A stretch of DNA of 64,000 bases from Escherichia virus ESCO5. Taxonomy: Duplodnaviria > Heunggongvirae > Uroviricota > Caudoviricetes. The DNA lies in IMG/VR virus record IMGVR_UViG_2974610597_000001; one strand, given 5' to 3'. The position numbers and the translations under genes were made by a program. The notes under the pieces are model-generated. The model saw only the letters and a list, made by a program, of their open reading frames with translations, had not been told where the DNA came from and searched no databases. Positions 1 through 64,000 of this stretch are shown piece after piece (within the stretch, counting starts at the first letter, position 1; each line of letters starts with the position of its first letter).

Positions 1-1451
1 CTAGGGGTACTTCAACTTCTGCTGCTGGTTCTACATTAGCAATGAGTGCTGACCTTGGAGAAAACTGGAATTACTTAAGATTTCCTAACAACGTTCATCA
101 TACAAACCTACCATTTGCAAAAGTTGGTAACTACCTTTATATCTTTGGTACAGAACGTTCATTTGGAGAATGGGAAGGAGAAGAACTAGATAATAGATAT
201 AAAGGTACGTATCCTCGAACGTTTATGTGCAAGATTAATGTATCTGCATGGCCTGCATCTTTATCCGATGTTCAATGGTTTAATATCACCGATCAGATGT
301 ATCAAGGGCATATTGTTAATTCTGCATGTGGTGTTGGTTCGGTATGTGTTAAAGATGGTTGGTTATATTATATCTTTGGAGGCGAAGATTTCTTATCTCC
401 TTGGTCTATTGGGGATAATAGTAAAAAATTATGGTACAAGCACGATGGTCATCCAGCCGATTTATATAGCTATAGACTAAAGATTACCGAACATGATTTT
501 GTATCACGTGATTTCAAATATGGAGCTACGCCAAACCGTACATTGCCTGTATCTATGGGTACAGATGGGGTAAGGCATGTCTCAGCCCCTGTAACTTTTG
601 ATAATGATGTGCAAGTACACTCTTTAACAGTTACTGGTCTTGAGCATGATGGGACACAACAATCTGCCGTTAGAATAAAATTAGATGGTGATTATGGGGT
701 TGTTGCAAAAAATGTCCCAATAAAAAATCCTTCTGAACAGCGACTAATCTTATGTGGAGGAGAAACTCCTTACGTTACTGATGGATCGCTATTACAACTA
801 TATGGTTCAAACCATACGTATCCAAACAGAGCAGTTTTATATGCCCCAGGAGGAGCATATACCCAAAATAATTTCATGCCATATTTAGATGGACAAGTTG
901 CATTAGGTGGTGCATCTAACAGATGGTCAGAAGTGTACGCATCTACAGGAACCATTAATACTTCAGATGGAACATTAAAAACTAAACCTACAGAGATTGA
1001 AGATATTTTACTGAAAGCGTGGGAAGATATTCATGTAATCTCTTATCAATGGCTGAGTGCTATCGCGGAGAAAGGAGATTCTGCGCGTATTCATTTTGGT
1101 GTTATAGCTCAAGATGTAAGAGATATTCTGATTAATTATGGTTTAATGGATGAAAATAGCACTGATTGTAAGTATGCTTTTCTGTGTTATGATGAATACC
1201 CTGCTATGTACGATAGTGTTGTTACGGGACAAAAAGAAATCCCTTTATTTGATGATGAAGGGAATGTTGTAATTGATGAAGAAGGTAATCCAGTAACAAT
1301 CGTAGAAGATGTTGTAGAAACTATCGAAATAATTCCAGCAGGATCGCGATGGGGTATCCGCGCTGACCAAATGTTTTTTATTGAGATGGCTTATCAACGT
1401 AAAAAGTTAAAAGCTCTTGAAGAAAGACTTGCAACCCTGGAAAGTAAATAA
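1..1451 (+). CDS. Tail fiber/tailspike protein, C-terminal part with intramolecular-chaperone (peptidase S74-like) self-cleaving domain; 5' end outside window
   Basis: Frame of ORF 42..1451 stays open back to base 3, so gene is 5'-truncated. C-terminus (HFGVIAQDVRDILINYG ... coiled-coil KKLKALEERLATLESK) resembles the autoproteolytic C-terminal chaperone of phage L-shaped tail fibers/endosialidases. Confidence 0.55.
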   Translation, partial: RGTSTSAAGSTLAMSADLGENWNYLRFPNNVHHTNLPFAKVGNYLYIFGTERSFGEWEGEELDNRYKGTYPRTFMCKINVSAWPASLSDVQWFNITDQMYQGHIVNSACGVGSVCVKDGWLYYIFGGEDFLSPWSIGDNSKKLWYKHDGHPADLYSYRLKITEHDFVSRDFKYGATPNRTLPVSMGTDGVRHVSAPVTFDNDVQVHSLTVTGLEHDGTQQSAVRIKLDGDYGVVAKNVPIKNPSEQRLILCGGETPYVTDGSLLQLYGSNHTYPNRAVLYAPGGAYTQNNFMPYLDGQVALGGASNRWSEVYASTGTINTSDGTLKTKPTEIEDILLKAWEDIHVISYQWLSAIAEKGDSARIHFGVIAQDVRDILINYGLMDENSTDCKYAFLCYDEYPAMYDSVVTGQKEIPLFDDEGNVVIDEEGNPVTIVEDVVETIEIIPAGSRWGIRADQMFFIEMAYQRKKLKALEERLATLESK

Positions 1452-1499
1452 TACCGCTTAGGCGGTATTTCAATCTTTATATCTCACTTAGAGGTACTC

Positions 1500-1763
1500 A
1501 TGGTTAAAGAGAAAAACGGTTTTAAAAAATTTATTCGCGGAATGTTCTGCACTTACCCCGGCAACGGGGTAAGCTCTACGAAAGTCTGGAACGCTGTAGG
1601 CATGTCGGTTATGACAGGCATGTTTATCTTTTTAGGAATAGAAAAAGAAATTCCTGAATGGATGGGTTGGGCTTTTGTTTTCATGATAACCCCTTCTCGC
1701 CTCATGAAAAATCTTATTGATTTACGTTGGGGCAGATCACAATCTACCAAAGAGGATGACTAA
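1500..1763 (+). CDS. Small hypothetical protein, likely membrane-associated
   Basis: 87-aa ORF with hydrophobic stretch, between structural genes; stop overlaps next start. Confidence 0.3.
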   Translation: MVKEKNGFKKFIRGMFCTYPGNGVSSTKVWNAVGMSVMTGMFIFLGIEKEIPEWMGWAFVFMITPSRLMKNLIDLRWGRSQSTKEDD

Positions 1764-3250
1764 TGGACGAATATGGTTTGACAGATGCGGGATTTGTAAT
1801 CCCGACTTTTGACGATGTTTTAAACAACTACATGACAGCAGTAAAAAACACATTTGGTGCAGATGCAGCCACTTCGGAAGATACTGTGATCGGACAACTG
1901 TTTAGAATAATTGCATACACAGATTACACATTGTGGGAAGGTATGCAAGGGGTTTATAATACTCAAACACTGGATGGTGCAGAAGGTATTTATCTTGACG
2001 AAATCTTTTCTAAACGTGGTTTCTATCGAGCAGGGGCAGCAGCAAGTACAGGTTATGCATATGTTAAAAGTAATAACAAAGCAGCTTGGACTTACGAGTT
2101 AGGCACAGATATTTACTTCAACTCTGATAGCGATATGAACTACTATGTTAGCACACCAACTATGTTGAATGCTAAGATTGCAGCTTATCAAATTTCTCGT
2201 GCTAATGCCACTGCTACAGGTGTTCCAAATATTACTTTTTATGCACAAAGTGCGATAGATGGAGGACTAAACAGTAAAACACTTGCACCTGGTTCTTCTA
2301 CATTTATAGCCGATCTTGAAACTTTTATCAAGGCAAACTTAACAGAGGCTGATCGTAGTCTTGTATTTTCTGATTCTGGTAACTTGTCAATTGGTTTTAC
2401 TTCTTTAACCAGTGATACTCCAGTGGGACTAGTAACTCCTATCAAATTTTATGCTAGTGTTCCAGTTGGAACCAAATGGAGTGAAATTCCGGTAGTTGCA
2501 GCAGAGAAAGGATACAATCCGGTGGGTGTGGAGTCTATTACAGGGATATCTTCTACCTTTACAGGTTATCTTGATAGTGGTAACTTCTATTCGTTTTCTC
2601 CTGGTCGAGATGTTGAGACAGATGCAGAATTCCGCTCTCGTTTCAATGACAACGTTGACGAAGCTAACGCAGGGACACGAGCAGCTATTGTGAAAGCTCT
2701 GTTACTTACAGATGGTGTTACTAAGGTGAAGATTTATGATAACCCTACGTTACATGATCAAGAACATGCTCCAGCTATGACTTTCCAGACTATAGTCTAT
2801 GGAGGGAGTGCTGAAGAAGTTGCTGAAGTTATTTACAAAACTAAACCAATCAACAGTTTGACACATGGAACAACTAACATAACTGTTACAACGGAAGACG
2901 GAGGACAAGAAATTATTCGTTTTTCTCCTGGTGCTTCTGCTACGTATTCCGTAAAACTTGTTTATCAAACTGTCAACGGAACAACTTTAAGTGGAACAGA
3001 AAAACAAAACATTGTAGAAGCTTTACAAAACCTGCAAGCTTACTTTGAATTAGGTTCTTCAGTAACGAACGATCAAATCAAAGGTGTTATTTATGCAGCA
3101 CTTGCTTTTGGACGCTTGACTTCTCTTCGTGTTTATGTTAAACTTAATACTGAGGATGACAGTAAATATACAGAGAATAATATAGTTCCTGCTTATAATG
3201 TTGTCCCTTCTTTTGACCTTGATAACATTTCTTACGAGTATGGAGTGTAA
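1763..3250 (+). CDS. Virion structural protein (tail/baseplate component)
   Basis: 495-aa ORF, Ser/Thr/Asn-rich, in tightly packed plus-strand structural operon; no enzymatic motif. Confidence 0.4.
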   Translation: MDEYGLTDAGFVIPTFDDVLNNYMTAVKNTFGADAATSEDTVIGQLFRIIAYTDYTLWEGMQGVYNTQTLDGAEGIYLDEIFSKRGFYRAGAAASTGYAYVKSNNKAAWTYELGTDIYFNSDSDMNYYVSTPTMLNAKIAAYQISRANATATGVPNITFYAQSAIDGGLNSKTLAPGSSTFIADLETFIKANLTEADRSLVFSDSGNLSIGFTSLTSDTPVGLVTPIKFYASVPVGTKWSEIPVVAAEKGYNPVGVESITGISSTFTGYLDSGNFYSFSPGRDVETDAEFRSRFNDNVDEANAGTRAAIVKALLLTDGVTKVKIYDNPTLHDQEHAPAMTFQTIVYGGSAEEVAEVIYKTKPINSLTHGTTNITVTTEDGGQEIIRFSPGASATYSVKLVYQTVNGTTLSGTEKQNIVEALQNLQAYFELGSSVTNDQIKGVIYAALAFGRLTSLRVYVKLNTEDDSKYTENNIVPAYNVVPSFDLDNISYEYGV

Positions 3251-3252
3251 AA

Positions 3253-3882
3253 ATGGCAGTGAGTGTTGACCATGTAACAACTTGGGCCAGTATCAATGAA
3301 GATGTTAAAAACCTTCTGATTGAAGATTTTAAATCTTCTCCTAACATTGTCAAGCTCCTCTACATCGTATCCAGTGAAAAGCAAAAGATAGATCAGGCAA
3401 TGATCTATCTTGCTAAACACCGCTTGATCTCCACAGCCACAGGCAAATACCTAGATATCTTAGGAGAAGAAATGGGGATCGAACGTAATGGCTCTGATGA
3501 TGAAGAGTATAGAACAATATTAAAAATCAGGGCTTACCGCGTAGCCTCATCGGGGACTCGTGGTGACATAATTGATATCTTCGCCCGTTTCACAGGAACA
3601 GAGCGTGAAACGCTTAATACTTACGTAGGTTTGAATAAAACCTTTGATGTGTTTTTCTACAACCTGTGTCTTCAATCTGATCAAGCTTTAGAGCAGTTGC
3701 TAAGTGTTTTCCCTATTATTAGTAGCTACCGTCTTGGAGCAAAAGCAGGATCAGCTTTTGGTTTTAGTTCTTATTATGCTGCCAAACCGCCTCATGGTAT
3801 TGGTGGTTTAGGTTCCCTGTACATGGAATCTACTGGGGATGAAACAGGACGCATGTGTACGCTTCTCAAGCAAATAGATTAA
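3253..3882 (+). CDS. Hypothetical structural protein
   Basis: 209-aa ORF 2 bp after previous stop, same operon. Confidence 0.35.
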   Translation: MAVSVDHVTTWASINEDVKNLLIEDFKSSPNIVKLLYIVSSEKQKIDQAMIYLAKHRLISTATGKYLDILGEEMGIERNGSDDEEYRTILKIRAYRVASSGTRGDIIDIFARFTGTERETLNTYVGLNKTFDVFFYNLCLQSDQALEQLLSVFPIISSYRLGAKAGSAFGFSSYYAAKPPHGIGGLGSLYMESTGDETGRMCTLLKQID

Positions 3883-3891
3883 GGAGTTTAA

Positions 3892-4953
3892 ATGGCGAAG
3901 CCAATATATTATCCTGACTGGGCTACACAAACTGTAACGCTCCCAGGAACTTTAAACACAAACAAAATTAGACCTAAAGAAACCATCCGCACAATTGGTA
4001 TGGATTATGGTCAAATCATGACTTGCGAAGAAATGAACTGGATTCTTAATAATATCGGTTTATGGATTCGCTATTTGGTGGATGACTTTCTTCCAACTTT
4101 ACCTGATACTTACTTGCCTTTAATTGGAACTAAGATTACAATGGCAGGTGATGCTACTGGTGAGGCTACTTGGAATGGTAATAAAGAAGTTACTTTATCT
4201 ATCCAAGTTCAAGATAATAGTCATAATCACTTGTCGGCAAACATTACAGATGCCACTAGTTCAACAGTAACACCAAACGTGTTGGTAAAACGTGATGCAG
4301 GTGGTGCTATTTACGGTGGTGATATTTATGTTAATGGCACTTCCACAACAGATCCTGCAACACTGTTCTTCAAAAACTTTGCAGGACAAACGAATGGTGA
4401 GATTTCTGCCGAGTATCAAAGCGGAGGTCAGCTTTACATCTATCGTAGAAATCCTAGCACAGGTAGTGTATCGGCAGGTGTTCGTTTATATGATGCAGGT
4501 TATGTTCTAATAGATAATCCAAGATCAAACAGTGGACAAGACACTTCTAACGGAAATGCTTTAGTTCGTTTAGATTATCTGAACTCTCGTTTGACTTCCC
4601 TTCAGAATACATTGCAGACGAATATTAACACTGTTCAAAACAACTTGAATAATGTTAACAACAACCTCTCTTCTCGTATAAACAATGTAGAAAGTAATCA
4701 TCAAAGTCAGATTACAAATAACTACAACTATGCTAACGGAACCTTTGTAAGAGATATTCGTTATACTAGCCAAGGTGTGTATTATCCACCAGGGAACGAG
4801 GTTTCTTGGACTTATATCTGTTCTTCTGGTTATGTTCTTTCTGGTATTATCGTACAGGAAACAGGACGTAGCTCTGCGGATAACATCGGTGGGGTTTACT
4901 TCAAACGCCTCCAGCGCAACGTTAACGGAAACTGGTACGATATTGGAGGCTAA
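3892..4953 (+). CDS. Tail fiber protein (short fiber)
   Basis: 353 aa; Asn/Gln-rich heptad region (LQNTLQTNINTVQNNLNNVNNNLSSRINNVESN) typical of fiber shafts. Confidence 0.45.
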   Translation: MAKPIYYPDWATQTVTLPGTLNTNKIRPKETIRTIGMDYGQIMTCEEMNWILNNIGLWIRYLVDDFLPTLPDTYLPLIGTKITMAGDATGEATWNGNKEVTLSIQVQDNSHNHLSANITDATSSTVTPNVLVKRDAGGAIYGGDIYVNGTSTTDPATLFFKNFAGQTNGEISAEYQSGGQLYIYRRNPSTGSVSAGVRLYDAGYVLIDNPRSNSGQDTSNGNALVRLDYLNSRLTSLQNTLQTNINTVQNNLNNVNNNLSSRINNVESNHQSQITNNYNYANGTFVRDIRYTSQGVYYPPGNEVSWTYICSSGYVLSGIIVQETGRSSADNIGGVYFKRLQRNVNGNWYDIGG

Positions 4954-5499
4954 ATGATATTTACAAACTTTAAAAAATATATTCCTGAAGACCCTGAACT
5001 AAAAGAATTGGTAGAAGCAGAGAACATTCTTTTTCTTCGTTGCGATCAAGGTTACGATTGGTATGATTTACGTAGCACAGAATTCAATAACGATAAAATG
5101 AAAGTCGTTTTTGATGATCAAAATCGTATTGTGTTTTGGAATACTGATCCTACACTACTTTGCCCTGAAGATCTTTCTATAGCACAAGTAGACTTTAACA
5201 TAGATACTTTTGAGGATATTAGGAACAAGGTTCTGGATTTAGAAACCTTAACTCTTAAGAATAAAGAGTATTCCCGTGAAGAGTTGATGACACAAGCTAG
5301 TGCAAAAATTCGCTCTTTACAAGAAACAGCGGTAGCACTTATAACACCTTTACAGTATGCTAAAGATTTAGAAATGGCTACTGAAGACGAATTAGCTTAT
5401 CTTAAAAATCTTCAAGTTTATGTAGTTAAACTAAATCGTGTTCCGCTTCAAAAAGACTATCCTTACGCTATAGATTGGCCTACATTACCGACAGAATAA
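4954..5499 (+). CDS. Tail fiber assembly/chaperone-like protein
   Basis: 181-aa acidic protein immediately downstream of fiber gene (ATGA start/stop overlap); assignment by position only. Confidence 0.3.
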   Translation: MIFTNFKKYIPEDPELKELVEAENILFLRCDQGYDWYDLRSTEFNNDKMKVVFDDQNRIVFWNTDPTLLCPEDLSIAQVDFNIDTFEDIRNKVLDLETLTLKNKEYSREELMTQASAKIRSLQETAVALITPLQYAKDLEMATEDELAYLKNLQVYVVKLNRVPLQKDYPYAIDWPTLPTE

Positions 5500-5508
5500 G
5501 GGATCACT

Positions 5509-5844
5509 ATGGAATTTCAAGAAGCATGGGGACTTGCAAAGGATGCAATAATCCCTTTAATCGGAGTCATCTGGTTCTTTTTCAAACAAAAAATGGATAA
5601 ATTCGGCTCTGATCTTGAGGAAATGGAGGAGAAAAGTCGAGAGCTAGAGAAGAAGTTGGTCTTTGTTGAATCAACTTATGCAACTAAAGCCGAACTTACC
5701 CAGATGCTAAATCAAATTAACTCTACATTAATGGCAAATAATAACACTCTTGAGCAAAAAATTGAAAAGATTATGGACCTCAAGAATGCGACTATCCAAA
5801 TGATGCTAGATGACATAGTTAAACGTACACAGAATAAGGGGTAA
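5509..5844 (+). CDS. Small membrane-anchored coiled-coil protein
   Basis: 111 aa; N-terminal hydrophobic segment (IIPLIGVIWFFF) then coiled-coil. Confidence 0.3.
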   Translation: MEFQEAWGLAKDAIIPLIGVIWFFFKQKMDKFGSDLEEMEEKSRELEKKLVFVESTYATKAELTQMLNQINSTLMANNNTLEQKIEKIMDLKNATIQMMLDDIVKRTQNKG

Positions 5845-5847
5845 TTA

Positions 5848-8800
5848 ATGGCAACATTCCCAACATATCCAGCAACGTCTCTCGAACAGGGCGTAGACCT
5901 GGTTATTTTCTCATCTAACCAACTCCATGATGTTATTAATGGAAGTGCTACAGAGAGTATTGAAACAGAATCAGGGTTGATACCAACCCTGAGAAAATCC
6001 CTTGTTGACAACTTTTTCTTTAAAAGCCCATTGGATTGGGCGCAAGGCACAAACGAAACAGTTTTTAACCAACTACGTTATTTTCAGAATGGGGTATTGA
6101 GCGGTTATTATTATGCTCCTAATGCTACATTGGTAAACCCAATTCCTATGCAAGGGACTCCAGTAGGAGATAACAACTGGGTATTGTGGGGACTGAAGAC
6201 AGAACAACTAGCAACAGAAGTCACCCCTTGGGTATATTCTGGTGCAACTGGTTATGAAACAGTAATCAGTCCTCCCTACATCTTTGATAGTGCTATTGTT
6301 ACAATCAATGGTGTTATTCAGGTTCTGGGAGAAGCTTTCCGCATAGAAGATAGTAAAATCATTTTATCTGAACCTTTGGGACATGATCCTGCAACAGGAC
6401 TGCCAAACAAGCTTTTTGCCTATATTGGTAAAATCGTAGCTTCCGCAGATACAGATCCTAACTTAGAAAACCGTCTTGTCAGTTTAGAAACAAAAACTGA
6501 AGAACTGACAGAAAACATGGATAAAGTACCTTTACAAACTATTGCTCGTAAATACGGTTTGTTGGATGACGAAGTAGCTTACGCAACAGCGGGTCAATCA
6601 TTAACAGGGATTAAAGCTCTGTATGATCCGGTAGCACAATCTTCCTACACATTGCCTCCTAACATCACAGGGACTTTAACATCTTTGTCTGTTTCTGGAG
6701 TAATGACTTATTCTGGCGGATCTGTAGATCTTTCTGCATTAGCTGTTGAACGTGGACAGTTTGTTCATTTGCCTACAAGCTTTGGTAATAATGTAACTCT
6801 GACAGCTAAAAATCAGACGATTGGGCGTGGCGCTGGTCGCTATCGTTGGGCGGGAAGTTTACCAAAAAGTATTTTAGCTTCTGATACATTGGAAACAAGT
6901 GGTGGATTAGGTCCAAATGCATGGGTTCTAACTAATACAGAAGGACTGTTAACCCCTCGTGGTGGAACATACAACGATTTATTCGATGTTGTCCGCTTAT
7001 CAGAATTTGCTAACAATACAACTACCTATACCACACCAGAAGCAGCTTTCCAGGCGGCACTGTTAGCAGCAAAAGCTTCGAAAAGTAAGATTCTCGACGC
7101 TTACGGTTGTGATATGACTTTCACGACAAGCTCTTTTGATATTCAAGATATCACTTTGCGTGGGGGTGTGTTCCGTGGTCAACGCGATTATCGTGTGCAA
7201 AATGCTACAGTAGAAGGCACAACTTTCCGTAACTCTCGTGTTATGTATTGGGGTGGTGCTGTGCGCATGTTCGATTGTTTGTGGGACGGTGCTCCTCGCG
7301 CAGGTCAAGTTGGTAGCTTGGTATTCCAAGGAAACCCAATATCAGGTACTTTTGAAATTGATAATTGTACTTTTAAAAACGGGTTATATGGCATCCTTCA
7401 ACAAGGAACAGGGGAACCAGTAACACGCGGTGTCTTCCGTAACCTTACCTTCATGGACATGCAAGGTGATGCAATAGAACTGAACGTCATCAATAAACAT
7501 TATGATGATGGTTGTGTGATTGAGAATATTTACCTGTCTAATATTGATGGGACTAACGCTCCTATTCCTCTGTCCAACTGGGGTATCGGTATTGGTGTGG
7601 CTGGTAAAGGACCATATGGTTACGGAATTCCTGATGATCAATATTGCAAGAATATTACAATTCGTAACGTTTTTGCAAAACGTTGTCGTCAGATTGTCCA
7701 CGTAGAAGTTGGTCGTAATATTTCTATCGAAAACATTCATGGCGATCCAGATCAAACTGTATCTGTTGGGACAGGTTTGGCAACTGGCGCAGTTGTAATG
7801 TATGGAAGTAAAGATTTTACGATTGATGGTGTTTACGGAGAGCCTAAAACAGACGGTAGCACACTTGCAAGTAATATCCGTATGATTTATTTGGAGTGGG
7901 GAACTAACGCAGTTCTGGATGAAGAGGGCAATCCGGTAGTTCCGGCACAGGGCAGACCTTCAAACCCATGCTTTAACTATTCTGTTCGTAACATTCACAC
8001 CAAAACTGGGCGTGTTTTTGCAGGAGTTTCCGCTGGGCCAGGTTATGAAAACAGAGTCAGCTTTGAGAATATCCATTGTGCTGCGTTGCAGTTGTTCGGT
8101 GTAGCTTCTTGGCTTTCAATGTCTAACATCACCTGTAATATCTTTGATTGTGTTGGTCAACCTGAATCTGGTCCAGGGACATTTTATGATGGATTCTTCC
8201 GTAGAGAAAAATCTGTTCTTGAGATGGTTAACGTAAACTGTTACCCAGATGGCAAGACTATGGTTACTGGTCGCCCACAGTGGAGCCGTTGCCGTTACTC
8301 TGATATTCATCGTGTCAACTGTAATGTTGAAGCTAATATGTATACCAATATCGCAGGTGGTATTGGAGCTATTGTAGGGACAACTGGCAAAGTTTATTAC
8401 TTAGAGCCTAACCCTAGCCGAAACATTGATGGGATGCATTTCCCAACAGGGAAGGAGTTTGACAAAGGGGATATGATAGTCAAAGCGGATAATACGTTCT
8501 TCCTTGTAACAACAAGTGGGGCATACATTCCAGATATCCCAGCTTTCGGTATTCGAGCTACACAAGCAGGAGATACCTTCCTGACACAGAACTTGACTCC
8601 TAATGGGACAGCAACAAACGCTTCTTGGTTGTATCACTATCCTCTGTCAGCAGGAACACGTATCCGTATTCCTGGTGCTGGTGTAGGTGGAGCAGATTTG
8701 GACACAGTTATTACTCGTGCACCTTATCAAGATAATGATACGTGGACTAACCCAGTTAAAATAGACATTGCAGATCCAATTGTAACGCCTACGAGTGCTG

Positions 8801-8901
8801 GAGTTAGAATCAAAACCATACCTAACGATTCTAGTAATGTTTCTGTAGGTAATACTGCGGTTATTCGCCCAACACCAGTGGTAGATGTGCCAACAACCTA
8901 A
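5848..8901 (+). CDS. Tailspike-like protein with predicted parallel beta-helix (possible depolymerase)
   Basis: 1017 aa; recurring short N-I-x-x-x-N/V-x-I rungs (IENIYLSNIDGT, ITIRNVFAKRC, ISIENIHGD, SVRNIHTKTG, SFENIHCAA, MSNITCNIFDC) typical of pectate-lyase-fold tailspikes. Confidence 0.5.
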   Translation: MATFPTYPATSLEQGVDLVIFSSNQLHDVINGSATESIETESGLIPTLRKSLVDNFFFKSPLDWAQGTNETVFNQLRYFQNGVLSGYYYAPNATLVNPIPMQGTPVGDNNWVLWGLKTEQLATEVTPWVYSGATGYETVISPPYIFDSAIVTINGVIQVLGEAFRIEDSKIILSEPLGHDPATGLPNKLFAYIGKIVASADTDPNLENRLVSLETKTEELTENMDKVPLQTIARKYGLLDDEVAYATAGQSLTGIKALYDPVAQSSYTLPPNITGTLTSLSVSGVMTYSGGSVDLSALAVERGQFVHLPTSFGNNVTLTAKNQTIGRGAGRYRWAGSLPKSILASDTLETSGGLGPNAWVLTNTEGLLTPRGGTYNDLFDVVRLSEFANNTTTYTTPEAAFQAALLAAKASKSKILDAYGCDMTFTTSSFDIQDITLRGGVFRGQRDYRVQNATVEGTTFRNSRVMYWGGAVRMFDCLWDGAPRAGQVGSLVFQGNPISGTFEIDNCTFKNGLYGILQQGTGEPVTRGVFRNLTFMDMQGDAIELNVINKHYDDGCVIENIYLSNIDGTNAPIPLSNWGIGIGVAGKGPYGYGIPDDQYCKNITIRNVFAKRCRQIVHVEVGRNISIENIHGDPDQTVSVGTGLATGAVVMYGSKDFTIDGVYGEPKTDGSTLASNIRMIYLEWGTNAVLDEEGNPVVPAQGRPSNPCFNYSVRNIHTKTGRVFAGVSAGPGYENRVSFENIHCAALQLFGVASWLSMSNITCNIFDCVGQPESGPGTFYDGFFRREKSVLEMVNVNCYPDGKTMVTGRPQWSRCRYSDIHRVNCNVEANMYTNIAGGIGAIVGTTGKVYYLEPNPSRNIDGMHFPTGKEFDKGDMIVKADNTFFLVTTSGAYIPDIPAFGIRATQAGDTFLTQNLTPNGTATNASWLYHYPLSAGTRIRIPGAGVGGADLDTVITRAPYQDNDTWTNPVKIDIADPIVTPTSAGVRIKTIPNDSSNVSVGNTAVIRPTPVVDVPTT

Positions 8902-8965
8902 TGGAAATAGAGAGGGGGATTCCCCCTCTTCTTCCAATAGAATGGTCTAATAATAGGAGAGATAA

Positions 8966-10990
8966 ATGAATTTAACAAGACCTAATAGTGCGATAGCCGA
9001 TCTAGTAGAAGCTACTTATCGAAAACGTCGCAGTTTTGAGGCAGGTTTTACATTACGTAATTCCCGTGAAGTTTTGCTGTTAGCGGCAGAAGGGAATTAT
9101 TACCAATGGAAAGGAACTTTTCCTAAAGTAGTTCCAGCAAACTCTACGCCAGCCACCACAGGTGGTATTTCTTCCCTTGCATGGCAAAGTGTTGGGACCG
9201 CTGATGATATAGCAATTATCAATGCCAAGTTTACGGCAATGCAGCAACAGATTGATGATCTGTCGGAAACAATACCTGAAGCTGGTAAATCGGCTTATCA
9301 GATCGCACTTGATAATGGTTTTGTTGGAACAGAAGCACAATGGCTTGCTTCTTTGAAAGGGGATACTGGTGCTCAACTTAATATTAAAGGATCATTAGCA
9401 AGCACTAGTGAACTACCATCTACAGGTAACGTAGCAGGTGATGGTTATATTGTAGGAGATGTAATCTACGCTTGGGATGGGGCTGTTTGGAAACTTATCT
9501 CTTCTCTTGGGCCAGAAGGGAAATCAGCTTACGAGGTATGGTTAGCAGATGGTAATACAGGATCTGTTTATGACTTTCTTGCCTCTATAAAAGGTGATAA
9601 AGGAGACGTTGGTCCTACAGGTCCACAGGGTGCACCTGGTGTCAACGCTAATGGTTTTGATTACCGTGGAGATTTGCCTTCTACAAGTAACTTACCACAA
9701 CCTAACTCTGAAAACGTAAGCCAAGCTTATTCTATTAATGGTAATCTTTATGTCTCTAATGGGACAGCTTGGGTCAACATGGGTAATATTGTTGGTCCTC
9801 AAGGTCCACAAGGTGAGGCAGGTAAAGACGGTCTAGATGGAACAGATGGAGACGAAGGGAAATCTGCATATCAAAGTTGGCTGGATGCTGGTAATGAAGG
9901 GACAGAAGTAGATTTTATTGCCTCACTTAAAGGTCCAAAAGGAGACAAGGGTGATCAAGGAGAGCGAGGTCCACAAGGTGAACTAGGTCCACAAGGACCA
10001 GTGGGTGCAACAGGATCAGGTTTAGAGATTATCGGGGTTCTGAACAGCGAAGCTGAACTTCCTCCTACTGGAGAAGTAGGTGATGCATATAAAATTAATA
10101 ATGATTTGTATGTTTGGGTTCAAGATGCTACAGAATGGATGAATGTAGGCAGTCTTGGAGGAACATCAATTACAGCTAAAGGTCATGTTCCGAACAGTGA
10201 AGCTCTCCCTGTTTATAATAACTACGGTGATGCCTATTTAACTGAAGACACTAGTAATCTTTACATCTATACCTACGATCAAGACACCAATTCCGCATCT
10301 TTTGTTGACATGGGAAGTATTAAAGGCGACAAAGGTGAAAAAGGGGATAAAGGAGATAAGGGTGATCCTGGAACAAACGGAACCAACGGTACTGATGGGA
10401 CCAACGGTAAGGACGGCGCACAGTGGTTTGTAGCAACAACTAATCCAGTCACAGGAGACGGTGTTATCAATGATTACGCCTTCAATACTACCACTGGAGC
10501 AGTATTTAAGAAAACAGATTCTTCTACGTGGACACTTATAGGAACTCTTCCTAGTATACCAGAAGCCCCTCAAGACGGCTTGACGTATGGTCGTTCTGAT
10601 GGAAACTGGATCGAAATATCAGGATCAGATCCTACGGAAGCTATAACACCAACTAGAGTTACAGCAGGTTTCATGGAACTTGAAACAACTACTGCCAACT
10701 CTGGAGCATCTTGGACTCCTTCTGGAACTTCCAATATGTATGTTGTTACAGTAACTGACGCTCTGACAGTTGGAGCATGGCCTGGTGTCACTGGCTCTAC
10801 AAAACCTAAAGCGTTTTCAGCAATGATTTATTTGATTCAAGATACAACGGGACACACGGTTACACTAGATGCGTCTTATGGAGCACTAAATGATACAGAA
10901 ATAGCAACTACTGCTAACGCAGTAACAATTTTGCAATTAACGTATCCTGGTGTGGGTGATATCGTGGACATGGTTGTTGTAACACGATAA
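8966..10990 (+). CDS. Collagen-like repeat tail fiber protein
   Basis: 674 aa; Gly-X-Y runs (GPQGPQGEAGKDGLDGTDGDEG; KGDKGEKGDKGDKGDPGTNGTNGTDGTNGKDG) and three copies of a module GKSAYxxWLxxGxxG(T/S)xxDFxASxKG. Confidence 0.6.
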   Translation: MNLTRPNSAIADLVEATYRKRRSFEAGFTLRNSREVLLLAAEGNYYQWKGTFPKVVPANSTPATTGGISSLAWQSVGTADDIAIINAKFTAMQQQIDDLSETIPEAGKSAYQIALDNGFVGTEAQWLASLKGDTGAQLNIKGSLASTSELPSTGNVAGDGYIVGDVIYAWDGAVWKLISSLGPEGKSAYEVWLADGNTGSVYDFLASIKGDKGDVGPTGPQGAPGVNANGFDYRGDLPSTSNLPQPNSENVSQAYSINGNLYVSNGTAWVNMGNIVGPQGPQGEAGKDGLDGTDGDEGKSAYQSWLDAGNEGTEVDFIASLKGPKGDKGDQGERGPQGELGPQGPVGATGSGLEIIGVLNSEAELPPTGEVGDAYKINNDLYVWVQDATEWMNVGSLGGTSITAKGHVPNSEALPVYNNYGDAYLTEDTSNLYIYTYDQDTNSASFVDMGSIKGDKGEKGDKGDKGDPGTNGTNGTDGTNGKDGAQWFVATTNPVTGDGVINDYAFNTTTGAVFKKTDSSTWTLIGTLPSIPEAPQDGLTYGRSDGNWIEISGSDPTEAITPTRVTAGFMELETTTANSGASWTPSGTSNMYVVTVTDALTVGAWPGVTGSTKPKAFSAMIYLIQDTTGHTVTLDASYGALNDTEIATTANAVTILQLTYPGVGDIVDMVVVTR

Positions 10991-10992
10991 CA

Positions 10993-11019
10993 GAAGCCCC
11001 GAAAGGGGCTTTCTTTTTA
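10993..11019 (+). terminator. Rho-independent terminator
   Basis: GC stem GAAGCCCC-GAAA-GGGGCTTC followed by TTTTTAT, right after stop of collagen-like fiber gene. Confidence 0.6.
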
Positions 11020-11031
11020 TGGAGGGTTTAA

Positions 11032-13704
11032 ATGTTTCCAATTCCAATATTTACTATTATGACCAGCACTGGTGTCGTTCCTCTGCCAGCAGGTATTGTT
11101 AAAAAAGTAATCACTCTAGATTACCCAGATAATGCTGGCAATTCTAATAGCAGTTTAGCAATTTTGCTTAATGATGGTAGATTGTTTACTCAAGGCGCAA
11201 ACCTTTTTGGTGAGATTGCAGATGGAACTCGTAGTGCACGATTCAATAATTTCCACTTAGCTTCTACTGTAGTAGCGGATGTGTTTACCGCAGATCGTTG
11301 TTTTGTTATTAAAACTAACAGTGGGGGATGGCAATATTCAGGATTGACAGCAGGGTTGGTAGGATCTATAGCAGCAGGTGGTACGGATGCATGTGTAACT
11401 ACTTGGACCAGCTTTCCATCTGTAATAACAGGGACTATCTCTTTAGCCAATCTTAAAGAGGTTAAGGGAGGATATAACAACACTCTCTGGTTGATGAATA
11501 GTGGTGTTCTTTATGGATCAGGTCAAAACACAGTAGGCAGTTTAGGTGCAAGTACTACTAACGAAGTTTCTACTCCTCGTCAGATAACAAGTGCAGCAGT
11601 TGCTTTTGATGCAGGTTACAACCAATGCTCTTATGTCAACAATGTGGGAACCTTGCGTGTTTGTGGGGCTAGTAAAGGTTTAGCAGGTAATAATAACACA
11701 ACAACAGCTTTTGTCAATGCCAAGATATCCGCTACTGAAACAGTGTATGTCAAAGATTACATCAATACAGTTTCCCAGACAATAGTTGTAGGAGATACCT
11801 CCGGTGGCACGGGTACAGTAAACTACTTATATGTTAGATCTAATACAGAAACAACCTACACTAAACTGGACACCTTTGCAGCAGGTTTCTCAACATGGAA
11901 ATTTCCACCAAGCCGCCACTCTTTTTTCGTTGGGATCAATAATTCCTTGTGGGCTATTGGTAAGAACTACACTGCAAACTTAGGTTTGGGGTATGATTCT
12001 GCGAGCGGAGATCCACTCCAAGTGGGAAAACCAGTTAAACCTGAAGGAGTGGGTTCCTGGGATATAAACAAGCTCACAAGCGTTCATACACTGAATATGG
12101 ATGTTACTAACCAATTAGGTTATCAAGGAACCTTTTTCGTTTATAATGGAGATATGTATTATTCAGGTATTTGGAAAGATGGGAAAGCCTCGTATCTGTT
12201 CAATAGTGGTCTAAACTATAATAAATTCACACCAATAGCAAGCTCCGTGATTACAGGGGATGTTCTGGCAACTGGCTTAACTACAGATTCTTTAGGAATT
12301 TGTATTGTAGGTGGAACTAAACAGTTGACACATTCTGTTAGCCCAGAAGGAGGTAAACTTTTCAATATTAAATACACTTCTTCTGCCCCTGCAAACATGA
12401 CAATATCATCTACTGGTTTAATGACTTTCCATGCAGAAGGTGGTTTTGATGCAGGTATGACAGCCTTAAACGCTGAAGGAACAATTTTATCAGATACCTC
12501 TGGAGGATATGCTTCAACATTGAGTGTTTACACCCCTAGCTTATCTGCGATGGATGTAGGAACAACACAAACAATGGTAGCAGAAATAACACCAACAGGA
12601 GCAGCAAGCTTACCTGATATGGTTGTTGAGTATACAACTACAGATCCTAATGTTGCTACAGTAGATCCTACAACTGGTGTAATAACTGGTGTTGGTGATG
12701 GTGGTTGTAGGATTGGTTGCACAGCTACGTATCAAGGTGTTGTTACCGCTTCTGATAGTTCTTATTTAACGGTGAATGCTGTTGCGGGAAAGGAGTTAGC
12801 TCCATCTCCGAGTAGTAGTTTAACGGTTCTAAACGGATATTTCAACCACTCGGCAGATGGGGCAATTACGTTCCCAACTTTATCGGGTACTGTTACACCA
12901 GCTAACTTTGTAGTTAAGGTGGATGACGTTGTAGTTCCTTCAAGTAAAGTAATATTTAGAAACAAAGCTTTCTCTACAGTGGATAGTTATCCAGCAGGAG
13001 AATATAGACTGGCTATTGAATTTGCAAGTGCTTCAGTAGTTAATAGTGTGGAAGTGTCTATGGAAGCAAACCCAAGTCTTTTAGAACTTTGGGGCGGTAA
13101 TAGAATCAGTTATTCTACAAGCCCAGCCTCACAATTCTTAAAAGGTTGTGCTAACTTAAGACGAATAACTTCTGATTGTTTTAGTAACACATCTTACACC
13201 GGAACATCTATAAGCGGTATCTTCTCTGGCTGCACAAGTTTGACAGCTATCCCTGAAGGATTATTCAGTGATGCTTTATTTCCTTCAATGACAACAATGT
13301 CAAGCACGTTTGAAGGTTGTACATCTTTAACATCTATTCCTTCAGATTTATTTAAGAATCTGTCAAAAGTTACAAGATATTCTTACACCTTTAAAGATTG
13401 CACCTCTCTTGCAGAAGTTCCAGCAGGAATGTTTGATAATATTCCAACGAAAGTGACCTCTTTAACAGCTACATTCCAAGGTTGTTTAGGACTTACAGAT
13501 TTTAATAAGATCTTTAATGACAACCCAGGGTTAACTGTTTGTGGTAAACGTGGAGCATTATCTTCTTTCTTTAGTGGATGCACAAATCTTACAGGAACAG
13601 GAACAACATTAACAAATACATTAGGCGGAGTAGCTAATAGTTACCTATTCAGGTATTGCACAAAACTTTCTGATTATAACAACATTCCTTCCGGTTATAA
13701 ATAA
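11032..13704 (+). CDS. Tail fiber/receptor-binding protein with Big_2-like Ig domain and C-terminal BspA-type leucine-rich repeats
   Basis: 890 aa; VATVDPTTGVITGVGDGGCRIGCTATYQG (Big_2-like); C-terminus has 5+ repeats of F-x-GC-T-S/N-L-T-x-I/V-P (FSGCTSLTAIPEGLF, FEGCTSLTSIPSDLF, FKDCTSLAEVPAGMF, FQGCLGLTDF, FSGCTNLTGT). Confidence 0.55.
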   Translation: MFPIPIFTIMTSTGVVPLPAGIVKKVITLDYPDNAGNSNSSLAILLNDGRLFTQGANLFGEIADGTRSARFNNFHLASTVVADVFTADRCFVIKTNSGGWQYSGLTAGLVGSIAAGGTDACVTTWTSFPSVITGTISLANLKEVKGGYNNTLWLMNSGVLYGSGQNTVGSLGASTTNEVSTPRQITSAAVAFDAGYNQCSYVNNVGTLRVCGASKGLAGNNNTTTAFVNAKISATETVYVKDYINTVSQTIVVGDTSGGTGTVNYLYVRSNTETTYTKLDTFAAGFSTWKFPPSRHSFFVGINNSLWAIGKNYTANLGLGYDSASGDPLQVGKPVKPEGVGSWDINKLTSVHTLNMDVTNQLGYQGTFFVYNGDMYYSGIWKDGKASYLFNSGLNYNKFTPIASSVITGDVLATGLTTDSLGICIVGGTKQLTHSVSPEGGKLFNIKYTSSAPANMTISSTGLMTFHAEGGFDAGMTALNAEGTILSDTSGGYASTLSVYTPSLSAMDVGTTQTMVAEITPTGAASLPDMVVEYTTTDPNVATVDPTTGVITGVGDGGCRIGCTATYQGVVTASDSSYLTVNAVAGKELAPSPSSSLTVLNGYFNHSADGAITFPTLSGTVTPANFVVKVDDVVVPSSKVIFRNKAFSTVDSYPAGEYRLAIEFASASVVNSVEVSMEANPSLLELWGGNRISYSTSPASQFLKGCANLRRITSDCFSNTSYTGTSISGIFSGCTSLTAIPEGLFSDALFPSMTTMSSTFEGCTSLTSIPSDLFKNLSKVTRYSYTFKDCTSLAEVPAGMFDNIPTKVTSLTATFQGCLGLTDFNKIFNDNPGLTVCGKRGALSSFFSGCTNLTGTGTTLTNTLGGVANSYLFRYCTKLSDYNNIPSGYK

Positions 13705-13706
13705 GA

Positions 13707-13734
13707 AAAGGAGCCATTTGGCTCCTTTCTTTTA
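13707..13734. terminator. Bidirectional Rho-independent terminator between convergent structural (+) and replication (-) blocks
   Basis: Hairpin AAAGGAGCC-ATTT-GGCTCCTTT flanked by A-run upstream and T-run downstream. Confidence 0.55.
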
Positions 13735-13760
13735 TAAAAACTCTTTATAAATCAATAAGA

Positions 13761-14648
13761 TCAGAACGGAATATCATCATCGAAGTCCATCGGAGGTTCT
13801 TCTTGATTACTTGGAGTTGGTTCTGGTTGTGGTTCAGGCTTTTTAACTTCTTTCTTCTCTTCTTTCTTAGGTTGTTCTGCGGAACCACGAATGGCAGCAG
13901 CAACTTTATCAGACAGAGCCAGAACTTTACGAGCAGAATCAATCAGATCTTCTACAGATACAGTCTTAATGGTATGGTCTTTACAAGCATTAAGGATAGC
14001 GTGACCAACAGATGCCCCAAGATCATAATCATTAATATCAACGCCACGAGATTCAGCAATTTCAGATTTCAGCGTGACAGTTGCAGATTGAACAACCCCA
14101 GCGATATCGAAAGCATCGCCTTTAACACCATTACGAATCAGTTCCAGTGCACCATTTACTGCGTGACCAGTTTCCAGACCTACAGTATCACGTTTTTTAT
14201 AGGACTGTTTAGGAGCAGCATCGTTGGAACCTTTATTGCCAGAAGATTTGTTAGACTTCTGAACACCATCGGTAGACAATACTGTAATACGAGATTTTTT
14301 AGTATTGTAGTAAGTTTTACCGCCTTTATTATCAACGCGATCAATATCAATACTTACTTCTACACCTTTTTCAATAGTGATCCAGTTATCACCTTCTTTG
14401 ACTTGCAGGTTTTCATAACCTTCTTTCAGTTCAATGTCACCAAGAGAAATCCAAACACCTTTCTCCTCTGGTTTAGCACCTTTCTCTTTCAGAACAAGAG
14501 AAGCTCGGTGAGTTGAAACAATCGTTTTTCCTTCCCAATGAAAAGTTTTAGGTTCAGCGAATTTATCCAGTTTAACGTAGTCTACGATACCAGTTGCATA
14601 AGTTACGGTTTTGCCTTTACGATCAGTTTCAGTATTAATTACGGACAT
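13761..14648 (-). CDS. ssb: Single-stranded DNA-binding protein
   Basis: 295 aa; Gly/Ser/Lys-rich linker and acidic C-terminal tail ending MDFDDDIPF, the canonical SSB partner-binding tail. Confidence 0.6.
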   Translation of the reverse strand: MSVINTETDRKGKTVTYATGIVDYVKLDKFAEPKTFHWEGKTIVSTHRASLVLKEKGAKPEEKGVWISLGDIELKEGYENLQVKEGDNWITIEKGVEVSIDIDRVDNKGGKTYYNTKKSRITVLSTDGVQKSNKSSGNKGSNDAAPKQSYKKRDTVGLETGHAVNGALELIRNGVKGDAFDIAGVVQSATVTLKSEIAESRGVDINDYDLGASVGHAILNACKDHTIKTVSVEDLIDSARKVLALSDKVAAAIRGSAEQPKKEEKKEVKKPEPQPEPTPSNQEEPPMDFDDDIPF

Positions 14649-14664
14649 TATTATCTCCTCTATA

Positions 14665-15057
14665 TTACATTAATTTTGCACAGAAAGAGCGGAGTCTTTC
14701 CATATCATCTTGCTCTAACAGGTATTTACCTTTACCTATTCCAACTCCAATTTCACCGTTAGGGAAATGAACTATTTGCACTGGAAAACCTCCGAGTTTA
14801 ATTGTGGCAGCTTTGCCTTCTTCGTCTATAACGTTTCGGATTGTATCTTGCAGTGAAATGAATTCTTTGTTTGTAACAGTGGCTTCAATTATTTCAGAGG
14901 TTTCAACACGAGCCGTTAGCTTCTTGTCTCCACCTTGAATAATCAAAATTTGAAAATAAAAAGAGTTGTCAAGACCTACAACATTTTTCTCAACTAGTGT
15001 CAAACTGGTATAATTTCCATAAACAGTTTCAACAGCTATTTTAGAACGTTCAGTCAT
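14665..15057 (-). CDS. Hypothetical protein
   Basis: 130-aa ORF downstream of nucleotidyltransferase-like gene, same strand. Confidence 0.35.
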   Translation of the reverse strand: MTERSKIAVETVYGNYTSLTLVEKNVVGLDNSFYFQILIIQGGDKKLTARVETSEIIEATVTNKEFISLQDTIRNVIDEEGKAATIKLGGFPVQIVHFPNGEIGVGIGKGKYLLEQDDMERLRSFCAKLM

Positions 15058-15102
15058 TGAATGCTATCCTATCATAAAATGTTTAATATTGTCAAGCTTT
15101 AA

Positions 15103-15696
15103 TTACCAAGGAATATCTTCTTCTTCCAATTTGGTATCTACTTGAGGTGGACGTGGAACCTTAACCTCTTTAACAAAACGAAGATATGGAAAACGTGTAG
15201 CGATTTTAATAACATGTTTGGCATCTTCTCTAACATCTTTGTGCAAGAAGCAGATCCCTGTTTCCAAAGTTGTTTCAAAATCTTTAGAGTAATAACAATC
15301 CTTTCCATCAAATGCAGCCTGGCAGATGGACAGATCAAACTCATTCAGAAAGGTTGTCATTACATTTGGGTCCATAATCATAAGGTTGCAAAGCTGACCG
15401 TCACGTTCAAATTCAAAAACGTGTTTAAGACCAGTAACACCCTCGTAGTTATCAGAAGCCTCTTTGTTTCCTAGCTTACGAACATTAGTTCCCATTAAAG
15501 CAGATGCAATTAGTTCTTGTATTTGCTCTTCTGATCGATGTGCAGGAAGTGACGTATAGAAATCCAGATCACGTCCAGCAATATCAAGAATACGCCAATC
15601 ACGAACAGCACCGCCAGCCAAGACAGAATTAGGATCAGCGATCTTTAAGACAGTAAGAATTTCTTTGGCAATGTTGATTTGTTTTGATTTAGTCAT
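15103..15696 (-). CDS. Minimal nucleotidyltransferase-fold protein (Pol-beta superfamily, CCA-enzyme-like head motif)
   Basis: 197 aa; GGAVRDW ... DLDFYT matches the GG(A/S)VRD + DxD head motif of tRNA nucleotidyltransferase/polyA polymerase family; acidic C-terminal tail EEEDIPW resembles the SSB tail. Confidence 0.5.
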   Translation of the reverse strand: MTKSKQINIAKEILTVLKIADPNSVLAGGAVRDWRILDIAGRDLDFYTSLPAHRSEEQIQELIASALMGTNVRKLGNKEASDNYEGVTGLKHVFEFERDGQLCNLMIMDPNVMTTFLNEFDLSICQAAFDGKDCYYSKDFETTLETGICFLHKDVREDAKHVIKIATRFPYLRFVKEVKVPRPPQVDTKLEEEDIPW

Positions 15697-15907
15697 TGAT
15701 ACGCTCCACAGTTACTTTAACAATATCGTCCATATTAATCTCATCTCCCAAGACTTCAATAACACCTTCCTCATAAAGTCGAGCACATTCTTCCCATACT
15801 TCTGCTTCCGTCATTCCACCTTCAATCTTATTTGCAAGACCTTTAATAACATCTTCATTTTGTTCATCAATAAGAATTGAAACATTAAAGCTCACTAGTT
15901 TACGCAT
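15689..15907 (-). CDS. Small acidic hypothetical protein
   Basis: 72-aa ORF, start/stop overlaps with neighbours. Confidence 0.3.
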   Translation of the reverse strand: MRKLVSFNVSILIDEQNEDVIKGLANKIEGGMTEAEVWEECARLYEEGVIEVLGDEINMDDIVKVTVERIND

Positions 15908-16084
15908 TGTTTTCTCCTTATACCTCTAAACGGAAAGTTTCTTTAGATACAAAATCGTATCCACCTTTTTCAAGCCAGTCATTGTAAACCTCATCAGCTT
16001 GAGACTCTATCATAAAATACCGAGTGGTAATTTCGTCTCCGACAATACGCACAATTTTATAGCAAATCATGATACCATTTCCCA

Positions 16085-16276
16085 TTAATCTTCCTCCAGA
16101 TCAATTTCATTATAGCAATGTATGCAGTAGCCATCGTTGTGCATATGTTGTTCATAAGACATATCTTTACCACAAGACCAACAACGAATATCGCCATCGT
16201 CCCATTCACGTTCTTCTTCGCCTTCAAATGCATCTGGTAGGTAAGGCATACCAAGACAATCTAAATCGTAATGCAT
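16085..16276 (-). CDS. Small zinc-ribbon protein
   Basis: Start refined to ATG at 16276 (AGGAGG 6 nt upstream; the longer ORF 16085..16360 would run through the upstream hairpin); CWSCG ... CIHC pattern. Confidence 0.35.
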   Translation of the reverse strand: MHYDLDCLGMPYLPDAFEGEEEREWDDGDIRCWSCGKDMSYEQHMHNDGYCIHCYNEIDLEED

Positions 16277-16283
16277 ATCTCCT

Positions 16284-16308
16284 CCTATAAAGGGGCAGAA
16301 GCCCCTTA
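16284..16308 (-). terminator. Stem-loop/weak terminator downstream of DNA polymerase gene
   Basis: AAGGGGC-TTCT-GCCCCTT hairpin followed by short T tract on minus strand. Confidence 0.35.
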
Positions 16309-16325
16309 TAAAACAATATGTTAGA

Positions 16326-19300
16326 TCAATGACAGGATGCCCAGGAATTACCCACGTCATATCCGGCAGTAAGCTGAACGTTAAGATTGTAAAATTCTCC
16401 AGCCTTAGTAACAGCTAAAGCAGCAAGTTCACCTGCCCGACTATAAGCTGTAAACCATCCACCTTTGGGAGATTCATGAATGTTAGCCCAAATTTGCCCT
16501 GTCTCTTTTTCCTTATTATGCTTCCATTCTTCAACTTTAGCAAGGCATTCTTTATCAATTTTCTTTTGTTCTTCAGGATCGTCTACTTTCTTCCAACCTA
16601 ATGATTCAGGTGAAAACCATTTGAATTCTACAAGGTTACGAGAAACTTCAAGCTGGGCTTCATCGTGGTATGCAATCATTTGTTGCACGAAGTCTTTATT
16701 CTTCCAGTCATCTTTAAAGAAGTCAACACTTAGTCCTTCTTCTTCGATCATATCGTCATAAATAACCATTGCACGTTTAGCACAGATAACCCCACCACTT
16801 TGGAACAGAGAGTTAAGAATCGCGTGAGCAGAACGAGTAGGAACCTTACGACCGTCAATACCCAAAACATACTGTTTACCAGTCTTAACCCAGAAATCGT
16901 TTAAACGTTCTTTAAGACGCGCCAGTGGGAATGCAGCTTCCCAGAAAGCATCGAACACCAGTTGCCCTGTAAACTTATCGCTACCAATTGTTTTAGCAAC
17001 CTTGTCGGCTTGTGCACCATAGGTAATACCATACTTAACAGATTTAGCAGGACTACGTTCAAATTTACGTCCAATAGTTTCAGTGATACGTTTTGCCATC
17101 ATGGTATGAACATCGTTAGGCTTCTCTAACAAGAGAGCGTTACAGTATTCATGAGGCTCCGGTTCGTAGCGCCAACAGTTTCCTGTGATGGTAATGCAGT
17201 CTTTCTGACGCATGACCCACGTACCAAGTTCTGTTTGTGGACACCAAACATCCTCTACACCCCACTCTTCAATAGTCAAACTTTGAACAGGAATGTGAGA
17301 GCGGTTAGCCAATGTTACCACTTTTACTTTCTGCTCTTTTGTATTGAAAGCTACAGAGATATTGCCTCCATGCACCAGGTACGAGGCAGTTAAAGCTGCT
17401 TCAAAAAGTTCACCTGGGTTCTGCGCCCAACGCCAAACAGGTTTTTGTTTATGTTCATGCCAGTAACCATCTGCAATCAAGAAACCTTCCAAGAAAGCTA
17501 CACGCTCGGCATGAGACATATTAACTACACGCTCTACCCACGGAACATCCCATTTACCTTGTTGAACAGAAGTTAAACTATTTACCTGATCTTGTTCCAT
17601 GTTAAATGGAGCATTACAAATAATATTATCTCCTGTGCAAAGCTCGGCAGTTGTTCTGACTTTAGGCACATAAGTATTCCCTTTACTACGGGTATTAACA
17701 TACCAACGGTGATCTGCTGTTGCACGGTAAGTGTGTGATTTCCCTTTAATCTCAAACGTCTTACTATTTTTATAGAAGACCTTACCTTTTACTTTAGTCC
17801 ATTCTTTCAGACCTGTTTCAGCATTGTACCCTAAAATCTCATCCCCTTCCTTCAGGTCGTGATATCCTACCCAACCTTTACGAGTCAAAGCTTGAGCATC
17901 CATCGGCACACAGTAATGCGACTCAATCTTTGCTTCCAAAGAGTCGAAGTCATAACCGATCTGGAAATATTTAGGAACTTCTACACCAAACAAGTTACGC
18001 ATCTCCCATCCAAACAAAGATGTGACACGAGGGATATTGGCTACAGACCTATGCTTCATACGAGAGGTTGCAGCATCACATGTAGCGGCTGGGGTAGGAA
18101 TACGCCCATCTGCCCTTACTGCGGCTAAGAAACCTTTATCGTATTCTTGATCTTCTTCATCTTCTTCCCAATCAGCACCGCCACCTAAAATAGAGTTCCT
18201 ACGATGCTTATACGTTAAGTATTCTACAATCTGAGTAGCATAAGGAAATTTCTCACCCAAAGCTTGCAGGTTAGGACAGATTTCTTTTTCCTGACCTTTG
18301 GTAAAACATGGGTTAGTCAATACTTTAAGACCGCGACCTTTACCTTTTGCTATACGCTCTTGAATCTTCCTTTCCAAGGTTTCCGGTGCGCACTCCAGAT
18401 GATCACAACGGTCCTGACAAAAATTAGAAGATAAAGTTTGCTCAACGTAAGCTCGAATACCTTTCTGAAGTTCTTCCTCACTCTTTTTAATCTTGGTGCC
18501 AGATTTAAGAGTCAAATCTTTATCTTTATATTCCGATGGTACCCAACCTAATCCTACAAGCCAGTTTTTAATATGGGTTGTATCGTTCAATGTCGCAGGG
18601 ATGTTAGGATCACACAGAGGCTCATCTGCTGCAACTGGCAGTTTCCACTCTTTCCCCAACATAACTAACCACCAATCGCCATCCCTCTCTTCCAAATGAC
18701 CATCATGTTTTTTAGCAAAATTGATCATATGGTTAGTTGGTTCGAGGTTCTTTTTAATTTGCAATTTAGGCGGAATAAAAGCTTTAAGATAACCTTTTGT
18801 TGCTGGTTTAGGTGGCAAAATAGGCTCAACGAGTAAACGAAGACGCTCCATTTCTGCATCCAAAAAAGCAAGGTTCTCTTCTGCTTGCTTCATATTAAAA
18901 GCAAACCCACGGTGTTCCTGGCGCGTGATAATGTCTGCTACACGTTGTTCAAGTTCAAATGGACCTTCCCATTTATCATAATCACCCCATTCTTCCATAA
19001 GGTAGTTATATACGCTCGTATTGGCTTTGTTGTCATAGATACAGTAATAAAGCATATCCGCAGCAAAAGTCTTAAATCGATCTTCTTCTGGAATCTCTTT
19101 ACGGAAATCTATTTTTACATCACCACCTGCTTTTCGAGAAAGTGCTGCCAAGCTATGTCCTGATTTGCCCTCAATCTTTCGATCTGGGTTTAACACTTTA
19201 CTCAAAATCAAGGAGTCAATAAGTTTTACCTTATTTTTGCCCCACGTATTATATTTAACACTGTAATCTAATCCATAAAACAGTTTTGTAGCCAACCAGT

Positions 19301-19658
19301 CGTAGTTGATACCGTTGTGAGCCACAGCCATTTCAACCAGATATTCAGGCTTGTCTTTAAAATAACCTTCATGATTAATAAAGTCTGGGAAATCTTTTAG
19401 TTGAAAATGCGTGTAATCTTGCGCCACATACTCTTTAAGAACATATGTATATTTACCATCTGACTCTTCATAAGGACGCCCATCAAAGATGTATTTAGGG
19501 CCATCGTGGAAAGCTACTATTTCTCCTGTTTCATGGTTCTCTAAGACAATACAGTGCATTTGAAATGTGTCTTTGAGACGATAAGGACTAGCTAAATAAT
19601 CAATAGTGTCATTATTCAACAATCCGTTTGCTTCAATATCCCATGTAAACTTACTCAC
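16326..19658 (-). CDS. Family A DNA polymerase with 3'-5' exonuclease domain, interrupted by an intein
   Basis: 1110 aa; exo motif WDIEANGL; pol motif A IGYDFDSLEAKI; motif B RSPAKSVKYGITYG; motif C AYHDE; about 245-aa insertion between motifs A and B. Confidence 0.85.
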   Translation of the reverse strand: MSKFTWDIEANGLLNNDTIDYLASPYRLKDTFQMHCIVLENHETGEIVAFHDGPKYIFDGRPYEESDGKYTYVLKEYVAQDYTHFQLKDFPDFINHEGYFKDKPEYLVEMAVAHNGINYDWLATKLFYGLDYSVKYNTWGKNKVKLIDSLILSKVLNPDRKIEGKSGHSLAALSRKAGGDVKIDFRKEIPEEDRFKTFAADMLYYCIYDNKANTSVYNYLMEEWGDYDKWEGPFELEQRVADIITRQEHRGFAFNMKQAEENLAFLDAEMERLRLLVEPILPPKPATKGYLKAFIPPKLQIKKNLEPTNHMINFAKKHDGHLEERDGDWWLVMLGKEWKLPVAADEPLCDPNIPATLNDTTHIKNWLVGLGWVPSEYKDKDLTLKSGTKIKKSEEELQKGIRAYVEQTLSSNFCQDRCDHLECAPETLERKIQERIAKGKGRGLKVLTNPCFTKGQEKEICPNLQALGEKFPYATQIVEYLTYKHRRNSILGGGADWEEDEEDQEYDKGFLAAVRADGRIPTPAATCDAATSRMKHRSVANIPRVTSLFGWEMRNLFGVEVPKYFQIGYDFDSLEAKIESHYCVPMDAQALTRKGWVGYHDLKEGDEILGYNAETGLKEWTKVKGKVFYKNSKTFEIKGKSHTYRATADHRWYVNTRSKGNTYVPKVRTTAELCTGDNIICNAPFNMEQDQVNSLTSVQQGKWDVPWVERVVNMSHAERVAFLEGFLIADGYWHEHKQKPVWRWAQNPGELFEAALTASYLVHGGNISVAFNTKEQKVKVVTLANRSHIPVQSLTIEEWGVEDVWCPQTELGTWVMRQKDCITITGNCWRYEPEPHEYCNALLLEKPNDVHTMMAKRITETIGRKFERSPAKSVKYGITYGAQADKVAKTIGSDKFTGQLVFDAFWEAAFPLARLKERLNDFWVKTGKQYVLGIDGRKVPTRSAHAILNSLFQSGGVICAKRAMVIYDDMIEEEGLSVDFFKDDWKNKDFVQQMIAYHDEAQLEVSRNLVEFKWFSPESLGWKKVDDPEEQKKIDKECLAKVEEWKHNKEKETGQIWANIHESPKGGWFTAYSRAGELAALAVTKAGEFYNLNVQLTAGYDVGNSWASCH
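17178..17912 (-). mobile_element. Intein (Hint domain with LAGLIDADG homing-endonuclease motif) inside DNA polymerase
   Basis: Residues about 583-827 of the polymerase: starts Cys (CVPMDAQALT, block A), block B TADHRWY, LAGLIDADG-like LEGFLIADGY, ends ITGN followed by Cys; flanks ESHY / CWRYEPEPHEY..NDVH align to the contiguous T7-type motif A to motif B linker. Confidence 0.55.
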
Positions 19659-20452
19659 TATTCCTCCTTTCTAATGTTCTCCAGAACCCACTGAAGTTCT
19701 TTTAAACTTAAACTTCTTACTCCCGCAGTTTTACTAGCTTCAGCTTTAAGTAACGGGTAAGCCTCAATGATACGCGTTTTAAGATCAGAAGTCAAGGCTT
19801 TTAAAAAATAGGTAGATGCTTCAGATAAAGAATCTTCTTCTGATAACACTTTACCTGCACTTGCTCCCGCTCTCCTAACGGCTATATCGTAGTCTTTACT
19901 GTTACCTAATACGAATAGTCGATTCTCTCCTAAAACAACGGGAGAACGCTTCTCGTTGCGTTTAATCCATATCTGGAATACACAAGGAACATCCCAAGGT
20001 TCTCCATGAAGAATAAAAGATCCTTTTGGACATTCTTCTTCGTAAAGAAGATGCATGTGGGGATTTAGTTTGTGTGCAAAAAAGATTTTTTGAAATGTGC
20101 GAGGCAAGATAAAACAAATACCACCTTCGTTATCCAACATTTCAGCACAATGGTTAAAGAACTTAATGGCAAGACTAGCATTTTTTCCAAACGGAGGATT
20201 ACCGACAAAAGCAGTTACACTACCAACAGACTCAACAGATTGAGCTAAAAAATCTGCCTCAATACAATCTTCAAACTTAGGGTCAATATCAAAAGAAGTT
20301 ATGTTTTTAAAACAAGAAGAGAAAGCTCCTTCTCCCGCAGATGGTTCTACGTAGTTAGCTTCCTCTCCAAAAATTTCTTTGATCTTATCACATAAGAACC
20401 CCGCATAAGCGGGGTTAGTGTAATATTGATCAAGTGTGTTCAACTTGCTCAA
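19658..20452 (-). CDS. DNA N6-adenine (or N4-cytosine) methyltransferase
   Basis: 264 aa; SAM motif I VEPSAGEGAF and catalytic motif IV NPPF (D/N-P-P-Y/F). Confidence 0.6.
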   Translation of the reverse strand: MSKLNTLDQYYTNPAYAGFLCDKIKEIFGEEANYVEPSAGEGAFSSCFKNITSFDIDPKFEDCIEADFLAQSVESVGSVTAFVGNPPFGKNASLAIKFFNHCAEMLDNEGGICFILPRTFQKIFFAHKLNPHMHLLYEEECPKGSFILHGEPWDVPCVFQIWIKRNEKRSPVVLGENRLFVLGNSKDYDIAVRRAGASAGKVLSEEDSLSEASTYFLKALTSDLKTRIIEAYPLLKAEASKTAGVRSLSLKELQWVLENIRKEE

Positions 20453-20461
20453 TAGTCCTCC

Positions 20462-20893
20462 TTAGTTGTTAGCGAACTCAATAGTGAGGTCAACTTTACC
20501 ATCGTCAGAAATAACCATGTTTTTGGTATTTTTAAAGATGATATCTACTTTACCTTCACTTACACGACAGAATGCAACACCATCTGCAACTTTATCGATA
20601 TAATATTTGTAAGAAAGAATACCCACTTTACTACGACCAGCACCTTTTGTGAAAGAAGGGCTTACATCGAAACGGAAACCTTTAGAAGAAACAACACGGT
20701 AAGAACGTCCAGTTGGAAGATGTTCAATAACAGAGACATTGTTCTCAACAACTTTTACAGCAAACTCTTCAGGATGATCCTCAACAATCATATGTGGGAT
20801 GGCAAATGCCAACGCTTGTTTGTGTTTAATAACACCAGCACCCAGAGCACCAGCAGCTTTAACTTTTGCATTCAGATCGATTGTCATACGCAT
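20462..20893 (-). CDS. Hypothetical protein
   Basis: 143-aa ORF between primase-helicase and methyltransferase. Confidence 0.4.
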   Translation of the reverse strand: MRMTIDLNAKVKAAGALGAGVIKHKQALAFAIPHMIVEDHPEEFAVKVVENNVSVIEHLPTGRSYRVVSSKGFRFDVSPSFTKGAGRSKVGILSYKYYIDKVADGVAFCRVSEGKVDIIFKNTKNMVISDDGKVDLTIEFANN

Positions 20894-20959
20894 TTTTACT
20901 TCTCCTCTTGTTTGGTTGATGAGACAAGTATAAGTCCCTTCCGTAAAGTTGTCAACAGG

Positions 20960-20988
20960 TATTTTTAATAAAAGGGCCGAAGCCCTTA
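20960..20988 (-). terminator. Rho-independent terminator after primase-helicase gene
   Basis: Minus-strand hairpin AAGGGC-TTCG-GCCCTT followed by TTTTATTAAAAA. Confidence 0.5.
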
Positions 20989-22764
20989 ATAATTGCTATC
21001 CGTAGGCAAATTAGCAGGATTGTTGAAATACTGCTCTTTGTCATGCAGAGTTGCAGTTCTAATGTCATAGTAAAACTGCCCTGCCGGACCAGTTTCCGAG
21101 AACTCACGGTTTTTTAGGATAAAGCAATGAGTCGTATTGCGTTCTACAGGGTCTTCAGCGGCTTTATCTCGTTCCAAAGCCAAGGTAATACCAGCACCTT
21201 TAGCCAAGAAACTACTACCCATTGCATCGTCCTCTGTTAAGTGTTCATTGCCACCATTAGCCGATTTCTTAACGTGTGAGATGACGATAATAGTTATAGC
21301 ATACTCTTTCATGATGCGCTTCAACCATGTTGCTAACTCTTCCTGGGCTTGAACATCCATACCAGAAAGCAAATCAGAATAAGGGTCGATAACAAGAATT
21401 GTTACTCCAAAATAGATGATCATCTCCAAAACTTTTTCTTTGATAGACTCCACATCTGCTCCACGATCATCACACACATAAAAACGTGGTGATCCATCTT
21501 CTCTTTCGTAAAAATCCAGGATTTTTTCTTTATTCTCTTCCAAGATTTGAAATTTCTCTTCCGGTGTTTTCCTGTGTAGAGGAATATGCAGGAACGAGGA
21601 CAACAGGTTACGAGAATATTTCTTATAAGTTGCTTCCAAGGACAGAATACCTAGGGTATGTTCTGGGTGCGCAACAATAATATGTTTGGTGATCTCGTTC
21701 ACCATCAAAGTTTTACCGATACTGGTCTTTGCCAGGATGACTGTAATCTCTTCCTCTACTAAACCACCACCCAGCATATTTGCAGCAACACGCATAAAAG
21801 GAGGCAAGGTAATCATCTTGGATTCCAAGCATTCTAATGCAGCTTCATACAAGACATTAGAAGCATAAACACCTGCTGGGGTGTATAGACGAGCACTCCA
21901 AAAAGCTTTTACGAAATCTTTTGCACGACCTTCTTCCAGATACTGATTGGCATCCTTAAGATCCATCTGCATACGATAGACTTTGTTACGAGGCAGCACC
22001 TTAACAATATTTTCAAATGCCTCATTACCTGCTTTGTCGTTATCCATGCAAACAATAATCTTCTTAAATTTTTCAAAGAAAGGATATTGTGCCTGAACTT
22101 GTTTATACATACTGGTTTCACCAGTTGTGCCACTTACTACGGCTGGAAGCTCATATTTACTGTCCAAGTTTTCAGATAGCATTTGATAAGCTGCCAGAGC
22201 ATCGTGTTCACCACCTGTAATTACAACAGTATGAGAACGGTCTGCAAAACGAATTTGTCCAAAAAGATCTACATCTTTACCTACTTGACCAATAGGTTTA
22301 CTGAAATCTTTAGGATGAATACGACGCTTAAAACCAACCAATTCTTTACCGATGGTAGTCGGATATAAACAACTTTCTACTACCATCTGATCTCCTTCCT
22401 GACGGTATTCATAACGAACACCATAGAAAGATGAAACTTTTTCTTTAATGCCTCGATAACCACGTGGGTTGGTTGATGTTTCTTGAACAATTTTACGATG
22501 AATCTGTTTATTAAATTCCGAACCCACAATCTCCTCCTCTTCTTCTAAAACTTCACCATTTTCTCGTAACCATTCTACGCTAGGAATAGTGTATTCACAC
22601 GCAAAGCACTTAGCACCTTTATGCTCTCCATTAGAATCTAATCCGTAAACCATCAGGTTATTACGAGAGCGATCCTTGCCATTTTTCATGCAGCGCGGAC
22701 AACCTGTATGTCCTTCCTTGCTAAGATCAACATCAAATCCATATTTAGTTATAATGTGCGACAC
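20986..22764 (-). CDS. Bifunctional DNA primase-helicase (T7 gp4-like)
   Basis: 592 aa; N-terminal zinc ribbon CPRC...CFAC, TOPRIM-like middle, C-terminal DnaB-type helicase with Walker A (AKTSIGKT) and Walker B-like (VLVIDPYSD). Confidence 0.8.
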   Translation of the reverse strand: MSHIITKYGFDVDLSKEGHTGCPRCMKNGKDRSRNNLMVYGLDSNGEHKGAKCFACEYTIPSVEWLRENGEVLEEEEEIVGSEFNKQIHRKIVQETSTNPRGYRGIKEKVSSFYGVRYEYRQEGDQMVVESCLYPTTIGKELVGFKRRIHPKDFSKPIGQVGKDVDLFGQIRFADRSHTVVITGGEHDALAAYQMLSENLDSKYELPAVVSGTTGETSMYKQVQAQYPFFEKFKKIIVCMDNDKAGNEAFENIVKVLPRNKVYRMQMDLKDANQYLEEGRAKDFVKAFWSARLYTPAGVYASNVLYEAALECLESKMITLPPFMRVAANMLGGGLVEEEITVILAKTSIGKTLMVNEITKHIIVAHPEHTLGILSLEATYKKYSRNLLSSFLHIPLHRKTPEEKFQILEENKEKILDFYEREDGSPRFYVCDDRGADVESIKEKVLEMIIYFGVTILVIDPYSDLLSGMDVQAQEELATWLKRIMKEYAITIIVISHVKKSANGGNEHLTEDDAMGSSFLAKGAGITLALERDKAAEDPVERNTTHCFILKNREFSETGPAGQFYYDIRTATLHDKEQYFNNPANLPTDSNY

Positions 22765-22776
22765 TTTGTTCTCCTG

Positions 22777-23055
22777 TTAAAATGGTTCGTTAGTCTCCAT
22801 CATATATTCTGCTTCTAGTTCTTCCATGTGCTTTCTAAATTGGAAAGCAATTTCTGCTACAGTTACATTTAAATCTTTTTCAAAAACTTCTGTAGATCCT
22901 TCATAAAAACGAATACCGTCAATTAAAAGCCCTCCGTGGTAATCCCAATCGCTTTCACGAGAAAGTGGATTAGGTTCTTCATAATAGTAATCCACCTCCA
23001 CAACCAAGGCTTTCCCGTTACGAGTGGTGTATTCAAAATCAAAAGTGTTAATCAT
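22777..23055 (-). CDS. Hypothetical protein
   Basis: 92-aa ORF; stop overlaps downstream start. Confidence 0.35.
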   Translation of the reverse strand: MINTFDFEYTTRNGKALVVEVDYYYEEPNPLSRESDWDYHGGLLIDGIRFYEGSTEVFEKDLNVTVAEIAFQFRKHMEELEAEYMMETNEPF

Positions 23056-23999
23056 TATAGCTCCTCAAATAAAAGTCTACGACGCTCATTCAACACATCA
23101 ATGTGATAATGAGTCCTGACATACTTAGCTAATGCTAATCCTTTCTCCATGCAAACATCGGGAGCACTTAATAAGTATTCCGTAATATCTTTCCACTCGG
23201 AAGGTGTTTCAGCAAAGAATAACAAATCTTTAAACTCTTGTGTATGATAATTCTCACGAGGAGAGCAGATTAAAGGTAAACCCTTAGCACCTGCCTCAAG
23301 AATTTTAAGATTGCTTTTTGCATTATTAAACACGTTATCGATCAATGGTGCAAGACTGATTTGATGACCATCGTAAGATTCCATGTAGTAGGCATATGGT
23401 CTTACACCTTCATAAACACAAGTTGGTGCTACATTTTCCCTGATTAAAGACCATTCACGACTACTTAAAACTTCAGAATCCCTACGAAAACCACATATTG
23501 TAAGATCTTTACCAAAATCGGGCAAGATAGCCAAATCTTGTTTATGTGTTTCACTTCCAGCCCAGACTAATGGAGTTTTGGAGTAGCGATCACGGGTCAA
23601 CACAAATTGACCTTCATCGTAAGGAAGTCCATTAGGGATTATGTGCACATTATCATTGTATTGTGAAAGTTCAACTTGCAAGGCAGGTGTCGTAGTTGTA
23701 ACAAGATCACTGTGCTCTAAAAACCATTTTAAATGTTCACGAATACCTGATTCAAAAATACCTTCTAACATGTGTCCTTTTGGAATAACTAAAGAGTCAT
23801 CCAAATCCATAACCATTTTAAAGCCCAGGTTTTTAAGGGCTAAAAAGCCCTCTTTACCTTTTGTTGGCACTCCGTTAAAAACGAAAACGTTGTGTTTAGG
23901 TTGTGAAGAGAACTGCCTTGAGTAAGGCAGCACTACCCTATGGAAATCGCAGACACTATAATTGATTCCGTTACGATTGTCAAGAATTATTTGTCCCAT
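23055..23999 (-). CDS. Glycosyltransferase (GT-B fold, GT1/GT4-like), paralog 1
   Basis: 314 aa; C-terminal nucleotide-sugar motif NAKSNLKILEAGAKGLPLICS; paralogous to next gene. Confidence 0.5.
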   Translation of the reverse strand: MGQIILDNRNGINYSVCDFHRVVLPYSRQFSSQPKHNVFVFNGVPTKGKEGFLALKNLGFKMVMDLDDSLVIPKGHMLEGIFESGIREHLKWFLEHSDLVTTTTPALQVELSQYNDNVHIIPNGLPYDEGQFVLTRDRYSKTPLVWAGSETHKQDLAILPDFGKDLTICGFRRDSEVLSSREWSLIRENVAPTCVYEGVRPYAYYMESYDGHQISLAPLIDNVFNNAKSNLKILEAGAKGLPLICSPRENYHTQEFKDLLFFAETPSEWKDITEYLLSAPDVCMEKGLALAKYVRTHYHIDVLNERRRLLFEEL

Positions 24000-24006
24000 A
24001 CTTCAC

Positions 24007-24954
24007 CTACAAACTTTCAATAACCTGGCGTCGCAATTCGTTTGCATCTGCCAGATTATAATGTGTTCGAACATGTTCCGCTAAGAACAAGCCGCGATCT
24101 TCCCGATAGTTCGGATTGCGAAGAAGCTTAACAATTTCGTAATGCCATTCAGCTTTATTCTCTGCGTAAGCAACAGCGCGAGCATCTACAGGGTTAAAAT
24201 AAGGTAATACCTTAGAACAAACAATCGGAATACCTTTTGCCCCAGCTTCAAGGATTTTGAGATTACTTTTACAATTATTAAAATCATTGTCTACCAAAGG
24301 AGCTATAGCAATAGCATGACTTTCGTAAACACTCATGTAATTATCTAAATCTTTTACAGCAGCTTTATATTTGGCGTTTGGTAAATTTCTACGGATCTTA
24401 ATCCACTCTTGCCCTGTGATACTCTGCGATGCTTCATATCCTGCAATAGTAAGAAGTTCATCATCGAAAGTATTAGAGACTAGTCGTAAATCGGGTTCGT
24501 GACTAGCACCGCCAGCCCATACAACAGGGGTACCGGATGAACGATCATTTGACAAAGTGAATTGTCCGCTATCAAAAGGAAGTGCATTTCGGATCACAAC
24601 AACATTCCTATTTAAGTGACGGATCTTATATGCCAAATATTCCGTAGTCACAATGACCACATCGGCAAGCTTAACCATAGCTACAATAGCATGAGTGTTT
24701 GACTCATATAAACTTGCTAAATAATGTTCTGGATTAAGTTGGTAGAAATCATCTAAATCTACAACAATCTTAACACCTTGACGTTTCAGTGACAGAACAT
24801 ATTCTGCCCCTTTAGAATGAATACGGTTAAACACGACAACATCTTTCTTAGGCTGAAAATTATTGTTGTTAAATGGTATAACAATACGATGATAATCACA
24901 ACCACTGTGAGGTTTTGCATCAATTTTCAGTTTAGTCCATTTTTTATTTGACAT
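24007..24954 (-). CDS. Glycosyltransferase (GT-B fold, GT1/GT4-like), paralog 2
   Basis: Start refined to internal ATG at 24954 (GGAGG about 9 nt upstream); motif KSNLKILEAGAKGIPIVCS; N-terminus SGCDYHRIVIP parallels SVCDFHRVVLP of paralog 1. Confidence 0.5.
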   Translation of the reverse strand: MSNKKWTKLKIDAKPHSGCDYHRIVIPFNNNNFQPKKDVVVFNRIHSKGAEYVLSLKRQGVKIVVDLDDFYQLNPEHYLASLYESNTHAIVAMVKLADVVIVTTEYLAYKIRHLNRNVVVIRNALPFDSGQFTLSNDRSSGTPVVWAGGASHEPDLRLVSNTFDDELLTIAGYEASQSITGQEWIKIRRNLPNAKYKAAVKDLDNYMSVYESHAIAIAPLVDNDFNNCKSNLKILEAGAKGIPIVCSKVLPYFNPVDARAVAYAENKAEWHYEIVKLLRNPNYREDRGLFLAEHVRTHYNLADANELRRQVIESL

Positions 24955-25627
24955 GTGCCAGTGCCTCCTCATAAGAAATTCGGATTTTCCCATTTTTAAT
25001 ATCTTCTAAAGACGCTTTATATTCTTCCCAGTTAATGCCAATAGCAACTTCTTTCTCTTCTTTTGTCAGATTAGCAAAAGGCATAGGATTGTTTCCAAAA
25101 ACATCGTCTGGGTGGATATAAGCCATGATACGAAGTGGACAAGGTATTGCCTGAATGCCCTGATTCAAACCAGCAGCTTTCAAACGGTGTACCCATTCAG
25201 CATCTTCAAAACCATAGCCGTGAGTGTAAGGGCGGAAATAACCCATCTTCTCAACAACGGCACGAGAATACATTGCAAATTGACACATTGCAAGTTCCCA
25301 GAGAATAACTTCTCCTTTACTCCCAACAACTTTATCTTTGAAATACTCCGGCATACCAAAGAAATCCCATCCTCCAGAGACAGCTTGATCTACAAAATAT
25401 GTTTCCCATCCCTCCATGATTGGGTAGCAATCGTCGTCAAAAATAAACCAATAATCATAACCTTCTTCATAAAACTGGTGCATAAGTTCATTCCTGGCGT
25501 AAGCTACACCTTTACGATCTGGATCGTTGAATACTCGAAAATCTGCATGTGGATCTGTTACAAGGTAGTCTTTAAGTGGACGGACACCTACAGTGATAAC
25601 ACCCACTCCGATTTTAATATTTTCCAT
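24944..25627 (-). CDS. Glycosyltransferase-like protein (GT-A-like, acidic DDD motif)
   Basis: 227 aa; YDYWFIFDDDCYP resembles the DxD-containing core of GT-A enzymes. Confidence 0.4.
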   Translation of the reverse strand: MENIKIGVGVITVGVRPLKDYLVTDPHADFRVFNDPDRKGVAYARNELMHQFYEEGYDYWFIFDDDCYPIMEGWETYFVDQAVSGGWDFFGMPEYFKDKVVGSKGEVILWELAMCQFAMYSRAVVEKMGYFRPYTHGYGFEDAEWVHRLKAAGLNQGIQAIPCPLRIMAYIHPDDVFGNNPMPFANLTKEEKEVAIGINWEEYKASLEDIKNGKIRISYEEALAHVK

Positions 25628-25635
25628 TTTCTCTC

Positions 25636-26199
25636 CTAAATAGTTTTACTGTGATCGTGACAGTGTAATAAATGATGTATAGACCGTTGAGGATTTGTTT
25701 GACCTAATCTGTAAATGTGAAACAGATACATTCCCCGCATCAATCCTAACCTCTTTCCTTTTTCATGTAAAGTGCGAGAGAAAATTAAGTCGAATTGGAT
25801 AGATTTTTCTTCGAAAGGAATTTCATTCCACAATGATTTTCTAAAAAGCAAAAAGAAACCTGCCAGAGGTGTTCCGAAAGGAACTTCTTCAACACTCACT
25901 TTATGATATTCTCTTGCAATCTTAGCATATTCTATATGGTTTAGAATATCTGGATCATCGTTAATTTGGTTAGAGAAAAGCTGATAACCACTACCTAACC
26001 TGTTACAAGTTGCACCTATTACATCAAAAGGCGGGTTTGACATAACAAGCTCTTCAAGCATAGATGGTTGATCAGGCAGGAGGAACATTGTATCGGTATC
26101 TCTTAAGCACACCCAACTATCATCTGGAAGAACGGCAATAGCTTCATTGATAGCCTTGCCGATATTTCCTGTCAGATAGGGAGTAATATAATAAATCAT
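25636..26199 (-). CDS. Glycosyltransferase-like protein
   Basis: 187 aa; N-terminal Rossmann-like start MIYYITPYLTGNIGKAINEAI and CLRDTDTMF acidic motif; fourth member of cluster. Confidence 0.35.
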   Translation of the reverse strand: MIYYITPYLTGNIGKAINEAIAVLPDDSWVCLRDTDTMFLLPDQPSMLEELVMSNPPFDVIGATCNRLGSGYQLFSNQINDDPDILNHIEYAKIAREYHKVSVEEVPFGTPLAGFFLLFRKSLWNEIPFEEKSIQFDLIFSRTLHEKGKRLGLMRGMYLFHIYRLGQTNPQRSIHHLLHCHDHSKTI

Positions 26200-26215
26200 T
26201 CTCCCCTCCGTTATA

Positions 26216-26407
26216 TTAACTGTCAGCTACAATCCCACGTTTAATCATTTCTTGTTGGATTTGGATGACACGATCTCGTGCTTCCATATATTCTTTAAAA
26301 GATTCTTGGAGATGGTCACGAGCTACATCCCGTAGTTTAATCAGCTTGTCGTTTGTCACTTCTTGAAGAGAGATCTCGCCAGTTTCATTGGTCCCAAGCG
26401 TTTTCAT
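26216..26407 (-). CDS. Small hypothetical protein
   Basis: 63-aa ORF. Confidence 0.3.
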   Translation of the reverse strand: MKTLGTNETGEISLQEVTNDKLIKLRDVARDHLQESFKEYMEARDRVIQIQQEMIKRGIVADS

Positions 26408-26663
26408 TTACAACCTCCTTAATAGCTACTGCACAGTTCTTACAAATACATTGACCTTTGTTCTTAGAAATTTCAATGTAAGGTTCATTTTCGTTTTCTC
26501 CGCGTCGTGAATCGTATATTACAGTATTGAAGCAGACAACGCAAATGTTTTTAATAACAACATATTTTTGCACTTTTTGTTTAGTGCGAAAATTTACTTC
26601 AATGACTTCTCCCATCAGTGAATCTCCCCTAAAATGTTGTTTTGAGACATTACTGCGGAGCAT
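26385..26663 (-). CDS. Small zinc-ribbon protein
   Basis: CVVC ... CICKNC pattern; exact start uncertain. Confidence 0.3.
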   Translation of the reverse strand: MLRSNVSKQHFRGDSLMGEVIEVNFRTKQKVQKYVVIKNICVVCFNTVIYDSRRGENENEPYIEISKNKGQCICKNCAVAIKEVVNENAWDQ

Positions 26664-26962
26664 TCTACAGCATCATGAGTCCTTGCAAAACGCTCCCACA
26701 GCACAGCATCTACTTTAAGAACCACACAAGGATAAATACTGTCGTTGATCATATCAATGCTATATTTATCTACATCCTTTTCATCTTCCATAAACAAAGT
26801 AGCGTATGCTTCCAAATGTTTACGGGTGTAGTATACGTCCTCTTCGGTAAGACCGACAACCAGGTAACTTGCTACAACAACAGTATTATCTTCTTGCATT
26901 TTAACTCCCCTTTGGTAGATAGAAACCATGCACTTTATCTCGATAAACAAGACGCATATCAC
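26615..26962 (-). CDS. Hypothetical protein
   Basis: 115-aa ORF. Confidence 0.3.
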   Translation of the reverse strand: MICVLFIEIKCMVSIYQRGVKMQEDNTVVVASYLVVGLTEEDVYYTRKHLEAYATLFMEDEKDVDKYSIDMINDSIYPCVVLKVDAVLWERFARTHDAVECSAVMSQNNILGEIH

Positions 26963-27422
26963 GCTCCCAGTGTGTCCTTATATTCCGTTTCTTGAAGTAT
27001 AGAGCACCTTTAGTAACATCTAAAACAGACCGCAATTCAGGAAAATGTTTCTCTAAATAAAGTAAACGCTCCGCTATTGCTTTTGCTTCCTGCCATTTAT
27101 CTTTCTCTGTCACGTTAAAAGTTTTCGCATATGAGAATTGCCCTTTCTGGAACAAGACTCCCTTGACTGTGTTAGGGAAGTAGGCATCATTTCTTCTGTT
27201 GATTACCACATTCCCAACGGCATTCATTCCTTTTTTACCCAGACCGCGACCTTCTGCGTAAATTGCACAAGCTAATAGAATTTTATCATTATATTGCTTT
27301 GTACATTTGTGAACTACTTTAGCGGTTTTTACGTTTGCAGCTTCGGCTTTCGCCACAACAGGTGTAAATGTAAAAGCAGTTAAGGATAGTAACGCAACTG
27401 TTACAAAGTTTTTTATCAGCAA
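26901..27422 (-). CDS. Secreted cell-wall hydrolase, SleB-like (candidate endolysin)
   Basis: 173 aa; N-terminal signal/anchor MLIKNFVTVALLSLTAFTFTPVVAKA; LLACAIYAEGRG ... GNVVINRRNDAYFPNTVKGVLFQKGQFS matches SleB/Hydrolase_2 core. Confidence 0.6.
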   Translation of the reverse strand: MLIKNFVTVALLSLTAFTFTPVVAKAEAANVKTAKVVHKCTKQYNDKILLACAIYAEGRGLGKKGMNAVGNVVINRRNDAYFPNTVKGVLFQKGQFSYAKTFNVTEKDKWQEAKAIAERLLYLEKHFPELRSVLDVTKGALYFKKRNIRTHWERDMRLVYRDKVHGFYLPKGS

Positions 27423-27483
27423 ATTTTGCCTCCTTTTTAAGTTAACGAATTTCTAGTATAACACGATAGAGGCTTTATTGCAA

Positions 27484-27503
27484 GAGGGGGATTTCTCCCC
27501 CTC
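27484..27503. other. GC stem-loop in intergenic region (possible terminator after terD)
   Basis: GAGGGGGA-TTTC-TCCCCCTC perfect inverted repeat; no strong T-run. Confidence 0.3.
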
Positions 27504-27518
27504 AAAATCATTTGTTAA

Positions 27519-28121
27519 TTATGGACATTCATACCATTCTTTTTTACCACCGAAGGCCATTACCACATCGCAAATATCCAGACCAGCTTTACCTACACCA
27601 TATGCTTTCAGCTTCCATTCTCCATCTTCACGAACCAGGGAAGCCACGTGGCAGATTGTGTTGCCAGCTACTTCAGGAGCCAGGAAGTCAAAATCCAGAA
27701 TTTCCACATTACGCTCGGAGTCGAAGATTTTAAGCATACCTTCAGAAGCATGACCAAAACGTTTCAGACCTGTATCATCATCAATAGTCAGAACAAAGGC
27801 AATCTCTTGTGCATCAGGAGAGATTTTAGCCAGAGTAATATCAATCTGCTCCATGCTGCCAGTTCCATCACGAACATCGTCACCAGCAAAGGTAGAACGT
27901 TCAGGATCAAACTTATTAGCATAGCAAACCAGATGACGTGCAGACAGCATTTCAGGATTGCCAGCGGCATTGTGACGACAAACCAGTGCACTTACATCCA
28001 GATCCAGTTTAGAATCAGATTTCCAAGAGAACTCCAGGCGTAGTTCTTTCAGAGCCGGAGCAACTTTCTTCAGGGAAATTTTTTCGCTAGAGCCTTTTTT
28101 CAGGGAAATTTTATCAGTCAT
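27519..28121 (-). CDS. terD: TerD-family stress protein
   Basis: 200 aa; N-terminal ISLKKG...EKISLKK, DLDVSA, GDDVRDG, IAFVLTIDD, REDGEWKLKAYG match conserved TerD-domain blocks. Confidence 0.8.
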   Translation of the reverse strand: MTDKISLKKGSSEKISLKKVAPALKELRLEFSWKSDSKLDLDVSALVCRHNAAGNPEMLSARHLVCYANKFDPERSTFAGDDVRDGTGSMEQIDITLAKISPDAQEIAFVLTIDDDTGLKRFGHASEGMLKIFDSERNVEILDFDFLAPEVAGNTICHVASLVREDGEWKLKAYGVGKAGLDICDVVMAFGGKKEWYECP

Positions 28122-28136
28122 CTTTTGTCTCCTCTA

Positions 28137-28406
28137 TTATTTAAGTGTAATACCAGTTACAGTCAATTCTACTTCCAAAAGCTTAGATGTGTTTTGGATT
28201 GATACTAATTGTGCATGATGGTTTAGTTCTACAGCAGAATAATCATTTTCCCCATCATCTACTTTTAAATAAACAATGATTTCACTAAGGTCTAAACCAT
28301 TTTCGTCAAATGCATTTTCATAGACGAAAGTATCTCCTACATCCAAATCTTTAATGGTAAGGCATCGTTTATTTACTTTTTGCTCATCAATTTCGAAGTT
28401 TAACAC
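28137..28406 (-). CDS. Hypothetical protein (paralog of 29428..29772)
   Basis: 89 aa; shares DLDVGDTF(V/M)Y..A(F/Y)(D/E)(E/D)(N/A)GLD core with the 114-aa paralog. Confidence 0.35.
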   Translation of the reverse strand: MLNFEIDEQKVNKRCLTIKDLDVGDTFVYENAFDENGLDLSEIIVYLKVDDGENDYSAVELNHHAQLVSIQNTSKLLEVELTVTGITLK

Positions 28407-28635
28407 TTCTTCCTCCTAATATTATCTCCGGTTTATATATACGAAGAATTATAGCATTTTCATTTTCTTTGTCAACCCATTCTTCATAATCAGGCCATAC
28501 ATGAATCTCTACTCTACTTACAATATCTTCCATTCGCACAGTCCCAATGAAATACTCTTTGAGACTGCACATAATGAAAGCTTCTCTCTCGCGCCAATAA
28601 TTTTCTATGACTTGAGAGGCAAGCTCGTCGATCAT
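28387..28635 (-). CDS. Hypothetical protein
   Basis: 82-aa ORF with start/stop overlaps. Confidence 0.3.
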   Translation of the reverse strand: MIDELASQVIENYWREREAFIMCSLKEYFIGTVRMEDIVSRVEIHVWPDYEEWVDKENENAIILRIYKPEIILGGRSVKLRN

Positions 28636-29426
28636 TTTTTAGCACCTACTTTAACAACCCACTCTCCGAACTCTTCAGATAAGAGTTTGTCATAAAGCTC
28701 TGAATCTGTCAAGTCTAAATCTTTAATGCCAATAAAACCAACATTATCATAAGCATTTGCCAGTTCTTTCAGGAAGCCAAACTTCTCATTACCAACGCCA
28801 ACCATGAACCAATAAATAGGTTTATTCTTATTCTCTTCAATAAGACGACGAACAGCACTAGGATCACCATTCTCACCATCCGTCTGGAAGAATACAACAC
28901 CAGGGGTAACGTCAGCACCTGGTTCAGACACAGCTACAACCTTTTCACGCTCTACAGATACTGTTTCAGTTTTACCAAGCAGACGATTAAAGAAGCCTTT
29001 CTTTGGAGCCTCTTCTTGTACCACTTGTTTAGTGGTAATATATTTGGTAACAGTGCCAAAATACTCATCGTAGATATCTGCCATTACAGGGGCGTAATTT
29101 GTTCCACCTCCGATACGAACATTACGCATACATTTACCAACATAGTCATCGTAAACGTCTGCTGTTGCTGGAGTAAGCTCTTGGGAACTCGTATTGAAGG
29201 CCCACATATCAATTTGTTGATTATCGTCGAACAGCATACCAAAAGGAAGCAGTTTACCTACAAAATCACTCACTACCCCACTAGAATATAGACCATGCAT
29301 ACTACCAGAAATATCTAGAGCACATGCTACACGAAGAACAATCTTACCTTCATTCAGGTTCTTATTCTTTTTCAGAGAGAAAGCAAGGTTTTCTTGACGT
29401 TTTTTCAGGCTGATTTTATCGGACAT
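28632..29426 (-). CDS. von Willebrand factor A domain protein with TerD-like N-terminus (TerY-like)
   Basis: 264 aa; N-terminus MSDKISLKK near-identical to terD start; MIDAS motif ALDISGSM. Confidence 0.6.
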   Translation of the reverse strand: MSDKISLKKRQENLAFSLKKNKNLNEGKIVLRVACALDISGSMHGLYSSGVVSDFVGKLLPFGMLFDDNQQIDMWAFNTSSQELTPATADVYDDYVGKCMRNVRIGGGTNYAPVMADIYDEYFGTVTKYITTKQVVQEEAPKKGFFNRLLGKTETVSVEREKVVAVSEPGADVTPGVVFFQTDGENGDPSAVRRLIEENKNKPIYWFMVGVGNEKFGFLKELANAYDNVGFIGIKDLDLTDSELYDKLLSEEFGEWVVKVGAKK

Positions 29427-29427
29427 A

Positions 29428-29772
29428 TTATTTCTCCTTCTTAAGTGTAATGTTGGTAACTTCTAAATCTACTTCCACCATATTTGTATCTGGCGGGATG
29501 CAATGAGTATAGCCTCGTTGTGCTAGTGATCCATTAATACAAATCGCACTGTTTGTGGAATTTTTAATGAACACCAAGTTACGGTAGGTATCCAACCCTG
29601 CGTCTTCATAGGCATCATAATACATGAATGTGTCCCCTACGTCAAGATCTTCGAAAGCAATAGGTAAATCCTGACCTTTTTCTTCTTGAATATTGAATCT
29701 AAACACGCATACCTCCTCTACCAATTTTGAAGCCCAAATCGTAAGCTTCCTTAGTAATCTTTTGTAACTCAC
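29428..29772 (-). CDS. Hypothetical protein (paralog of 28137..28406)
   Basis: 114 aa; FEDLDVGDTFMYYDAYEDAGLD core shared with paralog. Confidence 0.35.
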   Translation of the reverse strand: MSYKRLLRKLTIWASKLVEEVCVFRFNIQEEKGQDLPIAFEDLDVGDTFMYYDAYEDAGLDTYRNLVFIKNSTNSAICINGSLAQRGYTHCIPPDTNMVEVDLEVTNITLKKEK

Positions 29773-30262
29773 TTATAGGAAGTGTTACAAGAGGATCATC
29801 TTCTTCAATTTCCATCTTGTCATCTTCTGTTTCAATGAGAGTATTATGCACTTTGTGATAAGGGTTGTCAACACGTTTAAACTTATTCTTTTCTGTGCTG
29901 AAAAAACAATCTGGATCTTCTTCACCATCACCCCAACCTTGATTAGGATCTCCGTCAGATTGTTCTGTAGGGATTTCACCTGTAAAGTACTCTTCCAGCA
30001 CCATAGCAATACCGTCCCTTGGATTTGAGGAATGCATTAAATCACAAACCTTACCCCAATCCATAGCCCATTCGAACCGTTCACGAACGCCATTTTCATC
30101 CTCTTTTCCAGAGAAAACACAACCATAACTATCATAGTTGCCATACATCTCTTCAATAACAACACCGTCTTTCAAAAGAAAGAGGTAGCAAGGTGATCCG
30201 TCGAAAGAAGTAGAAAGGGCAGCTTTGCCCGATTCTTTGCACAAAAAACTAAAACAACCCAT
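29699..30262 (-). CDS. Hypothetical acidic protein
   Basis: 187-aa ORF, Asp/Glu-rich C-terminal half. Confidence 0.35.
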   Translation of the reverse strand: MGCFSFLCKESGKAALSTSFDGSPCYLFLLKDGVVIEEMYGNYDSYGCVFSGKEDENGVRERFEWAMDWGKVCDLMHSSNPRDGIAMVLEEYFTGEIPTEQSDGDPNQGWGDGEEDPDCFFSTEKNKFKRVDNPYHKVHNTLIETEDDKMEIEEDDPLVTLPISELQKITKEAYDLGFKIGRGGMRV

Positions 30263-30465
30263 TACAAACCCTCCTTCAGATTATCAAGAGCTACAGTGGT
30301 TTCACAAAATTCTCCATAAGCTTTATGATGTTCCAGAAAAGCTTCGGGTCCACCCCAGTCATTATCTTGTGTATTCCAACCATCAATAAAAGCATCTTCA
30401 ATGATTGTGATCAGTTCTTGTCGGGTTAACTGGATAATATTAGGATCGTTATCGTAGTTAAACAT
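30262..30465 (-). CDS. Small hypothetical protein
   Basis: 67-aa ORF. Confidence 0.3.
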   Translation of the reverse strand: MFNYDNDPNIIQLTRQELITIIEDAFIDGWNTQDNDWGGPEAFLEHHKAYGEFCETTVALDNLKEGL

Positions 30466-30631
30466 CTTCTTCCTCCTCTAAAATATGAAACCCGTAATTA
30501 CAATAGTCCTGAAAGGTTTCGTGCGCAAGATCTTCTATATCCTCTTGAGACATATCATCTTCAATTTCGATATCCACAACCTCATTGCATCCACACCAAG
30601 CAGTTTCAATATTCACTCGTAATATTTTCAT
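30458..30631 (-). CDS. Small acidic protein (missed by ORF track, 57 aa)
   Basis: ATG at 30631 overlaps upstream stop (TAATG); MKILRVNIETAWCGCNEVVDIEIEDDMSQ...; fills an otherwise empty 170-bp gap. Confidence 0.3.
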   Translation of the reverse strand: MKILRVNIETAWCGCNEVVDIEIEDDMSQEDIEDLAHETFQDYCNYGFHILEEEEDV

Positions 30632-30828
30632 TACTCCTCCTCCTCATTGAAGTCAATATCTGCAAGGAGTTCGAATTTACGGAAGTTACGACAACCTTCA
30701 TAAATATAACAATCACGACAAACTGCTAGAACACTTGGGGGATATATGCCTCCCATCGGTGCGAATCGTTTTTCGTCATCATAACGGACACCAATGTCTT
30801 CATCAATTATATAGATACGGATTCTCAT
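30631..30828 (-). CDS. Small hypothetical protein
   Basis: 65-aa ORF. Confidence 0.3.
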   Translation of the reverse strand: MRIRIYIIDEDIGVRYDDEKRFAPMGGIYPPSVLAVCRDCYIYEGCRNFRKFELLADIDFNEEEE

Positions 30829-31937
30829 TTACCAAGCCCTCGTTTCACAGCAGCTACCATCCCGTCTTCCAGAGATTGAACTTCATTAATATAATCAACA
30901 CGAGCAGCACGGGCTTCCGTATTGATGCGGTTAGTTTCTTCCAACATCTTAACCAAGTTTTCCTGATCGTGACGCAGAGTTTCAATATCCAACACTTGAC
31001 GGTTAGCCAGTGCTGCTGCTTCGATCTGATTCTGTGTGGCAAGATCGCTACCTAGTTTAATTGCCAGGTTAAATTCATCAAGAACGTTATTCTGCGTCTC
31101 TGCTGCTTTCATTTGACGTAAGCTCTCGATATACATTGAGAAGTTAGCAGAGTAAGCAGGAATAACATTATTTACTATGTTACGCGCAGATCGCATTAAG
31201 CTTGCAGAAACTTTTTGCATACCTTGTACACGCGGTCCCATTTGGACACACAGTAGGCGCAACGCCTTTAAATCTGCAATACGAATCTCCAGGAGATCCA
31301 AAGTATCTCGGATCACTTGTCGCTGTTCTACGGCATCTTCTGGAAGAGCAGCCAAAGCTTGTTCTTCTTTTTCATAGGTTGCTGTTAGAAGCTGCATATC
31401 TCGGTTCAAACTTGCAGCATATTGTCCAATAGCTTGGTGTAGCTTTTCAAGATATACCAAGGAATCTTCTTCTTTGCGAATATCCATTTGAAGGTTCTTT
31501 ACCAACTCTTCAATACGGTTATTAACATTATCAAACTCCCCAAACAGGTCTTCTTTCATACCCATAACTTTTTTAATGAGTTTAGTAATACCCTTGCTTT
31601 GTTTAATAGAGTTTGGATCAAGTTGTTTTGCCTGTTTAATCAAGGCTGTGAGTCGTTCACTCATCTGATCGCCTTGATTACTACGTTGATGTTTTAACAC
31701 CTCGGCATTCAAGGAACGCAAGGTTGTTCCTGCCTCTGCCCCAATCTCTTCGATCTCTTGTCGGGTCATAGAAGGTAAAACTGGAACTTCTTGCGGTGCT
31801 GCTGGTGCATAAACAGGACTGGCATCTAACACACTTGGAGCAAATACAGATTTACTTGCATCTGTTGTTGCAGCGAATACACTCATTTCAGACTTCTTCT
31901 GACCACCAGTAGCTGCTTTTAAAAATGGACTTGTCAT
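30825..31937 (-). CDS. TelA-like (toxic anion resistance family) coiled-coil protein, tentative
   Basis: 370 aa, long alpha-helical/coiled-coil architecture with Ala/Pro-rich N-terminus; size, composition and Ter-gene context suggest TelA/KlaA family; no diagnostic motif verified. Confidence 0.3.
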   Translation of the reverse strand: MTSPFLKAATGGQKKSEMSVFAATTDASKSVFAPSVLDASPVYAPAAPQEVPVLPSMTRQEIEEIGAEAGTTLRSLNAEVLKHQRSNQGDQMSERLTALIKQAKQLDPNSIKQSKGITKLIKKVMGMKEDLFGEFDNVNNRIEELVKNLQMDIRKEEDSLVYLEKLHQAIGQYAASLNRDMQLLTATYEKEEQALAALPEDAVEQRQVIRDTLDLLEIRIADLKALRLLCVQMGPRVQGMQKVSASLMRSARNIVNNVIPAYSANFSMYIESLRQMKAAETQNNVLDEFNLAIKLGSDLATQNQIEAAALANRQVLDIETLRHDQENLVKMLEETNRINTEARAARVDYINEVQSLEDGMVAAVKRGLGK

Positions 31938-32524
31938 TCTTCATTCTCCTCTTCTGCATCTCTTATATATGGTGAAACACCGTACTCTTTAGCTACTTTA
32001 ACCCAATCATCCCATTTATACAACCATAATTTTCCTTCAGTTCCTTCTTTATCTGATTTCAACCACATGTTAGGTTGCTTGCCTGGGTACATGCGATTAG
32101 GTTTACGATTATAACCTCTAACACATCTTGTCGCAAACCTATCTACCAGAACAAGAACATATTTATATTCGTGGTTCAACGGCTCTTTGGAAGTGGCTTT
32201 AGGATTAGCTCCTAATTCTGCTGCCAGTTTTTGCCAATGAGCACCGTGTCTACTAAACTTACCCATACAACCATCAATAGCATGAGCAATTTCGTGCTTC
32301 ATTGTATCCACGATCATATCTCTTGTAGAGTTCTTATGCAAGTGCCAATTTACAACAACAATTTTATCTCGGTAGTTGCACCAACCGAAAGAGTTATTAA
32401 CTTTGTTTCTAACACAAGCTTTATATCCTGCTTCACGTAACATGTTGTAGTAAACAGGAAAATCTTCTTTTATTTCCTGCATCACTTCCCACCACAAGAG
32501 TTGCAAGTCTCTCTCGGTATGCAT
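31934..32524 (-). CDS. SprT-like zinc metallopeptidase domain protein
   Basis: 196 aa; HExxH motif in MKHEIAHAIDGCMGKFSRHGAHW, preceded by conserved Trp-rich N-terminus. Confidence 0.5.
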   Translation of the reverse strand: MHTERDLQLLWWEVMQEIKEDFPVYYNMLREAGYKACVRNKVNNSFGWCNYRDKIVVVNWHLHKNSTRDMIVDTMKHEIAHAIDGCMGKFSRHGAHWQKLAAELGANPKATSKEPLNHEYKYVLVLVDRFATRCVRGYNRKPNRMYPGKQPNMWLKSDKEGTEGKLWLYKWDDWVKVAKEYGVSPYIRDAEEENEE

Positions 32525-32527
32525 AAC

Positions 32528-33121
32528 TTACACCTTAAAAGCGAAATGCGTGGTCGTGGCTTCAAAATCAGGGCCAGATAAACTTGCACTGAAATCTGAA
32601 ATATTTGTAATTAAAAAGCTTTTATGCATACCTAACACAGCCACGCTTTCAATATCTTCTACTAACATTTCAATCATGTTAGAAACATGGCTGAACGTAG
32701 AGTTTTGTTTTTTGATGGTGTAGAAAGAAAGATTCCCACCTGCTATATAAGACACCTCTTCAAAATCTTTAATCGTATATTGTGTGCCATCAGTAAAGAA
32801 AATGGTAGCTTTATTAGTAGCACGTTTCTTGTTTTTTGGTCCTTTTTTACGTTTACTGCGAGTAGGCAAACCGTTTGGAAATACCGTAGCTACAAATTCT
32901 TCAGGAGAAACCTCCTTACCGAAATCATAACCGTAAGAAACAGCGTCTATAAACTCGTCGTCTTCATTTTTAAAATAATGAAAATAGGGCCAATTTGAGA
33001 GATTATCGAGCATCTTATGCTCATCCACAGCAGAGAACGTATCCCTCAAAGCACGTGTGATTTGCAAAGCATTAGGCAAACTTTTAACACCTGTAATGGA
33101 AGTACGAATAGAAATTGTCAT
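32528..33121 (-). CDS. Hypothetical protein
   Basis: 197-aa ORF with KR-rich central patch. Confidence 0.35.
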   Translation of the reverse strand: MTISIRTSITGVKSLPNALQITRALRDTFSAVDEHKMLDNLSNWPYFHYFKNEDDEFIDAVSYGYDFGKEVSPEEFVATVFPNGLPTRSKRKKGPKNKKRATNKATIFFTDGTQYTIKDFEEVSYIAGGNLSFYTIKKQNSTFSHVSNMIEMLVEDIESVAVLGMHKSFLITNISDFSASLSGPDFEATTTHFAFKV

Positions 33122-33135
33122 TGTTTTTCTCCTTA

Positions 33136-33573
33136 TTAACGTCGCTTGCTACGAGATGAACTCTTTTTACTTAAAGGACTATTGTAAGATTTACGAGTTG
33201 TATAGCTACTATTTGTTTTAAAAGTTTGTCTCGGCTTTTCATAAGTTTTTATCTCTTGTTTAGGCTTACTATAAAAATTAGTTTTCGGTTTAGGTGTATT
33301 ATAATGCTTATTAATAATCGTTCTGTTATCGTTATAATCCCCACTGCTACGATTACTACCGCCACTCATCATATGCCCTAACAACATACCTGTAGCAAAC
33401 TCACCAACACCGCTACTACTAGAACCGCCACCATTGTTGATAATAGTTGTATCTCCGTCAGATCCTTGTTGAGCGTATTGTTGAGGAGGTTGTTGGTATT
33501 GTGCAGGATTTGTTTCATCCTCGCAAGCTGTTAAAAAGATACAACCAATTAAAATCAGGGCTAGTTTTTTCAT
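33136..33573 (-). CDS. Lipoprotein, Gln/Gly/Ser-rich
   Basis: Start refined to ATG at 33573 giving MKKLALILIGCIFLTAC (signal peptide plus lipobox LTAC). Confidence 0.45.
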   Translation of the reverse strand: MKKLALILIGCIFLTACEDETNPAQYQQPPQQYAQQGSDGDTTIINNGGGSSSSGVGEFATGMLLGHMMSGGSNRSSGDYNDNRTIINKHYNTPKPKTNFYSKPKQEIKTYEKPRQTFKTNSSYTTRKSYNSPLSKKSSSRSKRR

Positions 33574-33760
33574 ATTTGCTTTCCTCGTTTTGGCTATTAA
33601 TACATCTGTGTTTGAAATCTCCAGAGAAGCAATAAAGTTGCTCTCCATCTCGGTATAAACTCACTTTACTGCCGTTGATTACGCTTGTCAATACAAAAAT
33701 TACAACAAACAACCCTATTGCAAAACAAATATTTTCAAACACAACCAACAAGTATTTCAT
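33515..33760 (-). CDS. Small membrane protein
   Basis: 81 aa with one hydrophobic helix (VVFENICFAIGLFVVIFVL). Confidence 0.3.
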   Translation of the reverse strand: MKYLLVVFENICFAIGLFVVIFVLTSVINGSKVSLYRDGEQLYCFSGDFKHRCINSQNEESKYEKTSPDFNWLYLFNSLRG

Positions 33761-34107
33761 TTTAAAAATACCTCATCATCAGTTTCATTATCCCAGAAGA
33801 ACAAGTCCCAACCATTCGGATCATTCCATTTAGCTGCTGGAGAAGTCCATATTTGCTCGATATCAATATTCAAAACTTCACCGTTTCGTTTTGAAACAGC
33901 TTTAGTTAATTCCCAACGGGATACAGGCTCCACTTCCCCTGAACCACTCCCACAACAAGCTACCACATTAGGAGGCAAATTAATTGGATCTTTGGTCACA
34001 ATCATAACGCTTACCCCAGGGTAAACTTTTGAAAGATAATCTAAAACGTAATCCACATCACCAGATAAATCCCAAACAAGTTCTTGAATTTCATCAAAAT
34101 TATTCAT
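33757..34107 (-). CDS. Hypothetical protein
   Basis: 116-aa ORF. Confidence 0.35.
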   Translation of the reverse strand: MNNFDEIQELVWDLSGDVDYVLDYLSKVYPGVSVMIVTKDPINLPPNVVACCGSGSGEVEPVSRWELTKAVSKRNGEVLNIDIEQIWTSPAAKWNDPNGWDLFFWDNETDDEVFLK

Positions 34108-34149
34108 AAGTCTCTCCTATAAAATAGCCTCCCGAAGGAGGCTCATCTA

Positions 34150-35223
34150 TTAAACAGCAGCTTCTTCTTTTTCAGGGAAGATAAAGCTTGCAATAACACC
34201 AAGAGATAATGTGCCTAGAACAATCATCAGACTTACGTTAGGGGAAATATCATGCGGGAGGAATGACCACTTGGCATGAAGTGTTTCACCGAACGGGTGA
34301 TACATAAGTTTAGCACCAACAAACACCAGAACCACAGCAACAGCTTTCTCTAAGTGAACCAGATATTTCACAGCTACACTTAACACAAAGAAAAGTGCAC
34401 GTAAACCAAGAACAGCCATCAGCATTGCAGAATAAACTAGCAGAGGTTCTTGTGTCACACCGATTACAGCCGGAACTGAATCAAAAGAGAAGACAATATC
34501 TGTAAGCTCAATAACAAACACACAAAGAAGAGCAGGAGTTGCATATTTAATACCATTCTTAATGGTAATGAACTTTTCACCATCTAGTGCATTGTGCACA
34601 GGCAGAACTTTACCTACTAAACGAACAGCCCAATGCTTAGAGTAATCAATATCCTCTTCTTCGTCACCACCTTTGATGATAGCCACGGCAGACCAAGCTA
34701 CAATCAAACCGAACAACACTTGGACCGACCAATGAAGGTTAAACAAAGCGGTCCCTGCTGCAACAAAAATACCTCGGAAGACAATGGCTCCTGCAATCCC
34801 CCAAAGTAAAATCTTATGTTGAAGATGTGTGCTCTTAATTCCAAAGCTTGCAAAAATTGCCATGAATACCATCAGGTTATCTACAGAAAGACTCTTTTCC
34901 AACACATAGCCACTTAGGAAAAGCGCGGCAAACTCTTTACCATGTTCTACCCAAATGAATGCGTAATATCCTAAAGCTAAAGCAATCCAAAAAACAGACC
35001 AAAGCAAAGCAGATTTAATTCCAATTTCTTTATTTTTACCATGTTCTACCCAAATGAATGCGTAATATCCTAAAGCTAAAGCAATCCAAAAAACAGACCA
35101 AAGCAAAGCAGATTTAATTCCAATTTCTTTATTCTCTTTATGACCAAAGAAATCGATACCAATAGACAATGCCAAAATACCAACTAAAACAACTACATCA
35201 ATAATTGGGAAACCGAGTTGCAT
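34150..35223 (-). CDS. terC: TerC-family integral membrane protein, containing an in-frame 33-aa tandem duplication
   Basis: 357 aa, multiple TM helices; signature LEKSLSVDNLMVF; segment KNKEIGIKSALLWSVFWIALALGYYAFIWVEHG occurs twice consecutively. Confidence 0.75.
   Translation of the reverse strand: MQLGFPIIDVVVLVGILALSIGIDFFGHKENKEIGIKSALLWSVFWIALALGYYAFIWVEHGKNKEIGIKSALLWSVFWIALALGYYAFIWVEHGKEFAALFLSGYVLEKSLSVDNLMVFMAIFASFGIKSTHLQHKILLWGIAGAIVFRGIFVAAGTALFNLHWSVQVLFGLIVAWSAVAIIKGGDEEEDIDYSKHWAVRLVGKVLPVHNALDGEKFITIKNGIKYATPALLCVFVIELTDIVFSFDSVPAVIGVTQEPLLVYSAMLMAVLGLRALFFVLSVAVKYLVHLEKAVAVVLVFVGAKLMYHPFGETLHAKWSFLPHDISPNVSLMIVLGTLSLGVIASFIFPEKEEAAV
34939..35136. repeat. Near-perfect 99-bp tandem direct duplication inside terC coding sequence
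   Basis: 34939..35037 and 35038..35136 identical over about 95 bp (accatgttctacccaaatgaatgcgtaatatcctaaagctaaagcaatcc...), diverging only in last few bases. Confidence 0.9.
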
Positions 35224-35240
35224 TCTTTTCTCCTCTCTTT

Positions 35241-35301
35241 GCGGGGAACTATTCCCCGCTTCATTTGATATATATCTTACTCTTTTTAAGAACTATGTCA
35301 A
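35241..35301 (-). promoter_or_regulatory. Promoter plus 5'-UTR hairpin cassette driving terC
   Basis: Minus-strand reading: TTGACA - 16 nt - TAAGAT, then hairpin GCGGGGAA-TAG-TTCCCCGC, then SD AGAGGAG and ATG; same architecture and near-identical hairpin as cassette at 57455..57510. Confidence 0.5.
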
Positions 35302-35304
35302 CAC

Positions 35305-35526
35305 TTATTTTGTTGAATGAGAGGAAAAGATTCCTCGTAATACCGCCAGAATAAACGAAACACAAACCACGGTCCAGAAGGTTACTGGGACAGTGATATC
35401 TGCATGACCCATAACTTCAGCAACATAGTTGTAAGCCAGCAACAGTAACCAAGCTGGAATCAAACTAAGCATAAAAGCAATAACAAAAAAGCTTACCACC
35501 GCAATAATACCTGCAAAAACACCCAT
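35305..35526 (-). CDS. Small membrane protein
   Basis: 73 aa, two hydrophobic helices. Confidence 0.3.
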   Translation of the reverse strand: MGVFAGIIAVVSFFVIAFMLSLIPAWLLLLAYNYVAEVMGHADITVPVTFWTVVCVSFILAVLRGIFSSHSTK

Positions 35527-35538
35527 ACTAATCTCCTC

Positions 35539-36012
35539 TTAAAGTTTATAAATAGTCACATCGTGACCTGTTTTTACTAAAGTTTCTTCAATCATCACTT
35601 GGATGATAGCCCAATTACCTCCAGCATATCCAGCGCCAATCATAGGTAAGCCGATCTTACATTTTTGGTCACGGAGAAGCACATCATTAGCCATAGCTAT
35701 TAGTGCATCGTAAAGTGCATCATAGTCCAACTGACGACCTTTAGCATTGTATCCGTAACGGTATTGCCCGTATAGATTATATACCAAAGGGTCTGATTGT
35801 TCGTCTGGCACCCCTAAACTAAAAGAACCTAACTTACTTTGATCACCAGCCATTGTGTCTAAATCTGCCGCATATGCATAAGGGAATGCTCGTTTAATTT
35901 GCGGAGCAATTCCTGCCCCCATATTACACATACAATTGCAACAATGAGCAATAACAGTTACTTCACCTGCTTTAGCGGCATCAATAAGATTACCTGTTTT
36001 CATTTTAAGCAT
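35539..36012 (-). CDS. Macro-domain protein (ADP-ribose binding/hydrolase family)
   Basis: Start refined to ATG at 36012 (TAAGGAG 6 nt upstream); VIAHCCNCMCNMGAGIAPQI and KIGLPMIGAGYAGGNW correspond to the two Gly-rich ADP-ribose-binding loops of macro domains. Confidence 0.55.
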   Translation of the reverse strand: MLKMKTGNLIDAAKAGEVTVIAHCCNCMCNMGAGIAPQIKRAFPYAYAADLDTMAGDQSKLGSFSLGVPDEQSDPLVYNLYGQYRYGYNAKGRQLDYDALYDALIAMANDVLLRDQKCKIGLPMIGAGYAGGNWAIIQVMIEETLVKTGHDVTIYKL

Positions 36013-36025
36013 TTTTAGCTCCTTA

Positions 36026-36853
36026 TTACAGAATGTGTTGTTTTGTGTAACGATCCAAGAATTCAAAGTTTTCAGCATACTTTGAAATTCGGTTGTAACC
36101 TTCTCCCAAACATCCGAAGAAAAGTTGCTCTACATAGTAGTGTGGCAATTGGCTAAGAATGATTTTGAAGTCTTCGTGATTTTGGCCCATAAGATACTTA
36201 ATAGGACGAACAAGACACTGTGCATCACGTTCTTCATTAATCATTTTAACAAACGCTTCTGGTGTATTGATATAGTTAAAATTCAGTTTAGCTTCAGTAT
36301 CTGCTTGATTACCTTCATATTTTGCAAAATACAAGAAGTAAACATCATTTTTAACTTGATTTTCATCAAGAATCTCAATCAGTTTGTCTTCATGAGTTCC
36401 GGTGATATTTACATCATCAATGAACACAAGCTTCTTATCACCCCAGAATTCTTTGTTGCAGTAGAATGTATCCCCATCAATAAGTTTCTTACGACTAGCT
36501 TTATCCAAGAAACCATAATCGTTGATATAGCTAACTTTACGATGAATAATATCCAGTTCTGCTGAACGACCTTGATCATATTGTGCTTGCAACATATTAA
36601 AGTAATTAATAAAATGATCTGTCATCATTGTTGCAGCATTGTGCACATGGTTATAAGGAGAAGGGATGATAACAAATTGTTCCCCAATATGTTTCATTGC
36701 CACTTGAGCAAAAAACTGAAGTACCAATTCTTTACCCATACGACGCGCAGCTTGGTTACTACCAAATTTCAATTTTGAATAGTCTTTGATATCAAAAGTA
36801 GCAGTTTCCAGGTCATCAAATTTATTTGCAAAAATTTGAGTTTGATTACGCAT
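36026..36853 (-). CDS. Phosphoribosyltransferase-like protein (type I PRT fold)
   Basis: 275 aa; PRPP-binding-type motif KKLVFIDDVNITGTHED (hydrophobic run, two acidic residues, then T-G-T). Confidence 0.45.
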   Translation of the reverse strand: MRNQTQIFANKFDDLETATFDIKDYSKLKFGSNQAARRMGKELVLQFFAQVAMKHIGEQFVIIPSPYNHVHNAATMMTDHFINYFNMLQAQYDQGRSAELDIIHRKVSYINDYGFLDKASRKKLIDGDTFYCNKEFWGDKKLVFIDDVNITGTHEDKLIEILDENQVKNDVYFLYFAKYEGNQADTEAKLNFNYINTPEAFVKMINEERDAQCLVRPIKYLMGQNHEDFKIILSQLPHYYVEQLFFGCLGEGYNRISKYAENFEFLDRYTKQHIL

Positions 36854-37502
36854 TTACAATTTCTCCTCTTTTAAGTTTCTCTAGTAAGTCGTTAGGGTTC
36901 TTAATATGACAGAAGTTAATCCCTATGTCAACACATTTACCATCAAATTCTTCGCTGTCCCCAACATGTAAAATCTCTTCAGCCTTCAAAGGAATGCTTG
37001 AATATGTGGCGGTCCTAACAAAGAATCTAGGATCTGGTTTACATAACAGATGTTCGTCTGAAAAATGCATAAATTCAAAACAATTCCAACTGTCGAACAT
37101 ACAAGCACGACGCAAAATATCCCCAGATATAAAATTAGTATTGCTTTTAATACTAAGATCATATTTACCAGACAAGTATAGCAAACAAACTGGCAAATCT
37201 AAAGCGATATGTGGAGGAAATTTAAGAAACCATTGCTCACAATCAAAACGCATTTGTGCAGATTCTACAGGGGTTAAACCTATCTTTCTTCCCAACATAT
37301 TCCATGCATATGCTACACCTTCTGCACACCCATTTAGTGCAGCATTATCCATAATTTCTTTGGCATCTTTATATGCTTCTTTTGCCGCACGTTCAGACAT
37401 TCTACCATATGTAGCAATAGTGTGCGTACGTGCATCTGCATAGTTTTGATTGGCAGAAATAAGAGTATTCCATACATCAAAAGAAATATGTTTTATTGTC
37501 AT
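36846..37502 (-). CDS. HAD-superfamily hydrolase-like protein
   Basis: N-terminal ISFDVWNTL (degenerate motif I), CKPDP (motif III Lys), HVGDSEEFD (motif IV); start codon uncertain (ATG at 37502 or 37520). Confidence 0.4.
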   Translation of the reverse strand: MTIKHISFDVWNTLISANQNYADARTHTIATYGRMSERAAKEAYKDAKEIMDNAALNGCAEGVAYAWNMLGRKIGLTPVESAQMRFDCEQWFLKFPPHIALDLPVCLLYLSGKYDLSIKSNTNFISGDILRRACMFDSWNCFEFMHFSDEHLLCKPDPRFFVRTATYSSIPLKAEEILHVGDSEEFDGKCVDIGINFCHIKNPNDLLEKLKRGEIVNA

Positions 37503-37503
37503 A

Positions 37504-38109
37504 CTAGGCCCACCACGCATCAAGATTTAAGTTACTGTCTACCACAACTTGTTCTATGTGGTAGCCTTTTATCTGTATCCCACTGTTCAAGAGCATATCA
37601 TATGCTTCATTGAAACGCAACTTATCTTCTGCGGAATATAAGCGAGCATTGTAAAATCGGTAATCAAGTTCTTCAGCATTAGAAGAAATACGGAAGAAGT
37701 TTGTTTCTACTTCAGGATCACTTGCTGAAGTTTTAATGTGAACTTCTCCGTAATTTTCTTTGCTTAGATCCATGAAAAGAACACAGGCAACATGTTTAAA
37801 CATTCGTTCCAGTTTGTAACGAACAACATTGAAACCTGCGTTCTCAAGTTTTTCTACACATTGCAACATTAACGTAGTGTCGAGATCGCTTTGATACTTT
37901 GTTAACATACGATCACGTTGAGACTTTGTATCCCGATGTAAATCAATTGTTGTGCATTTGGCACCAATGATCTTAGCTGCTTTCATCAACTCTTCAGAAC
38001 TAACGTTAGATAAAGTAAGATGAAAATGGGCTTTCCACACTTTTTTAGCAGGGACACCAAAAGATTTATCCCCACTATTCGGCATGTTGACTACTACACT
38101 ATGTTGCAT
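37504..38109 (-). CDS. Hypothetical protein (weak 2H-phosphoesterase-like features)
   Basis: 201 aa; one clear H-x-T-x motif (HFHLTLS), second motif degenerate (VHIKTS). Confidence 0.25.
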   Translation of the reverse strand: MQHSVVVNMPNSGDKSFGVPAKKVWKAHFHLTLSNVSSEELMKAAKIIGAKCTTIDLHRDTKSQRDRMLTKYQSDLDTTLMLQCVEKLENAGFNVVRYKLERMFKHVACVLFMDLSKENYGEVHIKTSASDPEVETNFFRISSNAEELDYRFYNARLYSAEDKLRFNEAYDMLLNSGIQIKGYHIEQVVVDSNLNLDAWWA

Positions 38110-38124
38110 TACTTATCTCCTCAC

Positions 38125-38349
38125 TTAAAATGGAAGTCTTTGAAGTTCATCTCCTCCGATATCAAGTAATTTAGCAACATCTCGATCAGAAAGCAACTCT
38201 TTTCTTTGTAAAATATCCACAAGGGTTGCAAGAATGTCCTTAACGTCCCGATCACTGTTCTTCAAAAGTTCTCCTGCCGTCCCTACCCTATCTCCTACAG
38301 CAAAATATGTAACCATAAAACCTCCTACGCTAATCTGATTGCCAACCAC
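38125..38349 (-). CDS. Small hypothetical protein
   Basis: 74-aa ORF downstream of nrdG. Confidence 0.3.
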   Translation of the reverse strand: MVGNQISVGGFMVTYFAVGDRVGTAGELLKNSDRDVKDILATLVDILQRKELLSDRDVAKLLDIGGDELQRLPF

Positions 38350-38800
38350 TCGCCGTTTTGGTCCATAATCTTTGATTATCTGACCCTCTGAAAGGTTTTG
38401 TGGTTGGATTGTTTATTTCATACTTTCCGTCTACAATAATGTCAACAAGATTTTTAATATACAAAGGCACTTCCTCAAAAGTATATCCTGTATACACCAT
38501 TATATCTTTGCTTGACCCATAAACGTCTCTAACCTTTTCTATAAGGTTTTTAACATTGTAAATATTCTGCGGATCTAATGGTTCTCCTCCTAAAATTGTT
38601 AAACCTTTTACAAACGGTCTTGACAAATCTTTTAAAACTTGCTCTACATTTTCGTTAGTGAACGGTTTCCCATAAGAATAAGACCAGGCTTTCTGGTTAA
38701 AACAGCCACGACAACCGTGGCTACAACCACTAACCCAGAGGGAGCACCTAACTCCCTCACCATTAATAAGATCTACAGGTTCATATCCTGCAAAATTCAA
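38330..38800 (-). CDS. nrdG: Anaerobic ribonucleotide reductase activating protein (radical SAM)
   Basis: 156 aa; radical-SAM cluster motif CSHGCRGC (Cx3Cx2C) near N-terminus; overlaps nrdD stop (ATGA). Confidence 0.75.
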   Translation of the reverse strand: MNFAGYEPVDLINGEGVRCSLWVSGCSHGCRGCFNQKAWSYSYGKPFTNENVEQVLKDLSRPFVKGLTILGGEPLDPQNIYNVKNLIEKVRDVYGSSKDIMVYTGYTFEEVPLYIKNLVDIIVDGKYEINNPTTKPFRGSDNQRLWTKTASGWQSD

Positions 38801-40611
38801 AGATGTTTCTCCCTTTGCAAAACTTCCTGCATTTTACCTTTGTTATAAGGCCGTGAATTAGGGGCAGAAAGATACCCTGATACACGTCTAACTACAGAAA
38901 TAGTTTCTTCTTCATGGTTGCCACAATTAGGACACTCAAACCCTTTAGCCGTTGCCTTAAATTCTCCATGAAAACCACACTTAAAGCATTGATCCACGGG
39001 CTGATTAATACCAAAATAGTGAATATGTTCATAAGCGTAGTCTACTAAAGTCTCCAAAGCTTCTAAGTTATTCTTTAAGTTTGGTGTTTCGACATAACTT
39101 ATGTTACCACCATTGCTAATCTGTGCAAAACCTGCTTCATAATCCCATTTTTCAAAAGGATTTGTTACCAACCATACAGGTTGATGAAAAGAATTAGTAA
39201 GATAGTCTCTTTCTACCAGACCTGGATATTTTTCATTTAAAGCTGTTGCAAATTTATAGCACAAGGATTCTGCTGGAGTTCCATAAAGACTAAATGCCAA
39301 CTTAGATCGTTCTTTAAACACAGCACACACATCTTTCATATGTTGCAGAATGTTTTTACCTAGTTCCTTTTTATCTTTTTCCTCTGGATAAAGGATTTCC
39401 AAAGCTTCGGCAAGACCTACATAACCAATACTAATAGAAGCATAACCACCTTCAAACAAAGCACCAATTTCATCGTTGGCATTTAAACGCGCTAAAGCCC
39501 CTTCCATGAAAAGAATAGGGTTTTCAGATGCTTTGGTATGTCTGATACGGTTTACACGTAGCATGTGAGCATCGTAGGCTATCTCCATATGTTTATTAAG
39601 AAGATCGGTGAAAGATTCTCCTTTACTTCTCGCTTCCGCAGCAATCAGAGGCAAGTTGATAGAAACTACTCCAAGGTTGAATCGTCCATCATATTTTTCT
39701 CCTTGTTCGGTGGCATAGTACGACAAAAAGGAACGACAACCCATACTCGTAACGGTACCATCTGCTGATCCCGTAACTTCTTTGTTCAAAGGAACAGAAA
39801 TAAAATCTGGATAAATACGATCAGCACAACATGCCAAAGCTTGTTGCTTAAGGTCGTAGTTAGGATCACTAGGTTTCATGTTAACACCTTCTTGTAAAAA
39901 GAAAATAACTTTAGGGAATACAGGCGTTACATGATCTTTACCTAGACCGTTACTATGCACTTTAAGATAGTTAGCTGTGATCATTCTGCCAAAAACAGAG
40001 GTATCCAGACCCATACTGATTGTAATAAAAGGAGATTGTCCATTAACACTCATTAAAGTGTTAACCTGATACAAAAGAGTTTGCATAGCGTCATATACAT
40101 CTTGTTCGGTCATTTCTAGGGCTTCTTTCCTTGCATAACAACCGTAGCGACGTTTGGTTATCTCCATGTTTTTAAGGAAACTGGCTTCAACATAAGGACT
40201 AAGACCTTTATCAATGTGCGCACACGTCTGACCTCCATACTGACTGGAGGCAACAGCTTGGATGATTTGAGTTAGCACTGTAGTAGCTACTCCAATAGAT
40301 TTTGGTTTTTCTATCTGTGCAGCACCGATCTTAAAACCATTCTCTAACATATCTTGATAATTAACAAGACAACAGTTTGTAAGAGGAGAGAGCAGATAAT
40401 CCAAGTCGTGAATATGTCCAAAACCTTCTGTATGCCATTCTGACAAGTTTTTTGGCAGTATCTGTGTCATTGCCATATGTTTGCTTAAAATCCCCGCCAA
40501 GAGATCCCTGTGCGTGTTAACAAGGTGGGAAGGTTTGTTTGCATTCTCTCTAGTGTATGTTTCTGAAGTGCGATCTAAAAAAGAAAAAACATCTTGGTAC
40601 AAATCTTTCAT
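38797..40611 (-). CDS. nrdD: Anaerobic ribonucleoside-triphosphate reductase (class III RNR)
   Basis: 604 aa; C-terminal zinc ribbon CFKCGFHG...CPNCGNHE and glycyl-radical motif RRVSGYL. Confidence 0.85.
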   Translation of the reverse strand: MKDLYQDVFSFLDRTSETYTRENANKPSHLVNTHRDLLAGILSKHMAMTQILPKNLSEWHTEGFGHIHDLDYLLSPLTNCCLVNYQDMLENGFKIGAAQIEKPKSIGVATTVLTQIIQAVASSQYGGQTCAHIDKGLSPYVEASFLKNMEITKRRYGCYARKEALEMTEQDVYDAMQTLLYQVNTLMSVNGQSPFITISMGLDTSVFGRMITANYLKVHSNGLGKDHVTPVFPKVIFFLQEGVNMKPSDPNYDLKQQALACCADRIYPDFISVPLNKEVTGSADGTVTSMGCRSFLSYYATEQGEKYDGRFNLGVVSINLPLIAAEARSKGESFTDLLNKHMEIAYDAHMLRVNRIRHTKASENPILFMEGALARLNANDEIGALFEGGYASISIGYVGLAEALEILYPEEKDKKELGKNILQHMKDVCAVFKERSKLAFSLYGTPAESLCYKFATALNEKYPGLVERDYLTNSFHQPVWLVTNPFEKWDYEAGFAQISNGGNISYVETPNLKNNLEALETLVDYAYEHIHYFGINQPVDQCFKCGFHGEFKATAKGFECPNCGNHEEETISVVRRVSGYLSAPNSRPYNKGKMQEVLQREKHL

Positions 40612-40689
40612 TATTAATCCTTATTTTGTGAGTAGAACTATTATTCTACCTCTTTCAACCGAAAAAAGCTTTGAGGGAAATCAAAAAAG

Positions 40690-40714
40690 GCGCAAAGTGC
40701 GCCTTTAAGTTTTA
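40690..40714 (-). terminator. Rho-independent terminator
   Basis: Minus-strand hairpin AAGGCGCACTTTGCGCCTT followed by TTTTTTGATTT, immediately after stop of 40715..42130. Confidence 0.5.
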
Positions 40715-42130
40715 TCATTTGGAGAGGAATTGTCTTCCCATGATCTTACCGTTCTTCACAGCGGTCCCATCGTGTCCATTGTAATCCCAGGTTCCATCGA
40801 TATTACGCAAGAAGCTATCACGAACAGTATAGGCTTTACCGTTCTCTACTTTACTTTCTTCCACAATGATTGCCATAACAAGCTTATTTTCAATTTCGGT
40901 AGTAACCGATTCTTTGATACCCTCTGTAACTTCACGATCATATTGGATATAAACTCGCTCCTCGGTTACTTGCACGTCTACCACATTTTTAAATGTGTAG
41001 GTCTGTTGCGTAGTGTAGAGGACACGAACGACACTCTTCTTACCTACCGGAGGCTTCTTACGAGGCTTACGGTAACGTGGTTTAGGGTTGTTAGTTGGAA
41101 GCCAACCAACAATATCCCGATCATATCCAACATGACCCCAAGTGAAATGCGTAGCCGATCCACTATCCGTAGTTCCGTCACGAAAGAGAACTTCTACGTG
41201 ACCACCACAAGGGCGGTGTCCACCATTATTATAGTTGTATTTTGCCGTGCGCGGGAGAATGAAGTATTCTTTAATCGCCCACTCTTCCAGATTGTCGATA
41301 TTCCAAGTGAATACTGTTCCCTTAGCAACATCTGTTTGACCATTGTTGAAGCGAACCTGCACGAAATCTTCCGAAGGCATAACACCTGTGTTCGGCAGAT
41401 ATTCAAATGCAGTATCTTCCGCTACAAACTGTTCTTCCTCTTGCTCCTCAATACTTGGCACAGGCGCAGCTTCATCGTATTTCGCAGCAAACATATTTTT
41501 AAATTCTTGAGCCGTGACTTCTACAAGGCCGCGATCACCAGTAGCAGCAGAGTGTGGGCGTGGTAAATCCCCAACTTCAATATGCATTGCATCTAAGCCT
41601 GCTTGACGATCAAAGAAGATAACCTTGCGGAATTGTTTATCTTTATATTGTGGCAGTTCATACATACTTGGATCGATTGTCTTCAAACGTTCAGCATCTT
41701 CTGGCTTCCAGAAGCTTTTACCTGTTGCAAATCTAAAGTCTACCAGTAGTTTAACAACATCTCCTAATGATAAACTATCTGCATCTACGAAAACGTCTTC
41801 GATTCCCAATAACCCTGATTTCTTAAGAATCAAATCTAACATGTAACCTCCTGTGGTTTGTTCTGCGTCTGGATAACGATCAACACTGGTGCTGGTTACA
41901 CCGTTTATTTCACCAGTGGAGGCATTGTAGGAAATATATGGGAAGGTCATATCGTTCATTGCAAAATCACCTGAACAGGTTGGATCATCTTCTCCCTCCC
42001 AGCCATACACCTTCACAATACCTTCACACAATTTGTCATACACACCAGCGCGACGTGCTGCTTCAGCAACTTCCTGTTTACGGGCAAATTTATTAATCAT
42101 GATTCCTCCTGTTAATTGCCATAGATGCAC
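40715..42130 (-). CDS. Hypothetical protein (471 aa)
   Basis: Long ORF, no recognisable catalytic motif; basic C-terminal patch PKPRYRKPRKKPPVGKK. Confidence 0.4.
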   Translation of the reverse strand: MHLWQLTGGIMINKFARKQEVAEAARRAGVYDKLCEGIVKVYGWEGEDDPTCSGDFAMNDMTFPYISYNASTGEINGVTSTSVDRYPDAEQTTGGYMLDLILKKSGLLGIEDVFVDADSLSLGDVVKLLVDFRFATGKSFWKPEDAERLKTIDPSMYELPQYKDKQFRKVIFFDRQAGLDAMHIEVGDLPRPHSAATGDRGLVEVTAQEFKNMFAAKYDEAAPVPSIEEQEEEQFVAEDTAFEYLPNTGVMPSEDFVQVRFNNGQTDVAKGTVFTWNIDNLEEWAIKEYFILPRTAKYNYNNGGHRPCGGHVEVLFRDGTTDSGSATHFTWGHVGYDRDIVGWLPTNNPKPRYRKPRKKPPVGKKSVVRVLYTTQQTYTFKNVVDVQVTEERVYIQYDREVTEGIKESVTTEIENKLVMAIIVEESKVENGKAYTVRDSFLRNIDGTWDYNGHDGTAVKNGKIMGRQFLSK

Positions 42131-42650
42131 GAGGTTCGGCTATGGCTGTTGCATAAATATATGGATGACCTTGTGGGGACAATCTTGTTCCGAATGACCC
42201 TAATTCTAAACCATTCATGTCTTCCACGTCAAGCCCTATTTCTGTTTCTACAATTCTTGTTTGGACTTTGTAGTAGGTCCAGAAGAAGTATCGCATTTCT
42301 TCGGCATACTCTTTCACTTCACCAAAGCTGGGATAGAACTCAATCAACTCCAGCTTCAAGAAGATGTTGAAGTGAGAATCATCCAACACTTCCTCTGTGC
42401 GGTAACATGGTGTCAGGGCCATGTAGGGATGACCAGCGATAAACTCGTAGCCATCCTTTTCCATTTGCAAGAATGATTGCTCGGCACTGGCAACATAAAA
42501 CTTCCCATTAGGATGCCCCAAAGGAGCATCTTCTTTGCCAGGTGGCAGTGTGAATGCCAAAATATCTGCATCCACTAAATAAGGAACATCTAACATTTCA
42601 GCAAAGCGTCCATAACTCTGGATGGCTTCGGCAATCACACCTGTGTTCAT
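42093..42650 (-). CDS. Hypothetical protein
   Basis: 185-aa ORF. Confidence 0.35.
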   Translation of the reverse strand: MNTGVIAEAIQSYGRFAEMLDVPYLVDADILAFTLPPGKEDAPLGHPNGKFYVASAEQSFLQMEKDGYEFIAGHPYMALTPCYRTEEVLDDSHFNIFLKLELIEFYPSFGEVKEYAEEMRYFFWTYYKVQTRIVETEIGLDVEDMNGLELGSFGTRLSPQGHPYIYATAIAEPRASMAINRRNHD

Positions 42651-42898
42651 GACCTTCCTCCTGTGCGGAAAGCGCGTTTAGTAATGTTGGACATAATGAT
42701 TAAATCTTGTAAAGTCATATCTGGGAACTGTTGTTCTAAAACTCCCTCGACAGCCCCTATAATATCTGACAATTCAACAAGTTGCATTATTTTGCAATCC
42801 TGCTCAACAGCATCAAAAAGTTCTTCTACTTCCTCTTTAATCTTTTCTATGCTGCCATAAGGTTGTTTCTTAATGTCTGTTATGTGATACCCTGCCAT
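42647..42898 (-). CDS. Small all-alpha NTP pyrophosphohydrolase-like (MazG-like) protein, tentative
   Basis: 83 aa; acidic helix pattern EEVEELFDAVEQ ... ELSDIIGAVE reminiscent of the EExxE/D metal-binding helices of MazG-like enzymes. Confidence 0.3.
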   Translation of the reverse strand: MAGYHITDIKKQPYGSIEKIKEEVEELFDAVEQDCKIMQLVELSDIIGAVEGVLEQQFPDMTLQDLIIMSNITKRAFRTGGRS

Positions 42899-44491
42899 TT
42901 AACGATCCTCTCTGATTTGATTAATCTTACGAGCAAGGGCAGCTATAAGCTTATCTTCTTCAGATACAGGAGCCGTGCTCTTACCTAAACGATGCATGTC
43001 TAAAATCTCTTGAACAGTTCGGTTCCATTGCAGACATTTAATACAACGTGTATGTGCAACATACAGAAGATTTCGTTCTGATTCTTCAAGACCTACCCAC
43101 TCACCCTTCTTATCGTAATTAGAAGGGAAGTCATTTGCAACAATAACCTGATCCCATTCCAAACCTTTTGATTTGTGGGCTGTAGTTAAAGTAACTTTAG
43201 CCGTTGGAGAGTTACGGTGCATACGTAAAGTGTATGCAATATTATTAGCTTTACCAGAAACAACAATGTTTAAAAGTCGTTTTGCATCAGGATCTGATTC
43301 TGCACACTCTACAAATTCTTCCCAAGAAGTGTAAGGTAGAACTGTCTCATGCTTAACTTTGTCCAAATCACCTCTACGTAAAGCATTAACACTATCAACC
43401 ATAGAAATGAAATCTTTGGTATCTACGTTAATAATAATCTCTTCTCCGTTAGCGATTCGGTCCATAGCTTCGAGCAACAGGGTCAAATTCTTACGGAAAA
43501 TAATGGTGTAAGGTTTACTATAATCTACCACATCAGAATGAAAACTTCCAGTGACAGTATCATAACCTTTCCCTACCAGCGGATGCTTCAGAGGTGAGCG
43601 ATCAGAAAGGATCGCATTAGCAATGTCCGCAACTTTAGGACCAAAGCGAAAACAAGCTGTCAGAGGCAACTCAACCCCATATGTAGCCGTTTGCTTCATC
43701 ATGTTCTGGCTTCCACGGAACTGATAAATACTCTGAAACTCATCACCCACAACAACAATACGTTTAGCCGATTTAGCATTGCGAAGGATAGACAGGAATG
43801 CAGGGTTAACATCCTGGAATTCATCTCCAAAAATAATATCGTATCCTAAATCTTCTTTACTCAATTCAAAGAGTTTCACATAGGTGTCATGAGTCATAAT
43901 GGTTTCTGATTTAGGATCAATACGCTCACGCCAAAGTTGCTTCGCATATTTAACAACTTCGTTAATAAGTTTTTGTTCGTTGATGTTCTTACGTTTAAGA
44001 TCTGACATATGCACTTTAGGAAAATGTTTATGTCCAATATATTCATCGTCAGAAAACTCGTATTTAGCTAAAGTTTGTTTTACCATTAACCCGATCATTG
44101 CACGAGTCAGTAGCACTTTACCATTCTTATCAATCAAGTTCTGAATCTTGAATTTTTTGGCAATCTCACTACCAGTTCCAGCTACGTTAACATATTGACC
44201 TTCTGGACGAGACAATTTGTGTCGAAGGTTTTGTGGAAGACGCTGGTAACAGATTGAATGTAGCGTTCGGCACATAACATTAGGCGGCATTTTACGTCGA
44301 GCTTCCTCTGCCATACTTTTGTTAAACGCCAAGTATAGAATACTATCATTTGTGCCATTAGCCAACATATACAGCGTTGACGTTTTACCTGATCCAGATT
44401 TAGCTTGAATTGTAACGAAACGATTTTCTTGATACCCACTTTCAATAGCGTATTGTTCGTCGGTAGGTGTAAAACTCAATTGTGTAGACAC
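42899..44491 (-). CDS. Superfamily 1 DNA helicase (UvrD/Dda-like)
   Basis: 530 aa; Walker A AKSGSGKTST, Walker B-like FGDEFQD, C-terminal motif VI LYVAHTRC. Confidence 0.75.
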   Translation of the reverse strand: MSTQLSFTPTDEQYAIESGYQENRFVTIQAKSGSGKTSTLYMLANGTNDSILYLAFNKSMAEEARRKMPPNVMCRTLHSICYQRLPQNLRHKLSRPEGQYVNVAGTGSEIAKKFKIQNLIDKNGKVLLTRAMIGLMVKQTLAKYEFSDDEYIGHKHFPKVHMSDLKRKNINEQKLINEVVKYAKQLWRERIDPKSETIMTHDTYVKLFELSKEDLGYDIIFGDEFQDVNPAFLSILRNAKSAKRIVVVGDEFQSIYQFRGSQNMMKQTATYGVELPLTACFRFGPKVADIANAILSDRSPLKHPLVGKGYDTVTGSFHSDVVDYSKPYTIIFRKNLTLLLEAMDRIANGEEIIINVDTKDFISMVDSVNALRRGDLDKVKHETVLPYTSWEEFVECAESDPDAKRLLNIVVSGKANNIAYTLRMHRNSPTAKVTLTTAHKSKGLEWDQVIVANDFPSNYDKKGEWVGLEESERNLLYVAHTRCIKCLQWNRTVQEILDMHRLGKSTAPVSEEDKLIAALARKINQIREDR

Positions 44492-44505
44492 GTATTTCTC
44501 CTCTC

Positions 44506-45015
44506 TTAATAAAAACTCTTGACAATCCTCATCATTTCCTTAGCTCTGCTGGCATAAGGTTCTTTTAGATTAGGTGGCAAATGTGCATTAATGTATCCCA
44601 TTTGTTTTTCCCATGTCCACTTATCTTTAAATCTTGGCATGGTATCTCCTGCTAAACTGTTTTCTTTTCGTGTTTGAATAATCCAATTACATGGAAAATG
44701 CACACCACCTTTACGGAAGGGAATATAATGTCCCAATGTGAATGCCTTATTGTTCTTTAAACGTCCAGCTAAATTAAGATTAACAATAAGACTACGAAAC
44801 ACATAGTATTGATAAAGATTGTCAACAGTATATACAGAGTAGTATGCTCTAAGTGCATTATCTCTACTAAGATTACCAACATCCAAACTGCACCAGTTTA
44901 AATTACTTGGATCATAGTTGTGATTATCAATCCATTCTTCTCTTTCCTCAAATTCTGCATTAACAGCAGATTGCCCTGCTGTAGATACAAAAAGAGAATT
45001 TGCATCAAAGAACAT
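44506..45015 (-). CDS. Hypothetical protein with HNH-like spacing, tentative
   Basis: 169 aa; LGHYIPFRKGGVHFPCNWIIQTRKEN resembles H...GG...N...N spacing of HNH nucleases. Confidence 0.25.
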   Translation of the reverse strand: MFFDANSLFVSTAGQSAVNAEFEEREEWIDNHNYDPSNLNWCSLDVGNLSRDNALRAYYSVYTVDNLYQYYVFRSLIVNLNLAGRLKNNKAFTLGHYIPFRKGGVHFPCNWIIQTRKENSLAGDTMPRFKDKWTWEKQMGYINAHLPPNLKEPYASRAKEMMRIVKSFY

Positions 45016-45025
45016 ACTCCCTCCT

Positions 45026-45436
45026 TTAGTTTACATCGTTTAGAGCATTACCAATCTTTAAGATAATAACATCGTTAAGGGCTTCTTCTCCATTAAGGCC
45101 AGAGAAAGCAGGAGTAACGAAAGTTACCATATAATAATGGTCTTCTTGTAGGATTGCGATAACGCCGTCTAGTTTAACATCTCCTGTGAAACGAAAAACT
45201 TTCAACTTTTGTTCTAAAGGAAGATCTCCTTCAACATTTAAAACCATATCTCCAACACCAAACTTTTCTGCCCCGATGTAGATGTAAGCTTGGTCCTCTT
45301 TTTTATGATAATACAGTGTTGCTTGTTTGTCTTGTAGTGTTGTGATACCAAACACATCTACATCAATAATATTTTTCAAAAATTCTCCTCCCAAATCCAA
45401 TAATTGTCTACATAAGTAGGATGCCTTTTGTCCCAC
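45026..45436 (-). CDS. Hypothetical protein
   Basis: 136-aa ORF. Confidence 0.3.
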   Translation of the reverse strand: MGQKASYLCRQLLDLGGEFLKNIIDVDVFGITTLQDKQATLYYHKKEDQAYIYIGAEKFGVGDMVLNVEGDLPLEQKLKVFRFTGDVKLDGVIAILQEDHYYMVTFVTPAFSGLNGEEALNDVIILKIGNALNDVN

Positions 45437-45744
45437 TCTTTTCTAGCCCAAGCCACGGCTGCTATCAATACATCTCCATGACAAGGTTGAGGGGAGCAGA
45501 AGCAAACTAAATCTTTCCCTTCTAGCTCTAATAAATCTTCAAGAGTGATCTTACCACAACGAATTTGCTCCCACAACCACTCTTTATACCTTTGTATAGT
45601 TGATCCTCGTGGTTCATCATCTTTTAACTTAAAAGGGTTTGCAAACTTGGAGGCTTTTAGTCCCATGTGTGGCATTGCTCTACCAATATAAACAGCACCT
45701 TCTGGGATTGTTTTGCCTAAATGGTAAAAGTTTAATACCTTCAT
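45376..45744 (-). CDS. Hypothetical protein with conserved Cys-x-Cys...Cys-His motif
   Basis: 122 aa; DLVCFCSPQPCHGDVL motif recalls a small domain common in phage genomes; function unknown. Confidence 0.3.
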   Translation of the reverse strand: MKVLNFYHLGKTIPEGAVYIGRAMPHMGLKASKFANPFKLKDDEPRGSTIQRYKEWLWEQIRCGKITLEDLLELEGKDLVCFCSPQPCHGDVLIAAVAWARKEWDKRHPTYVDNYWIWEENF

Positions 45745-45745
45745 A

Positions 45746-46108
45746 TTAACCTAAACACATACGTGCGATCAGACCTTGAATTAGTTTATCTGCTTCTTCT
45801 CGATCATAGTCGGTATCTTCTATACCACCATCTTCGTCACGATAAACTTTACCTTCCAGGTACCCAGCATCGATCAAACCAATAATCAAATCGAACTGCC
45901 AACAAGAATTACCGAAAGGACGTTTTCCACTGAAACTGTCTTCTTCTTCCCAAAGTGTAGAGAGCAGTCGTCTGAAATATTCACGCACAGTAACAGTGCC
46001 AAGATCATCGTCTTCAAAAACAACATCTAAAGCATCTGGTTCAGCTTTATCTACAACAGGCACATAACGTTGACCATTAATAACAACATCTACAATCGTT
46101 TCTCTCAT
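45746..46108 (-). CDS. Hypothetical acidic protein
   Basis: 120-aa ORF. Confidence 0.3.
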   Translation of the reverse strand: MRETIVDVVINGQRYVPVVDKAEPDALDVVFEDDDLGTVTVREYFRRLLSTLWEEEDSFSGKRPFGNSCWQFDLIIGLIDAGYLEGKVYRDEDGGIEDTDYDREEADKLIQGLIARMCLG

Positions 46109-46467
46109 TTTTCCTCCTTCTTGTATTCTAAGAACATGTCAACTTCATAAGCTGCCCGTTCATTAAATTTACTAGGATCTACTAAAATAAAAAGTTGTTT
46201 ATTTATATCTTGAAACTCTTTTACTACAATGTAAAGGTGTTTCTTACAAGAGAAGCCTGTTGCTTGATAAGCATCGCCCCAATCATCCACACCTTTTAAT
46301 GTTTCTACATACTTACATTTTATTTTATCTTTACCGTCTTGGTAAAGTGCTTCACCTCCGAACCATGTGAAGAATTTAGTGCGATCTGCCCCAACCTTAA
46401 AGCCGTCACGAGCAAAAACACCAGTAGAGGCTAATAACAGCAAGGCAAACAGCACTTTTCTCATCAC
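46105..46467 (-). CDS. Secreted hypothetical protein
   Basis: 120 aa; signal peptide MMRKVLFALLLLASTGVFA. Confidence 0.35.
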   Translation of the reverse strand: MMRKVLFALLLLASTGVFARDGFKVGADRTKFFTWFGGEALYQDGKDKIKCKYVETLKGVDDWGDAYQATGFSCKKHLYIVVKEFQDINKQLFILVDPSKFNERAAYEVDMFLEYKKEEK

Positions 46468-46775
46468 ATCTCCTCGTCGGACTTCAAGGCTTTAGAGAAT
46501 ACTACATTAAACATTTCACCGCAACCATTATTAACATAATACATGATGTAATTATCATCTTCGTCTACAGGCGCACGATACTCCAATTCATAACTATACA
46601 GATTAGAATTACTTGTGCAACCTTGTGGATACCAAAAGTAAAGTTCACCACAAGATTCTACCCATTTAAGACCAGTCCGATCTTCAAACACCAATGTAGA
46701 AGGGTTTTCTGAATCTTTCACAGCTTCTTCATACTGTTGATGTACCATAACTGCTAATGATAATGTACTCATCAC
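46464..46775 (-). CDS. Hypothetical protein
   Basis: 103-aa ORF. Confidence 0.3.
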   Translation of the reverse strand: MMSTLSLAVMVHQQYEEAVKDSENPSTLVFEDRTGLKWVESCGELYFWYPQGCTSNSNLYSYELEYRAPVDEDDNYIMYYVNNGCGEMFNVVFSKALKSDEEM

Positions 46776-46988
46776 GCCTCCAAATAGTGTTTACAAATGA
46801 CAAAACGCCATGTTTGTTTATAATAGTTTCTTTTTTCAAGAGCCTCTTTGTAAGAGGGTATACGTTGCGACAGAAGCATCCATTCACAATCTGCACCCAT
46901 TCTTCCATAAAGCGCGTAACGGATGTTACTTTGTTTATCTCCCATAAATGCCTCCTTAATCTTGTTTACAAGTATACCCTCTAATTAG

Positions 46989-47186
46989 TTACACTTTTTC
47001 CCAAGTACCAAAAGCACAGGAAGGGTAGATTCCAACTTGAGGGTTTCCGTTATCATCTTTGAAAGTAAAACTGTTGTTGTCTTTATCAAGAACTGTAGAA
47101 TAAATCTTACCAACAGTAACGCAGTTGGAAGCTTGACCCAGTTCAGTAAGAGTAAGACATTTCATTTTCTGTTTCTTTGTAGCCAT
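46989..47186 (-). CDS. Small hypothetical protein
   Basis: 65-aa ORF. Confidence 0.25.
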   Translation of the reverse strand: MATKKQKMKCLTLTELGQASNCVTVGKIYSTVLDKDNNSFTFKDDNGNPQVGIYPSCAFGTWEKV

Positions 47187-47268
47187 TTATAAAGTCTCCT
47201 TAGTAAGTGAATCTTTATTCTACACAAAGAGCTTTGCACATGTCAAGTAACTCTTTGTGAGATTAATC

Positions 47269-47538
47269 TTAATGATTGATGATGTTGATGACGATCTTAG
47301 TTTCAACCTTAGCCCAACAGGAATCTGCTTCATTAAAACGACTATTTGCAATGTATTCTCCTGCACGAGAACCTGTTAAGCAAACTGCACCTGTATCTGT
47401 AGCTAAGTAGTAGTCCCGTTCTTGTTCATTTACTTCTGAGTTGTAGTAATAGAAAACAGACATAGGTTCAATTTCAGATAAACGGTATAACTTTGGAACA
47501 GGGGATTTCTCGATAAACTCAACAGAAGTTTTACTCAT
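47269..47538 (-). CDS. Small hypothetical protein
   Basis: 89-aa ORF. Confidence 0.3.
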   Translation of the reverse strand: MSKTSVEFIEKSPVPKLYRLSEIEPMSVFYYYNSEVNEQERDYYLATDTGAVCLTGSRAGEYIANSRFNEADSCWAKVETKIVINIINH

Positions 47539-47771
47539 TTGTTTTCTCCTAGATCTAAACTAATTAAGAAGTCACGAAGGATGATCATTTGTTCTGTAGA
47601 CAATGATAATACACCTTCTCCATAAATATCACCAGACCATTCAGCAGTTAGATCTAGTGTACCAGTACCAGGAAACCAATCAATAGTGATCTGATTACCA
47701 TTAGAGTCAGGTAGTATTTCACTGACTAACATAACACACTCTCCTATTATTGTTCTTGATCTTACGATCAT
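47535..47771 (-). CDS. Small hypothetical protein
   Basis: 78-aa ORF. Confidence 0.3.
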   Translation of the reverse strand: MIVRSRTIIGECVMLVSEILPDSNGNQITIDWFPGTGTLDLTAEWSGDIYGEGVLSLSTEQMIILRDFLISLDLGENK

Positions 47772-47901
47772 CTACCGATAAGAACAAGTACTTAAATCTC
47801 TGTTCTTCGAACATCTAACGATAGAGATTAATCTATTACATAATCTATACTCGCTATCGCTCGACCCTTCGGGGTTAGGGTAGCATATTTTTTGAAAAAA
47901 G

Positions 47902-48258
47902 TCAACACTTATTTTTGGTAAGTAGATAAATCAATTGTTCACCTGCTTCTGGTGCATATAGTGCTTTAGTATCGAAGTCAAAGAAGTGAGTGACTCCTGT
48001 TACTTTGGATGCCTGAATAGATAATCGTGCAAGCTTAAGCAGATTATCCATTTCTGCAATCTTTGCACGAAACACTGCACGTGTAGCGTCAAAAGCTGCA
48101 TGTGGCATGTATTTACGATTTAGACTACTACGTTTAAATTTACGATAATCTGCAATGATCTTGTTACGTTCTTTGTTCAAGTGCTTTACCAGTGCAGTGT
48201 ATACATGTGGTTCTTTGTTAGCCATTGTTAATCTCCTCTTCATATGTTGGTAGTGCAT
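47902..48258 (-). CDS. Hypothetical basic protein
   Basis: 118 aa, Lys/Arg-rich. Confidence 0.3.
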   Translation of the reverse strand: MHYQHMKRRLTMANKEPHVYTALVKHLNKERNKIIADYRKFKRSSLNRKYMPHAAFDATRAVFRAKIAEMDNLLKLARLSIQASKVTGVTHFFDFDTKALYAPEAGEQLIYLLTKNKC

Positions 48259-48430
48259 GGTATGCGATCACAGGTGCCAAGTCAAAATAAAAATGACCAT
48301 TGATAACAGCTATCGTGCCATTGCGTGTTTTGTTAACTTCACAGAATCCCTTCTTGCCGTTTGCCATGATTACAAGCCACTCTCCGATAGGAACATCCTC
48401 GGTACCAGATACTTTAATCCATCCACTCAC
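48218..48430 (-). CDS. Small hypothetical protein
   Basis: 70-aa ORF. Confidence 0.3.
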   Translation of the reverse strand: MSGWIKVSGTEDVPIGEWLVIMANGKKGFCEVNKTRNGTIAVINGHFYFDLAPVIAYHALPTYEEEINNG

Positions 48431-48684
48431 TTTACTTCCCCTTTGTAATCGGACACTATACCAGGTCTTACTTTTGCCTTAAGATGTTTCAACTCTACCA
48501 TAGGAGTTGCCACTTGTATAGGGCTAACTTCAACCTTGTAGATAGTATATTCATAAGTCGCATATTTACCGATGGAATGCAAATACTTAATTGCGTGTTC
48601 AGGGGAATCTGCTTCAACATACCCTAAATCTTTCGTAGTGCGGCCTTCACAGTCGCCTTCTGTAGTTACGTGATAAAGTGTCAT
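48427..48684 (-). CDS. Small hypothetical protein
   Basis: 85-aa ORF. Confidence 0.3.
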   Translation of the reverse strand: MTLYHVTTEGDCEGRTTKDLGYVEADSPEHAIKYLHSIGKYATYEYTIYKVEVSPIQVATPMVELKHLKAKVRPGIVSDYKGEVK

Positions 48685-49004
48685 AAAACCTCCTTCTTGT
48701 TGGCTGCTTCAATCATAGCGTTAAGAGTCTCCATACCGCTTTCAACTGCTTGAGCAATCTCTTGGAACACAGACTTCTTAAAGATGTATAAAGACCCTGC
48801 CTGTAAGCGTTGCACACAGCATAAGATCGCTTGGTGATCCATCAGGAAGTCGCCGTAGGCTGAATCAATCTTACCTGTAATTGGGTTGTCTCGTGAGCGA
48901 GGATCGTATTCTAATGTGATATGCGTTACACCAGGTAAAGTAACAAACTGACAACGGATGTTGACACGTGGTGCAATTGACACGCTAAACAGACTGTTTG
49001 ACAT
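48681..49004 (-). CDS. Hypothetical protein
   Basis: 107-aa ORF. Confidence 0.3.
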   Translation of the reverse strand: MSNSLFSVSIAPRVNIRCQFVTLPGVTHITLEYDPRSRDNPITGKIDSAYGDFLMDHQAILCCVQRLQAGSLYIFKKSVFQEIAQAVESGMETLNAMIEAANKKEVL

Positions 49005-49151
49005 TTAAACCTCCTCATAGTAAGGCAAAGCTTTAATCAACTGTTCTGAAATGCCATTCTCTGTCCATGTAACCCCGTTGTCAAGAGAAACATACCCTTT
49101 CTTATCGATAAATTTACGGAGACAACCAGTGAACTTGTTTTTGTAGATCAT
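49005..49151 (-). CDS. Small protein (missed by ORF track, 48 aa)
   Basis: ATG overlaps upstream stop, own stop abuts next ATG (TAAATG); MIYKNKFTGCLRKFIDKKGYVSLDNGVTWTENG... Confidence 0.3.
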   Translation of the reverse strand: MIYKNKFTGCLRKFIDKKGYVSLDNGVTWTENGISEQLIKALPYYEEV

Positions 49152-49591
49152 TTCTTCTTTCCTTTCTTTAATTTGTTGTGACCTTTACCCTTGTAAAGCT
49201 TGTGATTACGAGCAGACGGGTTATTTTGGTTCTCCAGTCGGCTAACAGGTGTCTTCCAAAGATTCCCTGCTACAAAAGAGGCTGCCACAAGTTCTTCCAG
49301 GCATACAAAATCCAAAGCAGGCATCTTTGTTTCCCTCATCTCGCGTTCTACATTAGACAACACTCCTTCTTCCTTACTGTCTTCTTTTTCAATTACAGAC
49401 CAACCCTGTTCCTGCCAAGCTTCCCCTCTGAACCAAGTTTCCATGTTATAACCGTGTTCGTCGAGAATAACACCATCTCGCATCTCAAACCATTCGCCAC
49501 CACAAAAATGGCGGTGCTCAACACGTCTACCTTCCTTCATTGCTTCTTTAGCTTCGGGCCAAGTCAGTTTGATGTTTTGGATGTTTTGCAT
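49148..49591 (-). CDS. Hypothetical protein with basic C-terminal tail
   Basis: 147 aa; first gene of the minus-strand block, C-terminus KLYKGKGHNKLKKGKKK. Confidence 0.35.
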   Translation of the reverse strand: MQNIQNIKLTWPEAKEAMKEGRRVEHRHFCGGEWFEMRDGVILDEHGYNMETWFRGEAWQEQGWSVIEKEDSKEEGVLSNVEREMRETKMPALDFVCLEELVAASFVAGNLWKTPVSRLENQNNPSARNHKLYKGKGHNKLKKGKKK

Positions 49592-49705
49592 TTGTTTTCT
49601 CCTTTTGTTTGGTAGGAGTTGATCTTAACAAGATTAAAAAGTATGTCAATACTTGATCTGAAATTATTTTCAGGTATCATGTATGAACATTAACAAGAGA
49701 GGTAG
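49592..49705. promoter_or_regulatory. Divergent promoter region at strand switch
   Basis: Minus-strand reading gives TTGACA - 16 nt - TAAGAT upstream of 49591 start; plus strand has TTGATC - 16 nt - TATCAT and SD AGAGAGG before 49706. Confidence 0.4.
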
Positions 49706-49999
49706 ATGATGAACATTACTTTAGCAACTAAGAATATTTCTGAAACAATTAACGGTTTTGGTGTGATTGTAGCCTTGCACGGTAACAATGAGAAATGGTT
49801 GGCTTCTTTTGAAGAGGATCGTCAACACAACATTATTTTAGATGCCCCTATAAAAGTTATGCATATCGTTGGTGAAAGCAAAGTGCTCACTTCCTCCCGT
49901 TCAAAAGAACAAATTACAAATGAATTAGTAAAACTGCTTGACAATGTTCTTAACATGTTTGATAATGCACCCATCGATACAAAACGTGTCTTAATGTGA
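49706..49999 (+). CDS. Hypothetical protein
   Basis: 97-aa ORF, first gene of plus-strand operon. Confidence 0.35.
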   Translation: MMNITLATKNISETINGFGVIVALHGNNEKWLASFEEDRQHNIILDAPIKVMHIVGESKVLTSSRSKEQITNELVKLLDNVLNMFDNAPIDTKRVLM

Positions 50000-50011
50000 G
50001 AGGAGAACAAA

Positions 50012-50299
50012 ATGTACTATTCACAAGACGAAGTAGCAAACATTAAACTGGCAGTGGGAGATCTTATTGTGTCACCTAACTACTATTGGGATAACACAGA
50101 TTTGGTTGAAGTAGTAACCCATGTTGGAGTTGAAGGTATTGTGCTCTACACACTAGGTGGAGGTGTTGTTGGGGAAATGGAACGTTATACGACAACGAAG
50201 AAACTGGTAAGCTCTTATCACATGTTTTTACACCAAGGTTCGGAAGAGTATACAGCTTTCTTGTTGAAATTAGATGCAGATCGGGAGAAGGCACGATGA
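50012..50299 (+). CDS. Hypothetical protein
   Basis: 95-aa ORF. Confidence 0.35.
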   Translation: MYYSQDEVANIKLAVGDLIVSPNYYWDNTDLVEVVTHVGVEGIVLYTLGGGVVGEMERYTTTKKLVSSYHMFLHQGSEEYTAFLLKLDADREKAR

Positions 50300-50652
50300 A
50301 AATTGTACACGATGAAATTCAAATAGAAGAAAGTGACCTGATGGATTTGGATGCAGCTTTGGGGAAGGTAATCTATGCAGGAATTAAAGCCTTCCGTGAG
50401 AAGGCAAACAATAGCACGTTTGTCATGATCCCCACTAAACTGATGCGTGTTTTGTATCCAAATAGAAGTGCGCCGTATACAGATGAAGAAGAGGAGACAG
50501 GTAGAAGAGAGTGGTTAAATATTTTAGAAAAGATGGAGAATGCTTTTATTGATAGTGGTAATCCAGAAATCGTGTATGCTGAAGATCAAAGGAAGGCACG
50601 GTTAGAGGGCCGTCTTTTATTCGCTAGTTATTTTGATAATCTTTGGAGCTAA
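50296..50652 (+). CDS. Hypothetical protein
   Basis: 118-aa ORF, ATGA overlap. Confidence 0.35.
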   Translation: MKIVHDEIQIEESDLMDLDAALGKVIYAGIKAFREKANNSTFVMIPTKLMRVLYPNRSAPYTDEEEETGRREWLNILEKMENAFIDSGNPEIVYAEDQRKARLEGRLLFASYFDNLWS

Positions 50653-50831
50653 ATATGTCTGAATTCTTCACAATGGCTTTCTTAGGGATCTATCTGATTA
50701 TTAGTGCTGTTGGCTTAATCATGTCTCTAATAGAGGAAATGGGAATTAAGTGGAATTGTGCATTCGGTATAGCTCTTATGCTCACTCCAGTTTGGATCTA
50801 CATTTGCAAATCGGTTGAACTAATTGGTTAA
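50643..50831 (+). CDS. Small membrane protein
   Basis: 62 aa, two hydrophobic helices. Confidence 0.3.
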   Translation: MELNMSEFFTMAFLGIYLIISAVGLIMSLIEEMGIKWNCAFGIALMLTPVWIYICKSVELIG

Positions 50832-51180
50832 TGGAGGTAATATGTTTAGTAAAGAAATGAGAGAGGTGATCGCTACTCTGGTAGTTGATCATGGTGTTGA
50901 AGTTGAGCGTCACGTTTGGAAAGACGAGCCTCCTTTCTTTGATTTGGCATCACGGGCTAAAAGTCACATGTATCTCCTTGAAGATGATAAGGATTTTATT
51001 CTGCGTATGCGTTATGATCGAGAGTTTAGAATTCCTCTTGACACAGATCCTGATGATGTAGTATTGTGGTTGGCAGAGCATTTCGCATTTAACGCTCTAC
51101 ATGGAAGAAGTTTTGGTAATGAACGTTGGGATACCATTTGTCGTAAACATAATATTGAACCAGAATACGGGAGTATGTAA
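50824..51180 (+). CDS. Hypothetical protein
   Basis: 118-aa ORF. Confidence 0.35.
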   Translation: MVNGGNMFSKEMREVIATLVVDHGVEVERHVWKDEPPFFDLASRAKSHMYLLEDDKDFILRMRYDREFRIPLDTDPDDVVLWLAEHFAFNALHGRSFGNERWDTICRKHNIEPEYGSM

Positions 51181-51431
51181 TGTTAAGTATCAAACCTAAA
51201 ATGATTACTGAAGATCAAAAAGATTACATTTATAAATGTGGTCGGGTGTGGAAAGAATACACTAAAGGTAATGAAGTTATTGTAGTTACGGAACATGCTA
51301 TTTCTTTATCAGATCTTTTTGGTGATTATTTGCAAGTCATTAAAATTGGTATTGACAGAGGTTTGGTGCAGGTGTTAACATTATCCCAAGTTGAAGCAGA
51401 ACACTTAGACAAAATCATTGTCGAGTTCTAA
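51180..51431 (+). CDS. Hypothetical protein
   Basis: 83-aa ORF. Confidence 0.35.
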   Translation: MLSIKPKMITEDQKDYIYKCGRVWKEYTKGNEVIVVTEHAISLSDLFGDYLQVIKIGIDRGLVQVLTLSQVEAEHLDKIIVEF

Positions 51432-51609
51432 GAGGAGAAAGAATATGATCTCTTTAGAATCAATAGCTTTTAAGAAAGGGTATACCGCAGGGTTCAAGTT
51501 TGGTATGTTTAATAAAGTAAATCCATATTGTCCAATGACACACAAAAAGGAATTCGAAGAATGGGAAGATGGATTTTCTAAAGGCTATCAGGCAAAGGGT
51601 TGGTTGTAA
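51418..51609 (+). CDS. Small hypothetical protein
   Basis: 63-aa ORF; start may be ATG at 51435 after GAGGAGAAAG. Confidence 0.3.
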   Translation: MSSSKRRKNMISLESIAFKKGYTAGFKFGMFNKVNPYCPMTHKKEFEEWEDGFSKGYQAKGWL

Positions 51610-51618
51610 GGAGAGAAT

Positions 51619-51783
51619 ATGATTTTAAACTTCATCATCAACTTGTGTTTGACATTGGGACTACTTTGTGCAATAGTATCCCCTTTGGTTGGTGAATATT
51701 GTTCTGAATTGGCGATGTTTATAGTTCTTGGTGCGGCTATTGCTAATATGTTTGTCGCTGCGATTTGTATGTTGTGGGAATAG
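51619..51783 (+). CDS. Small membrane protein (missed by ORF track, 54 aa)
   Basis: SD AGGAGAG then ATG at 51619; MILNFIINLCLTLGLLCAIVSPLVGEYCSELAMFIVLGAAIANMFVAAICMLWE. Confidence 0.35.
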   Translation: MILNFIINLCLTLGLLCAIVSPLVGEYCSELAMFIVLGAAIANMFVAAICMLWE

Positions 51784-51794
51784 GAGGGAAGTTT

Positions 51795-52151
51795 ATGAAA
51801 AAATTAATCTTAGCCACATTGCTGGCTACCGTAAGCTTCACCACTTACGCTCAAAAATTTGTAGCAGTTAAAACGGATATTGGTAAAGATGTTGTGATCA
51901 CAGGCAACAAGTTTTACTATACACCTGGAAATGGTGTTCTAGAAGAGTGTAAAGATGTTGAGGCATATACAGGAAAAGAAGATAACACGGAACGTCCTTT
52001 TTATTCGATTATAGCTACTTGCAAAAATGAAATAGTAGCTATTAAACAATACAAAGATGCCCCTGGAGGAGAGTACTTATTAATCAAGAATATTAAGAGT
52101 GAAAAAACTGCAAAGTTTACAGTAATTATTTTAAAAGGAGAAACGTTCTAA
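51795..52151 (+). CDS. Secreted protein
   Basis: Start refined to ATG at 51795 after AGGAGGGAAG; signal peptide MKKLILATLLATVSFTTYAQ. Confidence 0.4.
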   Translation: MKKLILATLLATVSFTTYAQKFVAVKTDIGKDVVITGNKFYYTPGNGVLEECKDVEAYTGKEDNTERPFYSIIATCKNEIVAIKQYKDAPGGEYLLIKNIKSEKTAKFTVIILKGETF

Positions 52152-53290
52152 TGAAATACACTATTTTTGGAGATGTGGCTGTTGTAAATAAGGAATATGG
52201 CGTTGAAGCTAATAAACTTCCTGCTGGAGTTTGGGTTGTCAACTGCGATCCGCACGGTAACTACTCTTTAGTGCGTGGTGAAAGTTTCTCTCTTCCGAAC
52301 ACTCTTTATGGGGAAACTAAAGACCGCGCCGCACATGTTATTAAAACATTTGCTCGTCGTAGTAAAGAAGGTAAAAATACTGGGGTGTTACTGACAGGGA
52401 CAAAGGGCAGTGGTAAGACGATGTTAGCTAAACTGATTAGCATGTCCCTAATGTCCACAGAAGGTTTAGGTATTCCAACCATTTTGGTGACACAGCCTTA
52501 CACAGATGCTGGATTCTTAGAATTTATGAGCAAAATTACAGATCGTGCTGTTGTTTTATTTGACGAGTTTGATAAAGTGTACGCTAAGAAAGAAGATCAG
52601 GAAGCACTGTTGACCTTGTTGGATGGAACAGGAAGTGGAAATAAACTTTACATCCTCACTAAAAATAGTGGCTATATCTCGGAATATTTTGTAAACCGTC
52701 CTAGTCGTATCTATTACAGTTTCAATTACGATAAACTGTCTAGTGAAACTATGTTAGATTACTTGGATAAGAACTTGGTAAATAAAAAACACGTAGATAA
52801 CTTCCAACGTTTATGGGATGTTAGCACAGAGTTGTCTTTCGATGTTATTCAAGGCATTGTAGAAGAATTGAATTTCTATCCAAAAATGACTTTTAAAGAA
52901 TGTCTTGAAATGATGGGTATTTCTTTAGGGAACGATGCTAAATGGAATGTGGCTTCTATCGTAGCTAATGGCAAAACCTTGAAGGTGAATTGGATCAATA
53001 ACTGGCACGACTTCACCCCTACTAAGTTTTTGTCGGGTGCTTGTTCCCTGAACATCTATCTACAAAGTTTGAAAGATGATGAAGTGGAAGCAATGGAAAC
53101 CAACAGTTATGTTATCCTGGATGAAGATGGTGATCCACATATTGATCTATGTGCAACGGCTGATGGTCTAACTTGTGATCTGATTGAAGGTGGTAAGATT
53201 CTGGTTATGAGCACTACACCAGGAAACACTCTGCGAGTGGTGCTGGAGCCTGTAACACAACGTTCCACCACACTGGGTAGCGTGTTCTAA
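52151..53290 (+). CDS. AAA+ ATPase
   Basis: 379 aa; Walker A LTGTKGSGKTMLAKLI, Walker B VVLFDEFDK. Confidence 0.6.
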   Translation: MKYTIFGDVAVVNKEYGVEANKLPAGVWVVNCDPHGNYSLVRGESFSLPNTLYGETKDRAAHVIKTFARRSKEGKNTGVLLTGTKGSGKTMLAKLISMSLMSTEGLGIPTILVTQPYTDAGFLEFMSKITDRAVVLFDEFDKVYAKKEDQEALLTLLDGTGSGNKLYILTKNSGYISEYFVNRPSRIYYSFNYDKLSSETMLDYLDKNLVNKKHVDNFQRLWDVSTELSFDVIQGIVEELNFYPKMTFKECLEMMGISLGNDAKWNVASIVANGKTLKVNWINNWHDFTPTKFLSGACSLNIYLQSLKDDEVEAMETNSYVILDEDGDPHIDLCATADGLTCDLIEGGKILVMSTTPGNTLRVVLEPVTQRSTTLGSVF

Positions 53291-53294
53291 TAAA

Positions 53295-53320
53295 GATGCC
53301 CCGCAAGGGGCATTTCTTAT
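53295..53320 (+). terminator. Rho-independent terminator
   Basis: GATGCCCC-GCAA-GGGGCATT then TCTTAT directly after ATPase stop. Confidence 0.5.
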
Positions 53321-53331
53321 AGGATGAAATC

Positions 53332-54540
53332 ATGAGTAAAGCTAAAAGTTGGGAAGAATATAAAGCAGAATGCGAGATCATAGCTCTCTCTAAAGGATAT
53401 AAAATTTTAGGCCATAAAGAATGGAAAGGGTGTGAGACTAAACTCCTGATAGAATGTCCTGTGCACGGTGTATGGGATACTTGTAAAATATCTAACTTTA
53501 AAAGTGGGAAGTCTTGCCCTTCTTGTGGTGAATTAACAAAAAGGGAGAAGAGAACGAAGAGCAGAGAGGACCAAGAGAAAGAGTGTGAAGAAGAAGCGTT
53601 AAAAAGAGGTTGGCGCTTCTTGGGTATCTACGGAGAATGGCTGAAAGCTAAAAAGACACGAGTAATCTTACGTTGTGATAGGGGTCACGAGTTTAACACA
53701 TCTACCATAGACAACTTTAAGAATAATAAACAAGGTTGTCCAGTTTGTCGTTTAGAGGATATAGGTAAACACAATAAGCTTTCAGACGATCAGCACATAC
53801 AAGATTTCATGAGTACGGGTGTGTTTCCCGAAGGCACTACCTTCACTAATACAGGGGAAAAAGCTGGGAGGAGCGAAATACTTTGGAGTGTATTTTGCCC
53901 TATCTGTGCTATAGATGAGTTTTCCAAAGCTGGGGTAGGAACGGGATATTTTATCGGTAGAGGTAGTTCATTAAAACAGGGTATGCGCCCTTGTCGTTGT
54001 TCTGCCAGTTACAAATATTCTGAAGAAGAGATGACATTTAGAGCAAAAAGTGACGTAGAACGTAGAGGGTACGTGTGGTTGGGGTGGATTGGGAAAGCTT
54101 CTATACTTGGGGATTTTGAATATGGTTGCAAGGATCATGGGAAACATGTGTGTAGTGCTAACAATTGGTTAAATAAGGGGTGTGGTTGCCCTGGTTGTGC
54201 AGGTATGAATCAACAACAAGCCTACATTAATTATATTTACGATGAGCAAGATATTATCTGTGCACTGAAGTTTGGTATTGCTAATAATAGTAATCGCCGT
54301 ATGAAAGAACAAAATAGTCGTAATGTGTTTACTATGAAACAGAGCCAAGTGTGGCACTTCCCTACTGTGAAGCAATGCAAAGATGCAGAAAAGCGTTGTA
54401 AGCGTGTCCTTCACACGGAAGCAGTGAGCAAATATTCTATGCCAGATGGCTACACAGAGACAGTGGAGTTATCTTGCATGGCATCAATACAAAATATTTA
54501 TAAACTTTATGGTGGAACATTACAGGAGGAAACATGTTAG
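53332..54540 (+). CDS. Cys/His-rich repeat protein (three zinc-binding modules) with possible T5orf172/GIY-YIG-like C-terminal domain
   Basis: 402 aa; three repeats of K(G/R)(Y/W)..LG...W.G......C..HG ... GCP.C; C-terminal YINYIYDEQDIICALKFGIANNSNRRMKEQ. Confidence 0.35.
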   Translation: MSKAKSWEEYKAECEIIALSKGYKILGHKEWKGCETKLLIECPVHGVWDTCKISNFKSGKSCPSCGELTKREKRTKSREDQEKECEEEALKRGWRFLGIYGEWLKAKKTRVILRCDRGHEFNTSTIDNFKNNKQGCPVCRLEDIGKHNKLSDDQHIQDFMSTGVFPEGTTFTNTGEKAGRSEILWSVFCPICAIDEFSKAGVGTGYFIGRGSSLKQGMRPCRCSASYKYSEEEMTFRAKSDVERRGYVWLGWIGKASILGDFEYGCKDHGKHVCSANNWLNKGCGCPGCAGMNQQQAYINYIYDEQDIICALKFGIANNSNRRMKEQNSRNVFTMKQSQVWHFPTVKQCKDAEKRCKRVLHTEAVSKYSMPDGYTETVELSCMASIQNIYKLYGGTLQEETC

Positions 54541-54899
54541 TTGACGTTCAAATTATGCGCAACGAAAGAATGGACTTCTTTGAAGCAGTAGAGAAACATC
54601 TGATCCGATGGGACTATGAATTTGTTCCTGCTGGATGTGGACCAGTAGAGCATTTAGCGGAAGACGACGATGTATACATGATCATTCGTCAAGTGTACCA
54701 GACAGACCAGTGTGAAGAAACTCCCGAACTGATTTTGTTTGAGTGTAAAGATCTTGCAAAATATTTTGACTATGGTGGAAAAGAGGGTCATAATCTCTCC
54801 AGATACAATAAACGTCTACTTATCTTAGACTACATGCGGAACAACAAACACAAACTCATCGACGCAGACGCAGTTTATGGCTACTGGTGGATGGACTAA
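54534..54899 (+). CDS. Hypothetical protein
   Basis: 121-aa ORF. Confidence 0.35.
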   Translation: MLVDVQIMRNERMDFFEAVEKHLIRWDYEFVPAGCGPVEHLAEDDDVYMIIRQVYQTDQCEETPELILFECKDLAKYFDYGGKEGHNLSRYNKRLLILDYMRNNKHKLIDADAVYGYWWMD

Positions 54900-54912
54900 C
54901 AAAGGAGAAACT

Positions 54913-55092
54913 ATGGCACGTTTAGCAGACCATGAAATCTTTAAACCTATTCTGAACCACTATGATGAACTTAAGGCAGTGTTGGATTGTTATAGAGAGG
55001 ATGAAGAACGTTTGGAAGTGAATCTTAAGATAGTTCTGATGAAAGCTTTTCAAGACGGGCAAGCTGAAGTCTTAGGAGGCATGAAAAAATGA
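54913..55092 (+). CDS. Small hypothetical protein
   Basis: Start refined to ATG at 54913 after AAAGGAGAAA. Confidence 0.3.
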   Translation: MARLADHEIFKPILNHYDELKAVLDCYREDEERLEVNLKIVLMKAFQDGQAEVLGGMKK

Positions 55093-55631
55093 GAATAACT
55101 GATGAATATGTATTCTTCTTTTCACATAAAGATGTGTTTAGTAATTGGTATATTGCACCCTTTACAGAAACCGAACCAGGTTACAATCAGACATTTAATT
55201 GTGTCGAACAATACATGATGTGGCGTAAAGCTTTGCTTTTTAATGACCACAACACGGCACAGGCTATTCTGACTCATAGTTTGATACGGAAAGATGAGAA
55301 GATCCAAGCTTATTACAAACGTATGGGTAGGGCAGTGTCAGATTTTGATAACAACGTATGGGAAGAGAACCGTGAGCGTATTGTTATGCGAGGTTTATGC
55401 TTGAAATATGTACAGAATCCAGATTTGTATGCAGACTTACACCTTTACCAATACAAAACGTTTGTTGAAGCAAGTCCTTACGATAAGGTTTACGGTATTG
55501 GAATGGGAATGTATGAACCAGGGGTGCTAAATCCGGTCAACTGGAAAGGGCAAAATCTTTTAGGTAAATATCATAACAAACTGATCGAAATACTTTTCCC
55601 AGACAAAATACCGCAAAGACGATATTTGTGA
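55089..55631 (+). CDS. NADAR-domain (YbiA-like) protein
   Basis: 180 aa; FFFSHKDVFSNWYIAPF ... GYNQTFNCVEQYMMWRKALLFND and C-terminal NWKGQNLLGKYHNKLIEIL match conserved NADAR/DUF1768 blocks. Confidence 0.55.
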   Translation: MRITDEYVFFFSHKDVFSNWYIAPFTETEPGYNQTFNCVEQYMMWRKALLFNDHNTAQAILTHSLIRKDEKIQAYYKRMGRAVSDFDNNVWEENRERIVMRGLCLKYVQNPDLYADLHLYQYKTFVEASPYDKVYGIGMGMYEPGVLNPVNWKGQNLLGKYHNKLIEILFPDKIPQRRYL

Positions 55632-55686
55632 TATTTTAACTTTTTTCATTTTTAGAACAAAGGCGTCACTTTGTAGCACAGAAATA

Positions 55687-55722
55687 AGGCTCCTACAGCA
55701 CCGTAGAGAGCCTATTATTTTG
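55687..55722 (+). terminator. Rho-independent terminator ending the plus-strand operon
   Basis: Hairpin AGGCTCCTACAGCACCGTAGAGAGCCT followed by ATTATTTTG. Confidence 0.45.
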
Positions 55723-55875
55723 TCCTATACAAACCCTTGTCTTTTTCAGTTTGCATCACTAGGATTCGATCTGAGTGGGTTCCTGAAGGTCTGCCAATAA
55801 GATTAAAGGTTATCTCAAATTCCCACTACCTATTATCTCAAAAATCCCTCAAATTATTTAAACTTTTTAAGAATT

Positions 55876-56060
55876 TACAAAAGTGAAAGTTGAAAACCAA
55901 AATTTAAAGTTTAGGAAAATTATCTTAAAATGTCAGATACAAAACAAAACTCAAAAGTCAAGGAAAATTTTAAAAATTTTGCGCGCCCACAGTATTTAAA
56001 GTTTTTTTGCTTTTACAAAAATGAAAGTACAAAAGCAAAATTTAAAGTTTACAAAAATTT
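55876..56060. repeat. AT-rich direct repeats (about 45 bp, 2 full plus 1 partial copy)
   Basis: acaaaagtgaaagttgaaaaccaaaatttaaagtttaggaaaat (55876-) and acaaaaatgaaagtacaaaagcaaaatttaaagtttacaaaaat (56013-), with related partial copy around 55940. Confidence 0.7.
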
Positions 56061-56069
56061 ATGCAGATG

Positions 56070-56185
56070 GGAATGAGAAGAGTTCTCATATGGAAATGCA
56101 AATGATAATGATTCGCATTTAGGTTTATAAATGAGATTGATTCTTATTTGATAAGGTAAATGATAATCATTCTCATTTAGAGAAT
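56070..56185. repeat. Array of four about 29-bp tandem repeats, each carrying an imperfect palindrome AAATGAnA...TTCnCATTT (iteron/operator-like)
   Basis: Units begin near 56072, 56101, 56129, 56158: aatgagaagagttctcat / aatgataatgattcgcattt / aatgagattgattcttattt / aatgataatcattctcattt. Confidence 0.7.
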
Positions 56186-56436
56186 GACGCGCAGGGGCGG
56201 TGTTTGTCTCGCGCTCCCGTGTCCCCTCGCCATGTAATAAGAATAACAGATCCAGCCAGGAAAGCAAGCGATTATTTTATCTTTACATTTCTTTACAAAT
56301 ATATAGCGCCCAGCCTACCGGCGATCAACCTTCCAACCAGCGCCCTGGTATGTTAGCCCCGCCTTTACGCCGTGGGGGTGGCGCTTCCTCTTCTGTATGT
56401 AAAACAGTATAAGCCCGATCCCTGGGCTTGTCAAGA

Positions 56437-56703
56437 TTATTTTTTGTTTTCTTGCCAGGATAGGACACCTAACCAAAAATGCATATCGCCCCGCGCCCCT
56501 GGTGGGATCTTGCTTTCCCCGCCGCCACTGCAAGCCCATAAATAACCATCAGCGAACGGATCAAAGTTTTCTATTTCTTCCACCTTATGATCGCCCAGGT
56601 TGAGAACTGTTTCAACCTTTAAGCCCGTTGCGCTTGCTACCTGGTGCACCGTGCCGCCTTGCCAGCCTAATGAGTGCATAAGGTGTAATGTAGTATTCGT
56701 CAT
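56437..56703 (-). CDS. Hypothetical protein encoded in GC-rich island, opposite strand to flanking genes
   Basis: 88-aa ORF MTNTTLHLMHSLGWQGGTVHQVASATG...; ATG at 56703 preceded by AAAGAAAGGG; local GC clearly above phage average. Confidence 0.3.
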   Translation of the reverse strand: MTNTTLHLMHSLGWQGGTVHQVASATGLKVETVLNLGDHKVEEIENFDPFADGYLWACSGGGESKIPPGARGDMHFWLGVLSWQENKK

Positions 56704-56811
56704 GGTGTCGCCCTTTCTTTGTTGTGCGCCCTGGTTGGCGCGGTAGAAAGATGATAGCCCTTTCTTTTATATATAGCAAGCAAAAAGAAAATAAAAAGAT
56801 TGAAAAAGTGA

Positions 56812-56870
56812 TTGACGTTCGCCAGGTGGCGGCATAATATTTACCACGTAGGGCGGCAATGGTGCCGCTC
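56812..56870 (+). promoter_or_regulatory. Promoter-hairpin cassette 1
   Basis: TTGACG - 17 nt - TAATAT, then TTACCACGTA and hairpin GGGCGGCA-ATGG-TGCCGCTC. Confidence 0.55.
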
Positions 56871-56889
56871 ATTATTTGGAGTTAAAATC

Positions 56890-57087
56890 ATGGCAACATT
56901 GCACATTGTGGCGAAAGCTGGACAAATAAACGTGGTAGTAAACGGTTTTACTGAGTTCAGTCATCCCCAGGATGATCATGAAACGGTTTTATCTTTCATT
57001 GATTCTCTGTTAGAAATGGGAGTCATTACAGAAGACCAGCACGCTACAAAATGCAAGCGCGTTAATCAAATTGCAGGGATAGAATAA
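56890..57087 (+). CDS. Small early-type protein
   Basis: Start refined to ATG 56890 (SD GGAG upstream); ORF-track start 56812 would lie within the promoter. Confidence 0.4.
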   Translation: MATLHIVAKAGQINVVVNGFTEFSHPQDDHETVLSFIDSLLEMGVITEDQHATKCKRVNQIAGIE

Positions 57088-57093
57088 AAAGTA

Positions 57094-57155
57094 TTGACAA
57101 CAAACAACAACCTGATAAGATGTATCACATAGGGCGGCGGAATGGTCCACCGCTC
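57094..57155 (+). promoter_or_regulatory. Promoter-hairpin cassette 2
   Basis: TTGACA - 16 nt - TAAGAT, then GTATCACATA and hairpin GGGCGGCGG...CCACCGCTC. Confidence 0.5.
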
Positions 57156-57178
57156 ACAACAGAAGAGAGATTATAATC

Positions 57179-57451
57179 ATGGCATCATATAGCGCAACAA
57201 TGATCGTAGCTGGCACCACTGGTAAACCTATGAGCGGTGGCGGATCTTTCGCAAATATCAACATTGACGGGCGTTTATCCCTGGACGCAGCGATCACCGT
57301 GGCGCGGGAAACATTTAAGAAAGAATGTAAATTCAATAAACAAGATTATCTCGGTTTTGCTATTGAAAAAACCGCGCGCTTTGTTGATTATAAAAGCCCG
57401 AAGATGGTTGATACTACACTAAAAGCGCAAGATGTAGCGTTTTTGCTTTAA
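57179..57451 (+). CDS. Small early-type protein
   Basis: 90-aa ORF after SD AGAGAGA. Confidence 0.4.
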   Translation: MASYSATMIVAGTTGKPMSGGGSFANINIDGRLSLDAAITVARETFKKECKFNKQDYLGFAIEKTARFVDYKSPKMVDTTLKAQDVAFLL

Positions 57452-57454
57452 GGC

Positions 57455-57510
57455 TTGACATTAACGAATAATTTGTTAATATGTTACATAAAGCGGGAAT
57501 AGTTCCCGCT
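57455..57510 (+). promoter_or_regulatory. Promoter-hairpin cassette 3
   Basis: TTGACA - 17 nt - TAATAT, hairpin AGCGGGAA-TAG-TTCCCGCT. Confidence 0.5.
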
Positions 57511-57527
57511 ATTTGTAAGGTGGTAGA

Positions 57528-57785
57528 ATGTTTTACATCAAATTAAAAGGTCACGTGATCGCGTTCAAAGATAACGCTTTTTACAGATTAGCAAAATATG
57601 CGTTAATACATCCCCACTATGTTTATATAAGGGGGCGTGATGAAATAAATATCTTTGATCAAACAACATGCGAGAACATCGAGATCCGCAAGGTTGGCGT
57701 ACGTGATTATCGTACATCTTTCTACCCTTGCAAGGATTCAGCAAGTCTTTTTAAAGTATGCCAATTGTTGAAAAAAGGTGGTTAA
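57528..57785 (+). CDS. Small early-type protein
   Basis: 85-aa ORF after SD AAGGTGG. Confidence 0.4.
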   Translation: MFYIKLKGHVIAFKDNAFYRLAKYALIHPHYVYIRGRDEINIFDQTTCENIEIRKVGVRDYRTSFYPCKDSASLFKVCQLLKKGG

Positions 57786-57786
57786 T

Positions 57787-58344
57787 ATGGGCCGCGAATA
57801 TGTGATCCAGTCTTGGGTAAAACATGAAGCAGATGATCCGCGCATCATTCCCGATCATCTTATCGATGAATCCACGGGATATAGCGGTGAGCAAATAGGT
57901 AACAGATTAGCACGTAGTAACGGCAACGTAAAAGCGCGTTATGTGCGCCCTGGCTGGCTGGCAAATGGTAACGCTGATTTATCCAGTGCGGAAGATGCGA
58001 GCGACGGCGCGAAAGATAATCCTTTGTACAAAGTTGATCCGGCTTTTCGTGTCCTGGATGAATACCCCAGCAAGATAGCGGCGCTCGATCAGGCCCTGGA
58101 AAGTCAGCGCATCACCTGGACCGCTTACAACATGGCAAAAAACGTACTTGATGGTAAATTGATTCAAGCTGAAAGAAAATTAGCCAAAATTGCAGCCATA
58201 GCCCAGGAGGAAGACGAGGAGACAACGGAAGAGGAAGAGTACGAAGAGATCCCGCCGTTGTTGTGTGTTGATGCTTTTCCTGATTATCAGCCGACAGAGG
58301 AAGAAAAAAGGATCGCACTAGAAAACTTTGAAAATAGTCTTTGA
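57787..58344 (+). CDS. Hypothetical protein with acidic C-terminal region
   Basis: Start refined to ATG 57787 (SD AAGGTGG); Glu-rich stretch QEEDEETTEEEEYEE. Confidence 0.4.
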   Translation: MGREYVIQSWVKHEADDPRIIPDHLIDESTGYSGEQIGNRLARSNGNVKARYVRPGWLANGNADLSSAEDASDGAKDNPLYKVDPAFRVLDEYPSKIAALDQALESQRITWTAYNMAKNVLDGKLIQAERKLAKIAAIAQEEDEETTEEEEYEEIPPLLCVDAFPDYQPTEEEKRIALENFENSL

Positions 58345-58399
58345 CATATCGCCGCCACTGGCATAATATTTACCACGTAGGGCGGCAATGGTGCCGCTC
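58341..58399 (+). promoter_or_regulatory. Promoter-hairpin cassette 4
   Basis: TTGACA - 17 nt - TAATAT + TTACCACGTA + GGGCGGCAATGGTGCCGCTC; near-identical to cassette 1. Confidence 0.55.
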
Positions 58400-58426
58400 A
58401 TAGTGAAATTATGCAAGAGGCTTACA

Positions 58427-58522
58427 ATGATTAATAAAGGAAATAGCTTGACGGTTGGAACGATTAACGCTATCATTCTCGCCGTTCCATTTTGGGTTGT
58501 AGTAGCGGCTATTATTTTCTAA
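58427..58522 (+). CDS. Small hydrophobic peptide (31 aa, missed by ORF track)
   Basis: Own cassette upstream, SD AGAGG; MINKGNSLTVGTINAIILAVPFWVVVAAIIF. Confidence 0.35.
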   Translation: MINKGNSLTVGTINAIILAVPFWVVVAAIIF

Positions 58523-58531
58523 AAAATATTC

Positions 58532-58591
58532 TTGACAACGTTTTTTAATCTGATAAGATGTATCACATAGGGCGGCGGAATACTTCCCCGC
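58532..58591 (+). promoter_or_regulatory. Promoter-hairpin cassette 5
   Basis: TTGACA - 16 nt - TAAGAT + GTATCACATA + GGGCGGCGGAATACTTCCCCGCC; spacer near-identical to cassette 2. Confidence 0.5.
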
Positions 58592-58613
58592 CAAAACAAA
58601 AAAGGGTAACACA

Positions 58614-58976
58614 ATGAGCAAGCAAATCAATACTATCATGTTAAACCTGGTATCCTTCCGCGATGATATGAAAAATTTACCACGTGAAACGGTTGATATT
58701 CATGTTTCAGCTTATCGCGCCCTTATTGACATGTTACCGCTAAAACGTGATCAACATGCCGCTAATATGATGCTTAATGCTATGCTTAAAAAAATGATTC
58801 AAACGGATCTCACTCTGGCGTATGAGTATCAAGGGCGCTTATATGCAACTTACAACAAGGCGGTACCTGGTCTGGGAAGTACCGAAGAGTTGCACGGCTT
58901 AAACCTGGATCAAAACACTTGGGATAGTATGCGCCGCGTTATGGTATGGGCCGAAAGCGGTAAAATTTACGAATAA
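58614..58976 (+). CDS. Small early-type protein
   Basis: 120-aa ORF after SD AAAGGG. Confidence 0.4.
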   Translation: MSKQINTIMLNLVSFRDDMKNLPRETVDIHVSAYRALIDMLPLKRDQHAANMMLNAMLKKMIQTDLTLAYEYQGRLYATYNKAVPGLGSTEELHGLNLDQNTWDSMRRVMVWAESGKIYE

Positions 58977-58982
58977 AAACGG

Positions 58983-59042
58983 TTGACACTGTTTAAAATT
59001 CTAGTATAGTTTACCACATAGGGCGGGAAGTGGTTTCCCGCC
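58983..59042 (+). promoter_or_regulatory. Promoter-hairpin cassette 6
   Basis: TTGACA - 17 nt - TATAGT + TTACCACATA + GGGCGGGAA-GTGGT-TTCCCGCC. Confidence 0.55.
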
Positions 59043-59064
59043 AACAATGAAAAAGGTTATCATC

Positions 59065-59430
59065 ATGGCTATTAATATTAATGTTTCCTCTTATGCTACC
59101 CTGGCTAACACGGCTAAAATTGAATTATCCAGCATTGAGGCGGTGCATATTAGCGCCCGTCGCTGGTTTCAACAGTCCTACGGTAACACATATTTTTCTT
59201 TAATGGTTGACGTTGAGATCGGCGGCAAACTGATTGAAGTGGTAAACGTGCCGTTCCAATATGGATACGGGGATCACTTTGACACTGTAGCAATGGAAGA
59301 ATTTAGCAAGGTTATTAATATGGAAGGTAAAGAGTTTTCACGCGGCGAGTATCTTTCCCGTTTTTGCCGTGACAATGGGATCACTGTATACAGTCATGCA
59401 AGCGATGTTAAACGTAAAAAAGATCTATAA
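59065..59430 (+). CDS. Small early-type protein
   Basis: Start set to ATG 59065 by analogy with 59851 gene (same AAAGGTTATCAT-ATGGCT context); ATG 59047 also possible. Confidence 0.4.
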   Translation: MAININVSSYATLANTAKIELSSIEAVHISARRWFQQSYGNTYFSLMVDVEIGGKLIEVVNVPFQYGYGDHFDTVAMEEFSKVINMEGKEFSRGEYLSRFCRDNGITVYSHASDVKRKKDL

Positions 59431-59436
59431 AAAGCA

Positions 59437-59496
59437 TTGACAGCACGAATAAAAAGAGTAAACTGTATTACATAGAGAGCGGGAACACTTCCCGCC
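59437..59496 (+). promoter_or_regulatory. Promoter-hairpin cassette 7
   Basis: TTGACA ... TAAACT/TATTAC, hairpin GAGCGGGAA-CAC-TTCCCGCC. Confidence 0.45.
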
Positions 59497-59519
59497 TCAC
59501 TGAAAAAGAGAGAAAAATC

Positions 59520-59759
59520 ATGGCTAAATCTAAAATTTACAACGGTCACAAAAACAAAACTCATTGGAATGTAAGCCTTTGGATCAACAACGATGAAGGT
59601 TTTTATAATCTTGCGCGTGAATTTATTGCAGCTAACACCAATAAGAATGACGCAGCGCGTGATATGATGTTATTTCTTGAAAGTATGGATCAAGATAAAA
59701 CGCCAGACGGTTACAAGTTCAGTAAAACTGCAATCCGTGCCGCTATGGTAGGAATGTAA
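59520..59759 (+). CDS. Small early-type protein
   Basis: 79-aa ORF after SD AAAGAGAGA. Confidence 0.4.
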   Translation: MAKSKIYNGHKNKTHWNVSLWINNDEGFYNLAREFIAANTNKNDAARDMMLFLESMDQDKTPDGYKFSKTAIRAAMVGM

Positions 59760-59768
59760 TAAAATAGC

Positions 59769-59829
59769 TTGACACTGATTTTTATTCTGGTATAGTTTAT
59801 CACATAGGGCGGGAAGTGGTTTCCCGCCA
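59769..59829 (+). promoter_or_regulatory. Promoter-hairpin cassette 8
   Basis: About 85 percent identical to cassette 6 over about 88 bp incl. GGGCGGGAAGTGGTTTCCCGCC. Confidence 0.55.
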
Positions 59830-59850
59830 AATCAAAGAAAGGTTATCATT

Positions 59851-60078
59851 ATGGCTATCGTTATTGTTCGCGTATCCGGCACGGTTGGAATCTCCCAGGT
59901 AGTAGCAGTTATCACCGAGAAGAAAGGGGATGATCTTCACTCTTCCTTGAATAGCTGGGCGGTCGCTAACTTCGGGCAATGGTCGAGCGTCGAGTACATC
60001 GAATCCTACCAGGTGCCGACGATTAGCCTAACCGATCTCAACGTTGATCGCTTGTTGTGCCTGGATGAATTAATCTGA
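59851..60078 (+). CDS. Small early-type protein
   Basis: 75-aa ORF. Confidence 0.4.
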   Translation: MAIVIVRVSGTVGISQVVAVITEKKGDDLHSSLNSWAVANFGQWSSVEYIESYQVPTISLTDLNVDRLLCLDELI

Positions 60079-60088
60079 AAAAAGATTA

Positions 60089-60146
60089 TTGACACCGGAA
60101 AGAAAAAGAGTAGAATATATTACATAGGGCGGCAATGGTGCCGCTC
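60089..60146 (+). promoter_or_regulatory. Promoter-hairpin cassette 9
   Basis: TTGACA - 17 nt - TAGAAT + hairpin GGGCGGCAATGGTGCCGCTC. Confidence 0.5.
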
Positions 60147-60167
60147 ACAACTAAAAGAGAAATCATC

Positions 60168-60362
60168 ATGGCGCTTAAAAAACTAACAAGCAATACTCGT
60201 TGGGATGAAATTGACGGGGAAGTATACATTTTCGCCCGTAAACCAGGTGATCAAAAATGGTCAAAGGCTTTTACTTGCCACCCTGCAACAATAGACCTGA
60301 TAAAAAGGGAAGGTTTACGTGAAGCGGTAGCAAGAAGTTTACTGATCCCTTATAAAAAATAG
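60168..60362 (+). CDS. Small early-type protein
   Basis: Start refined to ATG 60168 (SD AAAAGAGA). Confidence 0.4.
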   Translation: MALKKLTSNTRWDEIDGEVYIFARKPGDQKWSKAFTCHPATIDLIKREGLREAVARSLLIPYKK

Positions 60363-60363
60363 T

Positions 60364-60426
60364 TTGACAATATGCTGTTATCTGGTAAAGTGTACGACAT
60401 AGGGCGGGGCAATAAGGCAACGCCCA
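60364..60426 (+). promoter_or_regulatory. Promoter-hairpin cassette 10
   Basis: TTGACA - 17 nt - TAAAGT, hairpin GGGCGGGGCAATAAGGCAACGCCC. Confidence 0.45.
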
Positions 60427-60443
60427 TTAATGAGGGTAGAATC

Positions 60444-60548
60444 ATGTTAGAGAAAATTTTCACGGTTGTAATAGTTGGCCTGGCGTTATCGGTTGGATTG
60501 GTTGCAACTATGGCTAACATGATCCTATCTTCCCACGGTATTGGATAA
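60444..60548 (+). CDS. Small hydrophobic peptide (34 aa, missed by ORF track)
   Basis: SD GAGGGTAG then ATG 60444; MLEKIFTVVIVGLALSVGLVATMANMILSSHGIG. Confidence 0.35.
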   Translation: MLEKIFTVVIVGLALSVGLVATMANMILSSHGIG

Positions 60549-60558
60549 GGTGAATCAA

Positions 60559-60774
60559 ATGATCACGAATAAGACAGGTAAAACAGAATTTTTACGCGGC
60601 TTGCAAATAGGTAAACCTGAGATCTGGCATTGCACTAAATCCGCGCATAATGAAATGAAAGATTTTACCGCTACTTTACAACGTGTTAAAATATCTATCA
60701 CACAGAAAAAAGCCTTGTTAGTAGTAGAAAACGAGATCCCGCAAACTATTATTATTGTCGAGCGTACAGCATGA
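60559..60774 (+). CDS. Small early-type protein
   Basis: Start refined to ATG 60559 (SD TAAGGTGA); track start 60541 is a TTG codon. Confidence 0.35.
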   Translation: MITNKTGKTEFLRGLQIGKPEIWHCTKSAHNEMKDFTATLQRVKISITQKKALLVVENEIPQTIIIVERTA

Positions 60775-61157
60775 AAACAGAAATCATTATTGAAATCATC
60801 AACGGCTATAAAGAAGCCTTTATTTTTGCTGAATCAGCAAGGGATCATGAAGGTAATTTTATTGATAACTTAGACGATTATGATTTTTCTCCTAGCGCGG
60901 ACGAACGGATCGCCCAAGATGTAACAGCCTTTATTAATGCTAATCTTGCCGCTATCTCTGAGGCAATGAGCGACGGCGCAACAGCCAACCAGATCGGGAA
61001 TGATTTACATTTTACCCGTAACGGTCACGGCGTAGGCTTTTGGGATCGCCCTGAAATATACACCACTAACACGGCGAACCGCCTAACCAATGCAGCTAAG
61101 TTTATGCCGAACGTGTCGGCTTACATTGGTGAAGATAATTTGATTTATATTGAATAA
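60771..61157 (+). CDS. Hypothetical protein
   Basis: 128-aa ORF, ATGA overlap with previous gene. Confidence 0.4.
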   Translation: MKTEIIIEIINGYKEAFIFAESARDHEGNFIDNLDDYDFSPSADERIAQDVTAFINANLAAISEAMSDGATANQIGNDLHFTRNGHGVGFWDRPEIYTTNTANRLTNAAKFMPNVSAYIGEDNLIYIE

Positions 61158-61163
61158 AAAGTA

Positions 61164-61220
61164 TTGACACAGATCGCCAGTGTGCTAATATTTACCACGT
61201 AGGGCGGCAATGGTGCCGCC
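61164..61220 (+). promoter_or_regulatory. Promoter-hairpin cassette 11
   Basis: TTGACA - 17 nt - TAATAT + TTACCACGTA + GGGCGGCAATGGTGCCGCC. Confidence 0.55.
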
Positions 61221-61238
61221 GATAATGAGGAAAGTAAA

Positions 61239-61538
61239 ATGGAAACTATCGCTATTGTTACCGTAGAAAAACTGGTTGTTGGTGATGTATTCGCGTTAAT
61301 GGTGCCTAACAGCAGCAAGCTGGGCGCTTATGAAGTAATGGATCATAAAAATGAATCATTTGGCGACGGTTGCACAATGGCGGTAAAATCTTTAAAGGAT
61401 GGAATCATCCGCCAGGCTAACTGGCACAAAGGGAATCAAGTCGGTTTAATATCAGCTAATTTCTTGCCAGAAGAGCAAACGTTAGACCAACTATCAGGCG
61501 GTAAGACGTTAGCCGAACTACTGGAAACAGCGATCTAA
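61239..61538 (+). CDS. Small early-type protein
   Basis: 99-aa ORF after SD GAGGAAAG. Confidence 0.4.
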   Translation: METIAIVTVEKLVVGDVFALMVPNSSKLGAYEVMDHKNESFGDGCTMAVKSLKDGIIRQANWHKGNQVGLISANFLPEEQTLDQLSGGKTLAELLETAI

Positions 61539-61546
61539 TCAACAAA

Positions 61547-61562
61547 GGGGCGGCAACGCCCC
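61547..61562 (+). other. Promoter-less conserved GC hairpin (RNA structure or U-tract-less terminator)
   Basis: GGGGCGGCAACGCCCC perfect stem-loop right after stop codon. Confidence 0.4.
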
Positions 61563-61582
61563 ACATCAGAAAGGAAAAGATT

Positions 61583-61819
61583 ATGAGTATTGCAACAGTA
61601 TTAAACGCCGTTAAAACCGCTGAATCATCCGGCTTGCATGTTGAGCTTATAGATCAACCAGGTGGCGATCTCCTTGTCCAGGTTTACCCGCCGAAAGTAG
61701 GGGATGATTATTATTGGGCTTATTCTGATACGTTCGAACAAGTAGACACGAAAGCGATCACGGCTTTTATTTTAAAAACTATTGAAGAAAATAACTTTCA
61801 TCATAACATCAATCAATAA
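61583..61819 (+). CDS. Small early-type protein
   Basis: 78-aa ORF after SD AAAGGAAAAG. Confidence 0.4.
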   Translation: MSIATVLNAVKTAESSGLHVELIDQPGGDLLVQVYPPKVGDDYYWAYSDTFEQVDTKAITAFILKTIEENNFHHNINQ

Positions 61820-61828
61820 ACCATAAGC

Positions 61829-61844
61829 GGGGCGGTAACGCCCC
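61829..61844 (+). other. Promoter-less conserved GC hairpin, second copy
   Basis: GGGGCGGTAACGCCCC, one base different from 61547 copy. Confidence 0.4.
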
Positions 61845-61873
61845 ATTAAACGCAATAGGAAGAGGATAGACGC

Positions 61874-62164
61874 ATGAAAAAGATGATCGCAGTAGTTGCC
61901 CTGGTTGTTGGTATTAACGCGCCTGTACTGGCTAATGAGTTGCCAGAATCCATCACGCTAACCGATATCAACGCAATAAACCGGATCGGCGTTAATTATC
62001 GCCTATGCCTTGCCGCTAAAACTTTCCAGGACGGCACGACAGAATACCACGGATTCGAGGGTATCCGCTGCGGTGAGCTTGCACGCGACCTTAAGGAAGA
62101 TCCAGACCTTGAGGCCATACCGATGACCGTAAACGGTAAAGCTTACGTAAACCGCCAACAATGA
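61874..62164 (+). CDS. Secreted/periplasmic small protein
   Basis: 96 aa; signal peptide MKKMIAVVALVVGINAPVLA. Confidence 0.4.
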   Translation: MKKMIAVVALVVGINAPVLANELPESITLTDINAINRIGVNYRLCLAAKTFQDGTTEYHGFEGIRCGELARDLKEDPDLEAIPMTVNGKAYVNRQQ

Positions 62165-62295
62165 GAAAGGTAATCATCACAATGGGGATCGTAGTAGCAA
62201 CGCTGGCGCTTATCCCCTTCATGGTTGAACATGTGCTGATCAGTGTTGTCCTTGTAGTCAGTGACCTATTGGAAACGGTTGGCACCTGGTTTTAA
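62161..62295 (+). CDS. Small membrane peptide (44 aa, missed by ORF track)
   Basis: ATGA overlap with upstream stop; MRKVIITMGIVVATLALIPFMVEHVLISVVLVVSDLLETVGTWF. Confidence 0.35.
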   Translation: MRKVIITMGIVVATLALIPFMVEHVLISVVLVVSDLLETVGTWF

Positions 62296-62303
62296 GATAA
62301 TAA

Positions 62304-62331
62304 ATAGGGCTTGCAATAGTCCTATTTTTTG
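62304..62331 (+). terminator. Rho-independent terminator
   Basis: Hairpin TAGGGC-TTGCAATA-GTCCTA (one G-U pair) followed by TTTTTT. Confidence 0.5.
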
Positions 62332-62469
62332 TTATACTTATTGAACGGGCGGCACCTGGGAGCAGGGGAAGATAATCACCGGAAGACCCCGCTATATATT
62401 GATAACTAACGCCTATCAAACAACAAAACATCAAAGGAACAAACTATCAAATCTTTACAATTCTACCTA

Positions 62470-62528
62470 TTGACACCGGATCACGCTTACATTATTATTT
62501 ATCACGTAGGGCGGGAATGTTTCCCGCC
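62470..62528 (+). promoter_or_regulatory. Promoter-hairpin cassette 12
   Basis: TTGACA - 17 nt - TACATT/TATTAT + TTATCACGTA + GGGCGGGAATGTTTCCCGCC. Confidence 0.5.
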
Positions 62529-62546
62529 TGATTTAGGAGTCATATC

Positions 62547-62780
62547 ATGATCGAACAAATTAAAAGCACTAAACCAAATGTTAACGGTAATGTTTCTCAC
62601 TTTATCGGGGATAATGAAAGAGGTACACCGTACGCCGCCGTAACCGTTCAACCGAACGGGGATTATTGGTTTACCGTGTACGGATCTTACTCTTTTGGAC
62701 GTTCGGCACATGATAAGATCTTGCAAGTGGTTAAGCCTACTGGGAAGAATATCACAGCAGAAAAATTTTATAAAAAATAG
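62547..62780 (+). CDS. Small early-type protein
   Basis: 77-aa ORF after SD TAGGAG. Confidence 0.4.
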   Translation: MIEQIKSTKPNVNGNVSHFIGDNERGTPYAAVTVQPNGDYWFTVYGSYSFGRSAHDKILQVVKPTGKNITAEKFYKK

Positions 62781-62781
62781 C

Positions 62782-62842
62782 TTGCTTTATAGCTCCTGTT
62801 AACTTATAGTTATTGCGTAGGGCGAGCAATACAGCAAGCCCA
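62782..62842 (+). promoter_or_regulatory. Degenerate promoter-hairpin cassette 13
   Basis: TTGCTT ... TATAGT + TTATTGCGTA + GGGCGAGCAATACAGCAAGCCC. Confidence 0.35.
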
Positions 62843-62858
62843 CAAAGAGGAAAATAAA

Positions 62859-63227
62859 ATGAGCAAATCAGCAATTAAAGCACTTGAAAAAGCACAAGAA
62901 GTGATCGCAACGTCAACCACTGGCGCAAAGGTTAATCTCGTTTGTTATCTGACAGATGAAACTATCCGTAAAAATTGGCGTAATGCTGATTTACTGGCTT
63001 GCTTATTGATTAATAGTGTCGCTAATGCTTTCCAGTGTGAAACAGCCGAGAGCCTGGAGGAAAACTTGTTTGATAATATGGATCAAGCCATTGAAACCTA
63101 TATACAATCAAACCTGGATAGCTGGAACAGTAAAACATGGCCCGACAATTTACGCGATACAACTGATCAACTGATCCGCCTTGCCCTGATGGTTGAACGC
63201 GATAACGTTCACAACCGCACAAAGTAA
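62859..63227 (+). CDS. Hypothetical protein
   Basis: 122-aa ORF after SD AAAGAGGAAA. Confidence 0.4.
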   Translation: MSKSAIKALEKAQEVIATSTTGAKVNLVCYLTDETIRKNWRNADLLACLLINSVANAFQCETAESLEENLFDNMDQAIETYIQSNLDSWNSKTWPDNLRDTTDQLIRLALMVERDNVHNRTK

Positions 63228-63235
63228 GATTATAC

Positions 63236-63260
63236 AAGGGCGCACTAAGCGCCCTTTAAC
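63236..63260 (+). other. GC hairpin/weak terminator
   Basis: AAGGGCGCACTAAGCGCCCTT followed by TAACG; paralog of terminator at 63800. Confidence 0.35.
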
Positions 63261-63292
63261 GTAAAGAAATGTAAATAATGCGCTATCCCCTA

Positions 63293-63321
63293 TTGACAGG
63301 GGATCGGCGTTATATTATATT
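63293..63321 (+). promoter_or_regulatory. Sigma70-type promoter without downstream hairpin
   Basis: TTGACA - 17 nt - TATATT; -35 embedded in short palindrome CCCCTATTGACAGGGG. Confidence 0.4.
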
Positions 63322-63366
63322 TAACTCACTGGCAGCAAACAACGAAATGAAACAAAGGATAACAAC

Positions 63367-63786
63367 ATGAACATTAAATCAAATAATCCGGCTTACTCTT
63401 TCGATAATGCTTTTTGTCACGGGAGCGCCGCTAAAGGCTTCGAAATTGAGGGTAAGCTGGTTATTGTGAACGTTGACGGGGAAGAGGTTGCAGTATATCC
63501 GGCAAACGATGTTAAAAGCCGTCTACAATGCCGCATGGATGTTACCGCATATCAGCTTGATCCGATCCGTGTAGTTGCCCTGGTCCTGGAGGAAGAGATC
63601 AAAGCAATGCATCATAGCAATAAGTTTATTGGTGACGCGCAGGACAATATGAAAGTATGCCGCAGTAAAGTTAACGAAGCATTGAAAGAATACGGTTTTA
63701 AGGATCTGATGATTAAACGTGATGAAAAATTCCGCTTTCGTAATGACCTGGCGAACCGGATCTACTCAATCTATGAAGCGTTATAA
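63367..63786 (+). CDS. Hypothetical protein
   Basis: 139-aa ORF after SD AAAGGATAA. Confidence 0.4.
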   Translation: MNIKSNNPAYSFDNAFCHGSAAKGFEIEGKLVIVNVDGEEVAVYPANDVKSRLQCRMDVTAYQLDPIRVVALVLEEEIKAMHHSNKFIGDAQDNMKVCRSKVNEALKEYGFKDLMIKRDEKFRFRNDLANRIYSIYEAL

Positions 63787-63799
63787 TTGACAACAAAAC

Positions 63800-63828
63800 A
63801 AGGGCGCACCAAGCGCCCTTTCTTTTTG
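63800..63828 (+). terminator. Rho-independent terminator
   Basis: AGGGCGCACCAAGCGCCCT followed by TTCTTTTTG. Confidence 0.55.
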
Positions 63829-64000
63829 CCCGAACAATGTTGATAGATTCCGCCTATGAAAAACCGACACAGAACAAAATTGCATAATTTGCGCTATCGA
63901 GCTAATCAACCAGCAAACGAATAACCATACACCCCAGGGTTACAGGCTGTTAGAGAGCTATTTAGAGCGGTTAAAATCGATCAACAACCAACAACAAACA

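Follow-up and report, generated by a model that had tools for sequence, protein, structure and literature searches.

The primary origin of phage T7 consists of the promoters phi1.1A/B followed by an AT-rich stretch, and the T4 origins oriF (uvsY) and oriG (34) each combine a promoter with a downstream unwinding element and are primed by an R-loop. In iteron origins (lambda ori, P1 oriR and those of theta plasmids), regular direct repeats lie beside or over an AT-rich region, and the classical iterons are 17-22 bp long with an initiator gene alongside. Repeats combined with an AT-rich region near a promoter are, as such, a known kind of element. It is also known that multicopy Fur boxes derepress the Fur regulon, which is the basis of the Fur titration assay. 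In phage T5, the shear point of first-step transfer has been calculated to the 66-bp DRE repeats of Repeat Region 3 (bioRxiv 10.1101/866236). The rV5-, phAPEC8- and phi92-like phages are among the commonest coliphage isolates and the most used phage-therapy candidates, and neither the replication origin of these phages nor the function of their large noncoding region has been described. A skew analysis of rV5 followed only the direction of transcription, and the region was drawn as a 'non-coding' box (PMC3606486). For the subfamily, genome termini have been published only for BME3, which has direct terminal repeats of 342 bp (PMC12210895). Our literature search for a described origin or for transcriptomes of this phage group returned nothing relevant.

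Here, we analyzed a set of AT-rich direct repeats in Escherichia virus ESCO5 within a window of 64,000 nucleotides (the whole stretch of DNA examined, to which all positions refer). The ESCO5 record KX664695.3 (Phapecoctavirus, Stephanstirmvirinae) is 100% identical across window positions 55600-56900, and near the repeats the record position minus 84247 gives the window position. The original prediction placed the repeats in a 1.2-kb noncoding region, which actually measures about 0.8 kb (55632-56436), since positions 56437-56703 on the minus strand are a conserved 88-aa gene. The repeats form the left arm of a composite cis-acting module of about 800 bp, present in a single copy per genome, which can now be considered defined and open to dissection. 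Its surroundings and right part are as follows:

55089-55631, plus strand: gene for a NADAR-domain protein (Pfam E 1.8e-35), the last in the upstream operon
55687-55715, plus strand: hairpin terminator of the upstream operon, AGGCTCCTACAGCACCGTAGAGAGCCT then ATTATTTTG, the left border of the module
56182-56400, probably transcribed on the minus strand: conserved GC-rich element without an ORF (about 51-53% G+C), with matches in 348 phage records
56406-56434, minus strand: sigma-70-type promoter TTGACA-17-TATACT, with 11 of 12 matches the best of the region
56437-56703, minus strand: 88-aa ORF, the right border of the module, phrog_19316 (function unknown), found in 152 phage records

The NADAR-domain gene carries the wrong annotation 'GTP cyclohydrolase II'. 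At the position homologous to the terminator, a rho-independent terminator is annotated in phAPEC8 (ARNold) and ASO2A (TransTermHP/WebGeSTer). Small plus-strand genes, each with a strong sigma-70 promoter and a conserved hairpin, follow to the right of the 88-aa gene. The replication genes form a leftward block further left and include a family A polymerase, a Toprim-DnaB primase-helicase, SSB and ribonucleotide reductases; thus, by Pfam domains (DNA_pol_A, Toprim_2 and DnaB_C), the ESCO5 replisome is of the T7 type. A tRNA scan of the whole 64-kb window found none.

A repeat search returned a 72-nt pair (55850-55921 and 55988-56059, 82% identity) and a 29-nt family in three copies (55893-55921, 55941-55969 at 79% and 56031-56059 at 90%). 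The best ungapped self-match in 55800-56070 scored 34, compared with 10.0 ± 1.3 (maximum 15) in 300 dinucleotide-preserving shuffles, which shows that the repeats are real, and the two full copies and one partial copy first described agree with the three-copy family. Alignment with relatives resolved the array into three units of about 69 bp, preceded by a short tandem repeat:

55810-55842: 24-bp tandem repeat formed by two copies of TTATCTCAAA (55810-55819 and 55833-55842)
55853-55921: repeat unit A, 69 bp, ATTATTTAAACTTTTT..TTTACAAAAGTGAAAGTTGAAAACCAAAATTTAAAGTTTAGGAAAATT
55922-55990: repeat unit B, 69 bp, degenerate, with the diverged core AAAACAAAACTCAAAAGTCAAGGAAAATT
55991-56059: repeat unit C, 69 bp, AGTATTTAAAGTTTTTTTGCTTTTACAAAAATGAAAGTACAAAAGCAAAATTTAAAGTTTACAAAAATT; its likeness to unit A ends at 56059

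The repeats therefore begin about 25 bp to the left of position 55876, where they had been thought to start, and the unit is longer than the proposed 45 bp or so, a figure that is instead the spacing of a core 11-mer. This core, ATTTAAAGTTT, occurs at 55902, 55994 and 56040, with one mismatch at 55856, and has no further exact copy anywhere in the 64 kb. A decayed copy lies near 55950, core-to-core spacings are 44-48 bp, and each unit holds two ATTTAAAGTTT-type cores; copies recurring about every 46 bp account for the period that was first noticed. Regularly spaced direct repeats, a feature of iteron origins, are thus present. Unit B retains TTATCTTAAA (55920-55929), a third version of TTATCTCAAA, as well as the block AAAATTTTAAAAATTTTGCGCGCCC, which stands just before unit C. 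The exact 10-mer TTATCTCAAA is likewise confined to this place in the 64 kb. An ORF that runs over the repeats (55930-56076, 48 aa) was rejected as a gene because its ATG and frame are lost in phage phiWec181.

The whole region was identified in 68 phage records (at least 80% coverage, about 94-100% identity). More can be learned from phiWec181, whose neighboring CDS is 80% identical to that of ESCO5. Identities between the two phages are:

Unit A: 82.6%
Unit B: 58.6%
Unit C: 84.5%
Spacer, 55716-55805: 46.7%
Palindromes: 60.9%
GC-rich element: 95.5%
Leftward promoter: 100%

Unit A is 100% identical in phAPEC8 and tuntematon, and the TTATCTCAAA cores are retained in phiWec181 though the surrounding spacer is only 47-64% identical. 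Units A and C of phiWec181 have undergone the same change, from AAAATTTAAAG to AAATTCTAAAG, which points to either concerted evolution or co-evolution with a binding partner. These comparisons indicate that purifying selection acts on units A and C, which are conserved at the level of coding DNA. A lack of conservation had been named as an outcome that would speak against the prediction; what we found was 83-85% identity in units A and C against 47% in the spacer, and a triad kept across subfamilies. It might still be supposed that the repeats are neutral AT-rich filler with a recent local duplication, since intergenic DNA is often AT-rich and unit B, at 59% identity to phiWec181, is in decay. 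However, neutral DNA would hardly be expected to keep units A and C conserved like coding DNA next to a spacer at 47%, or to preserve the geometry of the triad across subfamilies, and we regard this explanation as largely excluded.

A direct-repeat triad was present at the same position in all rV5-like lineages examined, with a lineage-specific sequence. The order of the module (terminator, three direct repeats, one to six palindromes, GC-rich element, leftward promoter and small minus-strand ORF) is the same in Justusliebigvirus (alia and Paula), a Klebsiella Stephanstirmvirinae phage, Seunavirus EC152, an rV5-like Vequintavirus and 13 of the 15 IMG/VR loci retrieved by a motif from the GC-rich element. 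The first-to-third spacing is 138-142 bp in ESCO5, alia, phi1_175008 and five further loci (L010, L011, L012, L015 and L016), and 139 bp in an rV5-like phage. The spacing patterns are:

ESCO5: total span 138 bp
67 + 75: total span 142 bp
74/75 + 67: total span 141-142 bp
78 + 63: total span 141 bp
65 + 74: total span 139 bp

Two types of unit could be distinguished: TTATTTAAAS..CAAAAsCAAAnTTnAAAG in Stephanstirmvirinae and GGTTCTCGATCG..TCGTATTT in Vequintavirinae-like phages. In both subfamilies, a block of the form AAAAATTTTT-GCGC(G)CC stands ahead of the third unit. Klebsiella-type Vequintavirinae-like loci (L010, L017 and L020-L024) carry three copies of TATCTCAAA at the position that corresponds to the TTATCTCAAA copies of ESCO5. 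Because the number of units, the span and the block before the third unit are common to both, the triads of the two subfamilies are positional homologs and not separate inventions. On this comparison, the AT-rich repeats of ESCO5 represent the Phapecoctavirus version of a deeply conserved direct-repeat triad with units of about 70 bp. Sequence turnover under a fixed geometry is what would be expected for the sites of a co-evolving binding protein. We did not find this architecture, that is, a triad of about 70-bp units with a span of about 141 bp, a Fur-box-like array and a GC-rich element that appears to be transcribed, in the searchable literature.

Helix stability was calculated from nearest-neighbor energies in 100-, 200- and 300-bp windows over the whole 64 kb. 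The least stable duplex was found at 55831-55931 (100 bp), 55851-56051 (200 bp) and 55853-56153 (300 bp), with z of 3.3-3.5 and 76-81% A+T across this minimum (55831-56153). As a physical property, the suggested DNA-unwinding element is therefore supported: the region ranks first of the 64 kb, and a conserved promoter upstream reads into it. It should be noted that low stability is not universal to the triad, because the Vequintavirinae-like versions contain only 50-65% A+T. Intrinsic curvature is not indicated, as AA/TT showed no phasing at 10-11 bp (band power 0.53 compared with a genome mean of 0.45 ± 0.27, with 28% of windows equal or higher). A scan of the region for DnaA boxes found no TTATNCACA within one mismatch save one chance-like TTATGCAGA, and IHF consensus sites were absent from it. 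GATC was enriched in Vequintavirinae-like units only two- to threefold over a GATC-rich background and showed no enrichment in ESCO5. Candidate sigma-70 promoters within the units were discarded, since the best of them (9 of 12 matches) are usual for AT-rich DNA.

Apart from the leftward promoter, no part of the module is better conserved in phiWec181 than the GC-rich element, in which an alignment of 14 lineages revealed the invariant blocks TCTTTACAnnTCTTTACAAA, CTACCGGCGATC and GTTAGCCCCGCCTTTnCGCCGTGGGGTGGCG. The minus strand of the element had a modest covariation of 0.195, compared with 0.127 in shuffles (0 of 500 as high), and the minus-strand helices contain invariant G-U pairs. Predicted RNA folding was not significant (z of -1.0 for the minus and -0.6 for the plus strand), and an Rfam scan of 55400-57200 gave nothing above chance. 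Among E. coli genomes and plasmids, the element matched none save one phage-like 137-kb 'plasmid'. Across 13 divergent sequences, the leftward promoter stays in place and its hexamers are conserved (TTGACA, TTGCAA or TTGACG with TATACT, TAAACT, TATATT or CATAAT), and its spacer is at the same time the terminator hairpin of the 88-aa ORF, in which four of the five pairs show compensatory changes. The GC-rich element of locus L022 carries an inserted homing-endonuclease ORF that reads leftward and has a strong Shine-Dalgarno sequence; this insertion suggests that the leftward promoter is active. Given the minus-strand covariation, the invariant G-U pairs and the orientation of this ORF, the GC-rich element is probably transcribed leftward, toward the palindromes and the repeats. 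The 88-aa ORF at the right border is specific to Stephanstirmvirinae plus a few relatives. Its protein has no Pfam domain, and its confident AlphaFold model (pLDDT 94) showed no significant structural neighbor and no detectable DNA-binding fold; the protein is more than 90% identical between genera whose repeat units differ.

On the basis of these features, we tentatively propose, at somewhat below an even chance, that the repeats are one arm of a replication origin activated by transcription, an arm that would bind a protein and that melts easily. The proposal is favored because a single-copy module combines selected iteron-like repeats, the stability minimum and a conserved promoter that reads in, because the T7-type replisome invites comparison with the primary origin of T7 and with T4 oriF/oriG, and because no origin is known for this phage group. 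We infer the binding of a protein, the passage of transcription across the module, a part for Fur and the origin function itself, and the mechanism would run as follows. The repeats would serve as binding sites, with two ATTTAAAGTTT-type cores per unit, for a protein that is probably phage-encoded. Host RNA polymerase would start at the leftward sigma-70 promoter (56434-56406), transcribe the GC-rich element and then cross the Fur-box-like palindromes, where bound host Fur could modulate its passage. In the repeats, protein binding together with low helix stability might open the duplex, and the opened DNA could then load the phage T7-type primase-helicase and family A polymerase. If the module is indeed the origin, it could serve as a starting point for engineering and for building ori-plasmid tools.

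With the T7 primary origin, the locus shares a promoter that reads into the least stable and most AT-rich DNA and the same type of replisome. It differs in that the promoter is of the host sigma-70 type and that about 340 nt, including the GC-rich element and the palindromes, separate the predicted promoter start from the AT-rich arm downstream; the arm consists of three long repeats, and there is no sequence similarity. In common with T4 oriF/oriG are a promoter with a downstream easily melted segment and a G-richer transcript strand (the plus-strand GC skew is -0.18 to -0.23 over 56200-56600), whereas the distances are much longer in ESCO5, with repeats and putative host-factor sites interposed. 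An unwinding element within tens of bp of the promoter, as in T7 and T4, is thus not what ESCO5 has. Iteron origins resemble the locus in having regular direct repeats beside or over an AT-rich region and lineage-specific repeats with concerted change between copies, but the ESCO5 units are much longer than classical iterons (about 69 bp), number only three and have cores about 46 bp apart. Two further points speak against an origin: no initiator was recognized, the adjacent 88-aa ORF having been screened, and the palindromes recur in a T5 region that is thought to stop DNA injection and is not a known origin.

The palindromes adjoin the repeats on their right:

56072-56177: four imperfect palindromes with the consensus AAATGAGAATnATTCTCATTT (56072-56090, 56101-56119, 56130-56148 and 56159-56177)

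They are 19-21 bp long and spaced by exactly 29 bp, and the motif was observed four times against 0.11 expected. An iteron array had been predicted at this place; a regular array does adjoin the repeats, but it consists of these four Fur-box-like palindromes. Box 4, TGATAATCATTCTCA, agrees with TGATAATnATTATCA at all but one of the 14 specified positions (13 of 14) and is the best match of the window to the Fur box GATAATGATAATCATTATC (16 of 19, at 56156), which is the enterobacterial consensus (PMC4506495). Two boxes have one and two mismatches to the 7-1-7 Fur consensus, and the other two are weaker. The ESCO5 sites resemble Fur boxes in these scores and in forming arrays of adjacent sites; they differ in lying in a lytic phage with no obvious promoter overlap and at a regular 29-bp spacing. 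Unlike the triad, the palindrome motif is the same in every lineage, and it also occurs in the second large noncoding region of ESCO5 and in the BME3 terminal repeat. When the array was searched against 5,426 E. coli genomes by BLAST, only marginal matches (E of 3-9) were obtained, one upstream of a TonB-dependent receptor, one near mntP and others in prophage DNA; this mixture neither proves nor disproves the Fur identity. Fur binding at the palindromes is a prediction from motif matches. A literature search for Fur boxes in lytic phage genomes or noncoding arrays gave nothing relevant. A recombination hotspot, another role suggested for the repeats, left no sign in them, and the sole rearrangement observed was a 52-bp inversion inside the neighboring palindromes.

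The conservation of the palindromes and the GC-rich element also bears on a different explanation, in which the triad is an architectural or regulatory array that forms, with palindrome-bound Fur, an iron-responsive switch for a noncoding RNA. In that case, a nucleoid protein of phage or host origin would occupy the triad, which would either govern how the GC-rich element is transcribed or insulate the flanking operons. The distance between the last palindrome and the GC-rich element does not vary among the lineages, and in Vequintavirinae-like phages this palindrome lies exactly between TTGAAT and nAGAAT, 18 bp apart, an arrangement that corresponds to the classical layout of a Fur-repressed promoter. 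This explanation would also suit the GC-rich element, best conserved in the module and with some covariation, and the position of the module at the boundary between a terminated operon and an early-gene block. On the other hand, the plus-strand -35 is poor in ESCO5 and other Stephanstirmvirinae (GTAAAT, GCAAAT), 'AGAAT' could equally be a third Fur half-site, folding energies are no better than those of shuffles on either strand, with no Rfam match, and no promoter is tied to the triad, the in-unit sigma-70 matches being weak (9 of 12). We consider an iron-responsive array unlikely on balance. Among the rivals of the origin, plausibility descends from this Fur-linked switch through a T5-like pause in genome entry and a host-factor sponge to a packaging site and, last, neutral DNA.

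The number of Fur-like boxes (at least eight per genome, across two large noncoding regions) raises the question of whether they act as a sponge, with the palindromes titrating Fur and the AT-rich repeats titrating an AT-binding nucleoid protein such as H-NS. At high genome copy, such titration would derepress host genes, for example those for iron uptake, to the benefit of ribonucleotide reductases, several of which are encoded by the phage. However, a sponge leaves unexplained why the number of units (three) and the span of 138-142 bp are strictly conserved, why the unit sequence is lineage-specific and why the Vequintavirinae-like units are not AT-rich, and it appears a poor candidate.

The palindrome array is also common to T5-like phages, with 77-86% identity over 55-90 nt, and the likeness includes the unusual variant box AAATGAGATTGATTCT, the neighboring ATTCGCATTT box and the spacing. 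In T5, these palindromes lie within the DRE repeats of Repeat Region 3, and Davison's detailed analysis of the region makes no mention of Fur (bioRxiv 10.1101/866236). Both regions are large, conserved and noncoding, with nested direct repeats and palindromes, and both lie about 9 kb from a genome end beside early genes. They differ in that T5 has DnaA boxes, a 10-kb terminal repeat and other direct repeats, and in that the AT-rich triad of ESCO5 has no T5 counterpart. It is conceivable that the module is the counterpart of the T5 injection-stop region and pauses genome entry after about 9 kb of early genes, its repeats and palindromes being bound by host proteins at the envelope. This idea is intriguing because of the distance of the module from the terminal repeat inferred from BME3, about 8-9 kb, which is similar to the 9.6 kb of T5; moreover, the interval holds only small early genes with sigma-70 promoters, and in T5 the palindromes are found where the first-step-transfer shear point is calculated. 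Nevertheless, DnaA boxes, a conserved hallmark in Davison's comparison, are lacking, the module lies outside any long terminal repeat, the early ORFs are all small, the triad bears no relation to the T5 direct repeats TGTGCAAATCCGACA (DRD), the termini of BME3 are untidily annotated, and two-step injection has never been reported for rV5-like myoviruses. We therefore think a role in genome entry distinctly unlikely.

Whatever the function, the shared palindromes link the module to the unexplained T5 injection-stop region and suggest an involvement of host Fur in phage DNA transactions. One could speculate, with little confidence, that rV5-like and T5-like phages share, within their large 'mystery' noncoding regions, a putative Fur-binding palindrome array that in the rV5-like phages belongs to an iron-sensing switch about 9 kb from the genome end. 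Such a switch would comprise the palindromes, the lineage-specific triad and the leftward-transcribed RNA, and it would gate either the initiation of replication or stepwise entry. If this were true, the 50-year-old T5 injection-stop signal would gain a concrete host factor.

Finally, the positions of the genome ends bear on whether the repeats are a packaging signal, as had also been suggested; this would be a pac-type recognition site bound by the small terminase. Direct-repeat arrays are typical of terminase recognition sites, and the records of the relatives phi1_175008 and EC152 begin within or beside the module. However, the BME3 terminal repeat, whose annotation is untidy (three copies and Ns), maps to the second noncoding region of ESCO5, about 8-9 kb to the right of the module, and because the reported termini are that far away, packaging at the repeats is very improbable. 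Record starts are, besides, arbitrary: the phi1_175008 record is circular, and that of phiWec181, whose ends were rejected as physical termini, begins within a CDS. The apparent contig ends of L013 and L040 inside the module were likewise rejected, the two being adjacent pieces of one contig.

Palindromes fitting the Fur-box consensus are arrayed in each of the two large noncoding regions of ESCO5 and also within the reported terminal repeat of phage BME3. They occur as well in the injection-stop region of T5-like phages, with variant boxes and spacing common to ESCO5. In our literature search, no assignment of these phage palindromes to Fur was found. Their locations are as follows:

Window 56072-56177: palindromes in the first large noncoding region of ESCO5
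ESCO5 record 148338 and 149092, plus the record junction (L033/L034): further palindromes
BME3 sequence (L009) 2458-2799: palindromes in the reported terminal repeat
T5-like phage sequence (L025) 1341-1867: palindromes
Window 63790-64000, then ESCO5 record 148089-149268 and 1-360: second noncoding region, about 1.5 kb

The second noncoding region, which starts at the window's right end and within which the homologue of the BME3 terminal repeat is located, is rich in A and C, with numerous short CAAC/AACA runs.

In the related phage tuntematon (L004, approximately 1992-2043), the segment carrying palindromes 3 and 4 of the first array is reversed relative to window 56128-56179. When counted by eye, its reverse complement agreed with ESCO5 at 50 of the 52 positions, compared with approximately 41-43 in direct orientation. 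Apparently, the two phages differ by a small inversion polymorphism between the two inverted-repeat arms.

The conserved GC-rich element to the right of the array (56182-56400) has no ORF, Rfam family or host homologue. An insertion of about 730 bp interrupts it in one phage (L022, 6307-7040); within the insert, a homing-endonuclease-like ORF of 197 aa runs on the minus strand, and there is a short ATCGCYGG duplication at the junction. Separately, in the rV5-like genus, as seen in O157 typing phage 14 (L032, 1500-1700), a unit consisting of a Fur-like box and a GC-rich CGGTGnTTGTCTC hairpin occurs twice in tandem, and the remainder of the GC-rich element is unlike the Stephanstirmvirinae version. 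The ESCO5 element also contains a 15-mer, invariant there across all lineages, whose GTAAA-N5-GTAAA form we take to be the CpxR-box pattern; an identical second copy lies upstream of an early-type promoter (TTGACA-17-TATATT) near 63295:

56282-56296, minus strand: GTAAAGAAATGTAAA, inside the GC-rich element
63261-63275, plus strand: GTAAAGAAATGTAAA, second copy

The early-gene promoters combine TTGACG/TTGACA with TAATAT/TAAGAT hexamers, and downstream of each, immediately 5' of the ribosome-binding site, lies a conserved hairpin with the sequence TAGGGCGGC..GCCGCTC. In phAPEC8, this motif was labeled 'phage promoter' by PHIRE. The promoters with the hairpin are:

56812-56870: early-gene promoter with hairpin
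57094-57155: early-gene promoter with hairpin
57455 onward: early-gene promoter with hairpin

The gene at 55089-55631, annotated in ESCO5 as 'GTP cyclohydrolase II', does not encode a cyclohydrolase; based on its match to the Pfam NADAR domain (E 1.8e-35), the predicted product is a NADAR-domain (YbiA-like) protein. Finally, compared with GenBank KX664695.3, the window contains a tandem duplication of 99 bp (33 codons) at 34936-35133 whose copies match perfectly. The gene in which it lies is annotated as encoding a TerC-like integral membrane protein, and window-to-record coordinates to the left of the duplication are offset by 99 bp.

Follow-up and report, generated by a model that had tools for sequence, protein, structure and literature searches.

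The gene-free region and its repeat units

Positions 55600-56500 of the window, by which we mean the whole analysed stretch of 64,000 nucleotides, were 100% identical to Escherichia phage ESCO5 (KX664695.3; Phapecoctavirus, Stephanstirmvirinae; 149,268 bp), and a window position is obtained by subtracting 84,247 from the position in the ESCO5 record. As summarized in Table 1, the repeat array was located in a gap of about 800 bp without annotated genes, whose upstream neighbour encodes a NADAR-domain protein and whose right border is a small minus-strand ORF; the terminator at the left edge was taken from the annotation of phage ASO2A, which is 99% identical to ESCO5. The product of the small ORF matched phrog_19316, a family of unknown function, and no Pfam family, and its homologues were found in only 152 phage records, mostly of Stephanstirmvirinae, with no Tequintavirus among the matches listed; judged from the translation, it looks helix-turn-helix-like. 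As the E. coli genomes searched with the array region gave no match, captured host DNA was rejected as the source of the region.

Table 1. Features of the gap and its borders (window positions; bit scores and ranks of the boxes are those of the phage-box matrix without ESCO5-like sequences)
Feature	Position	Strand	Remarks
Plus-strand gene	55089-55631	+	Left border of the gap
Rho-independent terminator of the upstream plus-strand operon	55687-55723	+	Left edge of the non-coding region; annotated in ASO2A, mapped by offset
AT-rich block	55850-56059		Two 72-nt direct repeats (55850-55921 and 55988-56059); on the array side away from P1 and P2
Fur-like box 1, GAATGAGAAGAGTTCTCATAT	56071-56091		Weakest unit; 16.9 bits, window rank 4; centre at -117 from the module A anchor
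Fur-like box 2, AAATGATAATGATTCGCATTT	56100-56120		26.8 bits, rank 2; two mismatches to TGATAATNATTATCA; centre at -88
Fur-like box 3, AAATGAGATTGATTCTTATTT	56129-56149		19.2 bits, rank 3; centre at -59
Fur-like box 4, AAATGATAATCATTCTCATTT	56158-56178		Promoter-proximal primary box; 30.7 bits, rank 1
Conserved xxGAAT element, GAGAATGA	56181-56188		3' of box 4; inverted repeat of its right half; possible weak rightward -10
GC-rich module A, GACGCGCAGGGGCGGTGTTTGTCTCGCG...CCCCTCGCCATG	56187-56235		Fixed distance from box 4
Promoter P2	56241-56268	-	-35 TTGCTT (56268-56263), 16-nt spacer, -10 TATTCT (56246-56241); conserved hexamers
Direct repeat GTAAAGAAATGTAAA	56282-56296	-	GTAAA-N5-GTAAA, CpxR-box-like; just upstream of P2
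GC-rich module B, CTACCGGCGATCAACCTTCCAACC..GGTATGTTAGCCCCGCCTTTACGCCGTGGGGGTGGCG CTTCCTCTTCT	56310-56392		About 30 nt invariant in the alignment
Promoter P1	56406-56434	-	TTGACA-N17-TATACT; 11/12 match
Small ORF, 88 aa	56437-56703	-	Directly upstream of P1; right border of the gap

An earlier reading of this DNA, made from the sequence only, had described four tandem repeats of about 29 bp with a regular spacing of 28-30 bp, an imperfect palindrome within each, and AT-rich direct repeats just upstream. All of these features were confirmed: the starts proposed for the units were displaced by at most 1 nt, the distances from start to start were exactly 29, 29 and 29 bp, each unit proved to be a 21-bp imperfect palindrome, and the upstream repeats were resolved into two 72-nt copies with 82% identity. 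TRF reported a period of 29 with 2.8 copies (score 87), and a search with the unit consensus AATGAKAATNATTCTCATT, allowing up to three mismatches, gave matches only at these four places in 64 kb (eight strand-matches against 0.43 expected, a number reached by none of 100 shuffles). Box 2 is additionally overlapped by a weak secondary site 6 bp leftward, at 56095 (8.2 bits). The GAAT of the element that follows box 4 was kept across the aligned lineages with the exception of the divergent L048. The GC content was 27.5% in 55800-56199, and repeat blocks analogous to the AT-rich one but of different sequence were present in phi92, rV5 and phiTE.

The part of the gap to the right of the array contains two GC-rich modules and two promoters, P1 and P2, both of which point at the array. 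P1 scored 9-12/12 in all lineages although its spacer diverges, and this spacer in addition forms a GC hairpin doubling as the terminator of the upstream minus-strand ORF. P2, with an inferred start at about 56234, reads toward the boxes and places box 4 at +56 to +76; across lineages it appeared as TTGCAA-N17-TATATT (most Vequintavirinae) and TTGATC-N16-TATTAT, the spacers being wholly divergent. Such retention of the hexamers of both promoters, while their spacers diverge completely, is the signature of real promoters. P1 starts about 220 nt and P2 about 56 nt upstream of box 4, so that neither overlaps the boxes (distance to box 4 at least 56 nt), and beyond the array no ORF follows on the minus strand. 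The sole promoter-like element overlapping box 4, the rightward TTGAAT-N18-CAGAAT, is weak in ESCO5 (GTAAAT/GAGAAT), and several lineages (with CTGAAT or CGGAAT) are devoid of the essential -11 A, so that Fur repression of a rightward promoter at this box is doubtful.

Between P2 and module B, the alignment revealed a near-invariant minus-strand direct repeat, GTAAAG-N4-GTAAAG. The corresponding GTAAAGAAATGTAAA fits the CpxR consensus, GTAAA-N5-GTAAA; it was kept in the aligned lineages, with one base change each in L034 and L108, and was absent from L099 and L104. It occurred twice in the window against 0.32 occurrences expected, and the second copy, at 63261-63275(+), likewise stands upstream of a clear sigma-70 promoter.

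The core of module A, GGTG(A/T)TTGTCTC, was kept from ESCO5 through rV5, PVP-SE1 and phiTE, and the alignment, read by eye, disclosed no hairpin in this module consistent across clades. The invariant part of module B, scanned against 185,579 bacterial species genomes, was recovered from one MAG contig only, and neither the modules nor the region matched Rfam, permissive thresholds included. Modules A and B, folded by consensus on both strands, yielded a single covarying pair (A:U in 12 sequences, G:C in 8), the remaining pairs being invariant apart from one that was broken in 9 of 20 sequences, and the fold of the region was no better than that of shuffles (z = -1.27). Given these weak signals, we make no claim of a structured RNA in the modules. 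Several other candidates were discarded as well. Insertions and deletions of 1, 2 and 4 nt in the loops disrupt every reading frame and thus rule out an ORF across module B, and an 18-aa peptide beginning MARGHG in the GC-rich modules was rejected, being absent in Vequintavirinae. On inspection, a sigma-54 promoter in module A (GGCAC..TTG) had the wrong spacing and lacked the GG in ESCO5. A link to the pseudo-ToxI of phiTE, suspected from the motif GGTGATT, was abandoned likewise: the phiTE paper gives no such location, and no sequence resembling the ToxI repeat was seen in L009.

Fur-type specificity and conservation of the boxes

The sequence-only reading had singled out the fourth unit as being close to the Fur-box consensus. 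For unit 4 itself this was correct: with one mismatch it was the best window match to the 7-1-7 Fur consensus TGATAATNATTATCA, and at up to three mismatches it was the sole window match to the 19-bp consensus GATAATGATAATCATTATC (56156-56174, 16/19), the two registers lying 3 bp apart with the 19-bp register leftward. The distinction from the other units did not stand. Unit 2 was the second-best window match to the 7-1-7 consensus, and all four units were of Fur type as judged by a weight matrix, including units 1 and 3, which carry four mismatches each to the same consensus.

The matrix was built from 95 boxes (53 unique) of the orthologous region in 31 relatives, which were drawn from GenBank phages, IMG/VR and metagenomes, and its consensus was RAATGAKAATcATTCTCATTT. 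With ESCO5-like sequences removed from the matrix, units 4, 2, 3 and 1, in this order, were the top four of approximately 128,000 window positions, followed by a next-best match of 11.1 bits. In the whole ESCO5 genome only seven positions reached at least 16.8 bits, all of them in two non-coding regions, and the next best scored 12.3 bits; the three isolated boxes outside the array (record positions 148336, 149090 and 1) belong to the second non-coding region, which spans the record ends. Since mononucleotide-shuffled genomes now and then reach 19-20 bits, the score alone is insufficient for units 1 and 3, and these owe their significance to phasing and conservation.

As a positive control, the full phage-box matrix was scanned over 50 kb of E. 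coli K-12 (595000-644999). The six best matches, from 19.9 to 9.4 bits, all fell into the intergenic regions fepB-entC, fepD-entS and fepA-fes, none being a false positive, and the seventh scored 5.4 bits. Chen et al. (2007; PMC2189734) list all three as regions with Fur footprints. The matrix derived from the phage thus picks out the footprinted enterobactin operators, and the phage boxes therefore have the specificity of Fur operators. It is highly probable that Fur binds the four predicted operator units. E. coli Fur clusters show offsets of 3 and 6 bp (Chen et al., 2007; PMC2189734); unit 4 fits two registers 3 bp apart and unit 2 has its weak site at 6 bp, but the dominant spacing of the phage units is 29 bp, which is not the chromosomal pattern.

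A search of related phages for the repeat, which the sequence-only reading had proposed as a check, revealed orthologous box arrays in distant relatives. By distant blastn, unit 4 and the GC-rich DNA to its right were about 70-90% conserved in phi92-, rV5-, PVP-SE1/4MG- and phiTE-like phages, and one to five scored Fur-like boxes stood at the orthologous place in every relative examined (n = 31; Stephanstirmvirinae, the three Vequintavirinae genera Certrevirus, Seunavirus and, through rV5, Vequintavirus, and metagenomes). A box was centred exactly at -30 from the module A anchor YGGTG in 27 of these 31 homologues, the exceptions being L084, L099, L104 and L107. In ESCO5-like phages the box centres were at -30, -59, -88 and -117; Certrevirus carried further boxes at -59 and -88 plus one at about -125, and Seunavirus and the L095 group a further box at -59. 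The 29-bp phasing is thus common to several lineages whose box sequences differ. The phi92-like phages are off this phasing (17, 24, 29, 23), L006 and L007 likewise depart from it, and a single box was retained in PVP-SE1, L048 and L057.

The boxes were not confined to these relatives. Blastn tied units 2 and 3 of ESCO5 to T5-like phages, and in T5 several boxes of this kind in succession, such as AAATGAGAATCATTATCATTT, were found at 9548-9725, within the annotated injection-stop signal and beside a DnaA box. The accessible part of Davison's account of this T5 region (10.1101/866236) discusses repeats and DnaA boxes and makes no mention of Fur. A scan of IMG/VR for pairs of strong boxes with 5-30 nt between them returned at least 120 stretches. 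Among the matches listed, 79 loci were analysed; these had 2-13 boxes each, were mostly unrelated by blastn to ESCO5 or T5, and held their arrays in ORF-free gaps (median 641 bp) in all gene-orientation contexts. The presence of the boxes in T5-like phages and in many unrelated contigs suggests that their ligand is a protein of the host and not an initiator of the phage.

A candidate iron-responsive control element and alternative readings

Taken with the conserved promoters, the phased boxes probably constitute a Fur operator array that acts as an iron-responsive control element in ESCO5. Each unit is a 7-1-7 Fur box overlapping a 19-bp-type box, phased at 29 bp from centre to centre, and the array as a whole stands between two leftward sigma-70 promoters and the AT-rich repeat block. 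In an iron-replete cell, Fe2+-Fur dimers would fill the phased sites and form a nucleoprotein block, which would stop or limit the non-coding transcripts from P1 and P2 and shield the early promoters nearby; under iron scarcity it would dissolve, and transcription would proceed into the AT-rich block. The binding of Fur, the direction of its effect and the physiological output are all predicted here from the sequence. Our assignment of a roadblock mechanism in particular is tentative and somewhat less likely to be right than wrong. The boxes do not overlap the conserved promoters, in departure from the usual geometry of Fur repression and as a counterpoint to the operator model: 83% of the E. 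coli Fur clusters overlap a promoter, and roadblock repression by Fur at sites downstream of promoters has been described as weak (PMC2189734).

Because each replicated genome adds at least four strong sites, the array would have to draw Fur from host promoters, and it may thus also titrate the regulator late in infection. Titration could even be its main task, in which case Fur would be sequestered as phage DNA accumulates, iron uptake, RyhB and the Mn-dependent NrdHIEF would be derepressed to the benefit of phage DNA synthesis, and the proximity of the promoters would be incidental. Consistent with such a sponge, unrelated contigs carry 5-13 tandem near-perfect boxes, far above the need of an operator (13 boxes of the GATAATGATAATCATTATC type in L143 and 8 in L179), the arrays occupy the long ORF-free gaps of every orientation described above, and the box count varies from one to five among relatives. 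ESCO5 moreover encodes, according to its annotation, a class Ia ribonucleotide reductase, an enzyme that is iron-dependent, and in the FURTA assay of Stojiljkovic et al. from 1994 multicopy plasmids with one Fur box reportedly derepress fhuF::lacZ. The local geometry, however, should matter little to a pure sponge, and the fixation of the proximal box to the nucleotide relative to module A, together with the 29-bp phasing kept in several lineages, therefore counts against it; so do PVP-SE1, L048 and L057 with their one box, and T5, whose array enters with the first 8% of the genome and in a single copy. We thus consider titration unlikely as the principal function. It nevertheless overlaps with the operator-array explanation and has to be taken as a serious partner or rival of it.

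The remaining readings are less likely. The sequence-only reading had offered a replication origin or a multi-operator control region. The latter half of this proposal agrees with the Fur specificity and the conserved, phased array; for an iteron origin, we found no support beyond the adjacent AT-rich repeats. According to the origin reading, the boxes would be iterons or accessory origin sites, and the P1 and P2 transcripts entering the AT-rich block would prime or activate replication, as in the T7 and T4 origins or ColE1. The regular repeats, the block of 27.5% GC with its long direct repeats and the two promoters aimed at it would suit this idea, as would the multiple GGTCTCGATCG-type repeats containing GATC in the Vequintavirinae block upstream of the boxes, and the non-coding and conserved nature of the whole region of about 800 bp. 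The units resemble those of iteron origins (lambda ori, P1 oriR, plasmid iterons) in being four regular repeats of about 20 bp beside an AT-rich block, but unlike oriented iterons they are palindromes with the specificity of a host regulator. No DnaA box was detected in the region, the sole TTATNCACA of the 64-kb window being at 2239, and no initiator or rep gene adjoins the array, its neighbours being the NADAR-domain gene and the small unclassified ORF. The cumulative GC skew, proposed earlier as a means of locating an origin here, had its minimum at 49.6-49.8 kb, 6.4 kb away, and showed no switch at 56.1 kb; that minimum coincides with a switch in gene orientation, and as skew follows transcription in phages, this result is weak evidence on the origin. 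The boxes also occur in phages that have neither the neighbouring genes nor the sequence of this region, and those of T5 are far from its mapped origins according to Davison (10.1101/866236). These observations render an origin at the array improbable. As to a physical genome end, the relative phiTE is reported to be circularly permuted (PMC3475682), and a fixed end is therefore unlikely for phiTE.

Still less probable are operators for a phage-encoded DNA-binding protein with a specificity resembling that of Fur, for instance the product of the 88-aa ORF. The helix-turn-helix-like appearance of this product and its position adjoining the region would speak for it, and the phage consensus TGAGAATNATTCTCA differs consistently from that of Fur at one position in each half-site, favouring G where the latter has T (42:10 in the right-half TGAGAAT), so that some other protein of overlapping specificity is a lesser possibility. 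However, the narrow distribution of the ORF stands against boxes that extend to Vequintavirinae, T5-like phages and many unrelated contigs, and the matrix found genuine E. coli Fur operators as its six top matches in the control scan. The least probable reading takes the palindromes as hairpins, terminators or processing sites in the leftward P1 and P2 transcripts: each unit can indeed form a 9-10-bp A/U-rich hairpin followed by UUU, and a terminator-like hairpin was predicted at 56188-56166 on the minus strand, but the stems are almost without G-C pairs, the fold is no better than shuffles (as given above), and position 4 of the most frequent proximal box, TGATAATcATTCTCA, does not match its partner, leaving a U-C mismatch in the middle of the stem. 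At this position the half-sites combine their T/G and C/A choices in three of the four possible ways, without compensation, which marks the boxes as protein sites and not RNA hairpins.

Comparison with known systems and occurrence in other viruses

The recognition sequence of the ESCO5 array is the same as that of the E. coli Fur operators (fepA-fes, fepB-entC, fepD-entS, iucA), and its extent of about 110 bp falls within the 19-142-bp range of the E. coli Fur clusters (PMC2189734). Unlike the sites of the latter, which overlap at 3 or 6 bp, those of ESCO5 are separate from one another at a 29-bp spacing, lie off the conserved promoters, control no protein-coding gene and belong to a large virulent phage. 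Fur boxes are well known from the iron-uptake promoters of bacteria; a conserved, phased array in a phage would put the site to another use, there being no coding gene that it controls.

A further likeness may be offered by ftnA, whose upstream tandem Fur boxes are reported, in work of Nandal et al. from 2010, to counteract H-NS silencing. That system likewise has several tandem Fur boxes off the promoter core and beside AT-rich DNA, and by analogy Fe2+-Fur in ESCO5 would act architecturally and not by blocking RNA polymerase; the ftnA boxes are upstream of the activated promoter, whereas those of ESCO5 are downstream of P1 and P2. Among phages, the stx1 promoter of Stx1 prophages is Fur-repressed and provides a precedent for a Fur box in a phage genome. 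In that case one operator lies over the promoter that drives a protein-coding toxin gene, and the phage is temperate; ESCO5 differs in these respects.

The injection-stop region of T5 (Davison, 10.1101/866236) resembles the ESCO5 gap: it is long and conserved, carries no genes, is rich in repeats and palindromes, and contains the same Fur-type boxes. T5 pairs them with DnaA boxes and GTGCAAATCCGACA repeats, both of which are missing from ESCO5. Fur would accordingly be a concrete candidate protein for a T5 region that has been unexplained for decades. ESCO5-like phages are not known to inject their DNA in two steps.

The literature, of which our coverage was incomplete, yielded no description of Fur boxes in phages of the rV5, phi92 or T5 type, nor of phage genomes with tandem arrays of such boxes. 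The occurrence of this box type in T5 and in at least 120 IMG/VR stretches, mostly unrelated among the 79 loci analysed, suggests a strategy that is general among phages and has not been described before, by which lytic phages would read or manipulate the iron status of the host. If Fur binds, these phages either sense that status or titrate the master iron regulator, and their development would be tied to iron, a dominant variable in the gut and at infection sites where phages are used therapeutically. A wider and more speculative proposal, possible but rather doubtful at present, is that virulent phages of unrelated families (ESCO5-, phi92-, rV5- and T5-like as well as many uncultured ones) carry dedicated Fur-box arrays, either to sense iron and thereby control early non-coding transcription or the priming of replication, or to sponge Fur and so derepress iron uptake and an alternative ribonucleotide reductase, the repeats of the T5 injection-stop signal being Fur sites. 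The sequences further suggest that the array form itself is under selection, and a box spacing of 28-29 bp was seen in L175, L176 and L125 of the IMG/VR loci.

Fur-type box arrays in T5 and other viral genomes

In T5 (NC_005859), a run of canonical Fur-type boxes, comprising AAATGAGAATCATTATCATTT and others as judged from their sequences, was located inside the annotated injection-stop (iss) region, where it is adjoined by a DnaA box at position 9510 and encloses the shear site reported at about 9618. An equivalent stretch was identified in phage EC104. The available portion of a comparative study of the T5 iss region (Davison, 10.1101/866236) makes no mention of Fur.

In IMG/VR, at least 120 viral stretches were revealed to carry tandem arrays of strong Fur-type boxes, with 2-13 boxes each, and 79 loci among the matches listed (L113-L191) were analyzed. 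Most of these 79 showed no blastn relation to ESCO5 or T5; their arrays were housed in ORF-free gaps (median, 641 bp), and box spacings of 23, 29, 34-35 and 43 bp recurred among them.

Features in the ESCO5 window and record and in retrieved loci
Feature	Sequence	Coordinates	Strand	Score (bits)
Fur-type box run	T5 (L111)	9548-9725		
Stretch equivalent to T5 run	EC104 (L005)	1390-1560		
Example Fur-type array	IMG/VR, L143	10764-11323		
Example Fur-type array	IMG/VR, L179	6647-6937		
Example Fur-type array	IMG/VR, L175	3474-3714		
Example Fur-type array	IMG/VR, L176	10733-10949		
GATC-repeat block	phiTE (L009)	940-1110		
GATC-repeat block	rV5 (L004)	1200-1380		
GATC-repeat block	L010	upstream part		
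GATC-repeat block	L011	upstream part		
Fur box + GGTGNTTGTCTC module, tandem pair	rV5_ev146 (L004)	1480-1760		
Direct repeat GTAAAGAAATGTAAA	ESCO5 window	56282-56296	-	
Direct repeat GTAAAGAAATGTAAA, identical second copy	ESCO5 window	63261-63275	+	
TGATAAGATGTATCA	ESCO5 window	57113-57127		
TGATAAGATGTATCA	ESCO5 window	58551-58565		
Fur-like box, second non-coding region	ESCO5 record	148336		20.8
Fur-like box, second non-coding region	ESCO5 record	149090		17.8
Fur-like box, second non-coding region	ESCO5 record	1		28.1

Repeats, GC-rich modules and promoters

Upstream of the Fur boxes in Vequintavirinae lies a block of several GGTCTCGATCG- and TCTCGATCGAG-type repeats with GATC within them, which stand in place of the AT-rich 72-nt repeats of ESCO5. 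The two GC-rich non-coding modules to the right of the ESCO5 array (window 56187-56400; 49.5% GC versus 39% in the genome) were kept from Stephanstirmvirinae to Vequintavirinae with about 30 nt invariant, and the loop of a predicted module-B hairpin contains a homopolymeric G/C tract that differs in length; no counterpart of the modules was found in Rfam or bacterial genomes. In rV5_ev146, a unit consisting of a Fur box and the GGTGNTTGTCTC module was present as a tandem pair, each unit apparently preceded by its own promoter-like element on the minus strand.

The strong minus-strand promoter TTGACA-N17-TATACT at 56406-56434 has as its 17-nt spacer the GC hairpin AGCCCAGGGATCGGGCT, an arrangement like the promoter-stem-loop cassettes of T4-type phages; this hairpin can double as a predicted terminator for the upstream ORF. 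The direct repeat GTAAAGAAATGTAAA (GTAAA-N5-GTAAA), which we take to resemble a CpxR box, is situated 13-17 nt upstream of the -35 element in two different sigma-70 promoters, and its minus-strand copy is nearly invariant among the lineages possessing the repeat. As for TGATAAGATGTATCA, which occurs twice in the window and weakly matches the Fur consensus (3 mismatches), one copy, that at 57113, shares bases with the -10 element (TAAGAT) of an early sigma-70 promoter; this sequence is probably promoter sequence, not a Fur site.

Second non-coding region and neighboring genes

A second ESCO5 non-coding region of about 1.5 kb (record 148089-149268 plus 1-360; loci L233 and L231), which starts at window position 63842 and lies mostly beyond the window, was found to contain three strong, isolated Fur-like boxes, one of which has its initial base exactly where the ESCO5 GenBank record starts.

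The plus-strand gene at 55089-55631, annotated in ESCO5 as GTP cyclohydrolase II, matched the Pfam NADAR domain (E = 1.8e-35) rather than a cyclohydrolase. The hypothetical protein encoded at 53332-54540 (plus strand) exhibited a CapR homology domain (E = 9.7e-23) together with a weak T5orf172 match, and its phi92 orthologue is annotated as an endonuclease. Gene orientation switches divergently at 49591-49706, with minus-strand genes to the left and plus-strand genes to the right. The cumulative GC skew of the window reaches its minimum at this same switch.

Follow-up and report, generated by a model that had tools for sequence, protein, structure and literature searches.

The top GC peak in the stretch of DNA analyzed here, 64,000 nucleotides (64 kb) of the genome of Escherichia virus ESCO5 (referred to below as the window), is best explained, in our judgment and with moderate confidence, as two adjoining conserved functional units. 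One is a small minus-strand gene encoding a protein of 88 amino acids, and the other is a noncoding locus consisting of host-type promoters, a candidate structured RNA of approximately 95 nucleotides (RNA1), and a conserved leader. The island stands out because the remaining phage genome is AT rich (39% GC), and the early genes next to it are GC richer because their codon choice resembles that of the host.

RESULTS

Composition of the island and the early-gene array

The GC content of positions 56190 to 56800 was 0.488, compared to a mean of 0.394 across the window, in agreement with an earlier note on this DNA that had described the region as a GC-rich island within an AT-richer bulk. Among all 611-bp windows (standard deviation [SD], 0.027; maximum, 0.496 at position 56171) this was the top peak, and its level was reached by just 0.13% of them. 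On a finer scale, GC content was 0.48 to 0.53 across 56200 to 56700 and 0.26 to 0.30 in the adjoining AT-rich trough (55800 to 56200); by part, it was 0.62 in RNA1, 0.518 in 56190 to 56436, and 0.487 in the 88-amino-acid (88-aa) open reading frame (ORF). The same locus in the relative PVP-SE1 had a GC content of 0.50. Plus-strand GC skew was −0.18 to −0.23 over 56200 to 56600. tRNA or tmRNA genes were rejected as the source of the peak, since none was found in the 64-kb window. The sliding-window comparison also upheld the claim that the array at 56.8 to 63.8 kb is GC richer (0.421 at 56800 to 63800 versus 0.390 at 1 to 55000), and this early array was the highest 7-kb window (0.426; mean, 0.393; SD, 0.0115). 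A query spanning positions 55600 to 57200 matched ESCO5 with 100% identity. The features of the locus are listed in Table 1.

Table 1. Features identified in and around the GC-rich island of ESCO5
Feature	Position	Strand	Basis or remark
Iteron AAASTTTAAAT, four copies within two 72-nt repeats	55856..56050	-	Repeat family D6
Four Fur-box-like palindromes, 29-bp spacing	56072-56180	.	Repeat family D5
Inverted repeat adjoining the palindromes, at the AT-rich edge of the island	to 56188 (element 56072..56189)	.	
RNA2, conserved GC-rich leader block after P2 (CAUrGCG...GAGACAAACACC...)	56190..56235	-	Conserved in several sequence types
P2, sigma70-type promoter TTGCTT-16-TATTCT	56240..56267	-	TTGCAA-17-TATATT in relatives
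Tandem TGTAAAGA boxes (TTTGTAAAGAAATGTAAAGAT) directly upstream of the P2 −35 hexamer	56279..56299	-	Alignment of genera
RNA1, candidate structured RNA, ~95 nt	56301..56399	-	Covariance model R1
P1, near-consensus sigma70 promoter TTGACA-17-TATACT	56406..56434	-	11/12; A/T-rich upstream
88-aa ORF (phrog_19316)	56437..56703	-	ORF list; phrog_19316, E = 1e-58
GC hairpin GCGCC-AACCAG-GGCGC near the 5' end of the 88-aa ORF leader	56726..56741	-	Read from sequence
Candidate sigma70 promoter of the 88-aa ORF, TTGCTA-17-TATCAT	56751..56779	-	Promoter scan, 9/12
First early-array promoter TTGACG-17-TAATAT with 5' leader hairpin (GGGCGGCAATGGTGCCGCTC)	56812..56870	+	Promoter scan; repeat families D1 and D2

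A small minus-strand gene in an exchangeable slot

The minus-strand ORF to which the earlier note had drawn attention is present and is the sole minus-strand gene from about 49.7 kb to the end of the window. It is a real small gene, diverging from the early array and with a candidate promoter of its own. The ORF is under coding constraint (dN/dS, 0.07 to 0.32), and an AF2 model of the protein was confident (pLDDT, 94.3) and consisted of five helices. The family comprised 21 clusters with identities down to 41% and an invariant N terminus, and a profile search extended it to 209 clusters at 50% identity. Residues 19 to 36 form an invariant motif with a pattern resembling that of a helix-turn-helix (HTH), on which the putative assignment of an N-terminal HTH rests; the C terminus is variable. 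Fold and Pfam searches with the protein returned no informative or significant match.

The candidate promoter of the gene and the first promoter of the array are arranged back to back in a region conserved in relatives of the genera Justusliebigvirus and Phapecoctavirus (the latter being the genus of ESCO5), and the GC hairpin in the leader is identical in phi92, TSP7_1, and SF1-1. SF1-1 carries a 45%-identical variant of the ORF inside approximately 98%-identical flanks, and unrelated ORFs occupy the slot in Seunavirus phages; the ORF is a cassette exchanged among phages, with the slot filled by different small ORFs in related genera. The gene is truncated in the deposited annotation of ESCO5.

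RNA1 directly follows a host-type promoter and is highly conserved

P1 lies directly after the stop of the 88-aa ORF, and its spacer is a GC hairpin (56411 to 56429) that is terminator-like with respect to this ORF. The −35 and −10 hexamers of P1 were kept in about 35 relatives despite sequence change in the spacer hairpin. RNA1 occupies +1 to about +95 of P1, and the covariance model identified one copy in the window (94.8 bits; E = 1.6e-33). RNA1 was likewise found once in each genome across 230 phage records of the Stephanstirmvirinae and Vequintavirinae, many of which are close relatives, so that independent events are far fewer than sequences, and it was found in 14 IMG/VR contigs. Among metagenome contigs there were 16 exact matches to the RNA1 pattern, 2 of the 16 by chance. 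Only 1 of 185,579 bacterial species contained the RNA1 core, on a 4-kb contig of a metagenome-assembled genome that is phage-like around the match.

Identity of RNA1 to its counterparts in phi92, Av-05, and Kp_phi1 was 0.89, 0.86, and 0.79, respectively, compared to 0.57, 0.41, and 0.53 for the AT-rich flank. Between ESCO5 and nepoznato, 41% of the synonymous sites of the ORF differed, whereas the RNA locus was 99.3% identical. Overall, RNA1 was 79 to 99% identical in phages with hosts ranging from Escherichia to Pectobacterium, with 52 invariant columns in an alignment of 26 sequences, whereas identities of neighboring proteins fell to 40%; this conservation next to drifting proteins makes RNA1 a strong candidate to serve an essential function early in infection. 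An arrangement in which the early array and a small ORF diverge, followed by about 0.8 kb that is gene free and then by a convergent gene, recurs in phi92, Av-05, and Klebsiella, Serratia, Cronobacter, Pectobacterium, and Salmonella phages. One relative (L016) has its protein gene on the opposite side, oriented divergently from the module, and P1, RNA1, P2, RNA2, and the boxes stay together; in Seunavirus phages the module is kept beside unrelated upstream ORFs. Positions 56190 to 56436 are noncoding and among the most conserved stretches of the phage lineage rather than a recent import.

The occurrence of 1-nt indels in the conserved core, together with loop-length variation, rules out coding in RNA1. 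Plus-strand ORFs at 56200 to 56412 and 56204 to 56356 were rejected as genes, being broken by indels or absent in relatives, as was a minus-strand ORF of 17 codons that is indel broken and missing from other sequence types; this 17-codon ORF of the RNA2 block is excluded by a 1-nt indel in Klebsiella phage phi1_175008. Searches of Rfam 15 (4,227 families) yielded no match above the gathering threshold in the 64 kb, none over 56190 to 56440 at an E value of ≤10, and none at an E value of ≤0.1 in seven related loci. A type III toxin-antitoxin RNA of the phiTE pseudo-ToxI kind was rejected: RNA1 is single copy and unrelated to tandem 36-nt repeats, and no similarity to ToxI was found in the window or in related loci, phiTE included. 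A riboswitch or cis-regulatory leader was also rejected, there being no minus-strand ORF after RNA1 before the convergent NADAR gene. Neither a terminator nor a ribosome-binding site was found after RNA1. As to the hallmarks of Hfq-type small RNAs (sRNAs), P1 is present (11/12) and no GC hairpin with a U-run follows RNA1 directly; the first terminator-like hairpin (56188 to 56166) is AU rich and overlaps the palindromes. Lacking an intrinsic terminator, RNA1 would be unusual for a free-standing sRNA.

A second promoter, palindromes, and iterons downstream of RNA1

The hexamers and spacing of P2 are conserved and its spacer sequence is freely variable; in ESCO5 itself P2 fell under the scan threshold (8/12). 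The TGTAAAGA boxes upstream of P2 were nearly invariant across the aligned genera and were absent or altered in A73, Kp05F01, and ChuuTotoro; they are a candidate regulator or UP-like site or, alternatively, may belong to the 3' tail of RNA1. The start of RNA2 resembles the 5' leaders of early array genes. A stem-loop in RNA2 was rejected, as RNAalifold predicted nothing and a hand-built model was no better than shuffled controls.

Beyond RNA2, the palindromes contain the two sites of the window that come closest to the Fur box consensus tGATAATnATTATCa, at 56161 to 56175 (one mismatch) and 56103 to 56117 (two mismatches). The 19-mer AATGAkAATnATTmTCATT was kept, once, in 39 of the loci retrieved, some of which were duplicates from the same genome. 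The palindromes lie downstream of P2, and just one of them overlaps a promoter-like site, a weak one on the minus strand (56131..56102; 9/12). By sequence they are Fur-box-like, and they could instead serve a phage protein. The four iteron matches all fell within their tract, compared to 0.47 matches expected in 64 kb, and three to four copies occur at the same place in relatives. P1 and P2 point into this AT-rich, iteron-bearing region (56190 to 55740), and their transcripts would run into the iteron tract, which has a GC content of about 0.26 to 0.30.

This arrangement suggests another reading, which we consider unlikely though the best of the alternatives, in which the gene-free stretch of roughly 1 kb at 55.7 to 56.4 kb is a replication origin or control hub and RNA1 acts in cis. 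The T7 primary origin consists of two promoters and an AT-rich tract, and T4 oriF and oriG and ColE1 RNA II are likewise promoter primed. By analogy with the T7 and T4 origins, P1 and P2 would fire into an AT-rich unwinding region with iterons, and RNA1 would be the structured 5' portion of a transcript with a priming or activating role, similar to ColE1 RNA II, or an elongation element similar to put. Consistent with this, the tandem, co-oriented promoters face AT-rich repeats with no terminator after RNA1, the predicted transcripts would be G rich, and the downstream tract (26 to 30% GC) contains phased palindromes and four same-strand iterons that are unique in the 64 kb and conserved in relatives; moreover, the order of P1, RNA1, P2, RNA2, and boxes is kept even where the neighboring ORF was moved or replaced. 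However, the turn in cumulative GC skew lies near 50 kb rather than 56 kb, leaving the locus without a skew signal and the origin role putative. Nor are origins of the T7, T4, or ColE1 type known to contain a highly conserved compact RNA domain, and T7- and T4-type origins are not known to need a sequence-invariant structured RNA; the iterons vary between genera, whereas RNA1 does not. Finally, the relatives L017 and A73 have ORFs after P2 or a third promoter, which shows that promoters at this position can simply serve genes.

One hairpin of RNA1 covaries

The fold proposed for RNA1 comprises a CGCC/GGCG hairpin with a C-rich loop and a GGCG/CGCC helix around a bulged hairpin that covaries; a CCC:GGG pseudoknot is possible, and the junction AAGGUnrAUCGCCGG is invariant. 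In the covarying hairpin, 4 of the 9 pairs (45:67, 48:65, 50:63, and 53:60) change on both sides, with pair 45:67 being AU in 16 cases, GC in 14, and broken in none. Ninety percent of the alignment cells paired, compared to 26 to 46% when partners were slid. The covariation score and the count of cells changed on both sides exceeded those of all 500 shuffles, whereas the number of pairs with a change on both sides was not significant (49 of 500 shuffles); of four measures, two beat all 500 shuffles and two did not. Three other proposed helices never vary and are therefore neither supported nor refuted, and a closing stem (columns 2 to 8 with 88 to 94) was dropped because it was 72% paired. Folding energies of the 241-nt region and of six RNA1 homologues were ordinary (z scores, −1.8 to +1.2), and thermodynamic stability was dropped as evidence for structure. 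Counts of G·U versus A·C cells (5 versus 2) were not decisive for the strand of RNA1, which we infer to be the minus strand mainly from the orientation of the promoter.

Most RNA1 positions are invariant rather than covarying, the folding energy is unremarkable, the G·U and A·C counts leave the strand unfixed, and evident DNA sites (palindromes, iterons, and TGTAAAGA boxes) abound nearby, all of which would fit a double-stranded platform of about 95 bp, bound by a phage or host protein or used in packaging or recombination, with the hairpin being a cruciform or a coincidental palindrome. We regard this as very unlikely, given the exact placement of RNA1 at the predicted start of transcription from a conserved promoter and the behavior of the hairpin, in which pairing survives AU↔GC, AU↔UA, and CG↔GC swaps and loops of 4 to 8 nt; in the divergent homologue L017, the 3' half is kept and the hairpin is rebuilt with a GAAA loop. 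Such retention of pairing is typical of single-stranded folding and not of a duplex recognition site.

Codon usage of the early array and the question of host origin

The promoter-leader module at 56812..56870 is the first of about 14 up to 63.3 kb. Frequent GCG, CGC, and CCG codons had been reported for the genes of this array, and these were indeed 3 to 6 times enriched in relative synonymous codon usage (RSCU). GC content at third codon positions (GC3) was 0.408 in 16 array genes compared to 0.281, 0.308, and 0.347 in three other modules (P = 5.8e-7, Mann-Whitney test), a significant difference that upholds the compositional step; GC1 and GC2, compared per gene, did not differ between the array and the other modules. 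With an approximate E. coli codon table, RSCU correlated with that of E. coli at an r of 0.63 in the array and 0.11 to 0.15 in the other modules, and the per-gene log-likelihood shifted toward E. coli usage (P = 1.4e-5). PVP-SE1, a relative with 45% GC, showed no such step (GC3, 0.489 versus 0.490). These data support the view that the rise in GC3 is an effect separate from the island, namely, host-like synonymous codon usage in immediate-early genes. The shift of synonymous sites only fits translational selection better than import of foreign genes, and we read the host-like codons as probably reflecting selection on immediate-early genes that need the unmodified host translation machinery; slow amelioration of the array toward host composition may also be considered.

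The earlier note had attributed the composition to a different origin or history, through horizontal acquisition or amelioration toward a host. The distinct compositional regime stands, as does the resemblance to host codon usage in the array. A separate history also holds for the 88-aa ORF as a phage cassette, but not for the noncoding half, which is conserved in the 230 phage records and two subfamilies. Acquisition from the host was not supported: searches of 5,426 complete E. coli genomes gave no blastn match for the island and no megablast match for the array, and a host origin of either was rejected, the scan of bacterial genomes being essentially empty as well. The array proteins tested all belong to phage-only PHROG families, and host-derived DNA in the island is not supported by these searches. 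As a general explanation, we consider horizontal acquisition of island and array (for example, from a host chromosome) or amelioration very unlikely. The host-like codons of the array (r of 0.63 versus about 0.13; GC3 of 0.41 versus about 0.30), the exchange of the 88-aa ORF among phages, and the absence of a step in the GC-richer PVP-SE1, which indicates a lineage-specific state, are in its favor. It is weakened by the lack of DNA matches in E. coli and of RNA1 in bacteria (the one phage-like match apart), by the phage-only protein families, by a noncoding half that is ancestral to two subfamilies, by the equal GC1 and GC2 of the array and the rest, and by the presence of the phage's own early promoter module on each array gene.

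DISCUSSION

We favor an island made up of two functional units. The gene would encode a compact, HTH-like protein of five helices in a swappable slot. In the noncoding unit, P1, an early-class promoter recognized by host sigma70, would drive RNA1 leftward, so that RNA1 would be made early by host RNA polymerase as a functional structured RNA, with a predicted 3' end near +95. Acting in cis or in trans, RNA1 would work by binding a highly conserved partner, which could be a small ligand or a protein or complex of the host, and not mainly through base pairing. A second early-class promoter, P2, with its conserved leader, would complete the unit, both promoters pointing into the Fur-box-like palindromes and the iteron tract.

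A more far-reaching proposal, which we put forward tentatively and hold to be doubtful as a whole, is that RNA1 represents an undescribed RNA family that docks a host machine or senses a metabolite and that, together with the Fur-like boxes and iterons, it forms a control hub. The family would be restricted to large enterobacterial myophages of the phi92/phAPEC8/PVP-SE1/CR3 group and would be transcribed immediately upon infection from a host-type promoter. Its near invariance could stem from metabolite sensing or from docking to a machine that is conserved universally, such as the ribosome, RNA polymerase, or an RNase, and the hub might couple early transcription or origin firing to the iron or physiological state of the host.

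Several known systems resemble parts of the locus. The put RNAs of HK022 are promoter-proximal antiterminators that bind RNA polymerase and have a two-stem design. Like put, RNA1 is sequence constrained and putatively structured, directly follows an early promoter, and has no ORF of its own and more predicted transcribed sequence beyond it; unlike put, it has a proposed fold that is not two-stemmed and no known terminators to override, and there is no sequence similarity between the two. In T4-type large virulent phages, early genes are host-like in codon usage, and the ESCO5 array is similar in that only synonymous positions are shifted, toward E. coli usage; a link to phage tRNA supply would be conjectural, as the lack of tRNA genes refers to the 64-kb window. 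In AT-rich genomes, GC-rich intergenic regions have reportedly been used to locate structured RNAs (an approach credited to Klein and Eddy in 2002 and to the Breaker laboratory), and the RNA1 locus resembles these in being noncoding with a GC content of 0.52 to 0.62 in a 39% GC genome, conserved, and in possession of a covarying hairpin.

The 19-bp consensus of the Fur box is GATAATGATAATCATTATC. As with E. coli Fur sites, the palindromes are clustered and have one to two mismatches to tGATAATnATTATCa. In contrast to the clustering of Fur sites described for E. coli (PMC2189734), they are spaced by 29 bp instead of 3 or 6 bp, lie downstream of P2 and not over a promoter, and reside in a virulent phage.

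Early promoters of the form AAAA-N4-TGTTGAC-N17-TATAAT have been described for Certrevirus phages CB7, CR3, CR8, and CR9, members of the Vequintavirinae (PMC7344957). About 14 promoters of this type precede short ORFs in the array at 56.8 to 63.8 kb, and the class also includes P1 and probably P2, A/T-rich upstream part included. P1 and P2 differ from the array promoters of this type in having the opposite direction and in being followed by conserved noncoding sequence instead of an ORF. The conserved motif CACrTAGGGCGG of the predicted initial transcript and its hairpin are not named among the conserved elements in the passages covered from that paper (PMC7344957). No transcriptome study of these phages turned up in our literature search, which yielded nothing relevant on transcription, small RNAs, or Fur sites in the group beyond this promoter description.

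RNA1 is a possible new Rfam family, and the Fur-like boxes, if real, would mean that a virulent phage reads the iron status of its host, which would be unusual. The codon usage result offers a simple account of the compositional step without horizontal transfer. Phages of this group (phi92, phAPEC8, ESCO5, PVP-SE1, and relatives infecting Klebsiella and Cronobacter) have uses, actual or proposed, in therapy and biocontrol, yet most deposited genomes leave this control region of 1 kb empty or place spurious ORFs in it. In phAPEC8, a plus-strand ORF longer than those rejected here is annotated over RNA1.

The GC-rich island consists of one small gene and a conserved non-coding module

The 611-bp island at 56190-56800 is as GC rich as the earlier note had proposed, with a GC content of 0.488 versus 0.394 for the window, and it is the top peak among all windows of this size (z of ~3.5, a level reached by 0.13% of windows). 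The top 250-bp GC peak also falls within it (0.548 at 56306), and the deepest AT trough of the window (GC content of 0.26 to 0.30 at 55800-56200) adjoins it. The island holds the 88-amino-acid minus-strand open reading frame (ORF) that had been noted at 56437-56703, which is the sole leftward gene in that part of the genome, and a non-coding half (56190-56436); the GC content was 0.487 in the ORF, 0.518 in the non-coding half, and 0.62 in RNA1, the conserved block that follows the predicted promoter P1. A 1.6-kb query (55600-57200) matched ESCO5 (KX664695; Phapecoctavirus, Stephanstirmvirinae; ~149 kb, 39% GC) at 100%. In the related phage PVP-SE1, which has a genome of 45% GC, the GC content of the same locus was 0.50, barely above that of its genome. 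Constrained or structured non-coding elements show up as GC islands in AT-rich genomes. We attribute the GC content of the island to purifying selection, which fixes RNA1, the RNA2 block, the ORF, and the hairpins of the promoter spacer and leader, while the genome around them has drifted to 39% GC.

Features of the island and its surroundings (positions in the window)
Feature	Position	Strand or direction	Remarks
Tail-fibre genes	0-13.8 kb	rightward	
Replication and nucleotide-metabolism genes	13.9-49.6 kb	leftward	
Gene cluster	end at 55631	rightward	last member, NADAR-domain gene
Terminator of convergent NADAR gene			last element, past the iterons
Iteron AAASTTTAAAT	55856-56050	same strand	four copies within two 72-nt repeats 138 bp apart; AT-rich tract, 55740-56070
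Palindromes	56072-56189		four, 29-bp spacing, with adjoining inverted repeat; Fur-box-like, AATGAkAATnATTmTCATT
RNA2	56235-56190	-	conserved GC-rich leader block; begins CAUrG, as array-gene leaders do; conserved GAGACAAACACC segment
P2 (second predicted promoter)	56267-56240	-	hexamers and spacing conserved; spacer varies freely
Direct repeat TGTAAAGA-AA-TGTAAAGA	56299-56279	-	tandem; near-invariant across genera; immediately upstream of P2 -35
RNA1	56399-56301	-	95 to 100 nt from predicted start; extremely conserved
P1 (predicted promoter)	56434-56406	-	TTGACA-17-TATACT (11/12); A/T-rich upstream segment; directly past stop of 88-aa ORF
Putative promoter of 88-aa ORF	56779-56751	-	9/12; conserved in close genera
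Array of short ORFs	56.9 kb to window end	rightward	
Sigma70-type promoters, ~14	57094-63293	+	at least 10/12; ahead of short early ORFs

RNA1 is highly conserved and specific to phages

RNA1 had 52 invariant columns in 26 sequences from Phapecoctavirus, Justusliebigvirus, Avunavirus, Seunavirus, Certrevirus, and unclassified Klebsiella and Serratia phages. Identity between ESCO5 and phi92, Av-05, and a Klebsiella phage was 0.89, 0.86, and 0.79 in RNA1, respectively; the AT-rich tract 300 bp beyond it gave values of 0.57, 0.41, and 0.53. Between ESCO5 and nepoznato, 41% of the synonymous sites of the ORF differed, and the RNA locus was 99.3% identical. RNA1 cannot be translated, given the single-base indels in its C-run and its loops of differing length. 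The phAPEC8 annotation carries a plus-strand ORF across RNA1; the plus-strand ORFs at the same position in ESCO5 are broken by stops.

The core of RNA1 was found by blastn in 230 phage records, at one site each with the exception of one record, and was nearly always unannotated. Exact-pattern scans recovered 14 IMG/VR contigs and, in metagenomes, 16 exact matches, of which 2 (L048 and L055) were due to chance. A scan of 185,579 bacterial and archaeal species genomes gave a single match, on a 4-kb metagenome-assembled contig that is phage-like around the match. With a covariance model built from 30 sequences, the window gave a single match (56301-56395, 94.8 bits), and the IMG/VR contig L017 gave a divergent homologue (33 bits). 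None of the 4,227 Rfam families matched RNA1 in the ESCO5 locus or in seven relatives, and full-text searches on RNAs or transcription in this phage group gave no description of it; RNA1 would represent a new phage non-coding RNA family.

In the fold proposed by RNAalifold, RNA1 forms a hairpin whose stem is CGCC/GGCG and whose loop is C-rich, and a bulged hairpin is surrounded by a GGCG(G)/(U)CGCC helix; a possible CCC:GGG pseudoknot was added by hand. In the 30-sequence alignment, 90% of cells could pair, versus 26 to 46% when partners were slid by 1 to 3 columns. All 500 shuffles (500/500) scored lower for covariation and had fewer doubly changed cells than the alignment; the number of pairs with double changes was not significant (49/500 shuffles), and folding energies were ordinary (z of -1.8 to +1.2). 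Variation was confined to the enclosed hairpin, in which pair 45:67 was invariably A-U (16 sequences) or G-C (14 sequences), three further pairs had changes on both sides, and the upper stem and loop varied from 4 to 8 nt. In L017 this hairpin is rebuilt as CAUAGC-GAAA-GCAUG, and the invariant 3' junction AAGGUGGAUCGCCGGUAG is kept. The remaining helices are invariant and therefore neutral as to pairing. This evidence for structure is partial, which makes RNA1 a strong candidate RNA, short of demonstrated. The counts of G.U and A.C cells (5 versus 2) do not fix the strand. Given the covariation in the enclosed hairpin, we consider it very unlikely that RNA1 acts purely as a DNA-level site.

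A predicted early promoter precedes RNA1

P1 has the design of the ~14 promoters of the early-gene array and of the early promoter described for Certrevirus (PMC7344957); early promoter arrays are already known in this phage group. Across ~35 distinct relatives, the hexamers and spacing of P1 were constant, and the spacer, a GC hairpin in ESCO5 that also resembles a terminator of the 88-aa ORF, changed in sequence but remained a hairpin. We propose that host RNA polymerase would start at P1 early in infection, yielding RNA1, and that the near-invariance of RNA1 across phages of six host genera would reflect contact with a very conserved partner. On balance, we think it probable that RNA1 is such an early-made functional RNA.

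The main alternative is a cis-acting role, in which RNA1 would form a structured head to a transcript running from the tandem promoters into the iteron tract, in an origin or control hub of the T7, T4, or ColE1 type. No terminator follows RNA1, and the order P1-RNA1-P2-RNA2-palindromes was constant in the relatives examined, with the 88-aa gene present or absent; both observations favor this model. However, RNA1 is invariant whereas the iterons are variable, and a mapped origin is absent; we regard the model as rather unlikely.

The iteron has no further copy in the 64 kb (0.47 expected), and Stephanstirmvirinae relatives have 3 to 4 copies at the equivalent position; the tract looks like an origin or regulatory region. 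The window's two best matches to the Fur 7-1-7 motif tGATAATnATTATCa fall in the palindromes, and one copy of the 19-mer was kept in 39 of the loci retrieved, a count that includes duplicates of the same genome. The palindromes may be sites for host Fur or for a phage protein; a Fur-like array is unusual in a virulent phage, and these are candidate sites only. The tandem TGTAAAGA may be a regulator or UP-like site. A stem model for RNA2, the block following P2, performed no better than chance. The leader after P2 starts similarly to those of array genes. L017 (IMGVR_UViG_3300026472_000003) carries a divergent module at 1780-2260, in which RNA1 has a replaced 5' hairpin and retains its 3' half and the hairpin, here with a GAAA loop; an ORF follows P2 there in place of the palindromes, so P2 is able to serve a gene.

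The 88-aa gene occupies an exchangeable slot

The 88-aa ORF is a real gene. It belongs to phrog_19316 (E = 1e-58), has full-length relatives down to 41% identity in a family of 209 clusters (at 50% identity), and shows pairwise dN/dS values of 0.07 to 0.32; its 5' hairpin is conserved in close genera. Annotations around the island disagree, with a truncated ORF in ESCO5 and the 88-aa ORF in ASO2A. The AlphaFold model has five helices (pLDDT of 94.3), and the invariant residues lie mostly within residues 5 to 36, of which residues 19 to 36 would form a putative helix-turn-helix, as judged from their fit to the classical sequence pattern.

The gene is no fixed partner of the downstream module. 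Unrelated small ORFs occupy its slot in Seunavirus phages and Serratia phage ChuuTotoro, a homologue lies on the opposite side in reverse orientation in an IMG/VR contig (L016), and one Vibrio phage has the protein without the RNA element. Shigella phage SF1-1 (L008, 1501-1770) carries a 45%-identical allele between flanks that share ~97 to 100% identity with ESCO5; the downstream breakpoint lies at P1, which makes this a clean case of cassette exchange.

Early genes show host-like codon usage

No other 7 kb of the window is as GC rich as the array (0.42 to 0.43 versus a mean of 0.393; standard deviation, 0.0115), in agreement with the earlier note. With gene calls from the record, the 16 array genes had a GC3 of 0.408, compared with 0.281, 0.308, and 0.347 for the other modules (P = 5.8e-7). 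There was no difference in GC1 or GC2, and the shift lies wholly at third codon positions. Use of GCG, CGC, and CCG, which had been noted as frequent, was approximately 3- to 6-fold higher in the array. Relative synonymous codon usage correlated with that of E. coli at r = 0.63 for the array and 0.11 to 0.15 for the other three modules (approximate figures), and these three correlated with each other at 0.90 to 0.96. PVP-SE1 has no compositional step at the array.

A shift toward the host is upheld as host-like synonymous usage, a kind of effect already known for early genes. The simplest explanation would be that genes which must be translated first were selected to use host-matched codons; we prefer it to the amelioration that had been suggested and that may account for the composition. 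Recent import from a host is unsupported, as no part of the array matched any of 5,426 E. coli genomes and the phage's own promoter module is present at each array gene, and we consider host-derived DNA in island or array very unlikely. Downstream of nearly all of the ~14 array promoters, the transcribed part opens with the conserved sequence yAyCACrTAGGGCGGs, and the 5' leader contains a GC hairpin. This shared leader may act in stability, processing, or factor binding.

Record versions and neighboring genes

Compared with KX664695.3, the window has an extra 99-bp tandem copy in the gene for a TerC-like membrane protein (34936-35133) and has one copy fewer of a 55-bp repeat in the array (~61165-61219). 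The published genome size (149,312 bp; PMC5374246) exceeds that of the current record (149,268 bp) by exactly this net +44 bp, so the window represents an earlier record version; both differences, located at repeats, are probably assembly corrections. The "GTP cyclohydrolase II" of the ESCO5 record (55089-55631) is a NADAR-domain protein (Pfam PF08719, E = 1.8e-35), and its label looks to have been taken over from fused bacterial homologues. A 402-aa protein encoded just upstream of the control region (53332-54540) matches a CapR homology domain in three stretches and, weakly, T5orf172 (phrog_681, "endonuclease"); it is probably an endonuclease of the homing type or the product of a mobile gene.
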